From Candidatus Iainarchaeum sp. (GTDB taxonomy: Archaea; Iainarchaeota; Iainarchaeia; Iainarchaeales; JAAZKV01): a DNA stretch of 64,000 nt. A program made the position numbers and the translations under genes. This document shows positions 1 through 64,000 of this stretch, one piece after another. The stretch spans positions 36,235-100,234 of the forward strand of contig JAQVNZ010000001.1 in assembly GCA_028702895.1 (NCBI GenBank). Reading direction: 5' to 3'. Positions within the stretch are counted from its first letter, which is position 1, and each line of letters starts with the position of its first letter. A model generated the notes under the pieces. The model saw only the letters and a list, made by a program, of their open reading frames with translations. It ran no database searches and was not told the DNA's origin.

Positions 1-6
1 GAAAAA

Positions 7-444
7 CTATTTTTCTTTTTTATTTTTCGTTGTTTCTATTTTTTCATCTTTTTGTTTGATTGGTTTTTCTTCTTTTTTAGTTTCAACAATTTTTTCTTCT
101 TTTAAATTTGGTACTTGTTCTTTTTTCTCTTCAAGTTTTTCTTTAATAGTTTTCTTCTCTTTTTTTTCTTCTTTAGCTTCAAATTTTTCTTGTGGCATTA
201 ATACGCGTATAATATTTTTATCAGTTACTAGTTTAACAGTTATTCTTCGAAGACTTTTAAATAATCCATTTTGCCATAATTCTTCGTTCACTTGATTACT
301 TATTTTTATATTTTCAGATCTAGTTTCTTTTTTAACCGCTTTTTTTAATGCGAATAATGCTGATTTTGCTCTTTTTGTAGATGGTTTTTCAAAAACTTTT
401 CTTAAATTAATAGTTATTATTTTTTCTTTAAATTCTTTTGCCAT
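7..444 (-). CDS. rpl31e: 50S ribosomal protein L31e (eL31) with a K/E-rich C-terminal tail
   Basis: The translation (MAKEFKEKIITINLRKVFEKPSTKRAKSALFALKKAVKKETR...ELWQNG...RITVKL) fits the eL31 family pattern as I recall it. It is the last gene of the conserved archaeal S19e-L39e-L31e cluster. A GGGGG SD-like run lies just upstream of the ATG. About 55 C-terminal residues are K/E low complexity. Confidence 0.85.
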   Translation of the reverse strand: MAKEFKEKIITINLRKVFEKPSTKRAKSALFALKKAVKKETRSENIKISNQVNEELWQNGLFKSLRRITVKLVTDKNIIRVLMPQEKFEAKEEKKEKKTIKEKLEEKKEQVPNLKEEKIVETKKEEKPIKQKDEKIETTKNKKEK

Positions 445-455
445 TATGATTCCCC

Positions 456-701
456 CTAGTAATCTCTGCCACCTTTTTTGTGGTCTCCACTCTTTATTGT
501 TATTTTTCCTTGTTTTCGTTGGTGTTCTTTAAATCTATCGCCAAGTGCGATGTTTTTCCAAGTTCTTTTTTGTCTTGAATTCCATAATCTTTCACCAGCT
601 TTTTGCATTAACCAAACAGGTGCGCTTGTTACTCCGGAACCAATTTTTTTTCGTTCACTTATTTGAAAATCTTTAAATTCTTTATCTTTGTTTCTGCTCA
701 T
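456..701 (-). CDS. rpl39e: 50S ribosomal protein L39e (eL39), diverged, with a C-terminal extension
   Basis: MSRNK...SAPVWLMQKAGERLWNSRQKRTWKN aligns by eye to archaeal eL39 (M.SNKP...RVP.WV..KT.RRV....KRR.WRR). It lies between S19e and L31e, as in other archaea, and overlaps the S19e stop by 4 nt. It is about 30 aa longer than typical eL39. Confidence 0.6.
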   Translation of the reverse strand: MSRNKDKEFKDFQISERKKIGSGVTSAPVWLMQKAGERLWNSRQKRTWKNIALGDRFKEHQRKQGKITIKSGDHKKGGRDY

Positions 702-1234
702 TTCTTATCACCTTTAACTTCTTCTTTTTTTGGTGCTGTTTGTCTATTTAGCGCTTCGTGTACTTCTTTTGCTTGTTTTAAATCTTTTTTTACTTTTTCT
801 TTTTTAATATATTTTCCTTCTTTTAATCCTTTATCAACAATTTTTGACATTTCGTTTAACAATTTTTGTCCTTTGCTCGTTAATTTTCTTCCTCTTGGTT
901 TTGCTTTTTCTAAATATCCTGCTTGTTCTAATTTTTGAACAGCGCTTCTAATAACTTTTCCACTTGCTTTTTTGAAGTGTTCAGTTTTTACTCCTCTTCT
1001 TTGTCTTCCACCATAATAACTTCTAAGTCTTTCTGTTCCTATAACATTCCATTTGTTTGTTCGGTATAAAATGCTTGCCATTCTAACATAGAACCAATCT
1101 TCTCTTAGGGGGGCTCTTTCTCTATGCACTCCTGTTTTAACATATCCAACAAATGTTGGTTGTTCTATTTCGTTTTTAATTTTTTCAGCAGTTTCTTCTA
1201 TTAAGTATATTGCTGGAACATCATTTACTCCCAT
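698..1234 (-). CDS. rps19e: 30S ribosomal protein S19e (eS19)
   Basis: VNDVPA..LIE..AEKIK....P.F...VKTGVHRERAP...DWFYVRMASILY......GTERLRSYYGG...RG.....F.KASG.VIR...QKLE.AGY is characteristic of eS19. A K-rich tail is appended. Confidence 0.85.
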   Translation of the reverse strand: MGVNDVPAIYLIEETAEKIKNEIEQPTFVGYVKTGVHRERAPLREDWFYVRMASILYRTNKWNVIGTERLRSYYGGRQRRGVKTEHFKKASGKVIRSAVQKLEQAGYLEKAKPRGRKLTSKGQKLLNEMSKIVDKGLKEGKYIKKEKVKKDLKQAKEVHEALNRQTAPKKEEVKGDKK

Positions 1235-1323
1235 TAAATCACCTTTTTCAGTGCTATTTGTTCAATTCAATTTTTTTTAACTTGAAGAACTATTAGCTAA
1301 AACAATTCCTTCAAAAAAAGCTT

Positions 1324-1641
1324 TTAAATGCTTGTTTTTAAATCTAAACGAAATTTTTTTTCAAATTTACAATTTATGCACTTAATAATTAGGAATGGGG
1401 GTTGTTCTAGTTTTTTTATGTTTAAAGAATAACATTTTTTACAAAATGTTTTTTTTAGTTCTTTTGGTATGCTAACATTATTTTTTTCACCAATCTTTTT
1501 TGCTAGTGTCAAATATTTTTTTGTAAGGTTTTCTTTTTCTTCAAGTGTGCTTTTTTGCATTTGATTTGCTAGTTCAAATAATCTATAAATTCTTTCAAGA
1601 GCGAGTTTTTGTTTTGAATTAATTTTTTTTTCTTGATTCAT
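1324..1641 (-). CDS. rnp4: RNase P protein component 4 (Rpp21/Rpr2)
   Basis: The N-terminal helical part (LALERIYRLFELA...YLTLAKKIGEKNNVSIPKELKKTFCKKC) is followed by a second CxxC (KCINCKF). This is the Rpr2/Rpp21 architecture: a helical hairpin plus a Zn ribbon. Confidence 0.7.
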   Translation of the reverse strand: MNQEKKINSKQKLALERIYRLFELANQMQKSTLEEKENLTKKYLTLAKKIGEKNNVSIPKELKKTFCKKCYSLNIKKLEQPPFLIIKCINCKFEKKFRLDLKTSI

Positions 1642-1684
1642 AAAGTTTTTTTGTGAGGATTTAATTAAAAATAGTGTTTTTTAG

Positions 1685-1829
1685 TGCGCCCGCGGGGATT
1701 TGAACCCCGACGAAAAGCTATCATCAATTTTTGTTTAATATGCTTTGCAAAAACATGGCATAAATTTATTTGCCAAATTTTTAACAAAAATTCTGGAAGG
1801 CTTCAATGCTACTATTCCATCACGGACGC
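1685..1829 (-). tRNA. tRNA-Gly(UCC) with an intron of about 72 nt at position 37/38
   Basis: Reverse-complement reading gives these elements:
- Acceptor GCGTCCG/CGGGCGC with discriminator A.
- T arm CGGGG-TTCAAAT-CCCCG.
- Anticodon stem GAAGC/GCTTT and loop CTTCCA..
- BHB-like junction: central helix CTTC/GATG (3 of 4 pairs), bulges CAG and ATA, inner helix AATT/AATT.
No CCA is encoded. A weaker alternative register would read anticodon CCA (Trp). Confidence 0.65.
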
Positions 1830-1918
1830 GCTAGTATGTTAAATTTACTTTGTAAATTTATGATTATTAATAATTTTATTTAAGGGATTGTTTAAAAATA
1901 AAACCTCGTTATGTATAC

Positions 1919-2119
1919 TTATTTTTTTAGGGCGGTGTATAATGGTTTTATTGCACAAAGAATGAATATTATTGCGTACCAATACCAATCCAAAGATAAT
2001 ATTGGTGTCCAAAGTTTGGCAATCATTAAAGTAAATCCAATCATACTTAATTTTGTAAACGAAATATCAATAACATTTAATTTTTTTACTTTTTTGTTTA
2101 AGTTTCCCATAATCTTCAT
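1919..2119 (-). CDS. Small hypothetical membrane protein (66 aa)
   Basis: The translation has two plausible hydrophobic helices (MIGFTLMIAKLW, WYWYAIIFILCAI). The overlapping plus-strand ORF 1911..2156 looks like a compositional shadow. No family was recognised. Confidence 0.3.
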   Translation of the reverse strand: MKIMGNLNKKVKKLNVIDISFTKLSMIGFTLMIAKLWTPILSLDWYWYAIIFILCAIKPLYTALKK

Positions 2120-2208
2120 TTTTTCACCTTATATTAAAAATGGTTTTATTGTATAAAATTGTTTTGTTTTAATGTTTTCTTTTTAATAAGTTCGTTTCTT
2201 TTTCTGTT

Positions 2209-2838
2209 ATGTCTGGAAAATTTATTGTTTTTGATGGTCTGCCTGGTTCTGGTAAAGGTACTCAAATAAAAAAAGTTTTTGAATATATTTTTGATAAAGA
2301 TAAAAAATTTGATAATATTCTTATTACTGATGAGCCTACGCAAGGGCCTTTTGGATTAGAAATAAGAGAATTATTTAAAAAACAAAAAACAAGTGATGAT
2401 TTTAAAGATGAATTATTTGATCTTTTTGTTAAGGATCGAGAGTGGCATATTAATTCTATTATTAAACCAGCTTTAGAAAAAAATTTTATCGTTTTATGTG
2501 ATAGGTACAAGTATTCGTCTATTGCTTATCAAACAGTTCAAGGTACTGATTTTGAAAAAGTTTTTTCTAGTCATAAAAATTTTTTAGCACCTACTCTTTC
2601 TTTAATTTTTGATGTGGATCCAAATATAGCAGTTGAAAGAATATCTAAAGCTAATGATGCTAAACGAAAGGATACTGATAAATTTAGGGAATTTGATTTT
2701 GTTTTTAAATTAAGAAAATATTTTTTGGATTTACCAAAACAATTGCCATCTGAAAACATAAAAATAATTAATGCTAATTTATCAATTAATTCAGTTTTTG
2801 AACAAATCAAGATAGAATTAGATTCTATTTTATATTAA
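2209..2838 (+). CDS. tmk: Thymidylate kinase (dTMP kinase)
   Basis: It has the P-loop FIVFDGLPGSGKGTQ and the DRY..SSIAYQ motif (tmk signature DR...S..AYQ), and its length of about 200 aa fits. Confidence 0.8.
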   Translation: MSGKFIVFDGLPGSGKGTQIKKVFEYIFDKDKKFDNILITDEPTQGPFGLEIRELFKKQKTSDDFKDELFDLFVKDREWHINSIIKPALEKNFIVLCDRYKYSSIAYQTVQGTDFEKVFSSHKNFLAPTLSLIFDVDPNIAVERISKANDAKRKDTDKFREFDFVFKLRKYFLDLPKQLPSENIKIINANLSINSVFEQIKIELDSILY

Positions 2839-2981
2839 GTTTTTATTTTTTTAATATATTTTTTAGTTAGAATATTTTATTTATTTTAAACTTTATTTTT
2901 TTTGTTTTTATGACTTTTGTTATTTTTTCTTTACTTTAAGTTTAAGAAAAAGTTTAATAACCACTAATTGTTAGTATTAGT

Positions 2982-3944
2982 ATGGATTATAATAAAATAA
3001 TTGATTCCACATATAGTTGGTTTTCTTTTTCAAAAGCAATTTGGTTTTTATTATTTTTTTGGTTAGCTTTGCCTGTTTTATTTTTGGTTCCGATTGCGTT
3101 TGAACAAGGGTTATTTTATTATGGCTTTTCATGGGCTTTGCAGGGATTGTATGTTATAACTTATATTTCCATTTTACTAGGTTTATTTTTGTTAACTGGG
3201 TTTGTTTTAAATAATAATAATATTAAATCAAAAGAAATTTCGATAAGCGTTTTTTTAGACATTATTTTTCTTGTGTTTTGTGAATTTTTTTATACTTTCT
3301 TTTGGAATATTAATAAAAAATTTAGGTTTACTCAAATTTTATTATTGTTTGGATCTGGATTACTGGGGTATTATTCTTTGTTTGTTCAGTCTCAATTTAT
3401 TTTTATATCGTTTATTATTTTTGTTGTATGTTATACTTTTTTTGTGTTATACAATTTTTTAAGAGTTTCTTTTTCGCTTACGCTTTTTTTGCATAATGAT
3501 TTTTCTATTATAGAATCTATTTTTGAATCCTGGCATTTAACTCATAATAAAGCATTACAGATTTTTTTTGGTTACTTGTTTAATCTTGTAACAGTTTTTG
3601 TTATTTTTGTAGTTGTTAGTATTATTTTGGGTGCTATAGCTAATTTGCTTTTAGTTAATTATTTGACTATTGCGTTATCATATAAATTAGCAATGGTGTT
3701 AGCAGTTATTTTTGCATTTGCTCCTGCGCTTGTTAGTTATTATTTTGGTTTTATGGAAATGTATTTGCAATTAATAAATCAACATTTGTCTAATAAAAAA
3801 ATAAAAAATATGCTTGCTGATAAAGTGGTACAAACTAATAAAATTGTTGTAACAAAAAAAGTTAAAAAATCTAAACCAATTAAAAAAAGTGTTAAGAAAA
3901 TTATTAAGAAAAAGAGTTCAAATAAAAAGTCTATTAAAAAATAA
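2982..3944 (+). CDS. Hypothetical polytopic membrane protein with a lysine-rich C-terminal tail
   Basis: This is a long ORF with at least 6 hydrophobic segments. It ends in about 45 residues of K-rich low complexity (KKVKKSKPIKKSVKKIIKKKSSNKKSIKK). No family was recognised. Confidence 0.5.
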   Translation: MDYNKIIDSTYSWFSFSKAIWFLLFFWLALPVLFLVPIAFEQGLFYYGFSWALQGLYVITYISILLGLFLLTGFVLNNNNIKSKEISISVFLDIIFLVFCEFFYTFFWNINKKFRFTQILLLFGSGLLGYYSLFVQSQFIFISFIIFVVCYTFFVLYNFLRVSFSLTLFLHNDFSIIESIFESWHLTHNKALQIFFGYLFNLVTVFVIFVVVSIILGAIANLLLVNYLTIALSYKLAMVLAVIFAFAPALVSYYFGFMEMYLQLINQHLSNKKIKNMLADKVVQTNKIVVTKKVKKSKPIKKSVKKIIKKKSSNKKSIKK

Positions 3945-3951
3945 TTTTTTA

Positions 3952-4114
3952 TGCGACTGCCGGGAATTGAACCCCGGCCTCGTCCTTTTTGCAAACCTTT
4001 TTTTTAATTGAACGCTTTTTTTAAAAGGGTTCATGCGCTAGCTTATTTTTCCGTGAACGCTTTTTTTAAAAGGGTTCTGGCAAGGACGAATCATAGCCAC
4101 TAGACTACAATCGC
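3952..4114 (-). tRNA. tRNA-Gly(GCC) with an intron of about 90 nt containing a 24-nt perfect direct repeat
   Basis: Reverse-complement reading gives these elements:
- Acceptor GCGATTG/CAGTCGC with discriminator A.
- D loop AGTGGCTA.
- Anticodon stem CGTCC/GGACG and loop TTGCCA..
- T arm CGGGG-TTCAATT-CCCGG (one mismatch).
- hBHBh-like junction: central helix TTGC/GCAA, bulges CAG and AAA, inner helix AACC/GGTT.
The intron carries two identical 24-mers (plus-strand coordinates 4009-4032 and 4054-4077). Confidence 0.7.
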
Positions 4115-4156
4115 ATTCATTAAATTGTTTTTTGCTCTTGTTTTTAAATTATTCTA

Positions 4157-5839
4157 TTAAACATATTTTTTCTTTACTGCGAATAATATTAGTAATAAAA
4201 TTGATATTATTGGTAATAATGCAAATACTGTTAATTCAAGAGTCCCAAATAATGGTTTATCTGGGTCTTTTGTTTTTATTTGTTGTATTATTATAGTTTC
4301 AGTTGGTTTTTGTTCAATTATTATCTTTTGTTCTATTGCAGTTAATGTTTGGGTATATGTTTGAGTGGGGGTAATTATCTCAATTAAATATTGGTTGGTA
4401 TCAATGGTGGCTTCTTTTCTAATCCAAATGTTTTGAAATGCTTGGAGGGTTTCAAAATAATTTGTGTCATTAATTTTTATGGATATTTCTTTGGGGTTTG
4501 GAGTATTGTTTGATACATTTATTTCAAATCGTATATTTGTTGCTGTTGTTATTGGCATTATTCTATTTATTATAACTTCACCATTATTAAGTTCAATAGC
4601 TGGAGTTATTTCAAATTCTATTTCGTAAGGTTCTCTTAAACTATTAAATGTTAGTTTTCCTTTTGCAAGTTCATTGTCTTCTAAATTTATTTTTGGGTAT
4701 ATTTTAAATATTATTTTTTCGCTTTCATTTCCTTTTAATGTTATTGATTTTGTTTTATCATAAAAATATATGTCTGAATATGTTTCAAGTATTTTTATGG
4801 GGATTGTTAATTGTCCGTTTGTATTATTTTTTACTAATATTTCTAGGTCATTCCATTGATTGGCTTTTAATTTTTTTGGATTCCAAGTTAATTCAACATG
4901 TGAAAAATATTTTTTTGAATTAATAGTTACTTCAGGAATTGTTTGTGTTTGAAAACTTATTTCTACATTTTTTGGAAAAATTGCCTTTGCTTGAGACAGA
5001 GTTATGTCTGTAAAAGAACCCATTTTTATGTGTGTTCCATCAACAAATCCTGGTTCTCTAAAAGTTGGGTCTGATGGTATCCATCCTATTTCTTCATGGT
5101 ATACTTCAAGCCAAGCATGGTTTCCCCATTCTTTTCCATCAAATGTGGGTCCAATAATAATTCTTGTAGGAATGTTTTTTGCTCTTAAAAATGCGGCGGC
5201 TAGATTAGTGAATTCATCACAAACACCTTTTTTGGATAATAATGTGTCTGTAGCTGATTTTTGTAATAAATAATATTTTTGAAATTCATCTCCTTGTGCA
5301 TAATCTACATAGTCATTTACTTTGAAGATAACATCATTTAATGTGTTTAGAAAACTATTTTCTTTTAATTTGTTTTTTACAATTGATTGTATTTCAAGGG
5401 AATTACTTTCAATTAGTGGACTACTCTCAACAAATTTTTTGATTTGTTTTGGATAATTTCCAATATTTACATCATTTATTTCGTAAATTATTGCTTGGGT
5501 TTTTATTTGCGCTATTATTTCAAAAGTAAAATCTCCGTTTTCAGGTATTCTAAATTTAACATATTTGTTATCAAATTCATCAAAAATATATTCTGGGTAA
5601 ATAGTTTTATCATTAATATAAAGAGCTTCACTTATTACTCTTGTTTTTTGATATTCTGTTTGTGGGAATGTTATTGTTTGAAAAGTAACTTCTTGGCCTT
5701 TTTCTAATCCAGAAATTTTTCCAAACCCAAAAAGTTTGATTGTTGCATCTAATTCATTAATAGTTGTCGGATAAAAAGTTTGACTAAAAATATTGTTTAA
5801 CAGTATTATAAAGATAAATAAGATTAAAATTTTTTTCAT
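4157..5839 (-). CDS. Surface-anchored transglutaminase-like cysteine protease-fold protein
   Basis: An N-terminal signal/TM (MKKILILFIFIILLNNIFS) is followed by a transglutaminase core Cys-His-Asp triad context (KKGVCDEFTNLAAAFLRAKNIPTR ... GNHAWLEVY ... WIPSDPT). After that come beta-rich regions and a C-terminal TM anchor (LELTVFALLPIISILLLILFAVKKK). Confidence 0.75.
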   Translation of the reverse strand: MKKILILFIFIILLNNIFSQTFYPTTINELDATIKLFGFGKISGLEKGQEVTFQTITFPQTEYQKTRVISEALYINDKTIYPEYIFDEFDNKYVKFRIPENGDFTFEIIAQIKTQAIIYEINDVNIGNYPKQIKKFVESSPLIESNSLEIQSIVKNKLKENSFLNTLNDVIFKVNDYVDYAQGDEFQKYYLLQKSATDTLLSKKGVCDEFTNLAAAFLRAKNIPTRIIIGPTFDGKEWGNHAWLEVYHEEIGWIPSDPTFREPGFVDGTHIKMGSFTDITLSQAKAIFPKNVEISFQTQTIPEVTINSKKYFSHVELTWNPKKLKANQWNDLEILVKNNTNGQLTIPIKILETYSDIYFYDKTKSITLKGNESEKIIFKIYPKINLEDNELAKGKLTFNSLREPYEIEFEITPAIELNNGEVIINRIMPITTATNIRFEINVSNNTPNPKEISIKINDTNYFETLQAFQNIWIRKEATIDTNQYLIEIITPTQTYTQTLTAIEQKIIIEQKPTETIIIQQIKTKDPDKPLFGTLELTVFALLPIISILLLILFAVKKKYV

Positions 5840-5895
5840 ATAAAAGTAATAGTGTTAATTCTTTTTATTATTTGGTATGTTAAAAATATTTTTTT

Positions 5896-5971
5896 TGGTG
5901 GGCCGAGGCGGATTCGAACCGCCGACTCTCACCTTGTAAGGGTGATGTCATAGCCGCTAGACCACCGGCCC
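5896..5971 (-). tRNA. tRNA-Val(UAC), intronless, with genomically encoded CCA
   Basis: The reverse complement is GGGCCGG-TG-GTCTAGCGGCTATGAC-A-TCACC-CTTACAA-GGTGA-GAGTC-GGCGG-TTCGAAT-CCGCC-TCGGCCC-A-CCA. This is a clean cloverleaf with anticodon TAC. Confidence 0.9.
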
Positions 5972-6102
5972 AAAAAATTTGTATTTTTAATACAGTTATT
6001 CTTCTAGAAAAATTATCTTGCAGTTTCTTTTTAAACCTTAAGTTTTTTTGTTTTTGAGAAGATTTAAATATAAGTTTTTGTTTTACTTGTTAGGTGATTT
6101 AA

Positions 6103-6561
6103 TTGAAAAAGATTATTTTGTTTAAGATAGGTTCTAAGGATGCACAATTGCCTAGATTAGTGGGGGCATTTTTGATTATAATTTCAGTTTTAATGCTTAT
6201 TCAATCTGGGGCAGTAATGTTTGATTCTTGGTCAGCAGTAAAAGAATTTAATTCGTGTGTTGATAAAGCATATAGTATTAGCGGGGATGTTGTTGGATTA
6301 GATGCTATTCTCTCTGAATTAAAATATCAGGATTGTAAAAATTCATTGTATCAAATAACTGGCGCGCAGGTTGTTGGAGGAAAGACTTTTTTAACTTCTA
6401 GACAATTTTGGACAGCATTTGCTACGCCTGTTAGTATTTTCTTCGCGTGGTCAATAATATTTTTGTTTGCGTTGTTTTTGTTTAATTCGGCAGCTATTGT
6501 TGTGCCTGTTGAACAAATAGTATTAGAACAAGAAATTATTTTAAAAAAGAAAAAAAAGTAA
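6103..6561 (+). CDS. Hypothetical membrane protein (TTG start)
   Basis: A TTG start is preceded by AGGTGAT (SD-like, 6092-6098). There are two hydrophobic segments and a central Cys-containing loop. No family was recognised. Confidence 0.5.
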   Translation: MKKIILFKIGSKDAQLPRLVGAFLIIISVLMLIQSGAVMFDSWSAVKEFNSCVDKAYSISGDVVGLDAILSELKYQDCKNSLYQITGAQVVGGKTFLTSRQFWTAFATPVSIFFAWSIIFLFALFLFNSAAIVVPVEQIVLEQEIILKKKKK

Positions 6562-6610
6562 ATAGGAAAAATTTCTTTTTTCCTATTTTTTAGTTTTTTA
6601 ATAATTGTGT

Positions 6611-8056
6611 TTACATTGTTAATGTATTAACTTTTTCTGATTTAGCGCTGCTTTTTCTAGCGCCTATTATTGTGTTTATTTCTTTTTTTTCAGCAGTTTC
6701 TAATAGTCTTTTTGTTATTATTCCATCAAATAATATTGTGTGTATTTTTTTCTTACTTTTTTCTATTGATGGGATTATTTCTTTTACTTCTACATCTTTG
6801 ATTTTTTTGTTTTTATCGTCATATAATCTAGCTTTTAAACTACCTTTGAATTTTGTGTAATCATTTGTTATTGTTTTTGCTATTGTTGGTGCTTCGATTT
6901 TTTTTGTTTGTGGTTTGATATCAGTTTTTTGTATTTCAGTTTTTGTTTCTATTTTTGCTGGTTGTTCTGTTTTTGTTTGTGTACTTGGTTTTGGTCTATA
7001 ATTTCCTTGGAATGGATCAAATGGTTTTGCATTATTTGGTCTCCATGAATTATAACTACTTCTTTGATTATCAAATCTTTCGTTTCGATTAGATCCAAAT
7101 TGGTTATAACTTGGTTTTCCTTGGTAATTATTGTATTTGTTAGTTGGATAATTGTTGTTATATGGTTTGAAAGTAGTTGGTCTATTATTAAATTTGTTAA
7201 ATTGTGGCCTTTCAAAACTTGGATAATTATTTGATTTTCCTTTCAAATAATCTGCTATGCTATATTTTCGTTTTAGTGATTGTAGTATTTCTTTTTGCGT
7301 TAATTCTTCAACTTCTTTTCCATCTGGTGCGGTTGCAACAAATTCTACTTTTGTTAATGCTGCTAATTTTTTTGCATTTAACTCTCCGCCTCGATCTCCA
7401 TCTACTAACATTGTTACTGTTTTGTGTTTGCATAATTCGATTAAGGATTGTTCAATATTGCTTCCGTTCATTGCGATAGCGTTTTTTATTCCGTAACTTA
7501 ATAGTTTAATTACATCTGCTCTTCCTTCTACAACAATTATTTCGTTGCTCGTTTGTACTTCTGGACCAGCTTGTAAACCATTTAAGTCAACTATTTTCGC
7601 TGTTCTTATTTGGCTTTTTATATTATCAGCTATTTCGGTTGTTTCGATTCCTTCAAATTTTTGCATTTTTTTAAGTAATTGTTTTGCTCTATCTGTAATA
7701 ACATCTCTTTTTTCTTTTCTTGTATCTGAAATGTTTAATATTTTTACAATAGTATTACAAGGGCCTACTTTTTCAACAGTTTCTATTGTTGCTGCAAGTA
7801 TGCTTGTTTTTACTTGATCTAATGAACTAGGAATAATTATTTCTCCACTAGTTTTTCCTTTATTTTTATTTACTGTTATTTCTATTCGTCCTAATTTTCC
7901 AGCTTGTTGTAATTCTTTTAAATCCATGTCTTCGCCTAACAAACCTTCGCTTTGTCCGAATATTGCGCCAATTATGTCTGGTTTTTCTACTATTCCGTCT
8001 ACTTCATATGTGGCTTTTATTTCATACTTTATAGTACTTAAATAAGTTTTTGCCAT
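6611..8056 (-). CDS. dnaG: Archaeal DnaG-type primase / exosome-associated TOPRIM protein, with a low-complexity insertion
   Basis: The N-terminus (YEVDGIVEKPDIIGAIFGQSEGLLGEDMDLKELQQAGKLGRIEI) is the hallmark archaeal DnaG N-domain. The TOPRIM region follows (IIVVEGRADV...LVDGDRGGE). Residues about 275-360 are N/Y/P/Q/F-rich low complexity. Confidence 0.85.
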   Translation of the reverse strand: MAKTYLSTIKYEIKATYEVDGIVEKPDIIGAIFGQSEGLLGEDMDLKELQQAGKLGRIEITVNKNKGKTSGEIIIPSSLDQVKTSILAATIETVEKVGPCNTIVKILNISDTRKEKRDVITDRAKQLLKKMQKFEGIETTEIADNIKSQIRTAKIVDLNGLQAGPEVQTSNEIIVVEGRADVIKLLSYGIKNAIAMNGSNIEQSLIELCKHKTVTMLVDGDRGGELNAKKLAALTKVEFVATAPDGKEVEELTQKEILQSLKRKYSIADYLKGKSNNYPSFERPQFNKFNNRPTTFKPYNNNYPTNKYNNYQGKPSYNQFGSNRNERFDNQRSSYNSWRPNNAKPFDPFQGNYRPKPSTQTKTEQPAKIETKTEIQKTDIKPQTKKIEAPTIAKTITNDYTKFKGSLKARLYDDKNKKIKDVEVKEIIPSIEKSKKKIHTILFDGIITKRLLETAEKKEINTIIGARKSSAKSEKVNTLTM

Positions 8057-8086
8057 AATTTCACTTCCTATGTTTTAGAATTAGGT

Positions 8087-8338
8087 TTATAGTTTATTGA
8101 AAATTTCTTCTTTGTTAGAATAAATTTCAATAATTTTTTCTTTTTGTTTTAAACCTGAAATAATTTTTATCTCGCTTTTAAAGAATTTTTTTAATTCTTT
8201 TATTATTTCTTTATTCGCTTTGTTTTTTTCAGGTAAACTTTTAACATCAAGTAATAATGTATTTTTTTCCTCGTTCAATTTTATTTGAACTTTTGGCTTT
8301 TTGGTTGAAACCTTTAATTTCAAGACCGTTTTTTCCAT
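8087..8338 (-). CDS. DUF167 (YggU-like, UPF0235) family protein
   Basis: The small size and the pattern ...LKVSTKKPK....L....L.L.VKS.PEKNKANKEIIKELKKFF...IKIISGLKQKEKIIEI match my recollection of DUF167 (..A.P..gkAN..li..La..l.v....v.i.sG..sr.K...i). Confidence 0.6.
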   Translation of the reverse strand: MEKTVLKLKVSTKKPKVQIKLNEEKNTLLLDVKSLPEKNKANKEIIKELKKFFKSEIKIISGLKQKEKIIEIYSNKEEIFNKL

Positions 8339-8446
8339 TAATAACCCTAATTCTTAATAATTTTTTTATGAAGTAGTGGTTTTAAACTTACCTTTTTTCA
8401 TCTTTTTTGCTATAATCTTATTAATATCTTTTTTTATTTGATTAAT

Positions 8447-8836
8447 ATGAGTCATTATAACAAGGGTGCGAATGCGGAGAGAGAATTAATAAAAATTCTT
8501 GATGGTTTAGGATTTGCTGTTTTACGAGTTGCAGGATCTGGGGTTAATCCTTTGCCTTGTCCGGATGTGGTTGCCTTGTTTAAGGGTAAAATTATTGCTT
8601 TTGAGTGTAAGGCTAGAAAGGGGAAGTATTTGCCTATTGCAAAAGAACAATTAGATGAAGAAATAGGGTGGGCGAATAAAGCGGGGGCTGATTTTGTAGT
8701 TGCTTGGAAAGTTCCAAATAAGGGTTGGCTTTTTGTTTATCCTGCTGCTTTTAGACTGGCTGGAAAAAATTATATGCTTTCTTTAGACGAAGCGAAAAAG
8801 AATTCTTTTGAATTAGATGTTATTATTAAAAAATAA
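8447..8836 (+). CDS. hjc: Holliday junction resolvase Hjc
   Basis: KGANAERELIKILDGLGFAVLRVAGSG....PCPDVVALFKGKIIAFECKARK contains the Hjc catalytic pattern E...D...E.K. I chose the ATG at 8447; the ORF track starts 9 nt earlier at TTG 8438. Confidence 0.85.
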   Translation: MSHYNKGANAERELIKILDGLGFAVLRVAGSGVNPLPCPDVVALFKGKIIAFECKARKGKYLPIAKEQLDEEIGWANKAGADFVVAWKVPNKGWLFVYPAAFRLAGKNYMLSLDEAKKNSFELDVIIKK

Positions 8837-8902
8837 TTATTTTTTCGTTGTTTTTAATGTAAATTAGGCTAGTTTATAATTGTTTTTTTATATTACTTTA
8901 TT

Positions 8903-9022
8903 ATGGGCTATAATAACGAAGAACTTGTTAATGAATTCAAATTTCGTCTTGAAAATGAAAAATCTTTGAAAAATAAAGTTAATTTAAAAAAAATAATTGA
9001 ACTAATTAATTCGTTGGATTAA
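8903..9022 (+). CDS. Possible small ORF (39 aa), unknown function
   Basis: This is a hand-found ATG..TAA ORF (MGYNNEELVNEFKFRLENEKSLKNKVNLKKIIELINSLD) in an otherwise empty 317-nt convergent spacer. There is no SD and no recognisable family, so it could be chance. Confidence 0.2.
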   Translation: MGYNNEELVNEFKFRLENEKSLKNKVNLKKIIELINSLD

Positions 9023-9153
9023 ATAATTGTTTCTATTTTTTATATTGCTTTTTAATTATTATTTTTTTAATTAATTTTGTTAATATTATTTTTTAATTAA
9101 TTTTAAATATTTTTTGTAAATTTAGTCTAGTACTTTTTTAGATACTAATTTTT

Positions 9154-9909
9154 TTATTTGATTTCTGTTCTATGGTATTTTTCTAATAAATATCTTGCTG
9201 CTTTTTGGGAATCTGGTTTTCCACCTTTTTTTAATAAGTTTTGTTTTTTTGCAATTTCTATTAATAATTCTTCTTCATCAGTCACGTTTTTAATTTTAAA
9301 ATAATTAGTTATTTTTTCAATTCCCAGTTCTTTTATTATCCTAAAAGCAGTTGCTTCAATATCTTTTATTTGATTAATATTTTTAGAATTAACTAAAAAT
9401 AAATCTGATTCTTCTTTTTTTTGAGGTATTATTCCCGGACTATCTAATAAATAAATTCCTTCACTTATTTTTATTCGCTGTAACCCTCTTGTTAATCCTG
9501 CTTTTTTTGATGTTGCAACTTTTCCTTTGCCTGTTCCAGTAATAGAATTTATTAAAGTGCTTTTACCTGTATTAGGGTATCCGATTATTCCAACGGTTAG
9601 GGTTTGTTGTTTTTTTGCCATTCCTATTTCTTTTCTTATTAGATTAATTCCTTCCTTCTTTTTAGCGGAAACAAAAATTATTCTTAATTTCGTTTTTTTG
9701 ATTAATTCTTCTTTTTGTTTTTCTAATACTTCTTTTTCAACAAGGTCTGCTTTGTTTATTATTAAAATTAGTTTTTTGCCTAATTTTCTTATTTTTCTTT
9801 CAAGGTTATAATTCCTAGTCTCTTCGGGGTATCTTGCATCAAGTATTTCAAAAATAATATCGCTTTCGGTTATTATATTATTTACGTGTTTTAAAAATCC
9901 TTTAAACAT
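9154..9909 (-). CDS. Circularly permuted ribosome-biogenesis GTPase (YlqF/RbgA-MMR1_HSR1 type)
   Basis: G4 (INKADL) precedes G1 (GIIGYPNTGKSTLINS) and G3 (LLDSPG). That motif order is the permuted YlqF/YawG pattern. Confidence 0.75.
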   Translation of the reverse strand: MFKGFLKHVNNIITESDIIFEILDARYPEETRNYNLERKIRKLGKKLILIINKADLVEKEVLEKQKEELIKKTKLRIIFVSAKKKEGINLIRKEIGMAKKQQTLTVGIIGYPNTGKSTLINSITGTGKGKVATSKKAGLTRGLQRIKISEGIYLLDSPGIIPQKKEESDLFLVNSKNINQIKDIEATAFRIIKELGIEKITNYFKIKNVTDEEELLIEIAKKQNLLKKGGKPDSQKAARYLLEKYHRTEIK

Positions 9910-9926
9910 TTTTTTCTCCTTTTATA

Positions 9927-10268
9927 TTATAATAATTTTAATTTTCCAAAGTATTTGTTTCCTTTTGATTCTTCTATGGGCCCACTAGCAAAGCAAGTTT
10001 TGCTTCCACTTGCTATTTGGGTTTTTCCAGCATCAGTTATTAGTGTGCAGGGCAATTCTTTTTTTATTTGTTGAAATAATTCTAGTAGTTCTTCTGTGGT
10101 ATTTATTTTTAATACTATTTTTTTCATTCCTTGTTGTTTCCATTCTAGGATAATTTTTTCATCAACTTTTTCTAAAACTTGTACTGCTGCGTGTGCTCCT
10201 TGTGCAACTAATTTTCCTTTTCCCATTCCTAGGGATGCATTCATTATGATGTATTGTGTTAGTTCCAT
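9927..10268 (-). CDS. pth2: Peptidyl-tRNA hydrolase, archaeal type (Pth2)
   Basis: The protein is 113 aa. MGKGKLVAQGAHAAV...W...G.KKIVLK...EL......K....P..LITDAGKTQI..GS.T fits the Pth2 family pattern. Confidence 0.85.
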   Translation of the reverse strand: MELTQYIIMNASLGMGKGKLVAQGAHAAVQVLEKVDEKIILEWKQQGMKKIVLKINTTEELLELFQQIKKELPCTLITDAGKTQIASGSKTCFASGPIEESKGNKYFGKLKLL

Positions 10269-10328
10269 AAATAGCTTATAGTTTATTAGTGTTTAAAAAT
10301 TAGTGGTCTAATCTGCAGTTTTTTATTT

Positions 10329-10808
10329 TCATTTTTTTAATTTTGTTTCTAATTTAGGTTTATTTAATTTTATTTTTTTATCAATTTTTGGAATTGTGGA
10401 ATTATTTTTTTCATAATTTTTTATTGCTTCTCTTAATGCTTGATCTCCTAATACTGAGCAGTGGATTTTTATTTGTGGTAATCCGCCTAATCTTTTCATT
10501 ATGTCGTTTCCAGTTATTTTTAATGCGTCTGTGAGTTTTATTCCTTTTTTTTCAGTTAGCATTACTGATAGCATGCTTGTTGATGCTATTGCTGAGGCGC
10601 ATCCAAATGTTTTCCATTTACAATCTATAATTTTTTCATTTTCTACTTTTATCCACATTTCCATTATGTCTCCGCATTTCATGTTTCCTACTTTTCCATA
10701 TCCATTAAATTTTTTTATTTCTTTTTCGTTTTTTAAAATATTTTTTGGTTTTAAAAAGTGTTCTTTTACTTTTTTTGAATAAAACCAATCTTGTCCTTCC
10801 ATTTTCAT
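10329..10808 (-). CDS. nifU: Fe-S cluster scaffold protein NifU/IscU (N-terminal-domain type)
   Basis: It carries the three conserved Cys contexts GNMKCGD, FGCASAIAS and IHCSVLG. I chose the ATG at 10808 because a GAGGTGA SD lies upstream and it forms an ATGA overlap with the nifS stop. The ORF track begins at TTG 10826. Confidence 0.85.
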   Translation of the reverse strand: MKMEGQDWFYSKKVKEHFLKPKNILKNEKEIKKFNGYGKVGNMKCGDIMEMWIKVENEKIIDCKWKTFGCASAIASTSMLSVMLTEKKGIKLTDALKITGNDIMKRLGGLPQIKIHCSVLGDQALREAIKNYEKNNSTIPKIDKKIKLNKPKLETKLKK

Positions 10809-12001
10809 TTTTTCACCTCTTCCCAAACTGGGCTCATTTGTCTTAATTTTTTCACTGATTCTTTTAGCACTTTTATTGTATAATCAATTTCTTTTTTGGT
10901 AGTTGTTTTTCCTAATGTGAATCTAATGCTTGAATGTGCTATTTCGTGTTTTATTCCCATGGCCATTAGCACGTGGCTAGGATCTAAGCTTTGTGATGAA
11001 CAAGCGCTTCCTGTGCTAACGCGTATTCCTTTTTCGTTTAACATTAATAAAATTGATTCTCCTTCGATTCCGTAAAATGATGCATTAATATTATTTGGTA
11101 ATCTTTGTTTTTTATCACCATTTATTTGTGTTTGAGGAATTTCGTTTTCTATTTTTTTTATGAAATAATCTCTTAATTTAGTTAGTCTTTTACTTTCCTT
11201 ATTTTTTTCTTGTCTAGAAAGTTCTAATGCTTTTGCTAATGCAATAATTCCCGGAACATTTTCAGTTCCTGCTCTGGTTTTAAATTCATGATTTCCACCA
11301 TGGATTAATGGTTCTAATATTATGTTTTTATTTTTGTATAATAATCCTGTTCCTTTGAAAGAATATATTTTGCTACCGTTTATTGTCATTAGGTCTAATC
11401 CCAATTTTTTTATATCTAATTCCAAATATTCTGCTCCTTGACAAGCATCGCTATGTAATAAGACATTTTTTTGTTTACAAATTTTTGATATTTCTGGTAA
11501 TGGTTGTATTACGCCTGTTTCATTATTCGCATACATTATGCTAACTAATAATGTTTCGTTATTGATTGCTTGTCCTAATTCTTTTAATTTTATTATTCCA
11601 GTTTCATCAACATTAATATATTTTATTTCAAATCCAATTTCTTTTAACCAATTCATTGTGTGTATTACTGCGTCGTGTTCTGTTGTTTGGGTTATAAAAT
11701 TTCCTTTTATTTTTCTTCCTTCTTTTAATGCGTTTTTAATTTCTTTTAATGCAATTCCTTTTATTGCAAGGTTAACACTTTCTGTTCCCGATCCCGTGAA
11801 AATTATTTCTTGTTCTTCACAATTAATTATTTTTGCAATTTTTTGTCTTGCCTTTTTTATTGCTATTTTTGCTTCTAGTCCAGTTGAATGAAAGCTTGAT
11901 GGGTTACCATATTTTTTTAAAAAAAATGGGAGCGCTTCGCTTAATACTTCAGGCCTAACTGGCGTAGTTGCGCTATTATCAAAGTATATACTTTTTTTCA
12001 C
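10805..12001 (-). CDS. nifS: Cysteine desulfurase NifS/IscS (PLP-dependent, class V aminotransferase fold)
   Basis: It contains IYFDNSATTP, HSDACQG, a PLP-lysine region INGSKIYSFKGTGLLY and the active-site loop STGSACSS. I chose the GTG at 12001, which is preceded by GGGTGA. The ORF remains open up to TTG 12043, so the start is uncertain. Confidence 0.85.
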   Translation of the reverse strand: MKKSIYFDNSATTPVRPEVLSEALPFFLKKYGNPSSFHSTGLEAKIAIKKARQKIAKIINCEEQEIIFTGSGTESVNLAIKGIALKEIKNALKEGRKIKGNFITQTTEHDAVIHTMNWLKEIGFEIKYINVDETGIIKLKELGQAINNETLLVSIMYANNETGVIQPLPEISKICKQKNVLLHSDACQGAEYLELDIKKLGLDLMTINGSKIYSFKGTGLLYKNKNIILEPLIHGGNHEFKTRAGTENVPGIIALAKALELSRQEKNKESKRLTKLRDYFIKKIENEIPQTQINGDKKQRLPNNINASFYGIEGESILLMLNEKGIRVSTGSACSSQSLDPSHVLMAMGIKHEIAHSSIRFTLGKTTTKKEIDYTIKVLKESVKKLRQMSPVWEEVKK

Positions 12002-12039
12002 ATTATTCACCCATTTATTTGTTTGTTTTATTTTTTTTC

Positions 12040-12330
12040 TCAATAATTTTTTACGTGTTCTTCTATTAATTCGAACAAATTTTTATTTGATTTTTGGATT
12101 AGAATTTTGCTTTTTATGTGATATATTCGTTCTTTTCCTTCTTTTGTATAATCTACAAAATTACATTTTTTTAATTGTTTTAACGAATGACTTACCTTGC
12201 TTTGTTCTTGATTTAAATCAGAACAAATTTCGCTTACATTTTTCGGTTTTTGTTTTAAAGAAGAAATTATATTAATCCTTAATTCATTACCTAATACGTT
12301 TAAGCATTTGTGAGGGTATTCTAATTTCAT
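12040..12330 (-). CDS. ArsR/SmtB-family winged-helix transcriptional regulator
   Basis: LNVLGNELRINIISSLKQKPKNVSEICSDLNQEQSKVSHSLKQLKKCNFV...EGKERIYHI is the ArsR HTH pattern. It is the first gene of the nifS-nifU operon. Confidence 0.7.
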   Translation of the reverse strand: MKLEYPHKCLNVLGNELRINIISSLKQKPKNVSEICSDLNQEQSKVSHSLKQLKKCNFVDYTKEGKERIYHIKSKILIQKSNKNLFELIEEHVKNY

Positions 12331-12423
12331 ATGAATTTATTTTCATGTTATCTTTTTAAATATAACTAATTAGAAAAAGTAATATATTTTTTCATTTGGC
12401 GTGTTTTATTTTTAGGTTTTTTA

Positions 12424-12843
12424 TTATTGTTCTAGATTTTCTTCGTTAAGTGTTTTTGCTTCTTCTGTATTTAGTTCTTCTTTTTTCTCAGAAATAATTG
12501 TTCCTTTGTAAGTAATTTTTTTGGTTACTCCATCTTCGCCCCAAAGATAAGTCATATCTACTGTTTCATCTTTATCAATTCTAATGATGTATTTTCCAGG
12601 ATTACCTGTTTTTAGAGTGAATAATTTAGAATATTCTATTTCAACATTATTATTATTAAAACTAATTAATCGATAAACATAATCGTTATTTCCATTTCCA
12701 ATTATTTTATCAAACTTTTCGCCTTCTTTTACGTCGAATAAGTCATCTGTTATTTCTTTTTTGAAAGGTGGTCTCCATTGTGCTTTTATGCTTCTTACTT
12801 CAAATCTTGCTTTCATATTATCAGTCATGAAATAAAAAAGCAT
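12424..12843 (-). CDS. Hypothetical protein (139 aa)
   Basis: The ORF is clean, has coding-like composition and an acidic C-terminal tail. No recognisable motif was found. Confidence 0.4.
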   Translation of the reverse strand: MLFYFMTDNMKARFEVRSIKAQWRPPFKKEITDDLFDVKEGEKFDKIIGNGNNDYVYRLISFNNNNVEIEYSKLFTLKTGNPGKYIIRIDKDETVDMTYLWGEDGVTKKITYKGTIISEKKEELNTEEAKTLNEENLEQ

Positions 12844-12920
12844 GTTTTGTTTAAAAATTTGTCGCCTGGCCGGTAAAAAACTTCACAAAAGATTTTAAAT
12901 GATCTAATTTTAATTATAGT

Positions 12921-13988
12921 ATGTATTTTGATGATTTTCTTTCAAATGTTTGTGATTCTATTGTTTTGAACAAAAGTTCTAATCAAATAGTTTTTTCAAA
13001 ATTAATCCCATTAAAAAATAAGTTATCTTTAAATAAAATAGAAAATTTTGTGGTTAAGGTTAATGAAAAAAAATTTTCGTGTAAAATCGCTGGAGTTGAT
13101 TCTGGTTTTGTTTCAAAAAAATTGCATTTTGTAGATTTAGTTTTATTAAAACTAGGAGGCGTTATTTTTTCATATAATAATAGTATTTTAGAAAAAGCAG
13201 ATTATTTTCCATCTCCTGCTTTATTGCCTCAACCAATTTTGTTAAAAAATTTTTTGGAAAAAGATGAAGAAATTCAAAGTATTTCGCTTATTAGATTAAG
13301 AAAAGAAATTCAATTATCTATTGATATTATAAAAAAATTTTTTCCAAAATATTTATTTATTGATGGATCTATTGTTCCTCAATATCAAGATAAACCAAGA
13401 GCTGGGTCTATTTTAAGCGATGATTATAAATCTATAATTGATTTGTTTGAAGAATTATACTTTGTGGCCCAGGAAAATGATTGTACGCTGATTTCTACAA
13501 TAGAAGATTCTAGGGGTAAGCGATTTATTCAATTAATCGAAGAATCAAATAATTCCGATTTTTTTAAAAATAATTCTTTGAAAAATTGTTTTGATTCTTT
13601 GTTATTAGATTTTTTATTAAATAAGGGAGAGCGAACATTTTGTTTTAATTATGCTTCTGATTTTGAATCTCATCCCGTTTTAAAAGATTATAAAATTGAC
13701 TGGGCTAAAAATATTTTTGTTTTTTATTTAAAAGCCAGCGAGTTTGATTTACCATTAAGAATAGAGTTCATTTCTAAAAATAATTGTGTAGAAAAAGCGA
13801 ATGAGATTGCATCAATTGTTTATTCTCTTTCGTCCTTGTATAAAGATTATTCTTATCCTTCAATTCTAATTGAAGCTGATTTAAGGGCCCGTTTAAAAGA
13901 TGATGATATTTCAATTATTTATGATAAGTTAATTGATAAACTTGGTCCAAAAATGATGTTGCGTAGAAATAATCGGCCATTTAAATGA
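12921..13988 (+). CDS. nurA: NurA 5'-3' nuclease
   Basis: NurA-like acidic motifs occur in the expected order: IAGVDSGF, LFIDGSIVPQ, IEDSRGKRF and YPSILIEADLRARL. The gene is clustered with HerA. Confidence 0.75.
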   Translation: MYFDDFLSNVCDSIVLNKSSNQIVFSKLIPLKNKLSLNKIENFVVKVNEKKFSCKIAGVDSGFVSKKLHFVDLVLLKLGGVIFSYNNSILEKADYFPSPALLPQPILLKNFLEKDEEIQSISLIRLRKEIQLSIDIIKKFFPKYLFIDGSIVPQYQDKPRAGSILSDDYKSIIDLFEELYFVAQENDCTLISTIEDSRGKRFIQLIEESNNSDFFKNNSLKNCFDSLLLDFLLNKGERTFCFNYASDFESHPVLKDYKIDWAKNIFVFYLKASEFDLPLRIEFISKNNCVEKANEIASIVYSLSSLYKDYSYPSILIEADLRARLKDDDISIIYDKLIDKLGPKMMLRRNNRPFK

Positions 13989-14671
13989 GTGTTATTATGA
14001 TTAAATTAGTTATTTTTGATTTATGGCGAACATTAATTCCTGCCACAATTGATTTTAATCATTTATTTTCTCTTATTACAAAAAAGGGTTTTTCCAAAGA
14101 AAAATTTATTGAGGATTATGAGAATGCTGTTCAATTAAAAGAATATAATTCTTTAGAAGAATTAAAAAAAGATTTTTTCCTAACTTTTAGACATGTAGAA
14201 GGAGTAGATTTAGGAAAAGAATTTTATGAAATTTACACTAATCGTTTTGATAAAATAAATTTTTTTCCAGATGTGAAAAAGAATTTGTTAAACGTTAAAA
14301 ATGCGGGATTTAAAATGGCTTTATTAAGTAACACTGAAAGTTTGTTATCAAAAAAAATTGAAGATAAATTAAAATTAAATGATTATTTTGATTTTTTAGG
14401 GTATAGTTTTGAAATAAATTTTTTAAAACCTGATAAAAGGGCTTTTGATTTTGTATTAAATAAATTTAATGTTAAACCTAGTGAAGCTGTTATGGTTGGA
14501 GATTCTTTAAGGTCAGATATTGCGGGAGCAAAAAATGCTGGAATGTTTACTATTCAAATTGATAGAGAAAATTTTGTTTTGGATGAAGCTAATGTTAAAC
14601 CAGATTTTAAAATAAGTTCTTTTGATGAGTTAATTGAAAAGTTGGGGTATTTGAATGAAAAAAAATCTTAA
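13985..14671 (+). CDS. HAD-superfamily hydrolase (subfamily IA-like)
   Basis: It has motif I (VIFDLWRTLI), motif II (LLSNTES) and motifs III/IV (K...VGDSLRSDIAGAKNAGM). Its start forms an ATGA overlap with the nurA stop. Confidence 0.75.
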   Translation: MSVIMIKLVIFDLWRTLIPATIDFNHLFSLITKKGFSKEKFIEDYENAVQLKEYNSLEELKKDFFLTFRHVEGVDLGKEFYEIYTNRFDKINFFPDVKKNLLNVKNAGFKMALLSNTESLLSKKIEDKLKLNDYFDFLGYSFEINFLKPDKRAFDFVLNKFNVKPSEAVMVGDSLRSDIAGAKNAGMFTIQIDRENFVLDEANVKPDFKISSFDELIEKLGYLNEKKS

Positions 14672-14873
14672 TAAAATCAGTGCTAAAAATAGGTTGGTTT
14701 CAAAAGAATCAATAGAAGCTTTGAACTTAGTAAAAAAATCAAAAATAAATTTGCGTAAAAGAATTGAACTTGAAAAATTACTTGCTAAAACTGCACATAT
14801 TGGAGAATATTTAAAACGAAAAAAACTTAGTGTGGGGAATCAAAATAATAAGTCTAAGGGGGTTAGAAAATGA
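14655..14873 (+). CDS. Small basic hypothetical protein (72 aa) between HAD and HerA
   Basis: It overlaps both neighbours (17 nt with HAD, an ATGA with herA), which suggests translational coupling. It is predicted helical and K/R-rich. No family was recognised. Confidence 0.4.
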   Translation: MKKNLNKISAKNRLVSKESIEALNLVKKSKINLRKRIELEKLLAKTAHIGEYLKRKKLSVGNQNNKSKGVRK

Positions 14874-16384
14874 ATTTACAATTAGGTACAGTTGTTTCAA
14901 CTATTGATGGGCCGTCTCCAAGTAAATTTGATTTTGTTGTTAATAATGGGTCTGTTCACAAGGGGATGTTTGTGGAGTTAAATTATAGTGAAGGCACGAT
15001 GATTTGTTTAGTTGAAGAATTAATTAAAACAAATAGGTATTTTGAAAGACCTGATTCAGTTAAAACTATTGGTGCTGAATTAGAAAAAAATTTTCCTACT
15101 GCTGATTGGGAATTTTTAATAGCTAAAGCAAAACCGTTAGGAGTTTTTTATGAATCTTTAATTAAAAGAGCTACGTTGCCTCCGTCCCCAGGAACAAAAG
15201 TTTTTATTGCAAGTAATGAGAATATAAAAAAATTTTTAAAATTAGAAGATAATGGTTTAAATTTAGGATCAATTCAATTTCATGATATTCCATTAAAATT
15301 AAATTTATCAAAATTATTACAAAAACATTTATCTGTTTTGGCAATGTCTGGAGCTGGAAAATCTTTTTTAATGTCAGTTATTTTAGAAGAATTACAAAAA
15401 CGCTCTGACGATCAAGGTAAAATCGCAACAATTGTTTTTGACACTCATGGTGAATACACTTCTTTTGGAGAACCGGTTACAAATTCAAATTTTGTGGATT
15501 TTTCTGCTAATACTAGGGTTGTTGACGGATCAAAAATAAAAATATCTGTTTCAAACATTTCTCCTCAAACATTATCGTCTCTACTTTCAACAATTACTCC
15601 AGTTCAAAAAAGAGAATTATTTAAAATTATTTCAAAGTTAAGAAGTGAAATGAAATCAGGCTTGGGACCGTTTGATTTAATTACTTTAAAAAACGAGTTT
15701 AGTTCTTTGGATTCTAAAACTGCGATACCCTTAAATTTTTTGGTTGATGAATTAATTTCATTAAATGTTTTTGGAAAAATTGATGATCCTTCAATATTTG
15801 ATTTGGTTAAGCCTGGTCAGTTAGTAATTATTGATTTAAATAATATTATTTCTGAGAGAAAGAAACAATTAATAGTTTCGTATTTATCTCAAAAACTTTT
15901 TAATCTTAGACGCGTAAAAAAAGTTTGTCCTTTTGCACTTCTTGTTGAAGAAGCGCATAATTTTATTCCTGAAAACACTTCTGCAGAATTTGCTCTTGCT
16001 AAACCAATTTTAAGAACAATTGCTAGAGAAGGTAGAAAATTTGGCGCGTCTTTAATTATTGTTTCACAAAGACCTAAACGTCTTGATACTACTACTCTTG
16101 CTAATTGTAATACTAATATTATTCTTAGAATTACTAATCCGTATGATTTAGATCATATTAAACAATCAAGTGAAGGATTAGATTCTGGTACAATTTCCAT
16201 GATTTCTGCGTTAAGAGTTGGTGAAGCGATTATTGTTGGTGAAGCAATTTCAGCTCCGACTTTTTTTAAAGTAAGAATGCGTGAATCAATGCCAAGTAAG
16301 CATGAAATGTCCATGGAAGACGCAGCTAAAAGATTTGTTGCTGATGATAAAACAAGTGTTGATGAAATATCAAATTTTTTATAA
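14870..16384 (+). CDS. herA: HerA-type hexameric DNA helicase/translocase (FtsK-HerA superfamily)
   Basis: An N-terminal HAS-barrel-like segment (GTVVSTIDGPSPSKFDFVV) is followed by Walker A (LAMSGAGKSF), Walker B (ALLVEEAHNFIP) and REGRKFGASLIIVSQRP. Confidence 0.85.
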   Translation: MNLQLGTVVSTIDGPSPSKFDFVVNNGSVHKGMFVELNYSEGTMICLVEELIKTNRYFERPDSVKTIGAELEKNFPTADWEFLIAKAKPLGVFYESLIKRATLPPSPGTKVFIASNENIKKFLKLEDNGLNLGSIQFHDIPLKLNLSKLLQKHLSVLAMSGAGKSFLMSVILEELQKRSDDQGKIATIVFDTHGEYTSFGEPVTNSNFVDFSANTRVVDGSKIKISVSNISPQTLSSLLSTITPVQKRELFKIISKLRSEMKSGLGPFDLITLKNEFSSLDSKTAIPLNFLVDELISLNVFGKIDDPSIFDLVKPGQLVIIDLNNIISERKKQLIVSYLSQKLFNLRRVKKVCPFALLVEEAHNFIPENTSAEFALAKPILRTIAREGRKFGASLIIVSQRPKRLDTTTLANCNTNIILRITNPYDLDHIKQSSEGLDSGTISMISALRVGEAIIVGEAISAPTFFKVRMRESMPSKHEMSMEDAAKRFVADDKTSVDEISNFL

Positions 16385-16501
16385 TTTTATTTATGTTTTA
16401 TTATTATGTTTTTTAATTTTTTAAACACATTTTTGTTTTTAATTTTTTCTCCGGCATTAAACATTAAATTCTTTTATAAGTAACAAAAAAACACTTTTTT
16501 C

Positions 16502-17983
16502 ATGCCAACACACAACTTGTTTAGCGTTCGCTATATTGAACAAAAAAAGGAAGTGATTTGTTATTTTAAAAATAATTATTCTCAAATAGCAAAACGTTTT
16601 TCGTTTATACCTTATTTTTTTATTGATGATTCATTTGATTTTGAAAAATTAAATGAAATACTTTTTTCTTTTAATATAAAAAATTTTTATTTAGATCATG
16701 TTAATAATAAAAAATGTGTTTTTTCTAGTTCGTATTTAGTTTTAAAAAAAATAAGTAATATTATTGCATTAATTTCTGATAAAAAATTTATTGTTTTATC
16801 TCCAGAACGAGTTTTTTTAATAAATAAAGATTGGTCTTATTTTGATGATTTTGAGATTAATGAAAATAATATTCAAAAAATTGGTTTTAATATTAACTTG
16901 AATTTTTTTGATTATTATATTTCAAACATTTCTTTTTTGGAAGCTTTAAAATTAAATGAGAATAAAACTAATTTAATTATTAATAATTATGTTATTTCAA
17001 ATTTTTTAAAAATTCCTATTAAACAAATACCTGTTGAATCACAAGGCCAATTAGAAGTTTTTTTAGAAAATATTTATTTTTCTAATGCATATCCTATAAA
17101 TTGGAAAATCAATAAAAAATTTTTCAAATCAACTAATTTTGCACCATATGGTGCATTTGAAAATATTTCTAAAATTGATTTTTCTTCGGTTTGGCTTAAT
17201 TCTCTTACAAATACTTTTTTTAATTTGGGACCGGATACACTTAATTGTTCTTGTTGTAAACCTATAAAATTAGATGATCTTAATTTATTGCCTTCTTCTT
17301 TAATTGAAATTATTCCTTTGGAAGATAATTTATTTTTTATTTCAACTTCAAATAATTTTTCAAATAATTTTAATTCTTCTAATCCTAATAAAATGTTTAG
17401 ATTATCTAAAAAGAAAGAATTTTTTTTAAAAAATTTTCCAGTGGGTCCACTATGTTCAAAAAAAGCGTATTTAATTCCAATTGATGATGCTAAAAAATTA
17501 TTGGATTCTAAAAAAGTTATTCTGGGAAAAAATCATCTCACTAATTGGTTTTGTAAAAAAAACGAGTCCTTTGTTTCTAAAGAAATTAAGAAATTAAATT
17601 CTTTAATAATTTTATTGGAAAAAGATTTATTAAAATATAATATTAATTTATTTTTTGAAAAAGATTTTAATTATTATTTTAAATCAAATTTATTATTATT
17701 TTTAAGAAAAATTTCATTAGAACTTCCATCTCATTTAACAAATCCAATTTCAAATTTTTTTGAATATCCTCTTGCAAAATCAGTTTATTCAATTCAAGAG
17801 AGTATTTTATGTAAATTTGTTGAATTTTCAGAAAAATCTGGTCATAGGGTAGTTTATTCTAATAATGAATCTGTTTTTGTTAAAGGTCATTCTTCTCTTT
17901 TGTTGGCTAATAATTTTGCTGTTTGTATGAATTTACCAAAACCAAAAATTTCAGAATTTTCTACAAAAACTTGTTTTAGGTAA
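16502..17983 (+). CDS. Putative miniaturised, inactivated family-B DNA polymerase homologue
   Basis: PolB-like segments occur in the expected order:
- FSVRYIEQKKEVICYF...FIPYFFID (N-terminal domain).
- SPERVFLINKDW (cf. RYLIDkgl).
- SQGQLEVFLENIYFSNAYPINWK (cf. StGnLVEWfLLrkAyernelaPNK).
- KIDFSSVWLN...NLGPDTLNC (cf. motif A, LDFrSLYPSII..NvSPDTLn).
- GHRVVYSNNESVFV (cf. motif C, vlYaDTDg, with the aspartates lost).
These are eye alignments to remembered consensus only. Confidence 0.55.
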   Translation: MPTHNLFSVRYIEQKKEVICYFKNNYSQIAKRFSFIPYFFIDDSFDFEKLNEILFSFNIKNFYLDHVNNKKCVFSSSYLVLKKISNIIALISDKKFIVLSPERVFLINKDWSYFDDFEINENNIQKIGFNINLNFFDYYISNISFLEALKLNENKTNLIINNYVISNFLKIPIKQIPVESQGQLEVFLENIYFSNAYPINWKINKKFFKSTNFAPYGAFENISKIDFSSVWLNSLTNTFFNLGPDTLNCSCCKPIKLDDLNLLPSSLIEIIPLEDNLFFISTSNNFSNNFNSSNPNKMFRLSKKKEFFLKNFPVGPLCSKKAYLIPIDDAKKLLDSKKVILGKNHLTNWFCKKNESFVSKEIKKLNSLIILLEKDLLKYNINLFFEKDFNYYFKSNLLLFLRKISLELPSHLTNPISNFFEYPLAKSVYSIQESILCKFVEFSEKSGHRVVYSNNESVFVKGHSSLLLANNFAVCMNLPKPKISEFSTKTCFR

Positions 17984-18066
17984 TTTATATTTAATTACTA
18001 TAAAATCTTTGTTAAAAAGCTACTTTTTTAAAGCTTCTTGTCGAGATATATTATATTGGTGAGTTT

Positions 18067-18273
18067 ATGGTAAAATTAACTAGGTTTGAATTAACAAGAG
18101 TTTTGAGTGCAAGGTCATTACAATTGTCTTTGGGTGCTCCTCCATTAGTTAAAGGTACTAAAAGTATGTCTATGCTTGAAGCTGCTGAAAAAGAACTTGA
18201 AAGTAAGGTTCTTCCTTTGAGTGTTTTAAGAAAATATCCAAACGGGATAATAAAAAGAGTTGAATTATATTAG
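18067..18273 (+). CDS. rpoK: DNA-directed RNA polymerase subunit K (Rpo6/RpoK)
   Basis: LTRFELTRVLSARSLQLSLGAPPLV is the Rpb6/RpoK signature. A GGTGAG SD-like motif lies upstream. Confidence 0.85.
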   Translation: MVKLTRFELTRVLSARSLQLSLGAPPLVKGTKSMSMLEAAEKELESKVLPLSVLRKYPNGIIKRVELY

Positions 18274-18281
18274 GTGTTTTT

Positions 18282-18470
18282 ATGGGTAAATCAGTTTCTA
18301 AAGGTCTAAAATATCGTGGCGAAGTTTTGTTAAAAGAAATGCCAGAACATTTTGGAAAGGATTTTGAAAAAAATAAAGCTGAATTAAATAAAATTGATTT
18401 AGGTTTATCTAAAACGAGTAGAAATGTTCTTTCTGGATATATTGTTAGATTATCATCAAAAAAAGAATAG
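18282..18470 (+). CDS. rps17e: 30S ribosomal protein S17e (eS17)
   Basis: MGKSVSKGLKYRGEVLLKEMPEHFGKDFEKNKAELNKI....SKTSRNVLSGYIVRL aligns by eye to archaeal eS17 (MG..R...iKr.a..l.....~.F..DFe.NK........~SK..RN.iAGYit). An AGGTG motif lies upstream. Confidence 0.8.
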   Translation: MGKSVSKGLKYRGEVLLKEMPEHFGKDFEKNKAELNKIDLGLSKTSRNVLSGYIVRLSSKKE

Positions 18471-18503
18471 ATTTTTTGAAAAATAATTTATAGAATATTA
18501 TTT

Positions 18504-18557
18504 TTCTTAATTATATGACTTTTCTTAATTATATGACTTATCTTAATTATATTATTT
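18504..18557. repeat. 18-nt tandem repeat (2 perfect copies plus 1 degenerate) in a convergent spacer
   Basis: TTCTTAATTATATGACTT occurs at 18504-18521 and 18522-18539, followed by ATCTTAATTATATTATTT. The repeat lies between the 3' ends of rps17e and rad50. Confidence 0.6.
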
Positions 18558-18614
18558 TTTAAAATAAATCATTTTTTATAGCGTTTTTTATTAATGTCTT
18601 TTTTATTTTGTTAA

Positions 18615-20663
18615 TTAAATTATTGGCATAAGTTCTATTTTTGTTGCTTCGTCTAAATCTTTATTTCTCTCTAATAAATAAAGGTTACTAGTTGCTGCGT
18701 TTTCTAATTCTTTTTCGTGTGTTATTACAAAGATTTGTTCTACTAATTCGGGTAAAGAATTTTTTAACATTTGAGTTAATTGTTTTATTGTATTTTTATC
18801 AAGATTGTGGGTGGGTTCATCTAAAATAAATATTGATAATTGTTTGGTTAGAACCAATGCAAATGCAATTCTAATGCATATTGCTGCAACGCTTCTTTCG
18901 CCTCCACTTAATATTCCATCTACTCTGGTCCAAGTATTAGTTCTTGTTAGTACTTGCAAGTCATATCCATTTTCAACAATTGTTAATTTTGCATCAATAA
19001 AATCGCGGTAAGGGTATAGCACATCCCATGTTTGAGTTAAGGCATCATTTATTGTTTCAAGTAAATTTTCGCGTAATTCGTTTTGCGTTGCTATTAAACA
19101 ATTTTCAAAAACACCTAGTTTTTTTATTGCAATTTCGGATTTTTGTAAATCCTTTTCTATATTTTGGATTGAAGTTTTTATTTTTTTTATTCGTTGTATA
19201 TTTTCTAATAAATTTTTTATTAAATTATCATTGTTTTTTATTTTATCATCAATATTATTGAATATTGATTTTTTTTCAAAATAGTTTTTTCTTAAATCAT
19301 CCATTTTCATTTTATCAAATTTTAATTCAATAAGTTCTTTTTCTTTTAATGGTAAACTTTTTTCTAATTCTGCAATTTCTGTTAAATTTATTGTAATTTC
19401 TTCTGCTTCTTTTGTTAATCTTTCCAAAATAAAAATTCTTTCTTTTAATATGTCAATTTGTTTTTTATTATTATCAATATCATTTTTAAATAACTTTAAT
19501 TTTTCTAAATTTTCATTTTGATTAATTTCAATTAAATTAACTGTTTTTTTAATTTCAAGTATTTTCGCTTGTCCTTTTTTAATAATTTCATTTTTTTGTT
19601 CTTCGCTTAATTCTCTTAGGCATTTTGGGCATTTTTTGCTTATTTGTTTAATTTCGTTTTCTTCATTTTCTAATTCTCTTATAACATATCTGTGCACTTT
19701 TAGTTCTTCATTATTTTTTTTCTCTTTTTCTTCAAAAATATTTTTTGATTGCTCTATTTTTAAATTATCATTTTTTAGTTTTTCTAATAATTCTTTTTTT
19801 AGTTTGGTTTCAGTTAAAATATCTTCTTTGTTAATAATTTCTTTTTTTTTCAAACTCTCAACAAGAATTTCTTTTTTTGATTTTTTTCTATTTATTTCAT
19901 CTTTTAAAAAGTTAAATTGTTGTTCATTCTTTTCCATTTTTTCAAGTAAATCTTTTTTTTCTATTATTTCTTTTCCCAAAATTATTTTTTCATTTTTTAA
20001 TAATGTATTTTTTTCTTCTTCAATTTTAATTTGTTCGTTTAATTTTTCTTCTTCATAATCTTTTATAATGCTTGTTTGTTGTTTTATAGATTCATTTTTT
20101 TCTTTATTATCTCTTGTTAATTGGTTTTTCAAAGTAATAGAATTTTTTCTTGCAGTCTCGTATTTTTCTAATTCTAATAATTCATCAAATTTTTTCTTTC
20201 TTTCACTAGGGCTTAATTTTAGAAAAAAATCCATTTCGTTTTGTTCTGAATATGCTGCTCGACTAAATAATTCATAATTTAATCCTAATATTTTTTCAAT
20301 TTTTTCATTAACATCTTTTTGTTTTGGCCCGGCAATTAGTACATCGTTTTCATATAATTTTGATTCGTTTGTACCATTTTTTTTAATAATTCTTTGTACA
20401 ATATATGTTTTTGAATTATTTTCAAATATTATTTTTGTTTGTGCTTCATCGCATTCGTTTGGTTTATTCATTATTATTTCGTTTAATGATATTTGTTTAC
20501 TTTTTAATAGAGGAAAATTTCCAAATAGCGCGTAACTTAGGGCATTTACAATTGAACTTTTTCCAGAACCCATTACTCCAACAATAACGTTGGTGCCTTT
20601 TCCGAATTCTAATGTAGAGTCTTTGTGAGTTCGCCAATTTTTTAATTCAAGACTTTTAATCAT
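18615..20663 (-). CDS. rad50: Rad50-type SMC-like ATPase with a zinc hook
   Basis: It has N-terminal Walker A (IVGVMGSGKSSIVNAL), a long K/E coiled coil and a central CPKC zinc-hook motif. The C-terminal part has the signature LSGGERSVAAI and Walker B (IFILDEPTHNLD). Confidence 0.85.
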   Translation of the reverse strand: MIKSLELKNWRTHKDSTLEFGKGTNVIVGVMGSGKSSIVNALSYALFGNFPLLKSKQISLNEIIMNKPNECDEAQTKIIFENNSKTYIVQRIIKKNGTNESKLYENDVLIAGPKQKDVNEKIEKILGLNYELFSRAAYSEQNEMDFFLKLSPSERKKKFDELLELEKYETARKNSITLKNQLTRDNKEKNESIKQQTSIIKDYEEEKLNEQIKIEEEKNTLLKNEKIILGKEIIEKKDLLEKMEKNEQQFNFLKDEINRKKSKKEILVESLKKKEIINKEDILTETKLKKELLEKLKNDNLKIEQSKNIFEEKEKKNNEELKVHRYVIRELENEENEIKQISKKCPKCLRELSEEQKNEIIKKGQAKILEIKKTVNLIEINQNENLEKLKLFKNDIDNNKKQIDILKERIFILERLTKEAEEITINLTEIAELEKSLPLKEKELIELKFDKMKMDDLRKNYFEKKSIFNNIDDKIKNNDNLIKNLLENIQRIKKIKTSIQNIEKDLQKSEIAIKKLGVFENCLIATQNELRENLLETINDALTQTWDVLYPYRDFIDAKLTIVENGYDLQVLTRTNTWTRVDGILSGGERSVAAICIRIAFALVLTKQLSIFILDEPTHNLDKNTIKQLTQMLKNSLPELVEQIFVITHEKELENAATSNLYLLERNKDLDEATKIELMPII

Positions 20664-20730
20664 ATATATTTTTTGATTAAAAAGTAATAAAAGATAATTC
20701 TTTAAAAAATAATAATTTTATTTTTTAGAA

Positions 20731-20997
20731 TTATGAAATTAGTGTAACGCCATCCATTTCAACTTGGTTTATTCCATCAATTTTTGAAAGGGCTTCTTCT
20801 AATTTAGGCATTAATCCATCTGTTTTATCTGGAAGAACATAACCTACTCTGATAACTTCTATTCCAAAACCAATTGGTTCTCTTTTTAAATCTTGGAATT
20901 TTATTTGATCAATTTTAATGTTTTTAAGATTTTTTTCAACAACATCAAGTTTTTGAGGATCTGTAAAAATCTTGAAAATTACTAGTGCGTTTCCCAT
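20731..20997 (-). CDS. ef1b: Translation elongation factor aEF-1 beta
   Basis: The protein is 88 aa. MGNALVIFKI.....D....EK.L..I.......D.KREPIGFGIEVIRVGYV.PD...G....EEALSKIDG...VE fits archaeal EF-1beta. Confidence 0.85.
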   Translation of the reverse strand: MGNALVIFKIFTDPQKLDVVEKNLKNIKIDQIKFQDLKREPIGFGIEVIRVGYVLPDKTDGLMPKLEEALSKIDGINQVEMDGVTLIS

Positions 20998-20999
20998 TT

Positions 21000-21155
21000 T
21001 TAAGGCCCCACAAAATTACATTCTTTGCAGACATATTCTTTTGCTGATGTTTTACAAGAATCGCATCTTATGATAGTTGTTTTTCCACAATTAGGGCATT
21101 TAAATTCAGTTTTATTATCTGTAACTATTTTATTACAAGTAGTGCATTTTTTCAT
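21000..21155 (-). CDS. Four-CxxC zinc-ribbon protein (51 aa), of the type usually found upstream of aEF-1beta
   Basis: The hand-translated sequence is MKKCTTCNKIVTDNKTEFKCPNCGKTTIIRCDSCKTSAKEYVCKECNFVGP. It ends 2 nt before the ef1b ATG. As I recall, archaeal genomes conserve a Zn-ribbon gene (COG2888-like) at this position. It is absent from the ORF track because it is shorter than 60 aa. Confidence 0.6.
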   Translation of the reverse strand: MKKCTTCNKIVTDNKTEFKCPNCGKTTIIRCDSCKTSAKEYVCKECNFVGP

Positions 21156-21300
21156 TTTTTCACCTTTATTTCTGTTTATAACAGAATTTTCACTAATTAT
21201 TTTTTAATTGATAACCTTTATAAAAGAAATCTTTGGAAAAACATTTTTTGTTATTCTAAATAAGGTTAAAAACTTCTTTAATATTATTTTTATTGTATAT

Positions 21301-21389
21301 GGGCCCGTGTGGCAATGGATAACCGGCGGGACTTCGGAAAAATTAGTTGAAGTTATCCTGAGATGGGGGTTCGATTCCCTCCGGGCCCG
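21301..21389 (+). tRNA. tRNA-Arg(UCG) with a short intron of about 17 nt
   Basis: The elements are:
- Acceptor GGGCCCG/CGGGCCC with discriminator G.
- Anticodon stem CGGGA/TCCTG and loop CTTCGG..
- T arm GGGGG-TTCGATT-CCCTC.
- BHB junction: central helix CTTC/GAAG (perfect), bulges GGA and TTA.
The track ORF 21208..21402 overlapping it is spurious. Confidence 0.75.
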
Positions 21390-21471
21390 TAGTTTAAAAT
21401 AAAATTAAGTTTTAAGAGTATTAGTTCTAAATTAATACTCTGTATTATTATCCATTTTTTAAAAAAGAAGT

Positions 21472-22833
21472 TTATCTTTCAAATCTTTCTTTTCCTTCTA
21501 AATAATTTGTAAAAAATGTTTTAAATTCGCCCTTGTATTCTTTTAACAAATCTTTTTCAGTTAAAATTTTGTAATTCTTTAATGCTCGTTTTATTGCAAT
21601 TGTTTCTTTCTTTTTTTCAGTTTTTAAATAATTTTTCAATATTTTTATAACATTTGTTTCTTTTCGTTCAATTTCAATTATTATTCTATTCTCTTCAATT
21701 CGTGGTCCAGATAATATTTTTTTATTTTGTAAAAATTTTTCAACATTTTCATTATCATTTACTTTTGGTCCAATTATTTTTTTAGATTTTTGTAAATTTA
21801 ATGTATTTAATTCAAAAATAAACCACACTTCTTTACTATTGCTCCACATTTTTTCTCGTAAAATTTCAAATCCTGTTTGTTTTAGAGTATTACTATTTTT
21901 TTTTAAAAATCTTCTTAATTGGCCCCATACAAGGTCTTCTAAAATATTTTTTGGGAAATCAAATTTAACTCCGATTAATTCTTTTTTTTCAAGCATTGCT
22001 TTTACGTGTTTTTTATTCCAGGGTTTTATTTTTGTTGGGAAGAAAAAATTTATTGATGGGTTTTCTAAAAATTTTTTACTAGCAAATTTTATTCTTTCAA
22101 ATTGTTCGTTTGATAATGCTGATGCCACGTTTCTTTTTGGGTCAACAGGATCGATTATTATTAGTGGATGTTCAAATTTGGTTATTTTTTCATTTTCAAA
22201 TTTAATTATTTCGCCAATTTTCCAGTCGCTGATTTTTTTTAATGCTTTTTCAAAATTACTATATTTTAAAATTATTAATTCTACGCCATATCCTGGGAGA
22301 GAACAATTTTTTAAATCAGCTCCATATGCGCCAATTCCTTTTAGAAATTGTTTTAATAATCTTACTTCGTTTTTTTGATTTTCTTTTAAATTTTTTAATA
22401 AATATTTATTATGAAATGGTGTTCTATCTACCGCGCTTTTTTTTTCTGCACCACTTTTTACAATGTATCCTGGGACTATTTCAACATCAAATCCTTTTAT
22501 TGTGCCTCTAATGTAGGGGTGTTGTGAATATGCTTTTTCCCAGTCGTGTCCTTTGAAAATATTTTTGCCAATTCTTAAACCTTCTTTTTCTAGTTCTTTT
22601 TCGGTTAATTCTTTATTAAACATTAAAAAGAGGTCTAAGTCTTGGTCATTTCTAAGATTAGTATTTCTTGCACTGCTACCACACCATTCTAAGTAAGAGT
22701 GTTTTCCACTCATTTTTTTTATTTTATCATTTATTTCAATAAAAAGTTTTTTTTCGTCTTGAAGTTCTTTTTTTGTTGGAACAATTTTTTTCAAAACTTT
22801 GTCATAAATTTTTTGGCGTTGTTCTTTATTCAT
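21472..22833 (-). CDS. cca: CCA-adding enzyme (archaeal class I tRNA nucleotidyltransferase)
   Basis: It has the nucleotidyltransferase motif GSSARNTNLRNDQDLDLFLMF, followed by PYIRG...VEIVP and GAYGADLKNCSLPGYGVELIIL, as in archaeal Cca. Confidence 0.85.
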   Translation of the reverse strand: MNKEQRQKIYDKVLKKIVPTKKELQDEKKLFIEINDKIKKMSGKHSYLEWCGSSARNTNLRNDQDLDLFLMFNKELTEKELEKEGLRIGKNIFKGHDWEKAYSQHPYIRGTIKGFDVEIVPGYIVKSGAEKKSAVDRTPFHNKYLLKNLKENQKNEVRLLKQFLKGIGAYGADLKNCSLPGYGVELIILKYSNFEKALKKISDWKIGEIIKFENEKITKFEHPLIIIDPVDPKRNVASALSNEQFERIKFASKKFLENPSINFFFPTKIKPWNKKHVKAMLEKKELIGVKFDFPKNILEDLVWGQLRRFLKKNSNTLKQTGFEILREKMWSNSKEVWFIFELNTLNLQKSKKIIGPKVNDNENVEKFLQNKKILSGPRIEENRIIIEIERKETNVIKILKNYLKTEKKKETIAIKRALKNYKILTEKDLLKEYKGEFKTFFTNYLEGKERFER

Positions 22834-22856
22834 ATATATCCCATTTTTATGTTTTT

Positions 22857-22915
22857 TGAATTAATTAATTTTTTTTAGATTAATTAATGTTTTTTTGATT
22901 TAATTAACAATAATT
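22857..22915. promoter_or_regulatory. Three direct repeats of about 19 nt, each containing a TTAATTAA palindrome, in a divergent promoter region
   Basis: GAATTAATTAATTTTTTTTA, GATTAATTAATGTTTTTTT and GATTTAATTAACAATAATT lie head to tail between cca (minus strand) and the orphan pilus ATPase (plus strand). A regulatory role is only a guess. Confidence 0.25.
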
Positions 22916-22982
22916 ATTTTATAATTTATTTATTTGTCTTTACAATAAACTTATTATACTACTTTTTATATAAATCATTTGT

Positions 22983-24509
22983 ATGCGTTTTAATGATATT
23001 CGTTTAGAGAAGATTAGTGAGTCTAATTTTGGTTCTTTTTATAAGGGTTTAACTCATAATTTTTATGATTTAAAAGAAAACAAATTTTCTGATAAAGAAA
23101 ATAAATTTACTATTTTTTTAAATGATTTAATTTTAAGACAAAGTTCATTTTCTAATTCTTCAGAGTTTAATTTGCCCAAAAATTTTTTAATTGAATTTCG
23201 AGAAAATATTATTTCAATAATTGATTTGAATGGTTTGCTTGAAAAAATTCCATCTAATGCTATTTTTATTAGCCTTTTAGAAAATTTGATTCATTTAATA
23301 AAAAATTTTGATTTTATTGAAGATAAATTATTATTTGCCGAAAATGTTTTGCATAATTCAATTGGATTAAAACAATTATCTTTTTTTTCGTTGGAAAAAG
23401 ATTTTGAAGAATTAATGATAAATAATTTTGATGAAGTTTTTGTGTTTCACAAAAAATTTGGTGTTTGTAAAATAAATTTAATTTTAAACCAAAAATCTTT
23501 TTCAAATATTATTCAAAGAATTGCCAACAGTGTTGGGCGAGATTTTGATAAATATAATCCGTTGCTTGATGCGCATTTGCCAGACGGTAGTCGAGTTAAT
23601 GCTACATTTAACACGATTTCGCCTAAAGGAATTTCTCTTACTATTAGGAAATTTTCATTTACTCCAATAACTATTGTAGATATGATAAAAAATAATACTC
23701 TTTCCGTAGAATCTGCTGCTTTTTTGTGGTTGATGGTAGATGGAATGGGGTTATACCCAAAAAATATTCTTGTGGTGGGAGGAACTGCTTCTGGGAAAAC
23801 ATCATTGCTTTCGGTTTTATCAAATTTTGCTAGACTTAGTGAGAGAATAATTTCTATTGAAGATACTCTTGAATTAAATTTTTTAAATAGAGAAAATTGG
23901 GTTGCGCTTGAAGCAAAACATGTTAAGGGTGAAGAAATTAGCATGGATGATTTATTAAAAAATGCGTTAAGAATGCGGCCTGATAGGATTGTTGTTGGAG
24001 AAGTTAGGGGTGGTGAAGCATTAACTCTTTTTACTGCAATGGATAATGGCCACGCGGGTAGTATGGGTACGATTCATGCGAATAGTGCTAGGGAAACAAT
24101 TGATAAATTATCTCAAAAACCTTTTTTAATTCCTAAATCACATTTGGGTTTAATTGATTTAATTGTTGTAATGAAAAAAACATATTCTGTTTCTGGGGGT
24201 GTTAAAAGGGTGGTTTCTCAAATTGCAGAAGTTTCAAAAATGGATGCTACTATTTTGCTCGCAAATGTTTTTGAATTAAAAGATTTTGTTTTAGAAAAAG
24301 TGAATTTACCCAGTCATTTAATTGAAGAATTAGCTGGTCAATGTTCTATGGAAAAAAATGAGTTAAAAAAAGAATTGGAAACGAGACAAATTGTTTTAAC
24401 TTGGCTTGTTGAAAATGATATTATTAAAGCTCAAGAAGTTTTAGAAGTAATTCAAAGTTATTATTTTGACCCAAAAAAAGTTCTTGCAACAATTTTAGAA
24501 CAAAATTAA
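22983..24509 (+). CDS. Type II/IV secretion-family ATPase (FlaI/PilB/VirB11-like), orphan copy
   Basis: It contains LLDAHLPDGSRVNATF...ISLTIRKF, Walker A GGTASGKTS, IEDTLEL, Walker B/Asp box RMRPDRIVVGEVRGGEA and a His box GHAGSMGTIHAN. It is a paralogue of 41986..43647. Confidence 0.8.
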   Translation: MRFNDIRLEKISESNFGSFYKGLTHNFYDLKENKFSDKENKFTIFLNDLILRQSSFSNSSEFNLPKNFLIEFRENIISIIDLNGLLEKIPSNAIFISLLENLIHLIKNFDFIEDKLLFAENVLHNSIGLKQLSFFSLEKDFEELMINNFDEVFVFHKKFGVCKINLILNQKSFSNIIQRIANSVGRDFDKYNPLLDAHLPDGSRVNATFNTISPKGISLTIRKFSFTPITIVDMIKNNTLSVESAAFLWLMVDGMGLYPKNILVVGGTASGKTSLLSVLSNFARLSERIISIEDTLELNFLNRENWVALEAKHVKGEEISMDDLLKNALRMRPDRIVVGEVRGGEALTLFTAMDNGHAGSMGTIHANSARETIDKLSQKPFLIPKSHLGLIDLIVVMKKTYSVSGGVKRVVSQIAEVSKMDATILLANVFELKDFVLEKVNLPSHLIEELAGQCSMEKNELKKELETRQIVLTWLVENDIIKAQEVLEVIQSYYFDPKKVLATILEQN

Positions 24510-24593
24510 TTTTAAATTTTTTTAATTATTTTTTTGTGGAATAATATATTATTTGGCGTAATTTATTTTTTTGTATTTTAATGTTTTGTTTTT

Positions 24594-25184
24594 TTATTTT
24601 GTTTGTTTTTTAATTTCTTTTGTAAGTAATTTTAACATTTTAATATTCTTATCAAATTTTTGGTTACATTTTTTTACAATATATTTTAAATATTTATCAT
24701 CAATTTGTATTTTATCTTCTTTTACTGGAATGTTTATTTGATGTGTTCCTACAAGTTCAATTATTTGTTTTCCGTCTTTAACTACTTTTATTCCAAATTT
24801 TTTTATTCCTATTTTTTCGCAGATTTGTAATATTATTTTTGAATTTATAATATTATTTGTGCCTAGGTGTAATATTATAGGTTCTTGTTTTAACCATAAT
24901 ACTGATCCGTCAAAAGAATCTATCCCTTTTTTTAATTCGTCAAATTTAACTTTTCTATGCCATTTTCTATGAAATACACTTTCTTGTTTTTTTTCTTTTT
25001 TATCTAATCCTATTAAAACAATTCTTCCAGAGCAACAACTGCTAGTAAAATAATTTTTTGTTTTAGAAATGTGTTCGCATAGTGGTATGAATTCTAAATC
25101 CATTTTTCCTTCAGCTCTTGCTTTTTCAAATGTTTTTTTGTGATGTTCTTTAACCATTTTAAAAATTGTTTCCTCTTTTTTCAT
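24594..25184 (-). CDS. taw3: tRNA wybutosine-synthesis methyltransferase Taw3/TYW3 family
   Basis: FIPLCEHISKTKNYFTSSCCSGRIVLI matches the TYW3 signature (..T.SSCSGRi.l). The size of about 196 aa is typical for archaeal Taw3. Confidence 0.7.
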   Translation of the reverse strand: MKKEETIFKMVKEHHKKTFEKARAEGKMDLEFIPLCEHISKTKNYFTSSCCSGRIVLIGLDKKEKKQESVFHRKWHRKVKFDELKKGIDSFDGSVLWLKQEPIILHLGTNNIINSKIILQICEKIGIKKFGIKVVKDGKQIIELVGTHQINIPVKEDKIQIDDKYLKYIVKKCNQKFDKNIKMLKLLTKEIKKQTK

Positions 25185-25210
25185 AAAAATAACCTTTTTA
25201 TTCTATTCCT

Positions 25211-26014
25211 ATGATTATTTTTTTGATTATAATGTTTAAAAAGGTGTTATTATTAATTTTTATTCTGTTATTCGTTGGAACTGTGTTTAGTATTCGGTTA
25301 GTTGAACCAATTTCAAAAGAATTAAATGATAACGATTTTGTTGGTTCTATTGAACCTGGGCAAACTCTTGAATTAATTATTTCTAAAGAACTTGGTCGTT
25401 TTAATTCGGTTGAATTAACTTCTGATTTACCATCTTTTTTTAATATTTCAATAAAAGATTATTTAGAATCTGTTAAAATAATAATTGAATCAAATGAGCG
25501 AACACCAAGAACTAATTATTTTTTTTCTTTTAATTTAAAGGGTAAATCGTCTGTTAAAAATGTGCGAGTTTTTTTTTCAGTTACTGATTCTCTATTAGAT
25601 GCTACTTTACTAAATTATTCTTCAAGCACTAATGTTAATGATCCTGCGAATTATGATTTGCTTTTAATTAATAATTCTGATGCGGATGCAAAATTTTTGT
25701 TAAATGTTAATTTACCCTGGTTTTGGTTGTCTAATAATTTAGATACTGAAAATGCGGGTTTTGTTATTGTTCCAAAACAACAAAAAATAATTCAAAAATT
25801 AGTTGTTTTTCCAAGAGTTCAAGGAAATCATTATTTTAAAGTTCATTTAGATTTGCAAACTAAAAATAATTCTAAAGAATTTACGCTTTATTCTAATGCT
25901 AAACCAACGCTTGCGTCTAAGTTTAATTCTTCTTTAAGTGGTTTGCCTTTTTATTCAATTTCTGTGCTTCCAAGCTATTTTTTAAATAGTGTTTTTTCAG
26001 TTCTATTTAACTAA
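25211..26014 (+). CDS. Hypothetical secreted/membrane-anchored beta-rich protein
   Basis: It has an N-terminal TM (VLLLIFILLFVGTVFS), an S/N/T-rich body and a hydrophobic C-terminus. No family was recognised. Confidence 0.45.
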   Translation: MIIFLIIMFKKVLLLIFILLFVGTVFSIRLVEPISKELNDNDFVGSIEPGQTLELIISKELGRFNSVELTSDLPSFFNISIKDYLESVKIIIESNERTPRTNYFFSFNLKGKSSVKNVRVFFSVTDSLLDATLLNYSSSTNVNDPANYDLLLINNSDADAKFLLNVNLPWFWLSNNLDTENAGFVIVPKQQKIIQKLVVFPRVQGNHYFKVHLDLQTKNNSKEFTLYSNAKPTLASKFNSSLSGLPFYSISVLPSYFLNSVFSVLFN

Positions 26015-26035
26015 TTTTTTGTTTATTATTTTTTT

Positions 26036-27616
26036 ATGAGTTCTTTAAAAAATAAGATTGATTATTCAAATCAAATAATAAAAGATATTAAATCTAATAA
26101 AATAAATTCTTTACGGGATTTAGAATTAGTTCAATTTTCTTATTGTAAAAAATTTAATTTGGATAGTGTTCCGACAAGGCCTTTCATTTTAAGCCAGGCT
26201 AAGAATCCGTCTAAAAAAATTTTAAATATTCTTTCAATAAAACCAACTAGAAGTTTATCTGGTGTTCAAGTTATAGCGGTTATGTTACCTCCGTTTGAGT
26301 GTCCGGGGAAATGTGTTTATTGTCCGTCTTCATTTGTAGGTAAGACTGCGCCTCAATCATATACTGGTTTTGAACCATCTACTTTGAGGGCTCAAAGGTT
26401 AGGTTATGATGCGTTTAAAATCGTTTCAAATAGAATTTCTCAATTAGATGCTACAGGTAATTTTGCTAATAAGATAGAATTAATTTTTCAAGGAAGTTCA
26501 TTTACTGTTTTACCAATTTCAAAACAAAATAATATTATTAAAAAAAGTATTGATGCTGTAACTGGGATAAGATCAAAATCTATTTATGAAGCAAAAAAAA
26601 ATGCAGAAATTTCTAAAAGAAGAATTGTTGGAATGACTTTTGAAACTCGCCCGGATTATTGTTTTAAAGAAGATATTAAACAAATGCTTTTTTTAGGAGG
26701 TACTAGAATTGAATTAGGTGTTCAAAATCCGGATAATTTAATTTATAAAAAAATAGCGCGAGGACACACGGTTAGTGATGTTGTAGACTCAACTTTGTTG
26801 TTAAAAGATTCCGGATTTAAAATTCTTTATCATTTAATGCCAGGTTTACCTGGGAGTAATTATTCTACTGATTTAAAAAATTTTAGAAAAATTTTTTCTT
26901 CGCCTGAATTTAAACCAGATATGGTAAAATTTTATCCTTGTTTGGTAATAAAAGGGACTAAACTTTATAATGATTGGAAGAAAGGTGATTTTGTTCCAAT
27001 GGATGAAAAAAAAGCGGTTAAGTTATTATCTGTGATTAAATCTGAATTGCCTCCATGGGTTAGAGTTATGCGAGTGAATAGGGACATTCCTAGTACTATT
27101 ATTAGCGCGGGAGTAATGAAAACAAATTTAAGACAATTAATTCAACAAAATTTGCTGGATGTGGGTAAAAAATGTAATTGTATTCGGTGTAGAGAGGTCG
27201 GGTTAGTTTCTAGAAATAAAACTGATTTTTTGGAACCAAAACTTAAAACAATTTCATATGATAGTTCTAAAGGTAAAGAAATATTTATTTCATTTGAATC
27301 AAAAAATTGTTTGTATGGTTTTACTAGGTTAAGAATTCCGTTTAAACCATTCATGAAACAAATTGACTCTAAAACTGCGATTATACGAGAATTGCATGTT
27401 TATGGAAAAGCATTAAATTTAGGAGAAAAAGATATGGTTTCTGCACAACACACTGGTTTTGGAAAAGCATTAATACAAGAAGCAGAAAAAATTGCGGTGA
27501 ATGATTTTGATTCAAAAAAAATGGTTATAATATCTGGGCTTGGTGTAAGAGAATATTATAGAAAAAATTTTGAGTATACAAATGATGGTCCGTTTGTTTC
27601 AAAGAAATTAGTTTAG
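26036..27616 (+). CDS. elp3: Elp3-type tRNA uridine(34) modification enzyme (radical SAM + GNAT)
   Basis: It has a radical-SAM cluster CPGKCVYCPSS, the conserved Elp3 core (ETRPDYC, RIELGVQ, YHLMPGLPG, KFYPCLV) and a C-terminal acetyltransferase region (IRELHVYG...HTGFGKALI.EAE). Confidence 0.85.
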   Translation: MSSLKNKIDYSNQIIKDIKSNKINSLRDLELVQFSYCKKFNLDSVPTRPFILSQAKNPSKKILNILSIKPTRSLSGVQVIAVMLPPFECPGKCVYCPSSFVGKTAPQSYTGFEPSTLRAQRLGYDAFKIVSNRISQLDATGNFANKIELIFQGSSFTVLPISKQNNIIKKSIDAVTGIRSKSIYEAKKNAEISKRRIVGMTFETRPDYCFKEDIKQMLFLGGTRIELGVQNPDNLIYKKIARGHTVSDVVDSTLLLKDSGFKILYHLMPGLPGSNYSTDLKNFRKIFSSPEFKPDMVKFYPCLVIKGTKLYNDWKKGDFVPMDEKKAVKLLSVIKSELPPWVRVMRVNRDIPSTIISAGVMKTNLRQLIQQNLLDVGKKCNCIRCREVGLVSRNKTDFLEPKLKTISYDSSKGKEIFISFESKNCLYGFTRLRIPFKPFMKQIDSKTAIIRELHVYGKALNLGEKDMVSAQHTGFGKALIQEAEKIAVNDFDSKKMVIISGLGVREYYRKNFEYTNDGPFVSKKLV

Positions 27617-27651
27617 GTTGTATTTTTAATAGTTTAATAATTAATTTTATT

Positions 27652-28011
27652 ATGATTGAGTTTATTTTATTTGGGATAATAATTTTTTTAATTATAATTC
27701 TTTTTTTTATTATTTCGCATATTTTTGTTTTAAAAGATGAAATTGCTTCGTTACAATATTTGAAACGTTCTCAAAGTGTGAAATATGGTCAATTAACAGA
27801 ACAATGGATTCCGTTTTCAAATAAATTTCCTTTTAATTCGCAAAATTTTCGTTTTATTGGAAAACCAATTGATGGTTTAGTTTTTGAAGAGGATAAAATT
27901 GTTTTTGTTGAATTTAAAACAAATAAATCGAATCTTAGTAGTGTTCAAAAGAAATTTAAAAGAATAATAGAAGATAAAAAAGTTGAATGGTTTGAATTAA
28001 GAATGGATTAA
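27652..28011 (+). CDS. Membrane-anchored Hjc-related endonuclease-fold protein (COG4741-like)
   Basis: An N-terminal TM is followed by RSQSVKYGQLTEQWIPF...FRFIGKPIDGLVFEEDKIVFVEFKTNKSNLSSVQKKFKRII. This restriction-endonuclease-like D..E.K arrangement matches what I recall for this family. Confidence 0.65.
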   Translation: MIEFILFGIIIFLIIILFFIISHIFVLKDEIASLQYLKRSQSVKYGQLTEQWIPFSNKFPFNSQNFRFIGKPIDGLVFEEDKIVFVEFKTNKSNLSSVQKKFKRIIEDKKVEWFELRMD

Positions 28012-28027
28012 TCTTTTTTTACTAGTA

Positions 28028-29068
28028 TTAGTTTTCTTGTTTTACATATCTTAATGTTGCAACTATTCCGCCCATATTATAAATTATTTTTTCTTGAGAA
28101 TTTTTTGAGGATATAATAGTTATTTTTGTTCCAAACTTTTCTGCATGATCCATTATTTCTTCACACAATTTTCTGTTTTCTAATAAAAATTTTTCTGATA
28201 TTAAAAGTTGTTCAACTTTTCCGTCATTAATACTATTTTTTATTTCAAGCGTTCCATATTCCGCTTTATTTTTTGAAAGATTTTTTAAAAAATCTTCAAT
28301 TAATTGAGTTTCTTTTGTTAGTTGTAAATTTTTTTCAACTAATTCTAATTTTCCACTACTAAGCAGTTCTCTTAACCCGGTTTCGCCAACAGAATTAATC
28401 GTTTCTGTTATTATTGTTGGAAATTTTGGAATATGTTTTTCTTCTACAAATTTTTTAAAATTTTCTTTTACAAATCCTGGTCCAACTATTAATATTTTTT
28501 TTGGTTCTAATTGTTTTATTTTTTCTAATATTTCATCAAAATAATAACTTTTTTGTTCAGAATACATTTTTCCTTGTTTATTTGATTTTATTTTAGCTTT
28601 TTTGTTTGTTGAAAATTGGTTTACAAATAATAATTCAGCACTTTCATCATCCATTATAATTGCTAATAATTTTGAAGAACTACTTTCTTGTTGTGCTTTT
28701 TTTAATCTTTCAATTTGCCAATTTTGTATTTTAGTTTTTTTTATTTTCAAAATTTCTTTTGGAATTATGTCAATACTTTGATGTGCTTTTAATTCAATAA
28801 ATTCTTTTGGATTACCGCCAATTATTATTCCGCCTATTTTTAGGTTTTCGCTAAATTCTTGAAAATGAACATTTTCAACTTCTAATTCTACAAAAATTGT
28901 TTGGCGGATTGTTTTTTCCCCTTCTTTACTGGGTTTAATTTTTCTATCCGTTTTTCCATAAATAATATCATTTTTTTCAATTATTTTTTCTAAATGCCAC
29001 AAGTCATCTAAAGTTTCAGGTATAACTAGTATTTCGTTTAGTTTTTGATTAATTTTAATTATTTTCAT
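28028..29068 (-). CDS. pelA: Pelota (Dom34) ribosome-rescue / mRNA surveillance factor
   Basis: It has the typical aPelota N-terminus (..ILVIPETLDDLWHLEKII...D.IYGKT.RK) followed by eRF1-like middle and C-terminal domains, and is about 346 aa long. Confidence 0.85.
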   Translation of the reverse strand: MKIIKINQKLNEILVIPETLDDLWHLEKIIEKNDIIYGKTDRKIKPSKEGEKTIRQTIFVELEVENVHFQEFSENLKIGGIIIGGNPKEFIELKAHQSIDIIPKEILKIKKTKIQNWQIERLKKAQQESSSSKLLAIIMDDESAELLFVNQFSTNKKAKIKSNKQGKMYSEQKSYYFDEILEKIKQLEPKKILIVGPGFVKENFKKFVEEKHIPKFPTIITETINSVGETGLRELLSSGKLELVEKNLQLTKETQLIEDFLKNLSKNKAEYGTLEIKNSINDGKVEQLLISEKFLLENRKLCEEIMDHAEKFGTKITIISSKNSQEKIIYNMGGIVATLRYVKQEN

Positions 29069-29122
29069 AAAAACTAGTTGGTTAGAAGGGTTTTAAACTA
29101 ATTCGGATTTAATCTTTCATAA

Positions 29123-29533
29123 ATGGTTATCAAAAAAAAATCAGATTTTGCATCAATTGTTGAGGCTATCATTAAAAACGATGCTGGGGAAATTTTGCTT
29201 TTAAAAAGAAGTAATCATAATACTTTTTTTACTGGTTTGTGGCAATTAGCTGGGGGCAAAGTAGAATTTGGCGAAAATATTGAATCCGCGGTTAAGCGTG
29301 AGATTTTTGAAGAAACTGGTTGTAATTGTATTAACTCTAAATTAGAAAAAGTTTTTTCTTTTTATGAAGAATTTAATGGGTTTAAAGGAACCCTTTTTTT
29401 AATGGTTTATTCGTGTGAAATAAATGATTCGATTAAACTTTCAAAAGATCATGATGAATTTGGATTTTTTAGTATGACTCAAATAAAAAAAATGAAATTA
29501 GCACCTATTTCTAAAAAAGCTATTTTTGGATAA
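29123..29533 (+). CDS. NUDIX hydrolase
   Basis: It contains the Nudix box GGKVEFGENIESAVKREIFEETG. Confidence 0.8.
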   Translation: MVIKKKSDFASIVEAIIKNDAGEILLLKRSNHNTFFTGLWQLAGGKVEFGENIESAVKREIFEETGCNCINSKLEKVFSFYEEFNGFKGTLFLMVYSCEINDSIKLSKDHDEFGFFSMTQIKKMKLAPISKKAIFG

Positions 29534-29571
29534 GTTTTTTATTTTTGCTTTTTTATTTTAAATAATTTTTT

Positions 29572-31323
29572 TCATTTATAATATTTATTAGATTTTTTTT
29601 GTTCTCTATCTAACACAGAATCAAATTTATTTATTCGCGGTCGTTTTGTTTCATTATCTCGTCTAACTGTAATTTCTAAATATTCTAATAAATTATTCAT
29701 TCCTTCTTCAACACCATATGGCCCAAAAGCGTTTCCTTGTATTGCTGGTTCTCCTTTGAAAACCATTATTTTGTCACTTACATAATCAATGAATGTTAAA
29801 TCATGATCAATTATTATTGCTGAACATTTATTTACTAAAATGTGTGTTCGAATTACTTTTCCAACATTTAATCTTTGTTCTATATCTAGATATGCTGATG
29901 GTTCATCTAGTAAATAAATATCTGCTTCTTTACCTAAACAAAGTGCTATGGATACTCTTTGAAATTCTCCCCCAGATAATGTTTTAGCTTTTTTTTCAAA
30001 AAGTTCTTCAATTTCAAGATTTTTTATTATACTATTTTTTATTTTTTCTAAATCAAGTCCTTCAAATAATTCTAATACTGTTTTTTCACCAGTGTAAGAA
30101 ATGTATTGGGGTTTGTAAGAAATTTTTACTTTGCTTTCAAGAGTAGTATTGTCGGGTTGTATTTCGTTTGCAAGCATTTTCATAAAAGTAGTTTTTCCAA
30201 TTCCATTTGGACCAACTATTCCCACTACATCATTAAAATTAATTGATTTTGCTTCTACGTTTAATTTAAATTTTCCAAGAGTTTTATTTAATTTTGGCCA
30301 CTGGATTATTTTTTCTTTTTTTTGAGTGTTTTCATTTTTTGTGTTTGAAAAAAAATCTATTTTATATTCTCTAAACCTATAATTTTCTTCTTTTGAATAA
30401 CCTTCTAAGTAATCATTAATTCCTTCTCTAGTTGTTTTTATTTGTGATACCATTCCGTAAACTCTTGGTTTTCCATATATTAAATGAACTAAATCACTTA
30501 AATAATCTAATAAAATTAGGTCGTGTTCTACTACCATCACTGCTTTTTTTTGAGATAATTTTCGTATAAATTTTGCAACTCTTAATCTTTCACGTATATC
30601 TAAGAATGATGTTGGTTCATCAAAAAAATATAAATCTGCATCTTTTAACCCGGTGGCTGCAATTGCTATTTTTTGAAATTCTCCGCCCGATAATTCTTCT
30701 ACATTTCGGTCTAGTATTGATTCTAGTCCTAGGTCTTGCACGATTTCATTTAATATATTTTTTTCATCAATTTTTTTTAGTAAATCAAATACTTTTCCTT
30801 TAATTTTTATTAATTCAATGTTTTGTGGTTTTAACGATATTTTATTTTTTCCAGAATAAAGTTTTTCAAAAAAACTATGCGCTTCTTTTCCTTTATAATA
30901 TTCTAATACTTTTTCTTTTGTTGTATTATCTTCTCCAAAATTAGGGATTATTGTGTCGGATAATATTTTTAGGATAGTTGTTTTTCCAATTCCGTTCCTT
31001 CCAATTAACCCAATTGTTTTTTCTTCTTTTGGTATTGGTAAACCATGTAATCTAAACATGTTCTCTCCATATGAGTGAATGGGTTTGTCTAGGTTAAAAG
31101 ATAAATTAATTATGCTTATTGCGTTAAATGGGCAACGATTTTGACAAATTTCACAACCAATACAGAGATCTTCTGATATTTTTGGTTTTTGTCCTTTTTC
31201 ATTAGTAATACATTCTTGGCCGTTTCTGTTTATTGGACATAATTTTTTGCATAAATAATCTCCGCATTTTTCAAAATTGCATTTTTCGTATTCGATTACT
31301 GCAATTCTTTTCTTGTTATTCAT
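29572..31323 (-). CDS. abce1: ABCE1 / RNase L inhibitor (ribosome-recycling ABC ATPase with an N-terminal 4Fe-4S domain)
   Basis: Two ferredoxin-type clusters sit at the N-terminus (CNFEKCGDYLCKKLCP; CIGCEICQNRCP). Two ABC cassettes follow (GRNGIGKTT ... LSGGEFQ ... FFDEPTS; GPNGIGKTT ... LSGGEFQ ... LLDEPSA). Confidence 0.9.
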   Translation of the reverse strand: MNNKKRIAVIEYEKCNFEKCGDYLCKKLCPINRNGQECITNEKGQKPKISEDLCIGCEICQNRCPFNAISIINLSFNLDKPIHSYGENMFRLHGLPIPKEEKTIGLIGRNGIGKTTILKILSDTIIPNFGEDNTTKEKVLEYYKGKEAHSFFEKLYSGKNKISLKPQNIELIKIKGKVFDLLKKIDEKNILNEIVQDLGLESILDRNVEELSGGEFQKIAIAATGLKDADLYFFDEPTSFLDIRERLRVAKFIRKLSQKKAVMVVEHDLILLDYLSDLVHLIYGKPRVYGMVSQIKTTREGINDYLEGYSKEENYRFREYKIDFFSNTKNENTQKKEKIIQWPKLNKTLGKFKLNVEAKSINFNDVVGIVGPNGIGKTTFMKMLANEIQPDNTTLESKVKISYKPQYISYTGEKTVLELFEGLDLEKIKNSIIKNLEIEELFEKKAKTLSGGEFQRVSIALCLGKEADIYLLDEPSAYLDIEQRLNVGKVIRTHILVNKCSAIIIDHDLTFIDYVSDKIMVFKGEPAIQGNAFGPYGVEEGMNNLLEYLEITVRRDNETKRPRINKFDSVLDREQKKSNKYYK

Positions 31324-31358
31324 AATTTAATTTTCTAGGAAAAGGTATAATAAAGTCA

Positions 31359-31757
31359 CTAGTATTTTTTTAAGGTTATTATTTTTGACAAATTTATTGA
31401 AAATTCTAGTTCATTAGTTATTATTTGAGAAAAACAATTTAGTTTTCCTGTTGCGTTTTGATCTTTTAAAATATAATTTGGTTTATCGCAAGAGAGTACT
31501 GTGTCATCAAATATTAGTGTGTGTAAGTCAGTTGCTTTTTGATTAATACAAGTTTCTATTTCAGGATTTGATTTTTGCCAGTTACAATCCTGTATGGATT
31601 GATTTAATATTATTTCATAATTAGTTAAAATTATTTTTGTATTAGTTATTTGATTACTATAATCTGTAATTGAATAATTATTATTAATTCCTATGAATAA
31701 TATTGTGATAATCGTTACACTAAGTACTACTAGTATGGATACAAATCCTTTTTTCAT
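31359..31757 (-). CDS. Pilin-like protein (N-terminal class III signal/TM), last gene of the pilus locus
   Basis: MKKGFVSILVVLSVTIITILFIG is a basic-Gly N-terminus plus hydrophobic helix. The 4-nt overlap with the upstream gene suggests coupling. Confidence 0.5.
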   Translation of the reverse strand: MKKGFVSILVVLSVTIITILFIGINNNYSITDYSNQITNTKIILTNYEIILNQSIQDCNWQKSNPEIETCINQKATDLHTLIFDDTVLSCDKPNYILKDQNATGKLNCFSQIITNELEFSINLSKIITLKKY

Positions 31758-32023
31758 TCAAATCCCTCGCAGATAATATTTTTTTTAAATGTTTGTGTTG
31801 TGACATTGTATAAAATTATTTTATTACAAAAAAGATTATTTTTATCTATGTTAGTGTGTGTGGCCTGATAATAAATTGAATTCGTTTGATTGCTTTGAAT
31901 ATTTGTTAAAAAATTATTATTTTGATTAGTGTATTGGTTGGTGTTTGTGCCAATTATAATTAGGGTGCTTAACAAAATAATTATTGTTAATATCATTTCT
32001 ATTGAAAAAATAAATCCTTTCAT
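31754..32023 (-). CDS. Pilin-like protein (class III signal-like N-terminus)
   Basis: It begins MKGFIFSIEMILTIIILLSTLIII. It has 4-nt overlaps with both neighbours. Confidence 0.5.
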   Translation of the reverse strand: MKGFIFSIEMILTIIILLSTLIIIGTNTNQYTNQNNNFLTNIQSNQTNSIYYQATHTNIDKNNLFCNKIILYNVTTQTFKKNIICEGFE

Positions 32024-32493
32024 TTACTCACCATTAATTTTATATTTTTTTTAGGATATCTACACGCGTTACCAGCCAAACAATTGTTTAAGTCATTAAA
32101 AGTTATTTCTTCTGTACAGGTGAATATTTCGTTTTCAATAACAATTATTTCTTGTTGGTTAGAATTAATTTCGTTAAATTTTACTTCGTTACCTATTGTA
32201 AGTTTTATTTTGTTATTAATTAAGCCAATATCTTTTTTTAATTGATTAATATCTGTTAACATTGTTTCATTTAATGTAAATGCTAGTGTGGTATCTCCTA
32301 ATTTACAAGCATACTTATTATTTGTTAGTGCAATAAAAGATGAATTTGCTTTTTGTGAAAGAGTATCAAATTGTATTGTTTCATTATTTGTATTATTTTT
32401 TATTTCAAAAGTATTTAATAATAATCCAAAAAAGGTTATGCAAAGAACCATTGCAAGCAAAAAATCAATTGAAAAAATTTGGCCTTTAATCAT
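32020..32493 (-). CDS. Pilin-like protein with a KGQ class III signal motif
   Basis: It begins MIKGQIFSIDFLLAMVLCITFFGLLL. The KG|Q motif followed by a hydrophobic helix is the archaeal prepilin pattern. Confidence 0.6.
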   Translation of the reverse strand: MIKGQIFSIDFLLAMVLCITFFGLLLNTFEIKNNTNNETIQFDTLSQKANSSFIALTNNKYACKLGDTTLAFTLNETMLTDINQLKKDIGLINNKIKLTIGNEVKFNEINSNQQEIIVIENEIFTCTEEITFNDLNNCLAGNACRYPKKNIKLMVSK

Positions 32494-32863
32494 TTTTAAT
32501 CACCAAATAATTATTTTCAATAAAAATATTTTTTTTATTTTGTATTGTTGCGCTAGTTTTAAAATTAGTGTCTTTTATTTCTAAATATAAATAGTTTTCA
32601 TCAAAACTTATTATTGGTAAAATTTTTTGGTCATCAAAATTTAGTTCTTTTATTTTTACTAAAATATTATAATCAAAATCTTCTAGTGCTTCACTAGCAA
32701 TTATCAGTGATGCGTAATTATTAGTATTTATTTTTAATTCATTTTCAATAGCAATTAATTTGTGGTTGTTTAATATTTCTCCAAAAATTATTGTTGTTGA
32801 ACTAATAAAAATAAGGAGTGCAATTATTGTTAATATTAAATCAATACTTATTTGGCCTTTCAT
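32486..32863 (-). CDS. Pilin-like protein with a KGQ class III signal motif
   Basis: It begins MKGQISIDLILTIIALLIFISS. It overlaps the downstream gene by 8 nt. Confidence 0.6.
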   Translation of the reverse strand: MKGQISIDLILTIIALLIFISSTTIIFGEILNNHKLIAIENELKINTNNYASLIIASEALEDFDYNILVKIKELNFDDQKILPIISFDENYLYLEIKDTNFKTSATIQNKKNIFIENNYLVIKND

Positions 32864-32898
32864 AAAGTATCATACCATTCTTTTCTTTTTAATTTTGT

Positions 32899-33264
32899 CT
32901 AATCTATTAATTCAATGTCTAATTTGTTAGATTTGTCATCAAATACATTAATTATAGTATTATTTGTGTCTAATCCAATTATTACATTTATTAAATATCT
33001 TTTAAAGAATTTTTTATCTGCTGTGCTTGGGAATGTACTCCCGTTTGGGTGTGAATGTAAACTACCAAGTATAGTATTATCTATTGGAATATTGTAAGTG
33101 TTAACACTAGAATAATCATCTCCGTTTAAAGTTGGTATTAATACTATTTCATTAATTTCCTTTGCTTCTTTGTCCCCGCTTAAAAAACATAAAAATTCTT
33201 TTGGATAATAATTTTTCGCTGATTGAATAACATCTTCTATTAAATTTTTTTTAATCTTCCACAT
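32899..33264 (-). CDS. Minimal JAMM/MPN+ metalloprotease (121 aa)
   Basis: The JAMM motif is complete: a Glu in EFLCFLSG, then HSHPNGSTFPSTAD (H-x-H-x7-S-x2-D). Confidence 0.8.
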   Translation of the reverse strand: MWKIKKNLIEDVIQSAKNYYPKEFLCFLSGDKEAKEINEIVLIPTLNGDDYSSVNTYNIPIDNTILGSLHSHPNGSTFPSTADKKFFKRYLINVIIGLDTNNTIINVFDDKSNKLDIELID

Positions 33265-33267
33265 AAA

Positions 33268-34443
33268 TTATATTAATTGGAAAAGATAGAAAAATAGGAC
33301 TGGTATGATTAAAAAACCTAGACAAGTACTTCGTTTTATTTTTGTTTGAATAGTTATTAGTCCTAATGCTGTTGAAAAAACTAATGCGATAAAACCAATT
33401 AATCCATTAAAAAAAATAACTAATATTATAATAAATATTATAATTATTTTTTCTAATAAATTTTTTTCTTGTAATTTCATAAAAAAATTATTTTTTGTTT
33501 TTGCGATTTTTTTAGATAAATAAATAGTTATTATTCCTGCGATTCCTGCGGATATTAATATTGTTGCGCAACCTAAAAAAATTGTTTGATCTGTTAAAAT
33601 AATTTTTTCTTTTAAAAATACCATTGCGCCGTTTCTTGTTTTTGATAAAAATAATAAAACAGGTATTGAAAATATAAAATTGCTCGTGTTAATACTTCCT
33701 AATAATACTAAATAATTTTTTGTTTTTATTTTTTGTCTAAATATTCTTATTATTGCAGCCGCTAAATTATTTCCTATTCCTGGAACAAATGCTACTATTG
33801 CGCCTCCAATAATTCCTGTTATTGCATCAATTGTTTTATTTTTTTCAATGTTAAAATTTGTTTGTTGTGTTTTTGTAATTGGTTTTTTTATTGTAGAATT
33901 TATTAGTGTTGAAATTCCAAAGTACCCGCTTATCAATGGGAATATTTGGTTAGTAAAAATCATTCCGTGTGTTGCTGAAATAATTATTATTATCATTGCG
34001 AGAATTTTTTTATTTCTAGTTTTTTCTGTTAGAATTAAAACGAGTGTGGAAAAAATTAGTATGATTGGAATAATTATTTCAAAATTAGTTGGAAAAAATT
34101 CTATGAATTTAATAAAAAATGGGAAACACATTATGGATACTATTGTGGCAATAATTCCCCCAAATACGGTTAAACTTATTGCTTCGTGTCCTTTTCCTTC
34201 TAAAAACATTTTGTGTCCGGGTAGTATTCCTTCAAAAGAACTTTCTCCTGCTGCCCCAATAAAAATGGTTGGAATAAAGTCTACAAAACTTTGTGTTGTT
34301 ACCATGCTTAATACAAATATTAGCGCTTCGTTTCCAAATAAGGGTGTTAGAAAAGCAATTTGAGTTATATTGTTGGTGTGTATTCCAGGTATTAATCCTG
34401 CGATGGTGCCCATTATTATTCCTAATATTAGATAAAGAATCAT
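33268..34443 (-). CDS. Polytopic membrane protein, TctA/DUF112-like
   Basis: It has about 10-11 TM segments. GLIPGIHTNNI and VAFVPGIGNNLAAAI resemble the repeated G.lPG(l/i)g motif of the TctA/DUF112 family as I recall it. The gap to the JAMM gene is 3 nt. Confidence 0.5.
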   Translation of the reverse strand: MILYLILGIIMGTIAGLIPGIHTNNITQIAFLTPLFGNEALIFVLSMVTTQSFVDFIPTIFIGAAGESSFEGILPGHKMFLEGKGHEAISLTVFGGIIATIVSIMCFPFFIKFIEFFPTNFEIIIPIILIFSTLVLILTEKTRNKKILAMIIIIISATHGMIFTNQIFPLISGYFGISTLINSTIKKPITKTQQTNFNIEKNKTIDAITGIIGGAIVAFVPGIGNNLAAAIIRIFRQKIKTKNYLVLLGSINTSNFIFSIPVLLFLSKTRNGAMVFLKEKIILTDQTIFLGCATILISAGIAGIITIYLSKKIAKTKNNFFMKLQEKNLLEKIIIIFIIILVIFFNGLIGFIALVFSTALGLITIQTKIKRSTCLGFLIIPVLFFYLFQLI

Positions 34444-34769
34444 TTTTTTATCACTTTTAGTGCTAATAATTCTATTTCGTTATTATATTGGGTAGTTTCA
34501 CCGTATACCTCTACCTTATCACCAATTTGTATTTCAAATTTTTTTGAATAAAATACTTTTATTTTTTCTTCGTTTTGTAGAATAAAAATTAGGGGTTCTT
34601 CACGTAGAATATAATCTACTCTTCCAATTACTATTCCTTTACTACCTATAGTTGAATGCATTTCGCTAATTGTTTTTTCCTTAAATTCTTCTTCGTAAAA
34701 TATTATGAAAACAAAAAGGCCAATAATTGTTATTAGAATACAAATTTGTATTAAATGTCTTTCTTGCAT
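34440..34769 (-). CDS. Membrane-anchored OB-fold-like protein
   Basis: An N-terminal TM (LIQICILITIIGLFVFIIF) is followed by a beta-rich segment (GIVIGRVDYILREEPLIFILQNEEKIKVFYSKKFEIQIGDKVEVYGETTQYNNEIELL). That segment resembles tRNA_anti-type OB folds. The call is weak. Confidence 0.4.
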   Translation of the reverse strand: MQERHLIQICILITIIGLFVFIIFYEEEFKEKTISEMHSTIGSKGIVIGRVDYILREEPLIFILQNEEKIKVFYSKKFEIQIGDKVEVYGETTQYNNEIELLALKVIKK

Positions 34770-34868
34770 TATACTATTTTATTATTTTTATTAAAAAGAA
34801 ATAGCTTTTTTTCGTTGATTGACGTTATTATTATGGATTGTTTATTTTTCGAATTTTTATTAATTTTT

Positions 34869-36785
34869 TCAAGGCTTACATTTTGTAAAGTTAGGTTGTT
34901 TTAAAGGTTGATTTTCAAGCGGGGAATATGAAAAAGCCCATGAACATTTAATTACTTTTGATACATTCCATTTGTTAATATCTTGATTAAACTGCGAGTC
35001 AGAAAACATTTGTTCCATGTTTGTTACGTTGATTGTATTCCAATCATTAATTGGGTGATTAAATTTCGAATGCCAAAACATAAATTTCATTGTTGTTACA
35101 TTGCGTGTGTTCCAGTTTTCGATTGGTTGGTTGAAGTCTGAATATGAAAACATGTTTTCCATTGTTGTTACGTTGCTTGTGTTCCAATTGCTAATGTCTT
35201 GATTGAATTTAGAATGGTCAAACATTGAAGCCATATTTGTTACGTTGCTTGTGTTCCAATCGCTAATATGTCCGTTGAATTGTGATTCATGAAACATTGC
35301 GTACATATTTGTTACTTTGCTTGTGTCCCAATTGTTTATATTTTGATTAAATTTTGAACCGTAAAACATTCCAAACATGTTTGTTACGTTGCGTGTATCC
35401 CAGTTATTTAGAGGGTAATTGTATGGTGAATATATGAACATATATTGCATATTTGTTACGTTGATTGTATTCCAATCATTAATTGGGTGATTAAATTTTG
35501 CTGCCCAAAACATGTTCTGCATATTTGTTACGCTGCTTGTATTCCAGTTATTTATTGGCTGGTTGAAATCTGAATATACAAACATTGCGAACATGTTTGT
35601 TACTTTGCTTGTGTTCCAATTACTAATATCTTGATTGAATTTAGAACTATTAAACATTTCACTCATCGTGGTTACGTTGCTTGTGTTCCAATTGCTAATA
35701 TCTTGATTAAATGTAGCGCCACCAAACATTGAAGCCATATTTGTTACGTTGCTTGTGTTCCAATTGCTTATGTTTCCGTTGAATTGAGAATTACTAAACA
35801 TCCCATTCATATTTGTTACATTGCCCGTATTCCAATTATTAATATTTTGATTAAATCGTGAATTAGCAAACATTTTTTCCATATTGGTAATATTCTTTGA
35901 GGCATCATCAAAAAAATCTGGACAAGAAACTTGTGTTAGAGTAGTGTTTGCAAACATGCTTCGTGCTGACGTTAATCCCGTAACCGAATTACTAACTGGT
36001 GTGTGAATATCTTTTAACATTTCCCCACTATTTTCAAAGGAGATTCTACTTGCTTTTCCTTTTAAAGAAATATTATAATCTCCTGGAGTGGGATAGGTTT
36101 TTATTTGTGTATCTCCAGGGGGTAAATTCACCCAACCCTGTCCTAATCCCCAGTCAACTTCCATTCCTTGAGCGCCATAAATAATAAATTGAAATTGTTC
36201 ATTATTTTTTGTAGTTTTTATTTGGAATGTAAATGGGGGTGTTGGTTTATCGGGGTCTATTAGGGGTTTTCCACATTTTCCTAGATAATTCGTATCTGTT
36301 CCTGCTTTTATAGCATAGCAACGATTATCATAAGTATTTCCGTCCAAACCACAAACCGGGATAGTGCCCGCGTTTAAACAATCGTCTTCTTCTGGTATTT
36401 CTGGATCGTCTGGCTCTGGTTCGCCAGTATAATTATTATTTAATATTATTTGCGAATTTTTAAAATTAGTAAATTTTCCTATTTTTTCTACTATTTTTTT
36501 TAAGTCAAAATAGTTATTATCTATTGTTGGGGGAATAGTTTGAACAAAAAATTTTGGTATTTCATTTTCTTCAACAAAAATATTTTGGATTATAACATTC
36601 TCGTTTTTTTGGTTTGATTGAACTAATAATTCACTTCGTATTAGCGTATATGCGTTTGTAACATTATATGTATTTAAAAAAAAGGATGATAAAATTATTG
36701 TAAATGTTATAATAACTAAAAGTATTATTAAACTTTCAAACGAAACTTGCCCTTTATTAAATATTTTTTTTTTCAATATAATCAA
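34869..36785 (-). CDS. Pilin-anchored surface protein: class III signal + Kazal-like domain + 13 DUF285/BspA-like repeats (putative adhesin)
   Basis: The N-terminus is KKIFNKGQVSFESLIILLVIITF. An acidic P/E linker follows, then a Kazal-like segment (CLNAGTIPVCGLDGNTYDNRCYAIKAGTDTNYLGKCG, nt 36273-36380). After that come 13 tandem 24-aa units with consensus MF..S.FNQ.I..WNTSNVTNM... The start is TTG, forming a TTGA overlap with the upstream gene. Confidence 0.75.
   Translation of the reverse strand: MIILKKKIFNKGQVSFESLIILLVIITFTIILSSFFLNTYNVTNAYTLIRSELLVQSNQKNENVIIQNIFVEENEIPKFFVQTIPPTIDNNYFDLKKIVEKIGKFTNFKNSQIILNNNYTGEPEPDDPEIPEEDDCLNAGTIPVCGLDGNTYDNRCYAIKAGTDTNYLGKCGKPLIDPDKPTPPFTFQIKTTKNNEQFQFIIYGAQGMEVDWGLGQGWVNLPPGDTQIKTYPTPGDYNISLKGKASRISFENSGEMLKDIHTPVSNSVTGLTSARSMFANTTLTQVSCPDFFDDASKNITNMEKMFANSRFNQNINNWNTGNVTNMNGMFSNSQFNGNISNWNTSNVTNMASMFGGATFNQDISNWNTSNVTTMSEMFNSSKFNQDISNWNTSKVTNMFAMFVYSDFNQPINNWNTSSVTNMQNMFWAAKFNHPINDWNTINVTNMQYMFIYSPYNYPLNNWDTRNVTNMFGMFYGSKFNQNINNWDTSKVTNMYAMFHESQFNGHISDWNTSNVTNMASMFDHSKFNQDISNWNTSNVTTMENMFSYSDFNQPIENWNTRNVTTMKFMFWHSKFNHPINDWNTINVTNMEQMFSDSQFNQDINKWNVSKVIKCSWAFSYSPLENQPLKQPNFTKCKP
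34938..35873 (-). repeat. Intragenic 72-nt (24-aa) tandem repeat array, 13 units, with a higher-order block duplication
   Basis: The units start at about aa 305 and run to aa 616 of the adhesin. Long near-identical DNA stretches recur at an offset of 432 nt (6 units), for example 35021-35080 versus 35453-35512. At protein level, units 2, 3, 5, 6 pair with units 9, 10, 11, 12. Confidence 0.85.
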
Positions 36786-37234
36786 CTACTTGTTATTGAA
36801 ATTTTATTAGAGTCTGTTTTTTCTATAACAATTGTTTTTATTCCATAATCAATAACATTTTCTGTACAATCAAGGGTTATTCCATTTCTTACCATAAATG
36901 TTTTTTTACAAATATTGTTTTCACAAAGATTAACATTTGTGTTATTGCCTGTTTTATTAATTTGTACTTCAAATTCAAAATTATTGGCACAGTTAATTTT
37001 TGTGTTATTTGGTATAAAAAGAGTTATTGTTTCTTTTGATCCTGTTCCCAATAAAGATATTTTATTAGTTATTTGCGTTAATTGTTGTGTTGCTAAATTA
37101 GCTTTTGAAATATTTTCAATATCTTCTATTATTCCTTGAGTATTTTCTATGATTGGTTTTGTTACTCCAAAAATATATATTATTAGTATTAATATTATGA
37201 AAATAAATTCTATTGTTGCTTGCCCTTTTTGCAT
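36782..37234 (-). CDS. Pilin-like protein with a KGQ class III signal motif (150 aa)
   Basis: It begins MQKGQATIEFIFIILILIIYIFG. The body is N/T-rich with 4 Cys. Confidence 0.6.
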   Translation of the reverse strand: MQKGQATIEFIFIILILIIYIFGVTKPIIENTQGIIEDIENISKANLATQQLTQITNKISLLGTGSKETITLFIPNNTKINCANNFEFEVQINKTGNNTNVNLCENNICKKTFMVRNGITLDCTENVIDYGIKTIVIEKTDSNKISITSS

Positions 37235-37242
37235 TCTTTCAC

Positions 37243-38334
37243 CTATATACTTAATATTAAGTTTATTATAAAATCTCCTAAAATAACACTTAGGATATAA
37301 CCTAAGAGTATTGTTGGAACAAACGGAATAGAATCTTTAATTAAAATAGTTTTTTCAATTAATCCTTGTTTTGATAATTTTTTTAATTCTTTTATTTCTT
37401 GTATTGTTAATCCGCATGCCCTCATTGAGGATATTATTTCTTTTTCTGAATTTAGCGTATTTTCTTTTATTTGTTTTATAATTTCCTTTAAACTTAATTT
37501 TTCTTTTATAATAACTTTTTTTCCTTTCCAAATTAGTGTTATTCCTGGTATCATTCCTTCTTTAAGATTTTTTATTAAAACTTTTTTTGACATTAAAATT
37601 TTCATTGAGGTCATTAGTTTTATTAATCCAAATAAAATAACTATGATTATTGTTAATGATAAAAGATTTTTAAAAAACATTTGATAATTTAAAAAAATTC
37701 CGATTATCATGCTTATGCTTGTTAATATAATTTTGTTTTTATTTAAAAAATTCCAAACAAAAAGAAAAATAAAAACTAAAAATATTTCTATAACGGTGTT
37801 TTGGATAAATAAATTTATTATAATATAACTTCCTGATAAAAAAAATGCTGTGTGTATTGCAATAATCGTATTTTTCTTCATGTCAAAAAATATTTTTTTT
37901 CTTTCTGTTTTATTATTTAATAATTTATATACTATGACAACTATCCCGTATGGCATGAATGCTATTAGTGAATATAAAAAAAGACTTATTGGAAATATGG
38001 GTAGGCTTGAATTTGTTAATAATCCAATTTTGATTAATGCGGGGGTGAACGGATTTAATGCGCCTAATGCCATGAATAATTTTACGTCTCCTCCAGCAAA
38101 AACTCCTAATTTCCATAATATCCAACCAAAAGAAAATCCAATACATAATCCAAGAAAAGAGTAGATTATTGGATAAATATTTAATTCAATTATTGATTGT
38201 ATTGCATAAATTGTTAGGCCAAGTATTGCTAATCCAAAATTTAATTTGTTTGGAACAATTCGTTCTTTTAAATCAGTGTATGTTGCGATTATTAATCCGA
38301 TAATGGAAATAATTATGGTTGTAATGAAAATCAT
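37243..38334 (-). CDS. Prepilin/preflagellin peptidase (A24 aspartyl protease; EppA/PibD/FlaK-like)
   Basis: Two catalytic Asp contexts are present: YTDLKERIVPN (D21) and FAGGDVKLFMALGA (D83, GxGD-like). The protein is multi-TM, with a soluble segment at about aa 246-334 and a terminal IPFVPTILLG. Confidence 0.8.
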   Translation of the reverse strand: MIFITTIIISIIGLIIATYTDLKERIVPNKLNFGLAILGLTIYAIQSIIELNIYPIIYSFLGLCIGFSFGWILWKLGVFAGGDVKLFMALGALNPFTPALIKIGLLTNSSLPIFPISLFLYSLIAFMPYGIVVIVYKLLNNKTERKKIFFDMKKNTIIAIHTAFFLSGSYIIINLFIQNTVIEIFLVFIFLFVWNFLNKNKIILTSISMIIGIFLNYQMFFKNLLSLTIIIVILFGLIKLMTSMKILMSKKVLIKNLKEGMIPGITLIWKGKKVIIKEKLSLKEIIKQIKENTLNSEKEIISSMRACGLTIQEIKELKKLSKQGLIEKTILIKDSIPFVPTILLGYILSVILGDFIINLILSI

Positions 38335-38468
38335 TTTTTATCATATAAGTTAATGTTTTCATGATTTAAAAAAATATGTTATTTTCTGATAATATTTTTA
38401 TTGTGTTATTTTATTTTTTGATTAATATTTTTTTGTTTTATATAAAATAATATATATTATTATTATTT

Positions 38469-38645
38469 TTATTGTAGGATATTTTCAATTAATCTTGCTC
38501 TTTCTGATAATAAGTCTGCTTGTGCAGTTAATGCTATTTGTCTTAGTGTTTCAACAACCATTGCTGCGCTTATTGCTAGCATTATTCCAAATGCAGCGGT
38601 TAGTAAATATTCAAATGCTACTTGTGCTTTTTCTTCTTTTAACAT
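38469..38645 (-). CDS. Mini-pilin (58 aa) with a class III signal (DUF361-like AQ..FEYLL), no globular head
   Basis: The hand-translated sequence is MLKEEKAQVAFEYLLTAAFGIMLAISAAMVVETLRQIALTAQADLLSERARLIENILQ. It is absent from the ORF track because it is shorter than 60 aa. Confidence 0.6.
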   Translation of the reverse strand: MLKEEKAQVAFEYLLTAAFGIMLAISAAMVVETLRQIALTAQADLLSERARLIENILQ

Positions 38646-38681
38646 TTTTTCATCCTTTCTAACTTTTTTTATTTAAAAAAA

Positions 38682-38963
38682 TTATGTGCAATCCCATTTT
38701 TCTCTTAAAATATATTGGTTTTTTTCACAACATATAGTTTGAGTTGCTCCGCCTTTATTAGTGTCATTAAGATAACATCCACAATCTAAAGTGTTTGAAT
38801 CTAGTGTTACACAAAGATAATTGTATGTGCTATTTGTTCCAGTATCTGTTCCTGTGCCTATTGCTTGTGAAACAAATATTATTACTACTGCTACTACAAG
38901 AATTACTGCTCCGATGATTAGTAAGTATTCTATGGATGTTTGTCCAGATTTTTTATCATTCAT
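38682..38963 (-). CDS. Short type IV pilin (93 aa), class III signal + Cys-rich head (7 Cys)
   Basis: MNDKKSGQTSIEYLLIIGAVILVVAVVIIFVS carries the Q..(I/V)EYLL pattern of Epd-type pilins as I recall it. The head is ...YLCVTLDSNTLDCGCYLNDTNKGGATQTICCEKNQ..WDC. Confidence 0.8.
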   Translation of the reverse strand: MNDKKSGQTSIEYLLIIGAVILVVAVVIIFVSQAIGTGTDTGTNSTYNYLCVTLDSNTLDCGCYLNDTNKGGATQTICCEKNQYILREKWDCT

Positions 38964-39038
38964 ATTATATATAACAATATTTTTGTATTTAAAGTTTTGT
39001 TATTTTTAAAATATTGTTTTATTATTTTTTAATTATTA

Positions 39039-39317
39039 TTAGGGTGTAATATTAAAGTCCTTGCATTTGTTTGGCCAACCTGTCATATTGGTTAGTGTGC
39101 ATTTATTATTTGCCCAATTCCCGCCTGTTAACATGCATTCTTTTTGACATTCTAGTATTAGTGTGGTGTCTCCAATTTTTTCATCATTTAATGAGTCGGT
39201 TCCACTACTTGTTACGCCTACCATTGAGATTACAACAATTGCTACTACTAGTATTGCTGCGCCCATTATTAGTAAGTATTCTACAGCACCTTGTGCGTTT
39301 TCTTTTTTATAATCCAT
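39039..39317 (-). CDS. Short type IV pilin (92 aa), class III signal + Cys-rich head (4 Cys)
   Basis: The N-terminus is MDYKKENAQGAVEYLLIMGAAILVVAIVVISMVG. The head is ECQKECMLTGGNWANNKCTLTNMTGWPNKC. Confidence 0.8.
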   Translation of the reverse strand: MDYKKENAQGAVEYLLIMGAAILVVAIVVISMVGVTSSGTDSLNDEKIGDTTLILECQKECMLTGGNWANNKCTLTNMTGWPNKCKDFNITP

Positions 39318-39372
39318 TACTAATAGTTTACTTTAGCACTATTTAAATGTTTTTTATTTTTAAAAAAAGTAA

Positions 39373-39397
39373 TTGAAAAGGCGAAAGGCCTTTTCAA
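39373..39397 (-). terminator. Perfect 10-bp hairpin plus T-run, 13 nt downstream of pilin gene 39410..39667
   Basis: TTGAAAAGGC-GAAAG-GCCTTTTCAA is conspicuously GC-rich for this DNA. On the minus-strand transcript it is followed by ..TTACTTTTTTT. Confidence 0.55.
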
Positions 39398-39409
39398 AAT
39401 TTAATCTAA

Positions 39410-39667
39410 TCAGTTGTATGATGTACAATCGTAGTTGCCGCTAGGTACTATTGTTCCACTACATGTTTGATTTATTGAATTCCAATCAAATTTTTGATTC
39501 AAACAATCAACTTGGCATTTTTGTAGTGTTGGTAATTGGTCTACGTCAGTTCCGTCTGTTGCTCCTGAAGTTACACTAACTAATGCAATTATTACAACTG
39601 CTACAACAAGTATTGCTGCTCCGATGATTAGTAAGTATTCTATTGCTCCTTGTCCTGTTCTATCCAT
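39410..39667 (-). CDS. Short type IV pilin (85 aa), class III signal + Cys-rich head; candidate major pilin
   Basis: The N-terminus is MDRTGQGAIEYLLIIGAAILVVAVVIIALVS. The head is KCQVDCLNQKFDWNSINQTCSG....NYDC. A strong SD (GGAGGGG) precedes it, a long upstream spacer separates it from the previous gene, and it has its own hairpin terminator. Confidence 0.8.
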   Translation of the reverse strand: MDRTGQGAIEYLLIIGAAILVVAVVIIALVSVTSGATDGTDVDQLPTLQKCQVDCLNQKFDWNSINQTCSGTIVPSGNYDCTSYN

Positions 39668-39840
39668 TTTTTCCCCTCCGTTAATTTTAACAAAAATTCT
39701 TATTCTATTAAAGATTTTATTATTTTTAAATCTATTCTTTGACTTTAAAATATTGTTTTTAATTTTTTTTGAATATTGTGCTATTATTTTTGCGTTTTAG
39801 CAGATATTATTTTTGTAAAAGTTTTATTGGTTAGTATCTT

Positions 39841-39978
39841 TTATTGATTAATATCTTTTATTGCTTGTGTTGCAGATTGTGCAGTTGTTTTAATATATAT
39901 TGAAACCGTTGTTACCACAAATATTGCGCCAACGATTATTAGCAAATATTCTAAACTTGTCTGAGCTTTTTCATCCAT
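39841..39978 (-). CDS. Mini-pilin (45 aa) with a class III signal, no head domain
   Basis: The hand-translated sequence is MDEKAQTSLEYLLIIVGAIFVVTTVSIYIKTTAQSATQAIKDINQ. Its ATG overlaps the stop of the platform gene (TAATG), which suggests coupling. It is absent from the ORF track. Confidence 0.6.
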   Translation of the reverse strand: MDEKAQTSLEYLLIIVGAIFVVTTVSIYIKTTAQSATQAIKDINQ

Positions 39979-40886
39979 TAAAAAACACCTAGTAACATTA
40001 AACTAATTAAATAATTTGTTGCATAATATGTTACAAATGCTATTAGTATTAGTATTGGGATATATATAATACTTTTTCCAAATTTACCTTCTCTTATTAT
40101 AGACATCATTATTCCTGATGCGATTACTTCTATTATTAAATATGCTTGGATTAATAATAACATAAAATTAGATACGCTGGTTGTGTTATTAGCACTTCCT
40201 CCGACTAATTGTGTTATTGTGATTTGTGAGAATAAATTCATTATAGCAGTTATTTCTCCAAATATTAATGGGGTTATTATTCCTCCTGCTGCAATCATGA
40301 ACATGAATTGCATTGTAGTATTCGCTTTTCTCTCTTCTTTTAATCTATATGATTCTCTAACATCATCTGAAATATCTTCTAGTATTCCTGATAAGCTTGC
40401 ACCGGTTTTTATTGAATCAAGTAATACTGTGATTGTTCGTTTTACTAATTTAGAGTCAATTCTTTCTGCAAATCCTCGTAGGGAAGTGTCAATATTTTCT
40501 CCTTCCTCTAATCTAATTAATGCGATTTGCATTTCGTCTGATAATCTACCATATCCTGCGATTACAACTTCTCGTAAAGCACTCTCATAAGTGTCTCCTG
40601 CTTTGAGCGTGTCGGCCATTTGTTTTAATGCATCACTAAAATTATATTCTATTGAATCAATTATTGATTCTTTTTTCATGTAAGGGTATCCTAACATTAG
40701 TATTAGTGTTGCTGAAGTAAACGCTACTGGGAGTAAAGTAATTTCTTTTAATATTAACATATTTAAAATTAATGTTATAAATGCTACAAATAGAGTTGTT
40801 GCTAGTGTTAAACTAGCCCATACTTTTGAATTATATGGTAATTTTGCAAATCTTACCCAATTATCATATTTTGTTATTATATCCAT
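39978..40886 (-). CDS. Pilus platform membrane protein, single T2SS-F domain (EpdJ/K, TadB/C-like)
   Basis: It has the T2SS-F cytoplasmic domain pattern (DALKQMADTLKAGDTYESALREVV...YGRLSDEMQIALIRLEEGENIDTSLRGFAERI) flanked by TM segments. Confidence 0.75.
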   Translation of the reverse strand: MDIITKYDNWVRFAKLPYNSKVWASLTLATTLFVAFITLILNMLILKEITLLPVAFTSATLILMLGYPYMKKESIIDSIEYNFSDALKQMADTLKAGDTYESALREVVIAGYGRLSDEMQIALIRLEEGENIDTSLRGFAERIDSKLVKRTITVLLDSIKTGASLSGILEDISDDVRESYRLKEERKANTTMQFMFMIAAGGIITPLIFGEITAIMNLFSQITITQLVGGSANNTTSVSNFMLLLIQAYLIIEVIASGIMMSIIREGKFGKSIIYIPILILIAFVTYYATNYLISLMLLGVF

Positions 40887-40891
40887 TTAAA

Positions 40892-41986
40892 TCACATTTT
40901 TGGTTGTGCTGCATAAACCATGTATATCATTATTCCAAATACAATTGGCATAAAAATAATATAAATAAAAAACATTACTTCTGGTGTTAATGGAATGTTT
41001 TTGAATAAATCTTCTCCGGTTGTGGCGATTGGAGAATTTCTAATTGATCCTAGTATCATTACTGCTACTGGTAAAACTATTCCTACAAAAATAAATATTA
41101 CTGAAAAAAAATTCATTTGCTGTGAAAAAATTCCTATTCGGTTTCTCATTTCGGATGAAACATCTTCTGCAATATCATTCATTGTTTCAGATAAATTTCC
41201 GCCTATTCGCATAGCTCTTAAAATATGGTTAATTGTTTTTCGTAGTGGCATACTCTGCGTTCTTAGCGCAGTGTGTTTTAATGCTGTTGTAGTATCTGCA
41301 CCTTCTTCAATTTCATTTATGGTTCTAGAAAATTCTTCGCTTAAAACACCATAATCATTAATTGCAATTGCTTGTATTGTTTTATATAATCCAATTCCTG
41401 CTTTTAATTCTGTTGCCATGTGTCTTAGTGCAAATGGTAGTTCAGTAGATATTTTTGCACCCCTGTTTTTTGCAAGGTTTTTTGGAATTGTTAAAATAAA
41501 TATTGTTGAAATTACCCACATGATAAATCCAAGTAAGATGGGGAGGGTGGCTGCAAACAAAAGATCTTGTAATAATATTCCTATAAAAAAAACTATTATT
41601 ATTGTTGTTAGTGCAATTATAAATCCTGCTGCACTTGCTAATGCTAAATATTGATTTGGAGAATATCTTAAATTTGCAGAGTATAAATAGTATCCTATTT
41701 CATTACTTAATGGAAAATTTTGTAAAAAGTTTTTTATAGGATTTAATATTTTTTTTAATTTTAAATAAATGTTTCCAAGTGTTTTTGTTAAATTTGATCC
41801 AAATTGGTCTAAATCTTCTTCACTATTTAAATCAATTTTAGAATAAGAATTATCTAGGATTATTCCTCTTAATTCTTTTAAACTAGTATTCGCGTCTTCT
41901 ACTTCTATTCCTTCGTCTCTATATTTTTTTTTCATTGTTTCAACGATTTTACTTACTTCTTCTTCGTTTATAGAACTATTTTTCAT
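40892..41986 (-). CDS. Pilus platform membrane protein, single T2SS-F domain (second subunit)
   Basis: LPFALRHMATELKAGIGLYKTIQAIA.NDYGVLSEEFSRTINEIEEGADTTTALKHTA.RT.S..LRKTI..I is a T2SS-F domain. TM segments flank it. Confidence 0.75.
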   Translation of the reverse strand: MKNSSINEEEVSKIVETMKKKYRDEGIEVEDANTSLKELRGIILDNSYSKIDLNSEEDLDQFGSNLTKTLGNIYLKLKKILNPIKNFLQNFPLSNEIGYYLYSANLRYSPNQYLALASAAGFIIALTTIIIVFFIGILLQDLLFAATLPILLGFIMWVISTIFILTIPKNLAKNRGAKISTELPFALRHMATELKAGIGLYKTIQAIAINDYGVLSEEFSRTINEIEEGADTTTALKHTALRTQSMPLRKTINHILRAMRIGGNLSETMNDIAEDVSSEMRNRIGIFSQQMNFFSVIFIFVGIVLPVAVMILGSIRNSPIATTGEDLFKNIPLTPEVMFFIYIIFMPIVFGIMIYMVYAAQPKM

Positions 41987-43647
41987 TATTTTTCACCAAA
42001 ATTTCTTTTGCTAATAAAATCTTGTGATAGTTTACTAACTTCTTTTAATTCGCGAATATTGTTTTCAACAAGATTTTCTATAAATTGTTTTCTTAAATAT
42101 AATTCGGCTTCAAGTTGATCTCTTGATAATCCTGTAAAATCTCTTAATTGACTTAAATAATTACTGTCAACTATTGTTCTTTCTAAATAATCTTTTACTG
42201 CGTCTCTTTGAAATAATGTTTGTGTTTTTGGGTTGCCTTCTATTCCTCCATATACTTCTGCGATCTCACTTATTCGTCTAATTGTTCCTTTCTTTTTATC
42301 ATGATATCTGTGTTCTACTATTATTATGTCAAGCCCAGATAACATTATTTTTGGAACATTCATTGGCGGGTTAGTTACTCGTACTATTGTTTCTTCTGGA
42401 GAATTAGCATGAACCGTTCCTAGACAACCATCATGCCCTGTATTAATAGCAGTAAATAACGTGAATGCTTCTTCGTGTCTTACTTCTCCAACTATTATTC
42501 TATCGGGTCTCATTCTCAAAGAATTTTTTGTTAAAATATCCATTTTTAATTCACCTGATCCTTCAAGTCCGGGTGGTCTAGCTTCTAATCTAATCCAATG
42601 TTTTAAGGGTAAATTTAATTCGGCCGTGTCTTCAATAGTAACTATTCTTTCTCTTTCTGGTATGAATGATGCTAGTACATTTAAGAGTGTAGTTTTTCCT
42701 GATCCTGTTCCACCACTAATAAGCATGTTCGCTGGTTTTGTTCCTAGTCCATCAACACTTACCCATAGGAATGCTGCTGCTTCGCTACTTAGTGTTCCCA
42801 TTCTAACTAAATCAATTATTGAATAAGGGTCTTTACGAAATTTTCTTATTGTTAGTGTTCCTCCACTAATACTTGCAGGGGGGATTGTGGCATTAATTCT
42901 ACTTCCATCAGTTAATCTTGCGTCTAATAAAGGCGCTGATACATCTACTCTTCTTCCAACTTCTCTAGCAATTTTATTTATTAAATCCTCTATTTCTTGT
43001 TCTGAAAAAAATTCTATGTTAGTTTGCATCATTTCAAATTCTCTATGAAAAACAAAAACAGGTTTTTTTGGCCCAACAATCATTATCTCTTCTAATTGAT
43101 CGTCTTTTATTAGGTCATCTATTAATCCATATCCAACCATTTCTCTTACAACTGCGTCAGCGTAAAATGATATTCTTGTTGGGGGAATATTTAGTGATGG
43201 ATTATTTCTTATGATATCTAATATTTTTTGTTTATAGATTATTCGTCTCTCATCATTATTTCTTATTCTAAATGGTGCAATACTAATTAGTCTTGTTGTT
43301 GCTTCTTTTATTGTATTAATTATTTTTCTTTCAGCGGAGGTGGGTCTTAGTGTTGGAACAAAATAATATTTTAGTGCTTTGCCAGGGATTTCATAAATAG
43401 TTGTTTTATCATATTTTTTTAATTCTATTTTTTTCTCTTTTTCTAATTCTTTTTCAACTTCTGTTTTTTCTTTTCCAGATGGTTCGATTTCTAATTTTTG
43501 ATCTATTTCGCTGTTAATTTGTTCTTCAAATTCTTTTAAATCTTCTTTTTTTATTTCTTTTGCAACAGTTTCTTCAATATCTTCTTCGTTTTTTATTGAT
43601 TGTGCTTTTGTACTTTTCATTAAGTCTTCTAAATAATCAGTTGCCAT
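41986..43647 (-). CDS. Pilus assembly ATPase (FlaI/PilB/TadA/EpdL-like)
   Basis: It contains LLDARLTDGSRINATIPP...GTLTIRKF, Walker A SGGTGSGKTT, IEDTAEL, RMRPDRIIVGEVRHEEA and GHDGCLGTVHAN. The N-terminal ~90 aa are acidic coiled coil. Confidence 0.85.
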   Translation of the reverse strand: MATDYLEDLMKSTKAQSIKNEEDIEETVAKEIKKEDLKEFEEQINSEIDQKLEIEPSGKEKTEVEKELEKEKKIELKKYDKTTIYEIPGKALKYYFVPTLRPTSAERKIINTIKEATTRLISIAPFRIRNNDERRIIYKQKILDIIRNNPSLNIPPTRISFYADAVVREMVGYGLIDDLIKDDQLEEIMIVGPKKPVFVFHREFEMMQTNIEFFSEQEIEDLINKIAREVGRRVDVSAPLLDARLTDGSRINATIPPASISGGTLTIRKFRKDPYSIIDLVRMGTLSSEAAAFLWVSVDGLGTKPANMLISGGTGSGKTTLLNVLASFIPERERIVTIEDTAELNLPLKHWIRLEARPPGLEGSGELKMDILTKNSLRMRPDRIIVGEVRHEEAFTLFTAINTGHDGCLGTVHANSPEETIVRVTNPPMNVPKIMLSGLDIIIVEHRYHDKKKGTIRRISEIAEVYGGIEGNPKTQTLFQRDAVKDYLERTIVDSNYLSQLRDFTGLSRDQLEAELYLRKQFIENLVENNIRELKEVSKLSQDFISKRNFGEK

Positions 43648-43783
43648 GCTAAAAATATGTTTTTTCGTTTATTTTAATGTTTTGGTAATATTAAAAAAAT
43701 TTTATTTTAAATTTTTTTTGACATTTTTTTAATTAATTATTCATTTTTTTCAAAATCATGATTTTTTCAAAAAATATTTTTAA

Positions 43784-45538
43784 TTATTTTTTTTCACTAA
43801 CTTCTTTTTTGATTTTACTAATAAAATCTTTTACCAAAATCGTTTCTTGTTCGCCATTTCTGTTTCTTATTGCAATGCTCTTTGTTTCAATTTCTCTTGC
43901 ACCAATTACTCCAATGTAAGGTGCTTTAATTTTTTGAGCATCTCGTATTCTATAACCAAGGGATTCGTTTCTGTTATCTAGGTTACTTCTTATTCCATTT
44001 TCTAATAATTCTTCATGAATTTTTTTAGCTTCATTAGAAAATTTGTCTGATACTGGAATAATTATTATTTGTTCTGGCGATAACCAAGTTGGAAATGCTC
44101 CACCATATTTTTCTATTAACATGGCCATTGTTCTCTCATAACATCCAATTGAACTTCGGTGTATTATGTAAGGGGTTTTCTTTTTTCCATCATTATCAAT
44201 ATATGTCATTTCAAATCTTTCTGGTAATGCGAAATCAATTTGAACTGTTATTATTGTATCTTCTTTTCCATACACATTTTTTGCTTGCAAATCTAGTTTT
44301 GGGCCATAAAATGCTGCTTCATCTTCTACTTCTTCATAATCTATTTTTAGATGATCCAATATTTTTTTCATTTCATTTTGTGAATGTTCCCATGCTGTAG
44401 GATTATTAATATATTTTCCTTTTTCATTTTTAGGATCCCATTTTGAAAATCTGTATGTTATATCATCTTTGATTCCGATTGATTCCATCACAAAATTTAT
44501 TAGTGAGATTACTGATTTGAATTCTTCTTCTAATTGTCCAGGTGTAACTATAACGTGTCCTTCGGAGAGAGTAAATTGTCTCACTCTTGTTAATCCATGC
44601 ATTTCTCCAGAACTTTCATTTCTAAATAATACTGATGTTTCAGCAAATTTTATTGGTAAATCTTTGTATGATTTTAAACCATTTTTATAAATCAAAAATT
44701 GGTAGGGACAAGTCATTGGTCTTAATGCTAATAATTCTTTTTCATTTTCTTGGTTTCCCATTATGAACATTCCATCTTTATAGTGTTCCCAGTGTCCAGA
44801 TATTTTGTATAAATCTGCTTTTGCCATATATGGCGTTCTTGTATAAACATATCCTCTTTTTTCTTCTTCGTCTTCAACAAATCTAGATAATATTTGAAAT
44901 AATTTTGCTCCGCGTGGCATTAGTAAAGGTAATCCTTGTCCTACTAATTCGTGTGTCATAAAAATATTTTGTTCTCGTCCAATTTTGTTATGATCATTTT
45001 TTTCAGAAGTTTCTTTTTTTTCTAACCACTCGTTTAACTCTTCTTTTGTTTTAAAAGCAATTCCATAAACTCGTGTTAATTGTTTATTTTTTTCATTTCC
45101 TTTCCAATAAGCACTAGAAATTTTTAATAACTTTATTGCGCCTATTTCTGAAATATTTTTTACGTGTGGTCCTTTACATAAGTCAATAAAATTTCCATTT
45201 GTATAAATGCTAACTTTTTTTTCTCCGCTTTGTTCTAATTCATTAATCATTTCTATTTTATATTCATTTTTTTCAAATAGTTTTTTTGCTTCTTCTATTG
45301 TTATTTCTTTTTTTATCATATCATCTTTTATTTTAATTATTTCTAACATTTTTTTTTCAAGTTCGATTAAATTATTTTCTTTCAATGTTTTTTCTAATTC
45401 AAAATCATAATGAAATCCTGTTTCTATTGGTGGGCCGATAGCGATTTTTACGGTTGGATAAATTTGTGTTAGTGCTTGTGCGAATACGTGTGCTGCACTA
45501 TGCCATATTTTTTCATTTTGTTTTTTTAATTCATCCAT
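43784..45538 (-). CDS. thrS: Threonyl-tRNA synthetase (bacterial-like architecture, no TGS domain)
   Basis: It starts at the editing/SAD region (WHSAAHVFAQAL), followed by the class II core (RVRQFTLSEGH..., FYGPKLD) and an anticodon-binding domain. I chose the ATG at 45538, preceded by a GGTGAT SD. The track starts at TTG 45550. Confidence 0.9.
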   Translation of the reverse strand: MDELKKQNEKIWHSAAHVFAQALTQIYPTVKIAIGPPIETGFHYDFELEKTLKENNLIELEKKMLEIIKIKDDMIKKEITIEEAKKLFEKNEYKIEMINELEQSGEKKVSIYTNGNFIDLCKGPHVKNISEIGAIKLLKISSAYWKGNEKNKQLTRVYGIAFKTKEELNEWLEKKETSEKNDHNKIGREQNIFMTHELVGQGLPLLMPRGAKLFQILSRFVEDEEEKRGYVYTRTPYMAKADLYKISGHWEHYKDGMFIMGNQENEKELLALRPMTCPYQFLIYKNGLKSYKDLPIKFAETSVLFRNESSGEMHGLTRVRQFTLSEGHVIVTPGQLEEEFKSVISLINFVMESIGIKDDITYRFSKWDPKNEKGKYINNPTAWEHSQNEMKKILDHLKIDYEEVEDEAAFYGPKLDLQAKNVYGKEDTIITVQIDFALPERFEMTYIDNDGKKKTPYIIHRSSIGCYERTMAMLIEKYGGAFPTWLSPEQIIIIPVSDKFSNEAKKIHEELLENGIRSNLDNRNESLGYRIRDAQKIKAPYIGVIGAREIETKSIAIRNRNGEQETILVKDFISKIKKEVSEKK

Positions 45539-45756
45539 TTTTATCACCAAGTATCAAATTTTTTCCTCAAAAAACTTTTTAAATTGTTTTTTTGAGTTTA
45601 AAGCGTGGTAGTAGCAAGAGTTGTCATTTTTAGTAGAATTAAATTATTACTTGCTTTTTCCATAGTAAATGTTTATTCTTTTTTGTATTTATATATAGTT
45701 TAATTTTTAGTGTAATAAAAAATACAGTGCTCTGAAATAAATTTGGCTAATATAAT

Positions 45757-46239
45757 TTATCTTGTTGCACGTTTACATCTTTCTTTTCCACAAAGAGAAT
45801 GGAATTCTTGACAATATACTTGTCCTCCACATTCTTTTTTATGTTTACAATTCTGCCAAGTAGTATTTGCGTTAATACTTGCTCCACTTTGGTGTATTAC
45901 GTTAGCAATAATATTACAATGTCGTTCATCAACGGCTTGTCTAGAATTAGTATTTATTATTCTAGTTTCTTGGTTTCTTGCAAAATATTCTTTTTCAAAA
46001 TCAGTTTTTGGTTTATTATTTGTAATTATATTATTATTCGTGCGCATCATATTATTTTTTAACATGGGATTAATGCCTTGTGGTTGTGATTGTCTTAATT
46101 CTTCTAGTTTTTCTTGGGGGATTCTCTCTCCATCACTAATATCAATAATAGAATTATTTTTTTGAGTATTATTCTGAGCTAATTTTGCCATTAGTTGATT
46201 AGTTTTTCTTGCTTCTTCAACAAAACCTTTTAGTGCCAT
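45757..46239 (-). CDS. Hypothetical protein with an N/Q-rich middle and a Cys/His-rich C-terminus
   Basis: The C-terminal 60 aa read HCNIIANVIHQSG...WQNCKHKKECGGQVYCQEFHSLCGKERC. This looks like a metal-binding module. No family was recognised. Confidence 0.4.
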   Translation of the reverse strand: MALKGFVEEARKTNQLMAKLAQNNTQKNNSIIDISDGERIPQEKLEELRQSQPQGINPMLKNNMMRTNNNIITNNKPKTDFEKEYFARNQETRIINTNSRQAVDERHCNIIANVIHQSGASINANTTWQNCKHKKECGGQVYCQEFHSLCGKERCKRATR

Positions 46240-46359
46240 ATACTAATTGAAAGATAAATAAATAAAAAGCTATTTGTTTTTTTCTTATTTATTTTTTGTT
46301 TTTTGGTTATTTAAAAGAGTTAATTATTTAGTTTGTAAATTTTTTATTTTTTTATAAGT

Positions 46360-47760
46360 ATGTTTAAAAGCATTAATTGGCCTATTTTAATCATGTTTAT
46401 CAATAAAAACGAATTAGAATTTTCAGAATGGTGGAACAAAATTATTTTTGAGGGCGGTTTAGCAGATAATCGGTATAAAATAAAAGGATTATTTGTTTGG
46501 ATGCCTTATGGTTTTAGTTTAATGAAAATGGTTAAAAAAAATTGGGATAATTTATTTGAACAAAATAATATTAGTGAGCTTTATTTTCCACTTTTTGTTC
46601 CGCAAGAATATGCTAAGCAAAATGAATCTTGGTGGAATTCATTTAAAGAACAAGCATTTTATGTGTTAGGATATTTTGATAACGAAAAAAAAGTTTTTCT
46701 AAGACCTACTGGTGAACCTGCAATGTATCCAATGTTTAGTCTTTGGATTAGAAGTCATCGTGATTTGCCTTTAAGAGTTTATGAAACAGTTAGTTCTTTT
46801 AGAAATGAAACAAAATCAACTAAAACTTTTGTTAGAGATGTAGAAATTGGTCCTTGGTATGAAATTCATACTGTTCATTCTACTAGAGAAGAAGCTGAGG
46901 CTGAAATAGAATTAGGAATAAAAATGAATGATATTATTTTTGATAATTTAGCAGTTTCAAGATTAAAAGTTAGAAAACCAATTCAGGATTGTTTTCCTGG
47001 TAGTGTTGGTGCTATTGAATTTTATACTTTGTTAAATGATAAGCTTGTTGAAAATGCTAGTTGTAATAATCTTGGGCAAGCATATGCAAAAGCGTTTAAT
47101 ATAAAATTTTTTGATGAAAATGAAAAAGAACAATTTGCTTGGCAAACTTGTACTGGTAATGGTGAAAGATTTTTATCTGCAATAATTGGTAATCATTCTG
47201 ATGATAAAGGATTAGTTTTGCCTCCAGTTGTTGCACCAATTCAAGTTGCAATTATTCCAATAAAAATTAGTGTTGATGAAATAAATAAATTAAATTTAGA
47301 TTTTAGTAATTTAAGAGTAAAAGAATTTCCTGTTGGAAAATCTATTGGTGACGTTCGTTATAAAACAGAAAAAATGGGTATTCCTTTAAGGATTGAAATC
47401 GGACCTAATGAGATTAGTGAAAAAAAAGCTGTTCTTATTTGGCGTAATGGTAAAAAAGAATCTTGTTTATTTTCAGATTTAAATAAAGTTGTTGTAACTG
47501 GGTTGGATAATTTTCAAAAAGATTTGAGATTAGCTTCTGAAAATGAAATGATTAAACGAATAAAAATTTGTGATAATAAAATAGACGCAAAAAAAGCAGA
47601 TATTGCGATAATTGGTTGGTGTGGTAGTGCTGAGTGTAGTGATTGGTTACAAACTGATTTGGAAAAAGAATTAATTGGAATGACTCTTGAAAAAAAGAAA
47701 GTGAAATGTCTTCATTGTGAAAAAGACGGTGAAGCAACATATTTTTCAAAATCATATTAA
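46360..47760 (+). CDS. proS: Prolyl-tRNA synthetase (archaeal/eukaryotic type)
   Basis: It contains FSEWWNKII..GGLAD.RY.IKG..VWMPYG, RPTGEPAMYPMF and SFRNETKSTKTF.RD.E, plus a C-terminal Zn-binding domain ending in ...Y. The start may be the internal ATG 33 nt downstream. Confidence 0.9.
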   Translation: MFKSINWPILIMFINKNELEFSEWWNKIIFEGGLADNRYKIKGLFVWMPYGFSLMKMVKKNWDNLFEQNNISELYFPLFVPQEYAKQNESWWNSFKEQAFYVLGYFDNEKKVFLRPTGEPAMYPMFSLWIRSHRDLPLRVYETVSSFRNETKSTKTFVRDVEIGPWYEIHTVHSTREEAEAEIELGIKMNDIIFDNLAVSRLKVRKPIQDCFPGSVGAIEFYTLLNDKLVENASCNNLGQAYAKAFNIKFFDENEKEQFAWQTCTGNGERFLSAIIGNHSDDKGLVLPPVVAPIQVAIIPIKISVDEINKLNLDFSNLRVKEFPVGKSIGDVRYKTEKMGIPLRIEIGPNEISEKKAVLIWRNGKKESCLFSDLNKVVVTGLDNFQKDLRLASENEMIKRIKICDNKIDAKKADIAIIGWCGSAECSDWLQTDLEKELIGMTLEKKKVKCLHCEKDGEATYFSKSY

Positions 47761-47928
47761 TTATTTTTTATTTATTTTTATTTATTTTTATTTATTTTTT
47801 GTTTTTTAATTAATTTTATGTAATATTATTTTTTTTGTTTATTTTTTAGCTATTTTTATTAATTCTTTTTTTATTTATTAATTTGTAAAAGGAGAAGCTT
47901 TTATTTTATTTCGTTTATTAGTTTATTA

Positions 47929-48060
47929 ATGAGAAAAACTTGTCCTGTTTGTAATAGTTCAAAATACCAACTTGTTGGTAAGGATTATGTTTGCGCTAAA
48001 TGTCATTTTGTTTCAAAACCTTTTTTTAAACCAAATTTTGTTGTGGGTGAAAAAAAATGA
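47929..48060 (+). CDS. Small Zn-ribbon protein (43 aa) coupled to nreA
   Basis: The hand-translated sequence is MRKTCPVCNSSKYQLVGKDYVCAKCHFVSKPFFKPNFVVGEKK, with CPxC...CxxC. Its stop overlaps the nreA start (ATGA). It is absent from the ORF track. Confidence 0.45.
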   Translation: MRKTCPVCNSSKYQLVGKDYVCAKCHFVSKPFFKPNFVVGEKK

Positions 48061-49289
48061 TTTCTCCAGAATTGTGTATTAAGTGTAAAGGCAAACTTCT
48101 TTGTGGACTAAAAAAATGTCCTATTCTTGAAAAAAATGCGTCTTCTAGTAAAATTGTTTCTAAATTAAAAAATAATTCTTTTAGTGGTGCAACACCTCCT
48201 GGGTTTTTTGTTTCATGGAATAATTATCCTAATGTTTCAGTGGCTCCGTTATCTGCTCTACCAGAAGAAATTTCGCCTATTTCTGATAAACCTGAAGAAT
48301 GGTTTGGTTTATCACAAGAAAAAATAATTTCTTTTCGAGAATCTCTTTTAAGATCTCATAAAACAATGCCTGTTTCTCTTGCAAGTAATCCTAATTATGA
48401 ATTATTAGATTTTCAAGAAATTGCAATGACTGATATTATTGTTGATGTGGAGGTTTCTTTAAAAAAATCGCCTAAGCTTGAAACAACGTTTGATTCTTTT
48501 TCTGCACCTTTAGGCCCTTCTGCTGAATTAGAAAAAATTTCTTTTACAAATAATGTTAGGGTTCCTCAAAAAGTAGATTATTTTGTTTCAGATACTGATG
48601 CAAAATCTAATACTGCCTTAATAGAATTATTCAAAGATGGTTTTCCAGTTTCGTTTCTTGCAAAAGTATTATCTTCTGGTGCGCTTGGTGTAAAAAAAGA
48701 TAGAAAACTTGTTCCTACTCGTTGGAGTATTACTGCAGTAGATTCTAATATTTCAAAACATTTTATTGAAAATAATTTGTCTCAAAACAAAATAATTGAT
48801 TCCTTTAAATTATTTCATTCTAATTATCTGGATAATGATTTTTGGATTTTATTATTACCTTTTGCGTGGTCTTTTGAACAAATTGAAGTTTGGTTGCCTG
48901 GTGGGATTTGGAATGTTAATTCAAAAGAATTTCAAATTTTATCAGATTATGAATTAAATTCTGGGCTAAAAGGGTATCCTAAAGAAACTGAAGGAGCATA
49001 TTTTGCATCCCGATTAGCAATAACAGAATTTTTGGTGGATAGAAAAGAAAACGCTTCTGCAATAGTTTTTAGAGAAATTGGTTCAAATTATGCTATTCCT
49101 TTAGGGGTTTGGCAAATAAGAGAAAATGTTCGTCATGCTCTTAAAGAAGAACCGCTCATTTTTTCAACAATGGATAATGTTTTAGAATTTTTATCAAAAA
49201 AATTATCAGTTCCAATATCTCAATATAAAACTAAATCAGTATTAATAAAACATTTTAAATCTCAAACAAGATTAAGTCAATGGTTTTAA
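48057..49289 (+). CDS. nreA: NreA-like DNA repair protein (Nre_N/Nre_C, formerly DUF650/DUF651) with a C-terminal PIP box
   Basis: The N-terminal LCIKCKGKLLCGLKKCPIL matches my recollection of the Nre_N Cys motif. The size of about 410 aa fits. The extreme C-terminus QTRLSQWF fits the PCNA-interaction consensus Q-x-x-[LIM]-x-x-[FYW]-[FYW]. Confidence 0.65.
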   Translation: MISPELCIKCKGKLLCGLKKCPILEKNASSSKIVSKLKNNSFSGATPPGFFVSWNNYPNVSVAPLSALPEEISPISDKPEEWFGLSQEKIISFRESLLRSHKTMPVSLASNPNYELLDFQEIAMTDIIVDVEVSLKKSPKLETTFDSFSAPLGPSAELEKISFTNNVRVPQKVDYFVSDTDAKSNTALIELFKDGFPVSFLAKVLSSGALGVKKDRKLVPTRWSITAVDSNISKHFIENNLSQNKIIDSFKLFHSNYLDNDFWILLLPFAWSFEQIEVWLPGGIWNVNSKEFQILSDYELNSGLKGYPKETEGAYFASRLAITEFLVDRKENASAIVFREIGSNYAIPLGVWQIRENVRHALKEEPLIFSTMDNVLEFLSKKLSVPISQYKTKSVLIKHFKSQTRLSQWF

Positions 49290-49374
49290 AATATTTTTTT
49301 GAAATAATTTTTTTAAATAATACTTAGTTTGTTAATGTTCTAAAATTAATTTTGTTAATTTATTTTGTTTGAAT

Positions 49375-50340
49375 TTATTTTTTGTATTTTAAATATTGTG
49401 CGATTAATGCTTCTAATTGTATTCTTTCGTTCGCACCTTCTACTAATCTAAAATCATATTCTCCAATAGTATCAACTAATTCTATTTTTGTTTGATTAGA
49501 TATGTGTTCTTCGCTAAGATTCATTGTTTCGCGATATAATTGTTTTATTATATCTTCTCCACTCATTCCATATTCATACATTAATTGGTCTAATTTTTTT
49601 CTAGCTTCTAAAAAATTTCCATCTAATGCTAATAAAATCATGTCTTGTATTTGCTCTGGTCTTGCACGTGAAGAAACACTATAAATAATTTCGGAATCTA
49701 TTTTTTCATCAATACTAGAACTAGCTTGTAAAATATTTATTGCTTTTCTTAAATCGCCTTGAGCAACATAATTTATTGCGTCTAAAGCATCATCAGTAAT
49801 ATCAATTTTTTCAATCAAAGCTATTTTTTTTATTTGATTTTTTATTTCTTCACCATTTAATGGTTTAAATCTATAAACTACACATCTGCTTTGTAATGGA
49901 TCAATTATTTTTGAAGAATAATTACAACTTAAAATAAAACGACAAGTTTTAGTATATTTTTCCATTGTTCGTCTTAATGCTTGTTGAGCATCATTTGTTA
50001 GTGCGTCACATTCATCTAAAAAAATAATTTTAAAATTTGAATCAAAAGCAAGAGTTCTTGCAAAATCTTTTATTGTATGTCTTACAATATCAATTCCTCT
50101 ATCATCACTTGCGTTTAATTCTAAAAAATTTTGGTCAAAATTTTCTTTGAACAATTCTTTTGCAAGAGCAATACTTGAAGAAGTTTTTCCAGTTCCTGCT
50201 GGGCCTGAAAGTAATAAGTTTGGAACATTTTTTTGATCAATATAACTTTGTAATCGTTTTGTTAAATTATCGTGCCCAATAACATCAGCTATTTTTTTAG
50301 GTCTATATTTCTCAACCCATGGCAAATTATCTTGTTCCAT
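49375..50340 (-). CDS. rfcS: Replication factor C small subunit
   Basis: It contains PWVEKYRPKKIADVIGHD, Walker A SGPAGTGKTS, DECDALT, the SRC motif (QSRC) and a C-terminal collar domain. Confidence 0.9.
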   Translation of the reverse strand: MEQDNLPWVEKYRPKKIADVIGHDNLTKRLQSYIDQKNVPNLLLSGPAGTGKTSSSIALAKELFKENFDQNFLELNASDDRGIDIVRHTIKDFARTLAFDSNFKIIFLDECDALTNDAQQALRRTMEKYTKTCRFILSCNYSSKIIDPLQSRCVVYRFKPLNGEEIKNQIKKIALIEKIDITDDALDAINYVAQGDLRKAINILQASSSIDEKIDSEIIYSVSSRARPEQIQDMILLALDGNFLEARKKLDQLMYEYGMSGEDIIKQLYRETMNLSEEHISNQTKIELVDTIGEYDFRLVEGANERIQLEALIAQYLKYKK

Positions 50341-50457
50341 ATTATTTTTTGGTTTGGTAATAATTAAATATGGATTGTTTTTAATTTTATTTTTTGTATT
50401 CGCAACAATTAAAAGCTTAATATTATTAATTTACATTAGAATATTTTTATTGATTAT

Positions 50458-51106
50458 TATGGATAAATTGGATGAAAAGCAATTTTTAGTTTTTTTAATA
50501 ATTTGGTTTTTAGTAGCCTATTTGATAATGTGGTTTATGGGTGGCGCTTGTTTAAGCTTTTTTGTTGCTCCTAGCGAAGTAAATTCCGTTTGTATGTCTA
50601 ATAATCTTCTTAGTGGATTAACTAGTATTCCAGTAATTGGTTTGCTGATTCCTTTTACTCCTTGGGTATCTTTATTTTATTGGTTTGCGCCAATACTTGG
50701 GTTTGTTTTCGCATTTTTTGGAATAACTTGGTGGAATAATTATTTTAAAACTAAAGAAGCTAGTGGAATTTTGTTTGTAATAGTAATCTTATTATTTTTG
50801 GTGTTGGGTCATTTTATTACTACTAATTGGTATTATTCAAATATTACATTATCTCCTCAAAATAATGTTCAATATGGGTTACATTTTTGTTTTGATAATA
50901 ATCCTATTTCTTGTAATGAATTTGTTAATAATATTAATCAAGAATATATTTCGCAATACCAATCTTATGGTGGTTCTTTAAAACAATTAATTTTAATAGA
51001 TTTTTGGGCGACTTTGCGTAAAAATATATTTTTAACATTTATTCTTGGAGCAATTATTGGTTGGATTCCATTTTTTGTAAAAAGAATTATTGCTGATAAA
51101 AAATAA
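50458..51106 (+). CDS. Hypothetical membrane protein
   Basis: It has 4-5 TM segments. I chose the ATG at 50458. The track ORF starts at TTG 50354, only 13 nt from the divergent rfcS start, which leaves no room for promoters. Confidence 0.45.
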
Positions 51107-51144
51107 TAGTTTTTATTTTTTTCACTTATTTTTTTATTATTTTT

Positions 51145-52392
51145 ATGAAAAAATTTTTTTTAGAAGGTTATGGTTGTTCGCTTAATGTGGGTGAAACCCA
51201 GCAAATTTCAAGTTTTTTAAAAAATAAGGGTTTTGTTCGCGTTAATGATTTTAAAAAAGCAGATTTTATTATAATAAATACTTGTTCTGTTAAAATGGTT
51301 ACTGAACAAAGAATGATTTCTAGAATAAACCTTTTTTTAAATTCAAAAAAAAATAATGCTAAAATAATTGTTACAGGGTGTTTAGCAAAAACAAATAATA
51401 ATTATTTAAAAAAAATTTCAAGCGATTTAATTGTTTTAGATACTAAACTAGAATCTCTTTCAAAAGTATTTAATTTAAAAACAACTAGTTTTTCTCCCAA
51501 AATAATTGGTGAAAAAAGTTATGATCATATTTCAATAATCCCTATTAGTGTTGGTTGTGTTGGTAATTGCGCATATTGTGCTACTAAAATTGCCAGGGGT
51601 AATTTAAAATCATATTCTATTTCTGATATAAATTATTCTTTTAAAAACGCTTTAAAAAATTCTAAAGAAATTTGGATTACTTCTCAAGACTTGGGTTGTT
51701 ATGGTTTTGATACAGGTCATTATTTGCCTGAATTAATTAAAACTCTTTTAAAAAACAAAGGAGAGTATAGAATAAGATTGGGTATGATGAATCCAAGACA
51801 TTTTAAAAAAATTAGGGACGATTTAATTCCTTTGTTTAAAGATGATAGATTATACAAGTTTTTACATTTACCAGTTCAAAGTGGGTCTAATACTATTTTA
51901 AAAAAAATGAATCGAGGTTCTGTGGTAAAAGATTTTGTTGATGCAGTTAAGTTCTCGCGAAAACTTGTTCCTGACATTAGAATTTCAACTGATATTATAG
52001 TGGGATTTCCTGGAGAAACAGAAAAAGATTTTGAAAAATCAATAAATTTAATTAAAAAAACGCGACCTAATATGTTAAATATTTCAAGGTTTGGTAAAAG
52101 AAAAGGGACAGTTGCAGAAAGTCTTCCTAACCAGTTATCAGAGAGTGAAAAAAAAGATAGGAGTAGGCGTTTAGCTAGTATTTCGCAAGAAATTTTTTTA
52201 AAAGATAATTTGAATATGCTTGGGTTTAAGGGTGTTGCATTGGTTTCGCAAAAAGCCAAATCTAATGGTTTTGTGGCTAGGACAAATAATTATTCTTCTG
52301 TTTTAGTTGATAATAAATTTGGATCTTTTGTTAATTTAGAAATAATTAATGTTTTTCCTAATTTTTTTGAGGGAAAAATTTTAAAAAAGTAA
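51145..52392 (+). CDS. MiaB-like tRNA methylthiotransferase, archaeal (MtaB/CDKAL1-like radical SAM)
   Basis: It has an N-terminal UPF0004 domain (GYGCSLNVGETQ...INTCSV), a radical-SAM cluster CVGNCAYCATKIARG and a C-terminal TRAM-like region. Confidence 0.8.
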   Translation: MKKFFLEGYGCSLNVGETQQISSFLKNKGFVRVNDFKKADFIIINTCSVKMVTEQRMISRINLFLNSKKNNAKIIVTGCLAKTNNNYLKKISSDLIVLDTKLESLSKVFNLKTTSFSPKIIGEKSYDHISIIPISVGCVGNCAYCATKIARGNLKSYSISDINYSFKNALKNSKEIWITSQDLGCYGFDTGHYLPELIKTLLKNKGEYRIRLGMMNPRHFKKIRDDLIPLFKDDRLYKFLHLPVQSGSNTILKKMNRGSVVKDFVDAVKFSRKLVPDIRISTDIIVGFPGETEKDFEKSINLIKKTRPNMLNISRFGKRKGTVAESLPNQLSESEKKDRSRRLASISQEIFLKDNLNMLGFKGVALVSQKAKSNGFVARTNNYSSVLVDNKFGSFVNLEIINVFPNFFEGKILKK

Positions 52393-52425
52393 GATTACCT
52401 TTTTTTAAACCTTTTTTTTCAAATA

Positions 52426-53232
52426 ATGTGTATGATTAGATTAATTTTAAAAAAATCTGTTGAAGAATATTTGAGTAATATTAAAGTAATGTTTAGTTAT
52501 GGAATATTATTTATTTTTATTATTTTATTTTTATTTTTTAATCAATTCTTTTTCTCTTCAGGAACAGTTCATTTAATTTATAACGAATCAATTCTTACTG
52601 TGTTTGGGTTATTATTAGGTTTAATTTTTCTTTATTTTTTCTCTTTTTTTGTTTCACTAACAGTTTATTCAATTAAACGAGATGTTCAGAAAGTAAACTT
52701 TGATATTTATTGGAATGTTTTGCTAAAAAATGTTTCTATAAAGATATTTGTTTTTTATTTTTTCTTATCAATATTCACGTATGCTGTTTTATTAATTGGT
52801 GTTTATTTTAATTTTGTTTTTTTTGCTGCTTTGTTTGCTTTAATTGTTTCATCGTTGTTAATGTATGTTCCACAAAGTATTATTCTTGATGAAGTTGAAT
52901 TAGTAGATTCAATAAAAGAGAGTTTGATTTTTTGGAAAAATAATTTTGTTACTAGTGTTAGTATAATTGTGTTGGGGTCAATAATATTATTTTTTATAAC
53001 TATTTTAGAGTTTGGTTTAGAATTAATTTTATTGCCTGGAACAATAGTTTCTTTTGCGTTAGTATTAATTTTTTTGATTCCATTTATTGAACAAGTAAAA
53101 TCTTATGCTTTTATTTTAAGATTTAATTTAATAAAACAATCTGAAGTTTTGAGTGCTCAATTAAAACCAAAAAAGATTGTTAAAATAGATGCTACGCGTT
53201 TACGTGAAAAATCTAAATATGGTAAAATATAA
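52426..53232 (+). CDS. Hypothetical polytopic membrane protein
   Basis: It has at least 6 hydrophobic segments and a basic tail. No family was recognised. Confidence 0.45.
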   Translation: MCMIRLILKKSVEEYLSNIKVMFSYGILFIFIILFLFFNQFFFSSGTVHLIYNESILTVFGLLLGLIFLYFFSFFVSLTVYSIKRDVQKVNFDIYWNVLLKNVSIKIFVFYFFLSIFTYAVLLIGVYFNFVFFAALFALIVSSLLMYVPQSIILDEVELVDSIKESLIFWKNNFVTSVSIIVLGSIILFFITILEFGLELILLPGTIVSFALVLIFLIPFIEQVKSYAFILRFNLIKQSEVLSAQLKPKKIVKIDATRLREKSKYGKI

Positions 53233-53319
53233 TTTTATAAAAATCTAAAGCTTAATAAAAATAAAGTAATATTTTAAAAATTTTTTTATTTAATTAGTTT
53301 ATTTAATTATTTTATTTAA

Positions 53320-54870
53320 TTATTTTATTTTTGGTTTAAAATATATTTGTTTTACTTTTTTATCTATTAATTCGTTTAATTCTTCTATGCTTGATGCCGT
53401 TCCTGTGAAACAACATTTTTTAGAATTTAAACATTCTTCAAAACACATTGCTTCATGAGAGTAAATTTCGCGGCCCATTGTTTTTTCAAATTTTGTTTTT
53501 GCTTCATTACTTCCTAGTCCAAATAATAAAAAGTTATCATTCTCTTTTGTGAATTGTTTGTGTATTTTATTAGCAAATTCTTTGTTTTTTCTTTCTAGGA
53601 ATCTTTCACTAAGAGCAAATAAATTAGTTATGCCTATTCCTGTTTTTAGATCTTCTTTTAAAAATTCGTTTAAATATTTTTTTGATTCGATTTCTTTTAA
53701 TTTTATTTCTTTTAATTTTTTTATATCTTCTAATATTTCGCTTATTTTTTGAAATAGCTCATCTTCGTCTTTTGAATTTATTTTTTCAAGATTAATATTT
53801 ACAAATAAATCTATTCCTGGTGTACTTGAAAATAAGTTTTTATTTAATGCGAAATATTCGTCATCAAAATTATTTAATATTAAAAAATTTTGTTGTTTAT
53901 TTTCAATTAAATCTAAACAATATTTTGAGTTTATTTGTATGACACTATTTTTTTGATTTAATAATTGATTTGATAATTCAGCAGCTTTTAATTTATGTTC
54001 TGAATATTCACTTAATTTTGATGGGGTGTATAATTCAAGCGAATTCACAAATCCTGTTTTTGGAATTTCTAAAAGTTCGTTTATTAATTTGGCTGATTTT
54101 ATAATTTGATTGTTATTTTTTAAAAATGGTGCGGTTACAAATGTTAATCCAAATAAATTAGGAGTATTATAAAAATATTTTTCAGAATGAATCATTTTTT
54201 TGATATTTTGTATTATTGTTTTTTGAGAAGTTTCTTTTTTCTCGCATAATATAGCATATGAGAATATTCTTGTTGAAAACCCGGGAATATCTTCTATAAA
54301 AATTTCGCCAGAAAAATGTTTTTCTCTAATTTTTTTTGGTATTGTTTTTAAAAGATTATATTCTCTAGTTTGTTCGTTTGCATATGGCTCTAATTCCATT
54401 TTATTTTTTACATCATAAACCGGTTCTCCTACTCGCGTATAATCTTCTCTTATTTTTTCAAAACCATAGCTAATTAGTTTGGCATTAACAAGTTCTCTTA
54501 TGAGTGCTGTTGTGAGATAATCTATTTTTGAATCTTTTATTTGGTTTTCGACTTCAATAGTAATTTTTTCAGCAACGGTTCTTGAAATAATAGTTTCTTT
54601 TAATAAAGATTTTAGTATATTTCCTCTATCAAAATTTTCAATATTTTCTTGTGTAGTATAGACTTTCATTCGGCTGAATGTTTCATATATTTGCCCTGCT
54701 TGTGGGTCTAATTCTTTTAATTTTTCTAAAGCAATTTTTCGTAATTTATTTTCATTTTTGGTTGGTGCTTGCATTAAGTCTTTTATGATTTTTGTTATAG
54801 TCCATTGTGAAGCGTTTGCTTCTTGCATTTCTTTTGCGATAATTTGTATTTTTTCTTCTATTAAATCCAT
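53320..54870 (-). CDS. ATP-cone protein resembling the N-terminal half of class III (anaerobic) ribonucleotide reductase NrdD; probably non-canonical
   Basis: An ATP-cone-like segment (MKVYTTQENIENFDRGNILKSLLKE...AEKITIEVENQI) is followed by LTTALIRELVNAKL..YGF and IREKHFSGEIFIEDIPG (cf. NrdD ..aH..G.ihiHDl). I see no glycyl-radical motif at the C-terminus. The protein is 516 aa. Confidence 0.4.
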   Translation of the reverse strand: MDLIEEKIQIIAKEMQEANASQWTITKIIKDLMQAPTKNENKLRKIALEKLKELDPQAGQIYETFSRMKVYTTQENIENFDRGNILKSLLKETIISRTVAEKITIEVENQIKDSKIDYLTTALIRELVNAKLISYGFEKIREDYTRVGEPVYDVKNKMELEPYANEQTREYNLLKTIPKKIREKHFSGEIFIEDIPGFSTRIFSYAILCEKKETSQKTIIQNIKKMIHSEKYFYNTPNLFGLTFVTAPFLKNNNQIIKSAKLINELLEIPKTGFVNSLELYTPSKLSEYSEHKLKAAELSNQLLNQKNSVIQINSKYCLDLIENKQQNFLILNNFDDEYFALNKNLFSSTPGIDLFVNINLEKINSKDEDELFQKISEILEDIKKLKEIKLKEIESKKYLNEFLKEDLKTGIGITNLFALSERFLERKNKEFANKIHKQFTKENDNFLLFGLGSNEAKTKFEKTMGREIYSHEAMCFEECLNSKKCCFTGTASSIEELNELIDKKVKQIYFKPKIK

Positions 54871-55006
54871 TTATGTTATTCTGTTAGCAAACCATTAAAT
54901 CCTAAACTTTATTACAGCCTTATTCGAAAAACTAATTTTATAAATGTTTTTGGTTTAATATGTTAAGTAGTTGTTTTGGTTTTTTAACTATTTTGGGGTG
55001 TTTGGT

Positions 55007-55480
55007 TTGAGTATTGTTTTAGATAAAATTGATTATATTATTTTAGATGCTTTATTGCAAGATGGTAGAGCTAGTTTTTCTGCAATTGCTAGGGAAACAA
55101 AATTAACTGATGTTGCGATTAAAAAAAGAGTTGAATCTTTAAAAAGAAGAAATATTATTTCCGGGGTTAGTGTTGATTTAAATTATAAATCTCTTGGTTA
55201 TGAGAATCCTATTTTTGTTCAAATTAGAAGCGAATTATCTAAGAATAAAGATATTATAAAAAAATTGGGTAACATGGATTTTGTTATTGAATTATATCAA
55301 ATTCTTGGAGAGTATAATTTAATTGCTAAATTAATAGTGCCTAGTTTGGAGACTGCTGAAAAATTTATTTCTCAACTTGGTTTAATTGATGGAATTATCG
55401 ATCTTAAAACAATGGTCGTTTTAAGTGAGAGTAAAAAAACAACTACGCTTCCAAGTAAAACACTTCAAAATAAAATTTAA
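55007..55480 (+). CDS. lrp: Lrp/AsnC-family transcriptional regulator
   Basis: LDKIDYIILDALLQDGRASFSAIARETKLTDVAIKKRVESLKRRNII is the HTH_AsnC pattern, followed by a RAM-type C-domain. I chose the TTG at 55007, preceded by GGGGTG. The track begins at TTG 54971. Confidence 0.8.
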   Translation: MSIVLDKIDYIILDALLQDGRASFSAIARETKLTDVAIKKRVESLKRRNIISGVSVDLNYKSLGYENPIFVQIRSELSKNKDIIKKLGNMDFVIELYQILGEYNLIAKLIVPSLETAEKFISQLGLIDGIIDLKTMVVLSESKKTTTLPSKTLQNKI

Positions 55481-55617
55481 TGCTTTTAATATTTTTGTTT
55501 TTTAATTTTTTAATTTTTGATTTTGCCTTTTGCGTCTTGGTTTTTAATTTTTTTGTTATTTTATTTTTTTATGATTGGTTACAATCATTTTTAATCCTTT
55601 TTTTCTTAATCATTTAG

Positions 55618-57786
55618 ATGCAATTAATAATTTCAGAAAAGGCCATTGCTGGAGAAAGAATTGCCTCTCTGCTTGCGGATGGTAAAGTTTTACAAAAAAC
55701 TGTTTTGAATGCAAGAGTTTTTGATTTTGATTGGAATGGTGTTCAAACAAGAGTAATTCCTTTAAGAGGTCATATTTGTGATGTGGAATTTCCAAAAGAA
55801 TATTCTAGTTGGTCAGCTGTACCACTTGAAAAATTAATTTTAGCACCAGTAATTTATTCTAGAAAAGAATTTAGAATAATTGATTGTATTATTGATTCTG
55901 CGTTGAATGCAGATAGTTTAATTATTGCAACAGATGCTGATAGGGAAGGAGAAGCTATTGGGTTAGAAGCAATTGATTATGCTTTAAAATCAAATAAAGA
56001 AATAAAAATAAAAAGAGCTTATTTTTCAGCTATTACCAAAGAAGATATTCAAAAATCTTTTTCTAATTTAGAAAAATTTGATTATAATTTTGCTTATTCT
56101 GCAAATGCTAGACGAGAAATTGATTTAATTTGGGGGGCTGTTTTAACTAGATTTATTTCGCTTGCTTCGGGTTTACTTGGAAAAAATTTTTTAAGTGTGG
56201 GTAGAGTTCAAACGCCTACTCTTGCATTAATTGTTGATAGGGAAAAAGAAAGAAAACTATTTGTTTCAAAAAAATATTGGGAAATTAGTGCTGATTGTGA
56301 AAAAGATGGAATGTTTGTTGCAACTCATAAAATAGATAAATTTTGGGAAAAAGAAAATGCTGATAAAATTATTTCAAAAAATATTAAAGAATTAACTGTT
56401 GTGAAAATTGATGAGAAAGAAAAAATTCTTAAAAAACCGGTTCCGTTTAATACTACTGAATTATTGCGTTCAGCTACAAATATCGGGTTTTCTGCTGGGA
56501 GAGCAATGGATATTGCAGAATCATTGTATCAAAAAGGATTTACTTCTTATCCTAGAACAGATAATAAAACTTATCCTGCTTCATTAGATCTTAAAGAAAT
56601 TGTAAACAAACTTGCGTCTGTTCCTGAATTTGTAGATTCTGTTAACAAAGTTTTATCGCAAAAAAAAATTGTGCCTAGTGCAGATAAAGAAACAAAAGAT
56701 CATCCGCCTATTCATCCTGTTTTGGGTGTTAAAAAAGATGTTTTATCTAAAGAAGAATGGAAAATTTATGAATTAATTTGTAGACGATTTCTTGCAACAT
56801 TGTATAAAAATGCGATTACTGCAAATGTTTCTGTTTTAATGACTGGCAAAGAAGAAGAATTTGTTGCGCGTGGACAAACAATTGTTGATGCGGGTTGGAA
56901 ATCAATTTATTTTTATAGTAAATTAAGTGAAGTCATATTACCAAAATTAAGTGTCGGGGATGTTATTGGCGTTTTAAAAATTAATTTATTTGAAAAAAGT
57001 ACTTTGCCTCCTGCAAGGTATAGTCAATCATCTTTGTTAAAATTAATGGAAACGCATAATTTGGGGACAAAATCTACTCGACCAAATATTATTCAAAAAC
57101 TTTATTCTAGAAATTATATTATTGGTAGTAAGAGTATTGAAGCTAGTGAGATCGCAATTTCAGTTATTGAATCTTTAGAAAATAATTGTGATATTGTTAC
57201 TAAACCAGAAATGACTGCGCAATTAGAAAATGAAATGGATGAGATTGCGGCTGGTAAAAAGGACATTAAAAGTGTTGTTGAGGACTCTTCAAAAAATCTT
57301 AAAAAAATATTGGATACTTTGCAAAAGCAAAAAAATAATATTCGTCTTGATATAAGAAAAGCTTCTTTTGATTCGAATATAATTAATCAATGTAAAAAAT
57401 GTGGTATTGGTAACCTGATTATTAGAAAAGGAAAAACTGGGAAACGATTTGTTGGTTGTTCTAATTATCCTAAGTGTGACAATTCTTTTCCGCTCCCTCA
57501 AAACGGAATTATTACTACGACTATTGAACTTTGTGCGGAATGTGGTCGACCAGTTATTAAAATTAAGAATGGTAAGTTTGAATACAAAATGTGTTTGGAT
57601 ATGAATTGTAAAACAAAAGAATCTTGGAAAAAGTTTGATAAAAAAAATGATTCATTAGATAAGAAAAAAAATAATTTCGTTGCAAGTAAAAAAAATACTG
57701 GTAACATTGTAAAAAAAAGTTCTATTAATAATAAAAAATTGATTTATAAAAAAAGTAATTCTAGTAAAAATAAGATTACTAAATAA
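55618..57786 (+). CDS. topA: Type IA DNA topoisomerase (TopA / Topo III-like) with C-terminal Zn ribbons
   Basis: It has TOPRIM (LIISEKAIAGERIA, ATDADREGEAIG), an active-site region (SYPRTDN, Tyr in GFTSYPRTD) and C-terminal CKKCG...CSNYPKC and CAECG...CLDMNC fingers. A K/N-rich tail follows. Confidence 0.9.
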   Translation: MQLIISEKAIAGERIASLLADGKVLQKTVLNARVFDFDWNGVQTRVIPLRGHICDVEFPKEYSSWSAVPLEKLILAPVIYSRKEFRIIDCIIDSALNADSLIIATDADREGEAIGLEAIDYALKSNKEIKIKRAYFSAITKEDIQKSFSNLEKFDYNFAYSANARREIDLIWGAVLTRFISLASGLLGKNFLSVGRVQTPTLALIVDREKERKLFVSKKYWEISADCEKDGMFVATHKIDKFWEKENADKIISKNIKELTVVKIDEKEKILKKPVPFNTTELLRSATNIGFSAGRAMDIAESLYQKGFTSYPRTDNKTYPASLDLKEIVNKLASVPEFVDSVNKVLSQKKIVPSADKETKDHPPIHPVLGVKKDVLSKEEWKIYELICRRFLATLYKNAITANVSVLMTGKEEEFVARGQTIVDAGWKSIYFYSKLSEVILPKLSVGDVIGVLKINLFEKSTLPPARYSQSSLLKLMETHNLGTKSTRPNIIQKLYSRNYIIGSKSIEASEIAISVIESLENNCDIVTKPEMTAQLENEMDEIAAGKKDIKSVVEDSSKNLKKILDTLQKQKNNIRLDIRKASFDSNIINQCKKCGIGNLIIRKGKTGKRFVGCSNYPKCDNSFPLPQNGIITTTIELCAECGRPVIKIKNGKFEYKMCLDMNCKTKESWKKFDKKNDSLDKKKNNFVASKKNTGNIVKKSSINNKKLIYKKSNSSKNKITK

Positions 57787-58135
57787 GTATTTTAATAATT
57801 AAAATTTTTATTTTTCTATTGATTGCGTTTTTTAAAAATAGTTTTTTTATTTTGTTTATTTTTTAATAATTTTATTTTTTTGAATAAAAATTGTGAGCTA
57901 AAAATTAGTTAGCCTGGTGAGCCCGCCCACAACATCTATTCATTTTCTCAAAAATCTTTTTTTCTTCAACCCTCCTAATTATCCCCTCCTAAATTCTCTA
58001 TTGTTATTGTAGTTCGTTTTCATTAATAAGGATTAATGTTGTTTAGATGTAACAAAAGTAACATTTAAAATGGTTTTGACATTACTTTTGTTCAGTATTG
58101 GCAGTGTTTGGCAATATTTTGTGTTTGGTGGTTTA

Positions 58136-58675
58136 ATGGCTCAAAAAATGAAAGTTGATGATGAAATTAGATTAAATATTATTGCATCCTTATTAGAAAA
58201 AGGTGCTACTCAACCTAATTTAAGAAGAATTAAGATTAAAACAAAATATCATTTAGCTACTATTAAAAGTTCAATTGATTTTTTACAAAAAGAGAAAATA
58301 ATTGTGGGTTATGGGCCAAAAATTGCTTTTTGGAAATTAGATTATAAATTAGAAGCGATTGAATTATTGCAATTAGATTTTTCAAAACCAGGTTTGGTTG
58401 AAGAATATTTAAAAATAGTTGAAAGTGATCCACATGTTTGGCATTTAAGTTCTATAATGGGTTCTGGTAATTTTAATGTTATGAGTTCTCAATTTTATAA
58501 AGATGTTGAATCCTATCATAAAAATTTACAAGAAAGGTATGTTAAAAAATTATCAAATTATTATGATGTTGTTAAGGATAGGCAAGTTTTTTATTTAACT
58601 GAACCAACTTTTAAAAAAGGTTCAAGAACTGATTCAATAATAAAAATTCTTAGAGAAAAAGCAGCATTGGATTAA
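58136..58675 (+). CDS. Putative winged-helix (Lrp/AsnC-like) DNA-binding protein
   Basis: IRLNIIASLLEKGATQPNLRRIKIKTKYHLATIKSSIDFLQKEKII is wHTH-like, and the C-terminal part is vaguely RAM-like. I chose the ATG at 58136, preceded by GGTGG. The track starts at ATG 58070. Confidence 0.4.
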   Translation: MAQKMKVDDEIRLNIIASLLEKGATQPNLRRIKIKTKYHLATIKSSIDFLQKEKIIVGYGPKIAFWKLDYKLEAIELLQLDFSKPGLVEEYLKIVESDPHVWHLSSIMGSGNFNVMSSQFYKDVESYHKNLQERYVKKLSNYYDVVKDRQVFYLTEPTFKKGSRTDSIIKILREKAALD

Positions 58676-58685
58676 GTGAGTTGAA

Positions 58686-59477
58686 ATGGAATTAGAAATT
58701 AATTTGAATAAATCTCTTGAACAAAATGCTACTGCATATTTTGAAAAATCAAAATTAATGAAAAAAAAGTATCTTGGGATTAACAAGGCGATTGAATTTC
58801 AAAATAAAAAAGAACAAAAAAAAGTTATTTTATCAAATGATATTATTAAACCAAAGAAAAAATGGTTTGAAAAATTTAGATGGTTTTTTTCAAGCGATAA
58901 TTTTTTGGTTATTGGTGGAAAAAATGCTAAGATGAACGAGGAAATAATAAAAAATTATATGAAAAATGAAGATGTTTACTTTCATGCTGAAGTATTTGGT
59001 GCACCGCATTGTATAATAAAAACAAAAGATGAAAAAACAAATAGAATTAGGGTTGTTCCAAATTCAACAATGATTGAAGCGGCACAATTTGCAATAACGT
59101 TTTCAAAAGCATTTGAATCTGGTCAATCTACTGCTGATGCGTATTCTGTAAAACCAGAACAAGTTTCTAAAAGAGCTCCGACTGGAACTAGTATGGGTAC
59201 GGGAGCATTTATGATTTATGGTGAAAGAAATTGGTTTAAAAAAACTCCAATTAATGTTGCAATTGGGTTTTATCAAAAAGAAAAAAAATTAATGGCCGGG
59301 CCGGTTACTGCGATTAAAAAAAATTGTATTCATGTAATAAAATTAAATCAAGGGACTATTGAAAAAAATGTTGTTGCTAAAACAATTTTTGAAAAATATT
59401 CTAAAAAAGATTTAAATGTTTCAAATGACGAAATTCTTTCATTATTACCTAATGGTAAATTTGGGATAATTGAATAA
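58686..59477 (+). CDS. NFACT-R (DUF814) domain protein; corresponds to the C-terminal part of Rqc2/RqcH/FbpA-family proteins only
   Basis: FRWFFSSDNFLVIGGKNAKMNEEIIKNYMKNEDVYFHAEVFGAPHCIIK...EAAQFAITFSKA....ADAYSV.PEQVSK matches the DUF814/NFACT-R pattern as I recall it. The protein is only 263 aa and has no NFACT-N. Confidence 0.7.
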   Translation: MELEINLNKSLEQNATAYFEKSKLMKKKYLGINKAIEFQNKKEQKKVILSNDIIKPKKKWFEKFRWFFSSDNFLVIGGKNAKMNEEIIKNYMKNEDVYFHAEVFGAPHCIIKTKDEKTNRIRVVPNSTMIEAAQFAITFSKAFESGQSTADAYSVKPEQVSKRAPTGTSMGTGAFMIYGERNWFKKTPINVAIGFYQKEKKLMAGPVTAIKKNCIHVIKLNQGTIEKNVVAKTIFEKYSKKDLNVSNDEILSLLPNGKFGIIE

Positions 59478-59625
59478 TAATTTAACATTTTTTGATATTT
59501 GTAAATTTGTTTTTTTAACTTTTAGTTTTTCCTAATTTTTTTAAACACTAGTTGTATTTTCATAATTTAATTGATTACATTTTTAATCCTTTTTAAGTGT
59601 TTTTTAATTAAAAGTGTTTGATATT

Positions 59626-62013
59626 ATGAATTTTGCTGAAATTATCCTTCAAGTACAAGATCCTGACCCAACACACGTTGGAAGAAATATTGTTACCCTT
59701 GATAAACAAACAAAAACTATTCTCAATATTACTTCTGGTGATATTATTGAAATAGAAGGTGTCAAAAAAACAGCTGCTATTGTTTGGCCTGCAAGATTAG
59801 AGGATGAGGGTAAAGAAATTATTAGGATGGACTCTTTTATACGTCATAATGCGGGTGTTGGTTTAGGGGAACGCGTAAAAATTAGAAAAAGTATTCCAAA
59901 AGAAGCTAAAAAAGTTATTTTGGCTCCAATTGAAGAAGTAAGAATAATTGCAACTGGTTATGAAAGAATTTTAAAAAAATCTTTTTTAGGTAGGCCCTTA
60001 ACAATTGGTGATAATGTTTGGGTGAGTGTTTTTGGATCTGGTTTTATTTATCGTGTTGTTGATACTATTCCTAGATCAATAGTAAAAGTTACTGACGCAA
60101 CACAATTTGCCTTAAAAGAAAAACCTGTTGCTGATGCGCTTGAAGGAATATCTAGAGTTGCTTATGAGGATATTGGGGGGTTAAGTGAACAGGTTAGAAA
60201 AGTTAGGGAAATGGTTGAATTACCAATGAAGCGCCCAGAAATATTTCAAAAATTAGGTGTAGTTCCTCCAAAAGGAATTTTAATGCATGGCCCTCCAGGC
60301 ACTGGGAAAACTCTTTTAGCAAAAGCAGTTGCTAATGAAGCGCAAGTTCATTTTATTTCTGTTTCAGCTCCTGAAGTAATGGGGAAATTTGTTGGAGAAG
60401 CAGAAGAACGAGTTCGAAAAATTTTCAAAGAAGCAGAAGAAAACGCGCCAAGTATTATTTTTATAGATGAAATAGATGCAATTGCATCAAAAAGAGATGA
60501 TGCGGTTGGAGAGGTTGAAAGAAGAGTTGTAGCACAATTACTCTCATTAATGGATGGTCTTTCGTCTAGGGGAGACGTAATAGTAATGGCTGCAACAAAT
60601 AGAGTTAATTCGATTGATGAAGCATTAAGAAGACCGGGTAGATTTGATAGGGAGATTGAATTTGGGATTCCTGATAAAAAAGCTAGAAAACAAATACTTG
60701 GAATTCATACTAGGGGTATGCCACTTGCAAAAAAATATTTTGTAATGAAAAATGATAATATTGAATTAGAAAAAAATATTCTTTTTAAAAGAATTTTTGA
60801 AATAGTAAAAAACAATAAAGATTCTGATATTGTAGAAATAATAGAAAATTATAATAAAAATTTTAATGATAAGAAAAAAATATATTTTTTTGTTGAAGTG
60901 TTAAGAGATATGTGTGAAAAAAAATTGTTGAGAAAAGAAGAATTTGATTTAGATTATTTTGCGGATATGACTCATGGTTTTGTTGGAGCAGATTTACAAG
61001 CATTAACAAAAGAAGCAGCAATGAAATCTTTGAGAAGATATTTGCCTGAAATTGAAAAAATAGAAGAAAGTCAACCAATCCCAGTTGAAATATTAGAATC
61101 TTTAAAAATAACTAAAAAAGATTTTCTTGGCGGATTAAAAGATGTTCAACCATCTGCGTTAAGAGAAATTTCTATAGAAGTGCCAACAGTAAAATGGGAT
61201 GCGGTGGGAGCATTAGAAGAAATAAAAGAAGAATTAAAACAAGCTATTGAATGGCCTCTAAAAAACCCAATTGTTTTTAGTGAAATGGGTATACGTCCTC
61301 CAAAAGGAGTTTTATTATATGGTCCTCCAGGTACTGGAAAAACTCTTTTAGCAAAAGCAATTGCAACTGAAAGTGAAGCAAATTTTATTTCAATTAAAGG
61401 CCCTGAATTATTAAGTATGTGGTCTGGTGAAAGTGAAAAAGGTATTAGAAAAATTTTTAGAAGAGCAAGACAAGTTGCGCCTTGTATAATTTTTTTTGAT
61501 GAAATAGATGCTATTGCTTCAAAAAGAGGACGCGATTCTAGTAGTAATGTTACTGAAAGAATGGTTAACCAATTATTAACTGAACTTGATGGGGTAGAAT
61601 CGCTTATTGATATTGTTTTTATTGCTGCAACAAATAGGCCTGATTTAATTGATCCGGCATTACTAAGACCAGGTAGAATAGATAAATTAATTAGAATTCC
61701 AGCTCCTGATGAAAAAGCTCGTGAAAAAATAATTGAAGTTCATACAAAGAATGTTATGCTTGCAAAAAATGTTTCAATAAAAGAATTAGCAAAATTAACA
61801 CCTGGATTTTCAGGTGCAGATTTAGAGGGATTAGTAAGAGAAGCTGCATTATTAGTTTTAAAAGAAAATAAAATGAAATCTGGTGAAATAAAAATGTCTC
61901 ACTTTGAACAAATATTAAAAAAAGTGCATCCTACAATTGATGTGGAATCAGAAAAGGCTTATGATGAATTCAAAGATAAAGCACTTGATTTTAGACCAAA
62001 TTATGTTGGGTGA
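59626..62013 (+). CDS. cdc48: Cdc48/VCP/VAT-type AAA+ ATPase (N domain + D1 + D2)
   Basis: It has two full AAA modules ([20 protein letters not shown]...IIFIDEIDA; [20 protein letters not shown]...IIFFDEIDA) and a VAT-N-like N-terminus (L.V......VGRNIV.LD). I chose the ATG at 59626; the track starts at GTG 59614. An insertion of about 70 aa lies in the D1 lid (nt about 60730-60945). Confidence 0.9.
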
Positions 62014-62094
62014 TAATCTAATAATTTTTTTTTAATTTTAAAAAACCAATCTAATTTTTTTAAAGAATCAATCTAATTTTTTTAAAAAATAAAT

Positions 62095-62829
62095 TTATAT
62101 AAAAAAACCAAAAAACAATCCCGGAACTAAAGTTGCTATTAAAGGAATAGTTATTGCTAGTGCCCATGCTAATGGATTCCATGCTAAAACTTTTTTCCCA
62201 TCAAGGACCCAAATTGGCATTAAATTAAATAATGCGAAAAAGAAATTTATTCTCGCGCAAGAAATTAGTATTGTTATAAATAATGCGTTTGGAGTAAACA
62301 TTGCAAGTATAGTTAAAAATACGCCTAAAACAATGTTTGTTATTGGTCCGGCAATAGAAATTATTCCATCTTGTCTTCGTGTGACATTTCTACCAAAAAA
62401 ATATGTTGCGCCTGGCGCAGCTAAAATCCAGCCTGTTAAAACGGCCATTATTACTGCTATTGCTAGCATTGGGTACCATGCGCGATATTCTGAAACAAAA
62501 CCAAAATGTCGTGCTGCTTGTCTGTGTGCTAATTCATGAAAAACAAAACCAGTCCCAACGGCGATTAATGCTATGGGAAATGCTATTAGTGGACTTAAAA
62601 AATTTGTGCTTCCTGAAATTGCACTAATTAAATCAAAATTTATTAATACTAATGAAAAAGCAATGCTTAAAGTTAGCCAAGAAATTATTAAATCAATTTT
62701 TTCTTGTTTTGAGAATTCCCAAAAATTCTTTTTTATTTTTTTTCCAACTTTAATATAACTATTTGTTGTATCGTCCCAAATTTCTTCTTCATTCATTATA
62801 ACTTTTTTTTCCAATACTCTTTTATTCAT
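62095..62829 (-). CDS. M50-family (site-2 protease-like) membrane metalloprotease
   Basis: It has an HExxH in a TM context (FVFHELAHRQAARHFG), multiple TM segments and a second conserved NL.P...LDG motif (FNLMPIWVLDGKK). Confidence 0.75.
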   Translation of the reverse strand: MNKRVLEKKVIMNEEEIWDDTTNSYIKVGKKIKKNFWEFSKQEKIDLIISWLTLSIAFSLVLINFDLISAISGSTNFLSPLIAFPIALIAVGTGFVFHELAHRQAARHFGFVSEYRAWYPMLAIAVIMAVLTGWILAAPGATYFFGRNVTRRQDGIISIAGPITNIVLGVFLTILAMFTPNALFITILISCARINFFFALFNLMPIWVLDGKKVLAWNPLAWALAITIPLIATLVPGLFFGFFI

Positions 62830-62917
62830 TAGTTTTTACAAAAATTTTATTTATTTATTTCGACATTTAACGAATTCGAGTAATTGTTTTTTAAATACAA
62901 ATTTTTTAGTATAATTT

Positions 62918-63097
62918 ATGAGTAATGTTTTATTAGAAGAAAAAGCACAAATTTCAGTAGAACTAATAATTGTCCTTGCGGCGGTTGTTGCAGTAGTTTT
63001 AGTTCTTGTAAGTCAGTTACAAGCAACATCTTCACAAGGAGCCCAAAAATTAGAAAAAACTGCTGGTGACGTGTTCAAAAAAATTGATGATATATGA
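62918..63097 (+). CDS. Mini-pilin (59 aa) with a class III signal (second pilin cluster)
   Basis: The hand-translated sequence is MSNVLLEEKAQISVELIIVLAAVVAVVLVLVSQLQATSSQGAQKLEKTAGDVFKKIDDI. It has the same AQ....E(Y/L)(L/I) design as the mini-pilins at 38469 and 39841. It forms an ATGA overlap with the next gene. Confidence 0.6.
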   Translation: MSNVLLEEKAQISVELIIVLAAVVAVVLVLVSQLQATSSQGAQKLEKTAGDVFKKIDDI

Positions 63098-63507
63098 ATT
63101 CAATTATGTGTACTAAGAAAAAAGGGCAAGTTTCGTTAGAATACTTGATTTTAATTGCTGCTTTTTTCTCAGCTTTATTAATAATAATTCCAACAATAAA
63201 TCTCATTGTAAATGATTTTTTGATAATGAATGATTCTTTATTATTAAAACAAATTTCTGAAAAAATTTCTGAACAAGATAAATTATTTGTTTTTTTAGGA
63301 GATGGATCTAGAAAAGAATTTGAATTTTTTTCAACAAAAGAAATTTTATTAAAAACAAGTGGAAAAAATTTTATTTTATCAAATTCAAAAACGAATCTTT
63401 CTGTTCTATTGTATTCTAATCAAATCACGAATGAAAAAAATTTCGATTCTAAATTTAAAATAATAATTGAAAAAATTAATGGTGAAACAAAAATATTATT
63501 TGAATGA
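63094..63507 (+). CDS. Pilin-like protein with a KGQ class III signal
   Basis: It begins MNSIMCTKKKGQVSLEYLILIAAFFSALLIIIP. Confidence 0.55.
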   Translation: MNSIMCTKKKGQVSLEYLILIAAFFSALLIIIPTINLIVNDFLIMNDSLLLKQISEKISEQDKLFVFLGDGSRKEFEFFSTKEILLKTSGKNFILSNSKTNLSVLLYSNQITNEKNFDSKFKIIIEKINGETKILFE

Positions 63508-63513
63508 ATTAAG

Positions 63514-63876
63514 TTAACAATTAGTATAAACAATAATTCGAATTTTTCTTTCAATCAATTTTTCGTCTAATAATATTGTTTCGCTTGAAATGGCATTTTT
63601 ATTGCATTCTTTTCCTATTAATATTTTTTTATTATCTATTTGTATTTGAAAATTATCAAAAAATAATTTTGCGTCTTGTATCATTTCATTTTCATTTATT
63701 GAATTTTTACTCCAGACTCTTAGTAAATCATTTTCTTGTTGAATGATTATTAAATCGCTAAATGATTCTTGTTTTGGAAATGAAATACTAAGTAATACTA
63801 TTGAAAACATTAATATTGCAATTATTGCTTCTAAAGAAATTAAAAAACCTTTTTGAGAATTAGTTTTATTATTCAA
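63514..63876 (-). CDS. Pilin-like protein (class III signal-like; TTG start)
   Basis: It begins ..NNKTNSQKGFLISLEAIIAILMFSIVLLSIS. The TTG start is preceded by GGGTG. Confidence 0.5.
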   Translation of the reverse strand: MNNKTNSQKGFLISLEAIIAILMFSIVLLSISFPKQESFSDLIIIQQENDLLRVWSKNSINENEMIQDAKLFFDNFQIQIDNKKILIGKECNKNAISSETILLDEKLIERKIRIIVYTNC

Positions 63877-64000
63877 CTAAACACCCTGTAAAAATAATGA
63901 TATTTTTAATATTGTCTAATAAAATAAATCGTTTAATTGAAATACAATTTTTTGAATTTTGTTCTTCAAAATAAATAATTTTTGAATCAAAATTATTTTT
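63869..64000 (-). CDS. Partial CDS (3' end only) running off the window, overlapping the next gene by 8 nt
   Basis: The hand-translated reading frame (...KNNFDSKIIYFEEQNSKNCISIKRFILLDNIKNIIIFTGCLVE*) is open from the window edge. The 8-nt overlap mirrors the coupling seen in the 31359-32863 pilin-like genes. Confidence 0.3.
   Translation of the reverse strand, partial: KNNFDSKIIYFEEQNSKNCISIKRFILLDNIKNIIIFTGCLVE

Follow-up and report, generated by a model that had tools for sequence, protein, structure and literature searches.

How does a polypeptide that begins like a type IV prepilin come to carry a Kazal-like segment and a long array of surface-protein repeats, and what would such a protein do? 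The question is raised by a single minus-strand gene of Candidatus Iainarchaeum (DPANN), located in the 64,000-nt stretch of DNA analysed here (the window; all positions are counted from its first letter). To our knowledge, few means of attachment have been described for DPANN archaea, and the gene is a concrete candidate for one by which members of an Iainarchaeota population could recognise surfaces or partners. Modular pilins, in which a bulky module is grafted onto a pilin, form an established class that includes PilB and PilC of Streptococcus sanguinis (Raynaud et al, 2021; PMC8179133), with presentation of the module at the tip being predicted and ligand binding being the common role (PMC8179133).

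The gene and its operon

Two TTG codons, at 36785 and 36776, are candidate starts; the second is the one used by NCBI and the gene callers, and the protein that it initiates begins MKKKIFNKGQ. The ORF of the original prediction is present, on the minus strand; the start given there, at 36785, adds three codons. An exact sequence look-up in the protein collection returned the 635-aa product as NCBI MDD4250651.1 and no record of the 638-aa form, and exact look-ups for contigs encoding the whole 635-aa or 638-aa product found none. From the N- to the C-terminus, the protein is composed of a leader, a pilin module, a linker, a Kazal-fold domain, a beta-sandwich and thirteen DUF285/PARCEL units (Table 1), and the four parts initially described (prepilin-type N-terminus, acidic proline linker, Kazal segment and repeats) are all present in the ORF. 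The public record, which derives from a Candidatus Iainarchaeum MAG, is labelled 'BspA family leucine-rich repeat surface protein [Candidatus ainarchaeum sp.]'. The DPANN origin supposed in the initial description is correct. Only the 'BspA family LRR surface protein' is visible in the public name, the pilin and Kazal modules being missed by threshold-based annotation.

Table 1. Window coordinates of the modular pilin gene, its parts and the neighbouring pilus genes (aa, residues of the 635-aa product; a slash marks the predicted cleavage site).
Feature	Position	Strand	Basis or remark
Modular pilin CDS	34869..36776	(-)	635 aa, TTG start
Class III (prepilin-type) leader MKKKIFNKG	36750..36776	(-)	family alignment, EppA-substrate motif
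Pilin module (aa 10-117)	36426..36749	(-)	stand-alone pilin homology, AlphaFold2, GC3
Acidic proline-rich linker EPEPDDPEIPEEDD (aa 119-132)	36381..36422	(-)	graft start
Kazal-fold domain, four Cys (aa C133-C168)	36273..36380	(-)	homology, AlphaFold2, Foldseek
Beta-sandwich, customary N-terminal part of DUF285 proteins	36027..36272	(-)	AlphaFold2, BLASTP
Degenerate N-terminal solenoid cap units (aa 251-300)	35877..36026	(-)	AlphaFold2, DUF285 homologue alignments
Thirteen tandem 24-aa DUF285/PARCEL units (aa 301-612)	34941..35876	(-)	profiles, repeat finder, AlphaFold2
C-terminal cap (aa 613-635)	34872..34940	(-)	sequence
Longest exact intragenic repeat, 47 nt	35020..35066 and 35452-35498		k=31 short-read assemblies break here
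Pilin-like 150-aa protein (MQKG/QATIE), upstream of the modular pilin	36782..37234	(-)	conserved synteny
EppA-like prepilin peptidase (A24 family, archaeal C-terminal domains)	37243..38334	(-)	Pfam, NCBIfam
Five small pilin genes (45-93 aa)	38469..39978	(-)	each with a [GA]/Q-x-x-x-E class III leader
Two T2SSF-family platform protein genes	39978..41986	(-)	Pfam T2SSF 1.3e-15 and 2.9e-20
Type IV filament assembly ATPase	41986..43647	(-)	Pfam T2SSE 2.8e-44; NCBI 'CpaF family protein'

Among the pilin genes of a complete Epd-like type IV pilus operon, encoded on one strand, this gene comes last, and the peptidase, the ATPase and the platform proteins all lie within 7 kb. The peptidase matches Pfam Peptidase_A24 (1.3e-15) as well as Arc_PepC and Arc_PepC_II, and matches the NCBIfam models FlaK and EppA weakly (36 bits for EppA, against a cut-off of 450). 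The 150-aa gene adjoins the pilin in every relative examined. Since its stop codon (36782-36784) falls between the two TTG starts, this ORF either adjoins that of the modular pilin directly or shares a few bases with it.

The leader and the pilin module

Substrates of EppA carry a short basic leader of 5-13 residues ending in Gly and, after cleavage, display Gln at +1 and Glu at +5 ahead of a hydrophobic helix of ~20 residues (PMC3875500). The leader studied here, nine residues with predicted cleavage between Gly and Gln (MKKKIFNKG/QVSFE), agrees with this description in length, terminal Gly, Gln+1, Glu+5 and the hydrophobic helix that follows. The cleavage site and hydrophobic stretch read NKG/QVSFESLIILLVIITF, and the predicted mature N-terminus is QVSFE SLIILLVIITFTIIL. 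Residues G9, Q10 and E14 are invariant across the pilin family (alignment A1). With the Class_IIIsignal profile (PF04021, DUF361/UPF0333), the target protein scores 12.2 bits, under the Pfam cut-off of 23.7, and the orthologue P0162 scores 25.6 bits, over that threshold. The target protein has no Pfam match to the N_methyl motif (IPR012902), and its leader is of the archaeal Gln+1 type.

Stand-alone pilins of 107-117 aa align with the pilin module at 41-47% identity. AlphaFold2 predicts a long N-terminal helix of 44 residues (13-56) followed by a small beta head with strands at 62-69, 75-81 and 109-112 (pLDDT 82-96), so that the full globular head is retained in the model; a PDB sequence search with the pilin profile returned no solved structure resembling it. 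Class III signal peptides are also found in archaea on some non-filament proteins. Here, the invariant G/Q/E residues, the score of P0162, the operon and the predicted helix and beta head all support the class III pilin reading made initially, and we assign the N-terminus, from alignment and structural model, to an EppA-type class III signal peptide followed by an archaeal pilin module.

A foreign extension on a conserved pilin

A profile search of 5.8 billion proteins identified 19 members of the pilin family, all of 107-117 aa except for one truncated copy of the target gene; the other members found (18 of 18) are stand-alone pilins. These were reached via a profile built from distant matches; when the pilin module by itself served as the query, a word-indexed homologue search returned only a fragment of the same gene. 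The short pilin occupies the syntenic position, directly downstream of the prepilin peptidase locus, in three related genomes (L003, L007 and L015), in which the peptidase, the 150-aa gene, the short pilin, an OB-fold gene, TctA and JAB follow one another in that order. A genome scan with the peptidase recovered one relative, and a metagenome scan with aa 1-303 recovered no close relative.

The orthologous pilins end just ahead of the linker, following an I-x-I-N motif. The first ~117 residues are the orthologue of a stand-alone pilin of ~110 aa, and a segment of ~1.55 kb, adding ~520 residues, is fused in frame at the natural C-terminus of this pilin. The codon usage of the extension is foreign and that of the pilin part native-like: GC3, computed without Met and Trp codons, is 0.246 in the graft, compared to 0.120 in the pilin part and 0.117 +/- 0.019 in 29 other genes of the window (z = 6.6). 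The 18 short homologues, the three syntenic short pilins and the foreign GC3 thus argue that a conserved minor pilin gained a horizontally acquired module. The earlier reading of the locus had overlooked both the conserved minor pilin and the compositionally foreign graft.

The linker and the Kazal-fold domain

The linker has a pLDDT below 50 in the full-length AlphaFold2 model. It is followed by the motif C-x8-PVCG-x-DG-x-TY-x-N-x-C ... C, at exactly nt 36273-36380, whose four cysteines correspond to positions C2, C3, C4 and C6 and are predicted to form two disulfides; C1-C5 are absent as a pair, and the classical six-Cys, three-disulfide Kazal pattern is not found in this domain. In Pfam, which had been proposed as a check of the Kazal assignment, both profiles remain sub-threshold (Kazal_2, PF07648, 18.8 bits for a cut-off of 22.8; Kazal_1, PF00050, 18.3 bits for a cut-off of 21), but homology to Kazal proteins is found by phmmer and by profile. 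With phmmer, more than 1000 Kazal proteins match aa 142-173, with E = 1e-14 to 6e-55 for multi-Kazal proteins, the matched proteins being Kazal by Pfam. Among the matches of the Kazal family profile are Kazal inhibitors of solved structure, at E-values as low as 4e-18, as well as agrin and follistatin. A Kazal-DUF285 combination that already existed elsewhere was not found: the Kazal motif occurs in 0 of the 120 best DUF285 matches, and DUF285 motifs occur in 0 of 149 Kazal matches.

Note that the full-length model was built without Kazal rows, which leaves residues 118-180 at low confidence; the Kazal domain was therefore modelled apart. This model (AlphaFold2, pLDDT 84.7) displays a beta2-alpha-beta fold, composed of two short strands, a central helix and a third strand, and its top 50 Foldseek matches in the PDB are all Kazal domains, with E-values that are weak (at least 0.04) owing to its tiny size. 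The best match, GmSPI-2 (PDB 4hgu/2m5x), has 44% identity, an rmsd of 1.2 Å and the same four-Cys, two-disulfide pattern, and LDTI (1an1) has 45% identity and an rmsd of 0.6 Å. Both are free secreted animal inhibitors of proven activity. The target domain, by contrast, lies inside a larger protein, its reactive-site loop has one extra residue and its P2' position lacks an aromatic side chain. Its C2-C3 loop has 8 residues, compared to 7 in 97% of 807 homologous domains, and its P2'-equivalent residue is Thr, where 76% of these domains have an aromatic.

Overall, profile homology, the AlphaFold2 model and the Foldseek matches place the segment C133-C168 among Kazal domains at the level of predicted fold, as originally assigned. 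The accompanying description as 'protease-inhibitor-like' is best taken to concern the fold rather than an inhibitory function, the reactive-site loop being atypical. We consider it possible, if rather doubtful, that the unit still inhibits a subtilisin-type serine protease.

The beta-sandwich and the DUF285/PARCEL solenoid

The beta-sandwich, with strands at 182-248 in the AlphaFold2 model and a weak PKD match (17.3 bits), is the point where BLASTP alignments with bacterial DUF285 proteins begin. The repeat units follow the pattern xMFxxxxFNQxIxxWNTSNVTNMx, with 13 of 13 in register, and Tandem Repeats Finder reports a period of 72 nt and 12.8 copies. They agree with the PARCEL type, in which tandem units of about 25 residues keep their hydrophobic positions while the hydrophilic ones vary. 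The DUF285 assignment and the count of thirteen, both made from the beginning, are borne out by DUF285 (PF03382; 589 bits, E=3e-180, cut-off 25) and by the TIGR02167 PARCEL repeat (174.9 bits, cut-off 30, 13 stretches), and the solenoid is predicted with pLDDT 97-98. Two cysteines lie at its end, Cys 611 at the end of unit 13 and Cys 633 in the C-terminal cap. The dyad symmetry of coding DNA to which PARCEL owes the 'palindromic' in its name is at most weakly visible: the inverted repeats found are short and imperfect (14-21 nt, 76-86% complementary), several of them around AAACATGTTT.

'BspA family' is the product name that NCBI gives to DUF285 proteins, nothing more, and true BspA/LRR_5 family membership was ruled out, as LRR_5 (PF13306) is absent from the Pfam families matching the target protein with E <= 1. 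A Foldseek search with the full-length model gave nothing significant, just weak LRR (LGR4) and beta-sandwich matches, and a PDB sequence search with the DUF285 part gave no match to a solved structure. We know of no DUF285 module with a demonstrated function. In the founding paper, in which DUF285 corresponds to IPR005046, the PARCEL repeat was known from no archaeal genome as of 2010 (PMC2996958).

Intragenic duplication and assembly support

Within the array, the segments 35021-35080 and 35453-35512 are 92% identical and contain the 47-nt exact match. Nucleotide identity between paired units is 85% for units 2 and 9, 81% for 3 and 10, 82% for 4 and 8, 75% for 5 and 11 and 86% for 6 and 12, against a background of 68 +/- 5% (z = 1.4 to 3.7). 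The original prediction had described units 2-6 and 9-12 as sharing long near-identical stretches at a 432-nt offset, and had concluded that a higher-order duplication had occurred recently. The 432-nt offset applies to units 5-6 versus 11-12 only, while for units 2-3 and 9-10 the offset is 504 nt, and at the level of blocks the duplicated units are 81-83% identical, which does not amount to near-identity. Paired units differ at 14-25% of nucleotides, by both synonymous and non-synonymous changes, and this divergence rules out a recent block duplication. The higher-order duplication itself is real, though old. A tendency of the locus to expand and contract, also suggested at first, is conjectural, no independent assembly spanning units 3-12.

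Could the fusion itself, or the length of the array, be an artefact of assembly? In favour of a chimera, or of a collapsed or expanded array, the codon usage of the graft is foreign, all k=31 assemblies break within the repeats (window position 35049 is the end point of five or more independent Logan contigs), and the copy number of units 3-12 rests on one assembly. Nevertheless, both fusion junctions are confirmed by independent assemblies, which rules out a chimera of a pilin and a DUF285 gene: one contig (L002) has 100% identity over the whole stretch between the platform gene and the end of unit 2 (window 35735), which takes in the pilin, Kazal and beta-sandwich parts, a 99.7% variant (L001) spans the pilin-Kazal junction, and the 3' junction, from repeat 12 into the downstream genes, is covered in at least seven further samples. 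The source population reappears in eight or more public sequencing runs. Moreover, the reading frame is open throughout, the longest exact repeat is shorter than a normal read, and a repeat collapse is unlikely because the units are 14-40% diverged. The possibility of an artefact, which had been raised together with the original prediction, is accordingly very remote.

Proposed role and alternatives

We propose that the protein is probably a modular minor pilin, bearing an adhesin, and that it belongs to a type IV pilus of Candidatus Iainarchaeum that is Epd-like (archaeal TFF 'system 1'). The neighbouring EppA-like peptidase would cut the leader after Gly9, and the hydrophobic helix would dock the subunit into the filament, most probably at the pilus tip because a bulky C-terminal load placed there avoids a clash with subunit packing. 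The solenoid, held outward, would be a binding head for a ligand on a surface or partner cell, and the Kazal unit would most likely serve as a small disulfide-locked, protease-resistant spacer. The most likely function is thus that of a pilus-presented adhesin, probably located at the tip, with the label 'adhesin' being given because of the surface location and the repeat architecture.

The leader and the helix might instead only export and anchor the Kazal-DUF285 part at the membrane, without a filament, or build it into a short pseudopilus or an assembly resembling the bindosome. Among archaeal substrate-binding proteins with class III signal peptides, some behave in this manner, the Sulfolobales bindosome figures among the class III-dependent systems in the archaeal type IV pilus literature, a bulky load of 520 aa could hamper incorporation into a filament, and the measurements made here do not tell a tip subunit from a membrane-retained pilin. 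We nevertheless hold such a display to be unlikely, given that the pilin module is orthologous to a conserved small pilin at a fixed operon position, that it keeps its full globular head in the AlphaFold2 model, and that the structurally characterised modular pilins are modelled as assembled in pili, most probably at the tip (PMC8179133). Equally at issue is the solenoid, which could mediate self-recognition or aggregation within the population, or offer a variable decoy surface, rather than act as an adhesin. The founding paper goes no further than to call PARCEL domains variable and amphipathic domains of the surface and to describe their spread through horizontal transfer (PMC2996958), but the present module is carried by a pilin whose gene lies at the end of a pilus operon, and ligand binding is the shared theme of characterised modular pilins (PMC8179133), which makes these uses of the solenoid quite improbable.

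A different weighing applies to the Kazal unit, for which a working serine-protease inhibitor could be the very point of the fusion, either shielding the adhesin or the filament from subtilisin-like proteases or using a surface protease of the partner as the receptor. The predicted Kazal fold (profile, AlphaFold2 and Foldseek) speaks for it, and so does the closest solved structure, GmSPI-2, a strong inhibitor of subtilisin and proteinase K although it, too, has only two disulfides and four Cys. The longer C2-C3 loop, the Thr at P2' and the sub-threshold Pfam scores speak against it, and domains of the Kazal/follistatin type are not confined to inhibitors, agrin and follistatin being examples of extracellular proteins that carry them and are non-inhibitory; we therefore entertain this alternative only tentatively. 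An active inhibitor at the tip might also combine with the solenoid into a two-part head that captures, as its receptor, a subtilisin-like protease on the surface of a partner or host cell, or that resists proteases secreted by the partner. This is a speculative scenario that we judge to have little chance of being correct; if true, it would describe a protease-inhibitor-armed pilus gained by a DPANN archaeon in a single horizontal graft.

Comparison with known systems

Under the favoured reading as an adhesin-bearing minor pilin, the fusion is a genuine, yet not unprecedented, case of pili gaining binding heads. Like PilB and PilC, the protein has a small N-terminal pilin module, a short linker and a bulky C-terminal module from outside pilus biology. 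PilB and PilC are bacterial, with the IPR012902 N-methylation motif and vWA or lectin modules, whereas the target is archaeal, with an EppA-type leader (Gln+1) and Kazal, beta-sandwich and DUF285 parts, and its ungrafted ancestral state is still seen in its relatives. It provides a clean natural case of a type IV pilus gaining a new head, since the ungrafted pilin survives in three relatives, the graft lies exactly at the C-terminus and the codon usage is still foreign. The modular-pilin concept would thereby extend to archaeal EppA-type pilins, and DUF285/PARCEL repeats, formerly believed missing from Archaea, would now be found on an archaeal pilus subunit.

The combination had been presented as novel. 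Bacterial proteins joining a pilin to DUF285 (IPR012902-IPR005046) are already catalogued in Dataset S1 of Raynaud et al (2021; PMC8179133), and one of 1071 aa (P0041) was recovered in our homologue search; Kazal has 0 occurrences in that Dataset S1. The novelty therefore does not extend to the joining of pilin and DUF285, but it stands for a Kazal domain on a pilin and for the archaeal setting, which we did not find elsewhere. The bacterial pilin-DUF285 proteins, none of which is characterised, likewise begin with a pilin N-terminus that is followed by DUF285 repeats, but they belong to another domain of life and another pilin class and are devoid of a Kazal unit. The same repeat, of 24-26 residues, is present in the PARCEL/DUF285 lipoproteins of Mycoplasma and in the Bacteroidota 'BspA family' proteins, which are 37-55% identical to the target across beta-sandwich and solenoid; their anchors are lipoprotein signals, Sec signals or T9SS C-terminal domains, in contrast to the pilin of the target.

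On the pilus side, the operon resembles that of the Epd pili of Methanococcus maripaludis in having a dedicated EppA-type peptidase, two platform proteins and several minor pilins, and the Epd leaders share with the target leader the terminal Gly, Gln+1 and Glu+5 (PMC3875500). No DUF285 or Kazal modules are described for Epd minor pilins in the literature covered, whereas the target has both. Finally, a related genome (GCA_964619405.1; L003 1328-5377) harbors in the syntenic locus a second modular pilin, of 1349 aa. It shares with the target its lineage and its type of pilus operon, and also joins a class III N-terminus to a large repeat module, but it extends a different pilin, of the small 'AQ..EYLL' type, and its module is composed of three Peptidase_M26_N/GLUG-like copies.

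Results

A gene of four joined parts closes a type IV filament operon

The original prediction of a chimeric pilin describes a real gene, and describes its anatomy correctly. The minus-strand open reading frame is present, and all four of its proposed parts, a prepilin-type N-terminus, an acidic proline linker, a Kazal-like segment and thirteen 24-aa repeats, were found at the predicted positions, the Kazal-like frame C133...C168 coinciding to the nucleotide and the repeat units lying in register (Table). Gene callers and NCBI place the start at the second TTG, giving the 635-aa form used here for residue numbering (N-terminus MKKKIFNKGQVSFE); the stop codon of the preceding 150-aa gene falls between the two TTGs at which the frame could start (36785, 36776). 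The NCBI entry, retrieved by exact look-up (MDD4250651.1), carries the sole annotation "BspA family leucine-rich repeat surface protein". With Tandem Repeats Finder the array has a 72-nt period and 12.8 copies, and NCBIfam detects 13 stretches of the PARCEL repeat, reported in 2010 to be absent from archaeal genomes (PMC2996958). The Pfam match to DUF285 (E=3e-180) is sufficient to settle the identity of the repeats; the true BspA repeat, LRR_5, was undetected by Pfam, and PKD matched weakly. Kazal_2 (18.8 bits, cut-off 22.8), Kazal_1 (18.3, cut-off 21) and Class_IIIsignal (12.2, cut-off 23.7) all scored below threshold, and these two assignments therefore needed additional evidence.

The gene is the last of a complete filament operon, all on one strand. 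Many pilin genes, a pair of platform genes and a peptidase of its own are hallmarks of the Methanococcus Epd pilus that this operon shares (PMC3875500 among the sources); a 2026 preprint names the arrangement "system 1" and assigns it to methanogens and DPANN, the group to which Iainarchaeota belong.

Features of the pilus locus and other features of the window
Feature	Position	Strand	Remark
T2SSE ATPase	41986-43647	-	type IV filament operon
Two T2SSF platform proteins	39978-41986	-	type IV filament operon
Five small pilins, 45-93 aa	38469-39978	-	type IV filament operon
Three 85-93-aa pilins	38682-39667	-	Cys-rich heads
A24 peptidase with archaeal C-terminal domains	37243-38334	-	type IV filament operon
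150-aa pilin-like gene	36782-37234	-	type IV filament operon
Modular pilin, open reading frame	34869-36785	-	34869-36776 from second TTG
Kazal-like frame	36273-36380	-	C133...C168
Thirteen 24-aa units	35876-34941	-	DUF285 repeats
47-nt exact repeat	35020-35066 and 35452-35498		
OB-fold, TctA, Prok-JAB genes	33268-34769	-	directly after pilin gene
Three or four small ORFs	31359-32863	-	125, 157, ~89, 132 aa
Class III signal gene pair	62918-63097 and 63094-63507	+	distant from main operon
tRNA	21301-21389	+	89 nt

In three of the small pilins the C-terminal head is rich in Cys, with 6-8 of them (e.g. ...CVTLDSNTLDCGCYLND...TICCEKNQ...WDC), a composition that suggests disulfide-stabilised pilin heads in this very AT-rich archaeon. 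After the pilin gene, the genes for an OB-fold protein (~109 aa), a TctA-family permease and a Prok-JAB protein keep their order in all relatives (loci L003, L007 and L015), and a group of pilin-like genes stands on each side of them. The small ORFs downstream of them have no Pfam match; the first begins MKG/QISID followed by a hydrophobic stretch, and their L015 counterparts (6124-7683) all have pilin-like N-termini, so the pilus locus may span the TctA and JAB genes.

The N-terminal module is a pilin

The leader, nine residues long, ends in Gly; Gln occupies +1 and Glu +5, the pattern of EppA-processed pilins (PMC3875500), and the operon's seven other pilin-like genes all carry the motif [GA]/Q-x-x-x-E. 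When aa 1-184 were run by HMMER against the full set of 1.84 billion representatives, aa 9-116 aligned at 42-44% identity to stand-alone proteins of 107-113 aa, with G9, Q10, S12, E14 and a T-I-P motif invariant; one of these homologues exceeds the Pfam Class_IIIsignal threshold. The AlphaFold2 model made with these homologues has a 44-residue helix at the N-terminus and, after it, a small beta head (pLDDT 82-96); sequence search of the PDB found no solved match to this module. Leader motif, homologues and model thus agree on a prepilin-type N-terminus rather than a plain membrane anchor, a pilin with predicted cleavage and assembly.

The 520-residue C-terminal part was grafted on

A profile of this pilin family, run against 5.8 billion proteins, returned 19 members, each 107-117 aa long apart from a 171-aa piece of the gene studied here, and no other extended member. 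The gene order peptidase, 150-aa gene, pilin, OB-fold gene, TctA, JAB is common to three related genomes, where the syntenic pilin, the ortholog of the stalk, measures 113 aa (L003, GCA_964619405.1) and 109 aa (L007, GCA_003556695.1); in L015 (uncultured archaeon) it enters masked bases after 86 aa, and is also short since the following gene begins ~150 nt on. The short pilins terminate just past a conserved I-x-I-N motif, the point from which the modular pilin goes on with NNNYTG-EPEPDDPEIPEEDD. GC3, computed without Met and Trp codons, is 0.120 in the pilin part and 0.117 ± 0.019 in 29 other window genes, versus 0.276 in both linker plus Kazal and the repeats (0.246 over the graft as a whole, z = 6.6); the share of AAC among Asn codons goes up from 18% to 38%, and that of TTC among Phe codons from 8% to 24%. 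From aa ~176 to its end, the graft aligns as one unit with bacterial and some archaeal DUF285 beta-sandwich and repeat modules at 37-51% identity, and no Kazal-DUF285 combination occurs within the hit sets of the homologue searches. Family lengths, synteny, codon usage and unit-wise alignment therefore agree, and the simplest reading is a horizontally acquired foreign cassette joined in frame at the 3' end of a conserved minor pilin gene.

Misassembly does not explain the fusion, as both junctions recur in independent Logan assemblies of other sequencing runs. L002 (SRR22315503) matches at 100% identity over a stretch that runs from the platform gene, covers pilin, linker, Kazal and beta-sandwich, and stops at 35735, where repeat unit 2 ends; L001 (SRR34068994), a 99.7% variant, extends beyond the Kazal domain, and at least seven more contigs (99.6-99.98% identity) span repeat unit 12 to the downstream genes. 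Five of seven compared 3'-junction contigs end at 35049 because the 47-nt exact repeat renders 31-mers ambiguous, so that units 3-12, and hence the copy number, rest on the window's own assembly. Repeat collapse is unlikely, the units being 14-40% divergent and the longest exact repeat shorter than the reads.

Kazal unit and solenoid

More than 1000 proteins, the majority multi-copy for the domain, match aa ~142-173 in the HMMER scan, and those sampled are Kazal_1/Kazal_2 in Pfam (E down to 5e-160). The window domain and 41 homologous segments were combined into a profile, which matched the solved inhibitors silk protease inhibitor 2 (4e-18), rhodniin (1e-17), LDTI (8e-17) and ovomucoid. For the AlphaFold2 model of aa 123-177 (pLDDT 84.7), the 50 best Foldseek matches in the PDB are without exception Kazal domains, led by GmSPI-2 (44% identity, rmsd 1.2 Å; LDTI, 0.6 Å), with E-values that are weak (≥0.04) because the domain is tiny. 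Membership of the Kazal fold is thus well supported by homologues and model, Pfam thresholds notwithstanding. The domain's four Cys occupy the Kazal positions C2, C3, C4 and C6; the absent pair, C1-C5, are partners, indicating that one entire disulfide was lost coherently.

As the original prediction anticipated, the repeats are modelled as a regular solenoid (aa ~270-620, pLDDT 97-98), preceded by a beta-sandwich (aa 182-248, pLDDT ~56-71). Neither Foldseek nor phmmer found a solved relative, the top Foldseek match being an LRR ectodomain (E=0.058). Unit pairs 2~9, 3~10, 4~8, 5~11 and 6~12 share 85, 81, 82, 75 and 86% DNA identity, exceeding the between-unit background of 68 ± 5%, so a block of 4-5 units has indeed undergone a higher-order duplication. 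The predicted 432-nt offset holds for units 5-6, but units 2-3 are offset by 504 nt; nor is the duplication recent and near-identical, since block identity is 81-83% with synonymous and non-synonymous differences, making it old. In principle, the 47-nt exact stretch could still mediate an in-frame 6-unit change.

The protein contains 24 N-x-S/T sequons, 19 of them within the repeats (WNTSNVT). Many archaea N-glycosylate exported proteins; if this organism does so, a bacterial-type module would face heavy glycosylation.

Discussion

Modular pilins are an established class of >1,200 bacterial proteins in 264 architectures, whose supplementary list includes nine pilin proteins with one IPR005046 unit and four with three (PMC8179133), IPR005046 being DUF285 (PMC2996958). 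Our homologue search also picked up a bacterial protein with N_methyl and DUF285 (P0041). "Kazal" has no occurrence in that dataset, and we found no relevant paper mentioning Kazal together with pilins. The claimed novelty is thus narrower: the pilin-DUF285 design was already catalogued in bacteria, the Kazal unit on a pilin was found in neither dataset nor literature, and the protein is an archaeal three-module variant of a known design. A 2026 survey found Kazal-type domains within Archaea only in DPANN, among rare, mostly singleton fold groups, and explains such groups by horizontal transfer or classification artefacts. What is added here is a graft event reconstructable from an ancestor-like gene kept in relatives, an exact fusion point and foreign codon usage.

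A function for the protein can be proposed. The leader would be removed by the EppA-like peptidase and the helix would place the subunit into an Epd-like filament, probably at the tip, because structurally studied modular pilins are analogous and a 520-aa load would impede shaft packing. The acidic Pro-rich linker and disulfide-locked Kazal unit would act as spacer between filament and solenoid, the latter binding to some ligand carried by another cell or by a surface. Alternatively, the protein may be displayed at the membrane or in a bindosome-like manner without a filament, and the solenoid may have a non-adhesive role. The Kazal unit may also be an active inhibitor, given that GmSPI-2, with the identical four-Cys pattern, strongly inhibits subtilisin and proteinase K; however, in the modular pilin the C2-C3 loop has 8 residues versus 7 in 97% of 807 related domains, and the P2'-equivalent is Thr versus an aromatic residue in 76%, both arguing against this role.

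The syntenic operon of L003 has a second, different modular pilin of the lineage inserted between its small pilin genes (1328-5377). This 1349-aa protein joins a class III pilin N-terminus (...LA/QTAIEYLL...) to a Peptidase_M26_N/GLUG-like repeat module of ~400 aa in three copies, so grafting onto pilins seems recurrent in the lineage. Another DPANN "BspA family" DUF285 protein (P0021, Candidatus Nanoarchaeia MAG, 1035 aa) has an N-terminus, MKKSVSPLIATVLLIAFTVAIG..., that by eye resembles the other archaeal pilin-type leader (DUF1628-like), with no Pfam match in that part; if the resemblance is real, DPANN pilin-DUF285 fusions arose more than once.

Elsewhere in the window, a second gene pair has class III signal peptides (MSNVLLEEKA/QISVE... 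and ...KKKG/QVSLEYL...), the 137-aa member exceeding the Pfam Class_IIIsignal threshold (29.1 bits). A tRNA recognised by Rfam (43.3 bits) and absent from ARAGORN output may be an intron-containing archaeal tRNA.

Follow-up and report, generated by a model that had tools for sequence, protein, structure and literature searches.

The closest described counterparts of the pilin array reported here are the Epd pilus of Methanococcus maripaludis and the bacterial Tad/Flp (type IVc) pilus, for the latter of which descent from an Epd-like system of archaea has been proposed (PMC6668835). EppA is a dedicated A24 peptidase of the long, 9-TM form (PMC4858521), and its substrates carry a leader of 5-13 aa with a terminal Gly, followed by Gln at +1 and Glu at +5 (PMC3875500); the processing sites RAQI and KGQV are on record (Table 1 of PMC4371748). 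The hallmark of Epd-like and Tad systems is the presence of two adjacent platform genes with one T2SSF domain apiece (PMC6668835). In Haloferax volcanii, each of the pilins PilA1-PilA6 is able to serve as the major subunit, and their adhesive properties differ (PMC4371748).

The DNA analysed here, a stretch of 64 kb referred to below as the window, comes from an uncultured archaeon of the Iainarchaeota (Diapherotrites, DPANN). In DPANN archaea, cell-surface appendages are believed to let the cells attach to hosts or surfaces, yet they are almost unstudied. We found that five short genes of the window very likely encode the pilins of an archaeal type IV pilus of the Epd/Tad-like kind. They belong to a single operon-like locus (34.9-43.6 kb, minus strand), which also contains genes for an ATPase, two single-domain T2SSF platform proteins, two larger proteins resembling pilins and an EppA-like prepilin peptidase (Table 1). 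The order of these genes is kept in dozens of Iainarchaeota loci across the phylum, and together they make up a compact and complete Epd/Tad-like parts list in a DPANN lineage. The kind of system is already known; what the locus contributes is a further clade and two small, as yet uncharacterised families of heads. Current understanding is extended rather than overturned.

Table 1. Features of the pilus locus, in window coordinates. A slash marks the predicted processing site.
Feature	Coordinates	Strand	Size and remarks
Class III signal protein, predicted modular pilin or adhesin	34869..36785	minus	638 aa; Kazal-like and PKD-like segments, 7 DUF285 repeats
Class III signal protein (MQKG/QATIEF…), predicted minor pilin	36782..37234	minus	150 aa; most related loci have an orthologue of 146-208 aa in this place
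EppA-like prepilin peptidase, putatively of the long form	37243..38334	minus	363 aa; Pfam Peptidase_A24, Arc_PepC, Arc_PepC_II
miniB, conserved over its whole length	38469..38645	minus	58 aa; 36 nt after pil93, own SD (GGATGA)
pil93, head of a conserved 6-Cys family (Y-x-Y-x-C…LDSNT…CGCY…CC…W-x-C), predicted specialised minor pilin	38682..38963	minus	93 aa
25-nt promoter-like motif of pil93	38986..39010	minus	exact motif match; ends 22 nt before ATG, no SD
pil92, pil85 paralogue with the same 4-Cys head scaffold	39039..39317	minus	92 aa
25-nt promoter-like motif of pil92	39340..39364	minus	exact motif match; ends 22 nt before ATG, no SD
Terminator-like 10-bp hairpin and T-run	39373..39397	minus	directly 3' of pil85; 3' edge of the variable cassette, identical in both alleles
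Polymorphic pil85 head cassette	39400..39551	minus	codon 39 to 10 nt beyond the stop
pil85, hypervariable 4-Cys head, very conserved stalk, predicted major subunit	39410..39667	minus	85 aa
SD GGAGGGG of pil85	39679-39673	minus	5 nt before ATG
25-nt promoter-like motif (TTTAAAAATAATAAAATCTTTAATA) 5' of pil85	39706..39730	minus	followed by a leader with SD; common to the headed pilins
miniA, leader MDEKA/Q, helix and 18-aa tail, predicted minor pilin	39841..39978	minus	45 aa
Membrane platform protein 2, TadB/EpdJ/K-like	39978..40886	minus	302 aa; one T2SSF stretch, Pfam 57.9 bits
Membrane platform protein 1, TadC/EpdJ/K-like	40892..41986	minus	364 aa; one T2SSF stretch, Pfam 72.9 bits
Pilus assembly ATPase, T2SSE/FlaI/TadA-like	41986..43647	minus	553 aa; Pfam T2SSE 151.7 bits

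With the M. maripaludis system (EpdA-E, EppA, EpdL, EpdJ/K) the locus shares leaders ending in Gly or Ala with Gln at +1 and Glu at +5 (PMC3875500, PMC4371748), a set of several short (~60-75 aa) and mid-size (130-156 aa) pilins served by a dedicated A24 peptidase, putatively of the long form, and a single ATPase with two platform genes of one T2SSF domain each (PMC6668835). In Methanococcus, however, the major pilin gene, the ATPase and platform genes and the eppA operon are found at separate sites (PMC3875500), whereas the window holds one compact locus. The M. maripaludis pilins also have no Tyr at +6 (PMC3875500), while those of the window have EY, and the heads encoded in the window are Cys-rich knobs.

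The likeness to bacterial Tad/Flp pili consists in very short pilins with a processing motif of the G/xxxxEY type and a dedicated peptidase, in an ATPase resembling TadA (243 bits) and in platform genes split in the manner of tadB/tadC. Unlike Tad loci, the window locus contains no secretin or other outer-membrane parts, its mature proteins would begin with Gln at +1, and three of its subunits bear putative disulfide knobs. Membership of the pilins in the bacterial Flp_Fap family (PF04964) was considered and rejected: the best score, that of pil93, falls short of the 32.2-bit cutoff with 13.8 bits, and only one of 32 pil85/pil92 family members was matched, with E=0.079. The window genes would work like Flp pilins yet stand outside the Flp_Fap family. 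The combination of an archaeal EppA signature (Gln+1) with a bacterial Flp signature (Glu+5, Tyr+6) bears on the proposed archaeal origin of Tad pili.

PilA1-PilA6 of H. volcanii resemble the headed pilins of the window in being paralogues with a near-identical hydrophobic N-terminal domain and differing C-terminal parts (PMC4371748), and by this analogy they are the best functional counterpart of pil85 and pil92. They differ in being processed by PibD at sites of the [DR]A/VS type instead of [KR][GA]/Q (PMC4371748), in being encoded by scattered genes and not by an array within the assembly locus, and in belonging to a different pilus clade (PMC4371748, PMC4858521). A further parallel, which concerns pil85, lies outside archaea. 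Some bacterial type IVa major pilins fall into allelic groups, such as the PilA groups of Pseudomonas aeruginosa; they have a conserved N-terminal helix and a hypervariable, disulfide-stabilised C-terminal surface, and very different alleles are found at the same locus among strains of one species. The product of pil85 likewise has a conserved helix, a variable head predicted to be disulfide-bonded and divergent alleles at one locus, but type IVa heads comprise ~100 or more residues and form an alpha-beta roll, whereas the pil85 head is a ~45-residue knob without a structural relative in PDB.

The machinery genes are distant from their characterised namesakes. The ATPase scores 280 bits against the NCBIfam FlaI model (cutoff 550), and its score against the TadA family is below cutoff as well. 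It is 54-84% identical to ATPases of Iainarchaeota MAGs; the nearest relatives outside the phylum, judged by identity in a sequence search (47-56%), come from Thermococcus, Methanobrevibacter and Hydrothermarchaeota, which are largely "clade 1" taxa (PMC4858521). The two platform genes agree with the Epd-like rule, being adjacent and having a single T2SSF stretch each. The peptidase has ~8-9 hydrophobic segments and the D21 and GGD83 elements, and it aligns end to end, though weakly (36 bits, cutoff 450), with the NCBIfam EppA model. Since the FlaI and EppA scores are far below the equivalog cutoffs, orthology of the ATPase and the peptidase to the Methanococcus proteins must be distant. Orthologues of the 638-aa protein in relatives are just 102-118 aa long and cover its N-terminal module.

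An earlier sequence-only reading of this stretch called the five short genes pilin genes, and this holds: all five open reading frames (58, 93, 92, 85 and 45 aa) exist on the minus strand, and all encode class III signal-peptide pilins. In each, a short charged leader precedes [GA]/Q-x-x-x-E-Y-L-L and a hydrophobic helix. The same leader and helix pattern occurs in the 150-aa and 638-aa proteins, so that Gln+1 and Glu+5 are present in 7/7 class III proteins of the locus. Tyr follows Glu+5 at +6 in 5/5 window pilins and is found there in 175 of the 273 class III proteins of related loci, where position -1 is Ala or Gly in 271/273 and position -2 is Lys or Arg in 246/273. This signature agrees with the EppA substrate rule. 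Against the Pfam Class_IIIsignal model (PF04021, former DUF361; gathering cutoff 23.7 bits), pil93 (28.4 bits) and pil92 (23.8) score above the cutoff and miniA (22.4) and pil85 (22.3) just under it; miniB has no significant hit in Pfam, PF04021 included. Within the pil85/pil92 family, 32/32 members match the model at E<=0.1, the lowest E being 1.9e-8.

The stalks of the three headed pilins had been described as nearly superimposable. The core EYLLI(I/M)GA(A/V)ILVVA is indeed common to all three, but over the first 30 mature residues the pairwise identities are 73, 63 and 50%. At the DNA level the stalks are 88, 82 and 79% identical to their orthologues in locus L011 versus 73, 69 and 64% to one another within the genome. 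The stalks thus cluster by orthologue and not by genome, which means that the paralogues are old and have not been homogenised by gene conversion; concerted evolution of the stalks is ruled out by this grouping. Nucleotide comparison of the paralogues, suggested as a way of mapping a recombination boundary, yields a 68-nt stretch common to the three with 88% identity. Such a boundary between the paralogues is not supported, and the conservation of the stalks is that of old paralogues under purifying selection.

The heads do not all stand apart from each other, as had been supposed. Those of pil85 and pil92 are homologous, with an invariant C-x3-C…W…C…C scaffold: the four Cys can be aligned, as can the Trp and an aromatic residue near the C-terminus, and none of the four Cys columns varies across homologues (alignments A5 and A6). 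With its L011 orthologue, pil92 shares 83% identity over the stalk and 39% over the head; it is an old paralogue which may be an alternative or co-polymerising subunit. When pil92 alone was used as a query, one homologue was found, and profile searches were needed for more. The head of pil93 does form a separate conserved family, with 182 database proteins at E<=1e-3 and with C51, C61, C63 and C78 invariant in its alignment (A3); only a weak 26-residue similarity connects it with the other two heads. It is 70% identical to the L011 head, which is higher than the stalk would predict. The AlphaFold2 model of pil93 (pLDDT 79) has an all-helical head and gave no significant Foldseek match in PDB, while the pil85 model (pLDDT 78) consists of a stalk helix (6-38), a helix bearing C-x3-C (47-57) and a short hairpin; both are of moderate confidence (pLDDT 78-79, pTM 0.39-0.45). 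For the pil85 head, Foldseek found no significant relative in PDB, and a profile search of PDB sequences returned only a chance hit (E=4.6).

The heads contain six (pil93), four (pil92) and four (pil85) Cys residues, in place of the seven, four and five counted before. An even number of Cys is found in 62/62 Cys-bearing mature pilins from related loci (p=4e-19), and this parity, together with the invariant Cys columns, argues for disulfides in the heads. Iainarchaeota come mostly from anoxic habitats, and extracellular disulfides there need explanation.

Both mini-pilins, which the sequence-only reading called head-less and whose claim it tied to their conservation, are conserved and show coding-type substitutions, with differences at the three codon positions of 188/119/309 for miniA and 326/133/420 for miniB. 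A miniA-type gene occupies the same site in 52 of 72 related loci, and a miniB-type gene closes the array in 33 related loci; in a search of 1.84 billion representatives miniB matched nine 50%-identity clusters. Each represents a conserved family whose place in the locus is fixed, and neither is a degenerate copy. An amphipathic tail is seen in miniA (hydrophobic moment 0.54 versus 0.20 for shuffles) but not, by the same measure, in miniB.

Expression signals differ within the array, as do evolutionary rates, which are very different among the five genes. The spacers of 75, 92 and 173 nt upstream of the headed genes were noted correctly before, but the SD-like motif ascribed to each of these genes is present in pil85 and absent from pil92 and pil93. 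All three spacers contain a 25-nt promoter-like motif that includes a TATA element and that, at <=2 mismatches, occurs nowhere but upstream of the three headed pilins. The motif and GGAGGG are kept upstream of the pilin at the second position of the array, the pil85 site, in L011, L005-L010 and other related loci, and pil93 orthologues commonly have a TATA-like box 21-22 or 30-31 nt ahead of them. From this arrangement of promoter-like motif and start codon, the transcripts of pil92 and pil93 are probably leaderless. A scan for sigma-70 promoters proved uninformative for an archaeon. No promoter of its own precedes miniA, which is coupled to the gene of platform protein 2, the stop codon of the latter overlapping the miniA start by 1 nt.

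As judged from the protein families involved, the pilin precursors would be inserted into the membrane, the EppA-like aspartic peptidase of the locus would cut off the 4-11-residue leader after [KR][GA], baring Gln+1, and the ATPase with the two single-domain platform proteins would polymerise the hydrophobic N-terminal helices into the core of a filament. We infer cleavage, assembly and the division into major and minor pilins from the genes. The major, surface-exposed subunit is most likely pil85. A promoter of its own and a strong SD precede it, no other stalk is as well conserved (93% identity to the L011 and L098 orthologues, across genera), and its head evolves fastest (25-28% identity to the same two orthologues) and is replaced at the strain level. 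In three other lineage pairs, too, no segment of the locus evolves faster than the C-terminal part of the pilin at this site. The pil85 head would be a ~45-residue knob held by two disulfides and polymorphic between co-occurring strains, whereas pil93, miniA, miniB, the 150-aa protein and the 638-aa DUF285 protein would be minor pilins that prime or cap the fibre or bear adhesive modules. Of the earlier suggestions, that of major and minor pilins with disulfide-stabilised knobs fits best with the even Cys parity, the unequal rates and the differing expression signals. The pilus likely serves for attachment to surfaces or host cells and possibly, as in Methanococcus, also for DNA uptake. Because the major pilin of M. 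maripaludis and of bacterial Tad is a mature protein of ~45-62 residues (PMC3875500), the fibre could instead be made of miniA or miniB, as in Flp/Tad pili and with M. maripaludis EpdE, and the Cys-rich headed proteins would then be low-abundance decorations of the fibre or its tip. Such a fibre would accord with the very short major pilins of the Epd-like/Tad clade (PMC6668835), for example MMP1685 with 62 mature residues (PMC3875500), with the fixed, phylum-wide positions of both mini-pilins and with the full-length conservation of miniB, which is expected of a tightly packed subunit. We nevertheless consider it unlikely: miniA is promoterless and overlaps the platform stop codon, miniB follows just 36 nt after pil93, and it is the pil85 site that has the conserved promoter and strong SD and the most conserved stalk of all. 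Moreover, the pil85 site of most relatives encodes a Cys-free, Flp-sized precursor of 53-69 aa, so the rule of a short major pilin is already satisfied there. That the five proteins are pseudopilins, and the machine no adhesive pilus but a short pseudopilus that secretes proteins or takes up DNA, is improbable. For DPANN archaea, whose genomes are reduced, DNA uptake might be a necessity, and secretion and competence pseudopili are built from the same families. Natural transformation in M. maripaludis is reported to require Epd pilus genes (PMC10133366). But a surface that is exposed and interacts is suggested both by the strong diversification of one head and by the repeat-rich, pilin-like protein of 638 aa, and Pfam annotation of the locus revealed no likely secreted substrate and no component for binding or translocating DNA.

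The evidence for head replacement comes from closely related contigs and is a new observation of this analysis: the pil85 head is polymorphic at the population level. Over 4.7 kb shared by the window and L083, 85 of 91 differences fall into the pil85 head region, the contigs being otherwise 99.9% identical. The alternative allele (91 aa) is present in L083/L093, L095 and L097, which come from other samples; its head is 34% identical to that of pil85 and 29% to that of pil92, its stalk is identical, and both allele types are found in sequencing run SRR8925826. The variable or interchangeable surfaces proposed before are thus supported only for pil85 and only at the population level, while pil92, pil93, miniA and miniB are invariant in near-identical contigs. 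The differences between the alleles span all four bases and include inserted bases, so they are not of the adenine-limited, indel-free kind made by DGR-type mutagenesis. Switching of heads within a cell in the manner of Neisseria pilE/pilS, whether the paralogues recombined with one another or with silent cassettes, would explain the sharp edges of a swap that runs from the stalk end to the conserved hairpin and the presence of both alleles in one run, and the 68-nt stretch shared by the paralogues could anchor the recombination. Antigenic or phase variation of this kind is very improbable, however: tblastn and blastn searches of the 64-kb window with the alternative head found no silent cassette, the matches being the resident pil85 and pil92 heads and chance, ~17 contigs hold two allele types and one point variant and no more, the stalks group by orthology with no sign of ongoing conversion, pil92 and pil93 do not vary among strains, and the alternative head is no mosaic of the resident ones. 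One of the chance matches lies inside a topoisomerase gene at 55.7 kb.

It is quite possible, and we propose it tentatively, that the head of the predicted major pilin pil85 is a hot spot of balancing or diversifying selection in natural Iainarchaeota populations, where whole cassettes between the stalk and the terminator hairpin are exchanged among lineages and coexist in one community. If this is true, the pilus surface would be the main arena of an arms race with receptor-using viruses or with host cells, and two previously undescribed families of disulfide mini-domains would be carried by Flp-sized archaeal pilins. Over longer times the pil85 site alternates between a Cys-free tail and knobs with 4, 6, 8 or 14 Cys. 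The strain-level polymorphism itself singles out a 150-nt segment from which population structure, or pressure by viruses or hosts, could be read in metagenomes.

The five short ORFs at 38469-39978, transcribed in the order miniA, pil85, pil92, pil93, miniB, are very probably the pilin set of an Epd/Tad-like pilus; pil85, pil92 and pil93 (named by their length) carry a Cys-containing C-terminal head on a conserved hydrophobic stalk, and miniA and miniB are short and head-less. In all five, a short charged leader is followed by [GA]-Q-x-x-x-E-Y-L-L and a hydrophobic stretch of ~25 residues. The Pfam family of archaeal prepilin-type leaders (Class_IIIsignal, PF04021; cutoff 23.7 bits) matched pil93 with 28.4, pil92 with 23.8, miniA with 22.4 and pil85 with 22.3 bits, and the same search gave no match for miniB.

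Features of the pilus locus and other class III signal genes in the window
Feature	Position	Strand	Description
Threonyl-tRNA synthetase gene	43784-45550	-	
T2SSE ATPase	41986-43647	-	
Platform gene	40892-41986	-	one T2SSF domain; adjoins second platform gene
Platform gene	39978-40886	-	one T2SSF domain; adjoins first platform gene
miniA	39841-39978	-	45 aa
TTTAAAAATAAnAAAnnTTTAAATA copy	39706-39730	-	upstream of pil85
pil85	39410-39667	-	85 aa
Hairpin	39373-39397		between pil85 and pil92
TTTAAAAATAAnAAAnnTTTAAATA copy	39340-39364	-	upstream of pil92
pil92	39039-39317	-	92 aa
TTTAAAAATAAnAAAnnTTTAAATA copy	38986-39010	-	upstream of pil93
pil93	38682-38963	-	93 aa
miniB	38469-38645	-	58 aa
A24 prepilin peptidase	37243-38334	-	363 aa; archaeal Arc_PepC domains
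Class III signal protein	36782-37234	-	150 aa
Class III signal protein	34869-36785	-	638 aa; Kazal-like and PKD-like segments, seven DUF285 repeats
Class III signal gene	62918-63097	+	59 aa
Class III signal gene	63094-63507	+	137 aa

The array is enclosed by a complete pilus locus of the same orientation (window G+C 22-32%), bounded upstream by the threonyl-tRNA synthetase gene, which directly precedes the ATPase. The ATPase is 54-84% identical to those of Iainarchaeota/Diapherotrites MAGs, its next-nearest relatives being from Thermococcus, Methanobrevibacter and Hydrothermarchaeota (47-56%); the first two genera are represented in the archaeal type IV pilus group known as 'clade 1'/Epd (PMC4858521). 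EppA-dependent (Epd-like) pili are defined by two single-domain platform genes, a long-form peptidase and short Gln+1/Glu+5 pilins, and bacterial Tad pili are thought to derive from this group (PMC3875500, PMC4371748, PMC6668835). The window locus has platform genes and pilins of these kinds and a putative long-form peptidase, and would function in the manner of the Epd pilus of M. maripaludis and the Tad/Flp pilus of bacteria; where sequence and architecture could be tested, it agrees with Epd-like pili. Protein similarity is distant. The peptidase, with ~8-9 hydrophobic segments, can be aligned along its whole length with NCBIfam's EppA model, but at only 36 bits (cutoff 450); we therefore call it EppA-like rather than EppA. 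Three points are modestly new here: an archaeal Epd-like system with the Flp-like EY motif, two families of putative disulfide mini-domains not described before, and, in a DPANN population, a head polymorphism with sharp boundaries.

The sequence-only reading took the heads to be unrelated apart from their Cys content, which does not hold for pil85 and pil92, whose heads share a scaffold of C-x3-C, a Trp and two more Cys ahead of an aromatic residue. The Cys columns of this scaffold do not vary among eight close sequences and hardly do so among 32 database homologues; head identity between pil85 and pil92 is only 20%. In head-only BLASTP an alternative pil85 allele connects these two heads (E 1e-11 to pil85 and 1e-6 to pil92, only indicative values in a database of four sequences). 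The pil93 head, …Y-x-Y-x-C…LDSNT…CGCY…CC…W-x-C, defines a separate conserved family of 20 distinct sequences from the loci and 182 database proteins annotated solely as 'class III signal peptide-containing protein' or UPF0333. pil93, pil92 and pil85 have 6, 4 and 4 Cys, which corrects the 7, 4 and 5 reported earlier. Among related loci, the Cys number was even (2 to 14) in 62/62 Cys-containing mature pilins and odd in 0 (p=4e-19), strong indirect evidence that these Cys would form disulfides. AF2 models of moderate confidence give pil93 a long stalk helix with a small all-helical knob (pLDDT 79) and pil85 a helix bearing C-x3-C, then a short hairpin (pLDDT 78); fold and sequence searches returned no PDB relative, and no Pfam domain, for either head. 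In most relatives (L004-L009, L100-L121) the pilin at the pil85 position is Cys-free and ends in a ~25-residue D/N/L-rich tail (…DxNxAxxDLNxL…), and in others its head has 4, 6, 8 or 14 Cys, so that the knob must have been gained, lost or swapped repeatedly.

Stalk DNA of the three paralogues is 88, 82 and 79% identical to the respective orthologue in L011, a locus from the closest genome that shares this gene order, versus 73, 69 and 64% between paralogues of the window genome. Since the stalks group by orthologue and not by genome, the headed genes are old duplicates that selection on the assembly helix has kept alike; their likeness does not stem from gene conversion or recent recombination, for which a boundary between paralogues had been proposed as a check. 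Compared with the L011 orthologue, identity of the stalk and of the remaining part is 93 and 25% in pil85, 83 and 39% in pil92, 77 and 70% in pil93, and 70 and 67% in miniB. Of three other related-genome pairs, one clearly has its least conserved segment in the C-terminal part of the pilin at the pil85 position (60% versus 93.6% for the whole locus), and in the remaining two this part is among the least conserved. Paralogous pilins with a common hydrophobic domain and different heads, as in the window, are found in Haloferax (PMC4371748).

Within the overall model, pil85 is rather probably the major, exposed subunit; pil92 would be an alternative or co-subunit with the pil85 head scaffold, and pil93, miniA, miniB and the 150-aa and 638-aa proteins are predicted to be minor pilins. 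In bacteria, allelic groups of major pilins with hypervariable, disulfide-bonded heads are known. Exact-match searches with miniB and miniA retrieved strain contigs from more than 10 independent sequencing runs; along stretches of up to 8.3 kb these match the window at 99.9-100% identity. One of them, L083, has 91 differences in 4.7 kb, 85 of which lie within 39400-39551, from pil85 codon 39 to 10 nt past the stop, just before the hairpin. Its 91-aa pil85 allele, also present in two or three other runs, has a head only 34% identical to that of the window but keeps the four Cys and the Trp. Such head variation among strains is seen in pil85 and is absent from pil92 and pil93, which, like miniA and miniB, are identical in all strain contigs. 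In run SRR8925826 one contig ends within the 91-type head and another begins with the 85-type 3' flank, suggesting that both alleles coexist in this sample. A Neisseria-like system that switches heads within the cell is unlikely; no second copy of the alternative head is present in the 64-kb window. A diversity-generating retroelement is ruled out, as all four bases and indels are involved.

The main rival to pil85 as the principal subunit, though less probable, is a mini-pilin serving as an Flp-like fibre subunit. Both minis are real, conserved genes, as the earlier reading had supposed: among 72 related genomic and metagenomic loci (excluding 17 near-identical contigs of the window's own population), motif scanning gave miniA-type genes in 52 and miniB-type genes in 33, and nine clusters of miniB relatives turned up among the 1.84 billion representative proteins searched. 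Differences from the window copy by codon position 1/2/3 (188/119/309 for miniA, 326/133/420 for miniB) are fewest at position 2 and most at position 3, as expected of coding sequence. The window pilins do not belong to bacterial Flp in the Pfam membership test. In the whole 64-kb window the 25-nt AT-rich motif TTTAAAAATAAnAAAnnTTTAAATA (2 or fewer mismatches) has just three copies, one ahead of each headed pilin; there is none for miniA, which overlaps the platform gene stop codon, or miniB, which starts 36 nt after pil93.

The headed genes do have the long upstream spacers described before (75, 92 and 173 nt), but of the SD-like motifs proposed for each only GGAGGGG before pil85 stands, pil92 and pil93 having none. 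The motif ends 22 nt from the ATG of pil93 and pil92 and 38 nt from that of pil85. As the archaeal TATA box lies ~25 nt upstream of the transcription start, this spacing predicts that the pil92 and pil93 mRNAs are leaderless and that the pil85 mRNA has a short leader. Conservation of the motif and GGAGGG extends to other genera, upstream of the gene at the pil85 position. The segment preceding the TATA-like box could serve as a common regulator site besides the promoter. The hairpin between pil85 and pil92 is a perfect 10-bp one, TTGAAAAGGC…GCCTTTTCAA, with a coding-strand T-run; several short strain contigs (L096, L097) end at or just before it, and L085 starts just upstream.

Gene order is fixed in related loci: platform, miniA-type, one to four 'GQGAIEYLLIIGAAILVVA' pilins whose C-termini vary strongly, 6-Cys pilin, miniB-type, peptidase, a ~150-aa and then a ~110-aa protein. 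Headed pilins occur as identical or near-identical tandems in some relatives, namely L038 (10209-10499 and 10593-10883), L012 (8177-8473 and 8490-8807) and L106 (1033-1293 and 1418-1618), so recent duplication does occur at this position; the two L106 copies do not differ in the stalk or in the first part of the head. In L011, a 1349-aa class III signal-peptide protein (15791-19840, +), its sole weak Pfam match being Peptidase_M26_N, is inserted between the pil85 and pil92 orthologues; the window lacks this gene. The 638-aa protein (signal peptide …NKG|QVSFESL…) looks like a modular pilin with an acquired adhesin-like domain; related loci have at its position only 102-118 aa, equivalent to its N-terminal module, and strain contigs tend to end within its repeats, near 35739. 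The plus-strand class III signal pair, overlapping by 4 nt, stands alone, far from any assembly genes, and probably encodes further substrates of the pilus-locus peptidase; homologous pairs lie at the edges of loci L021 and L046.
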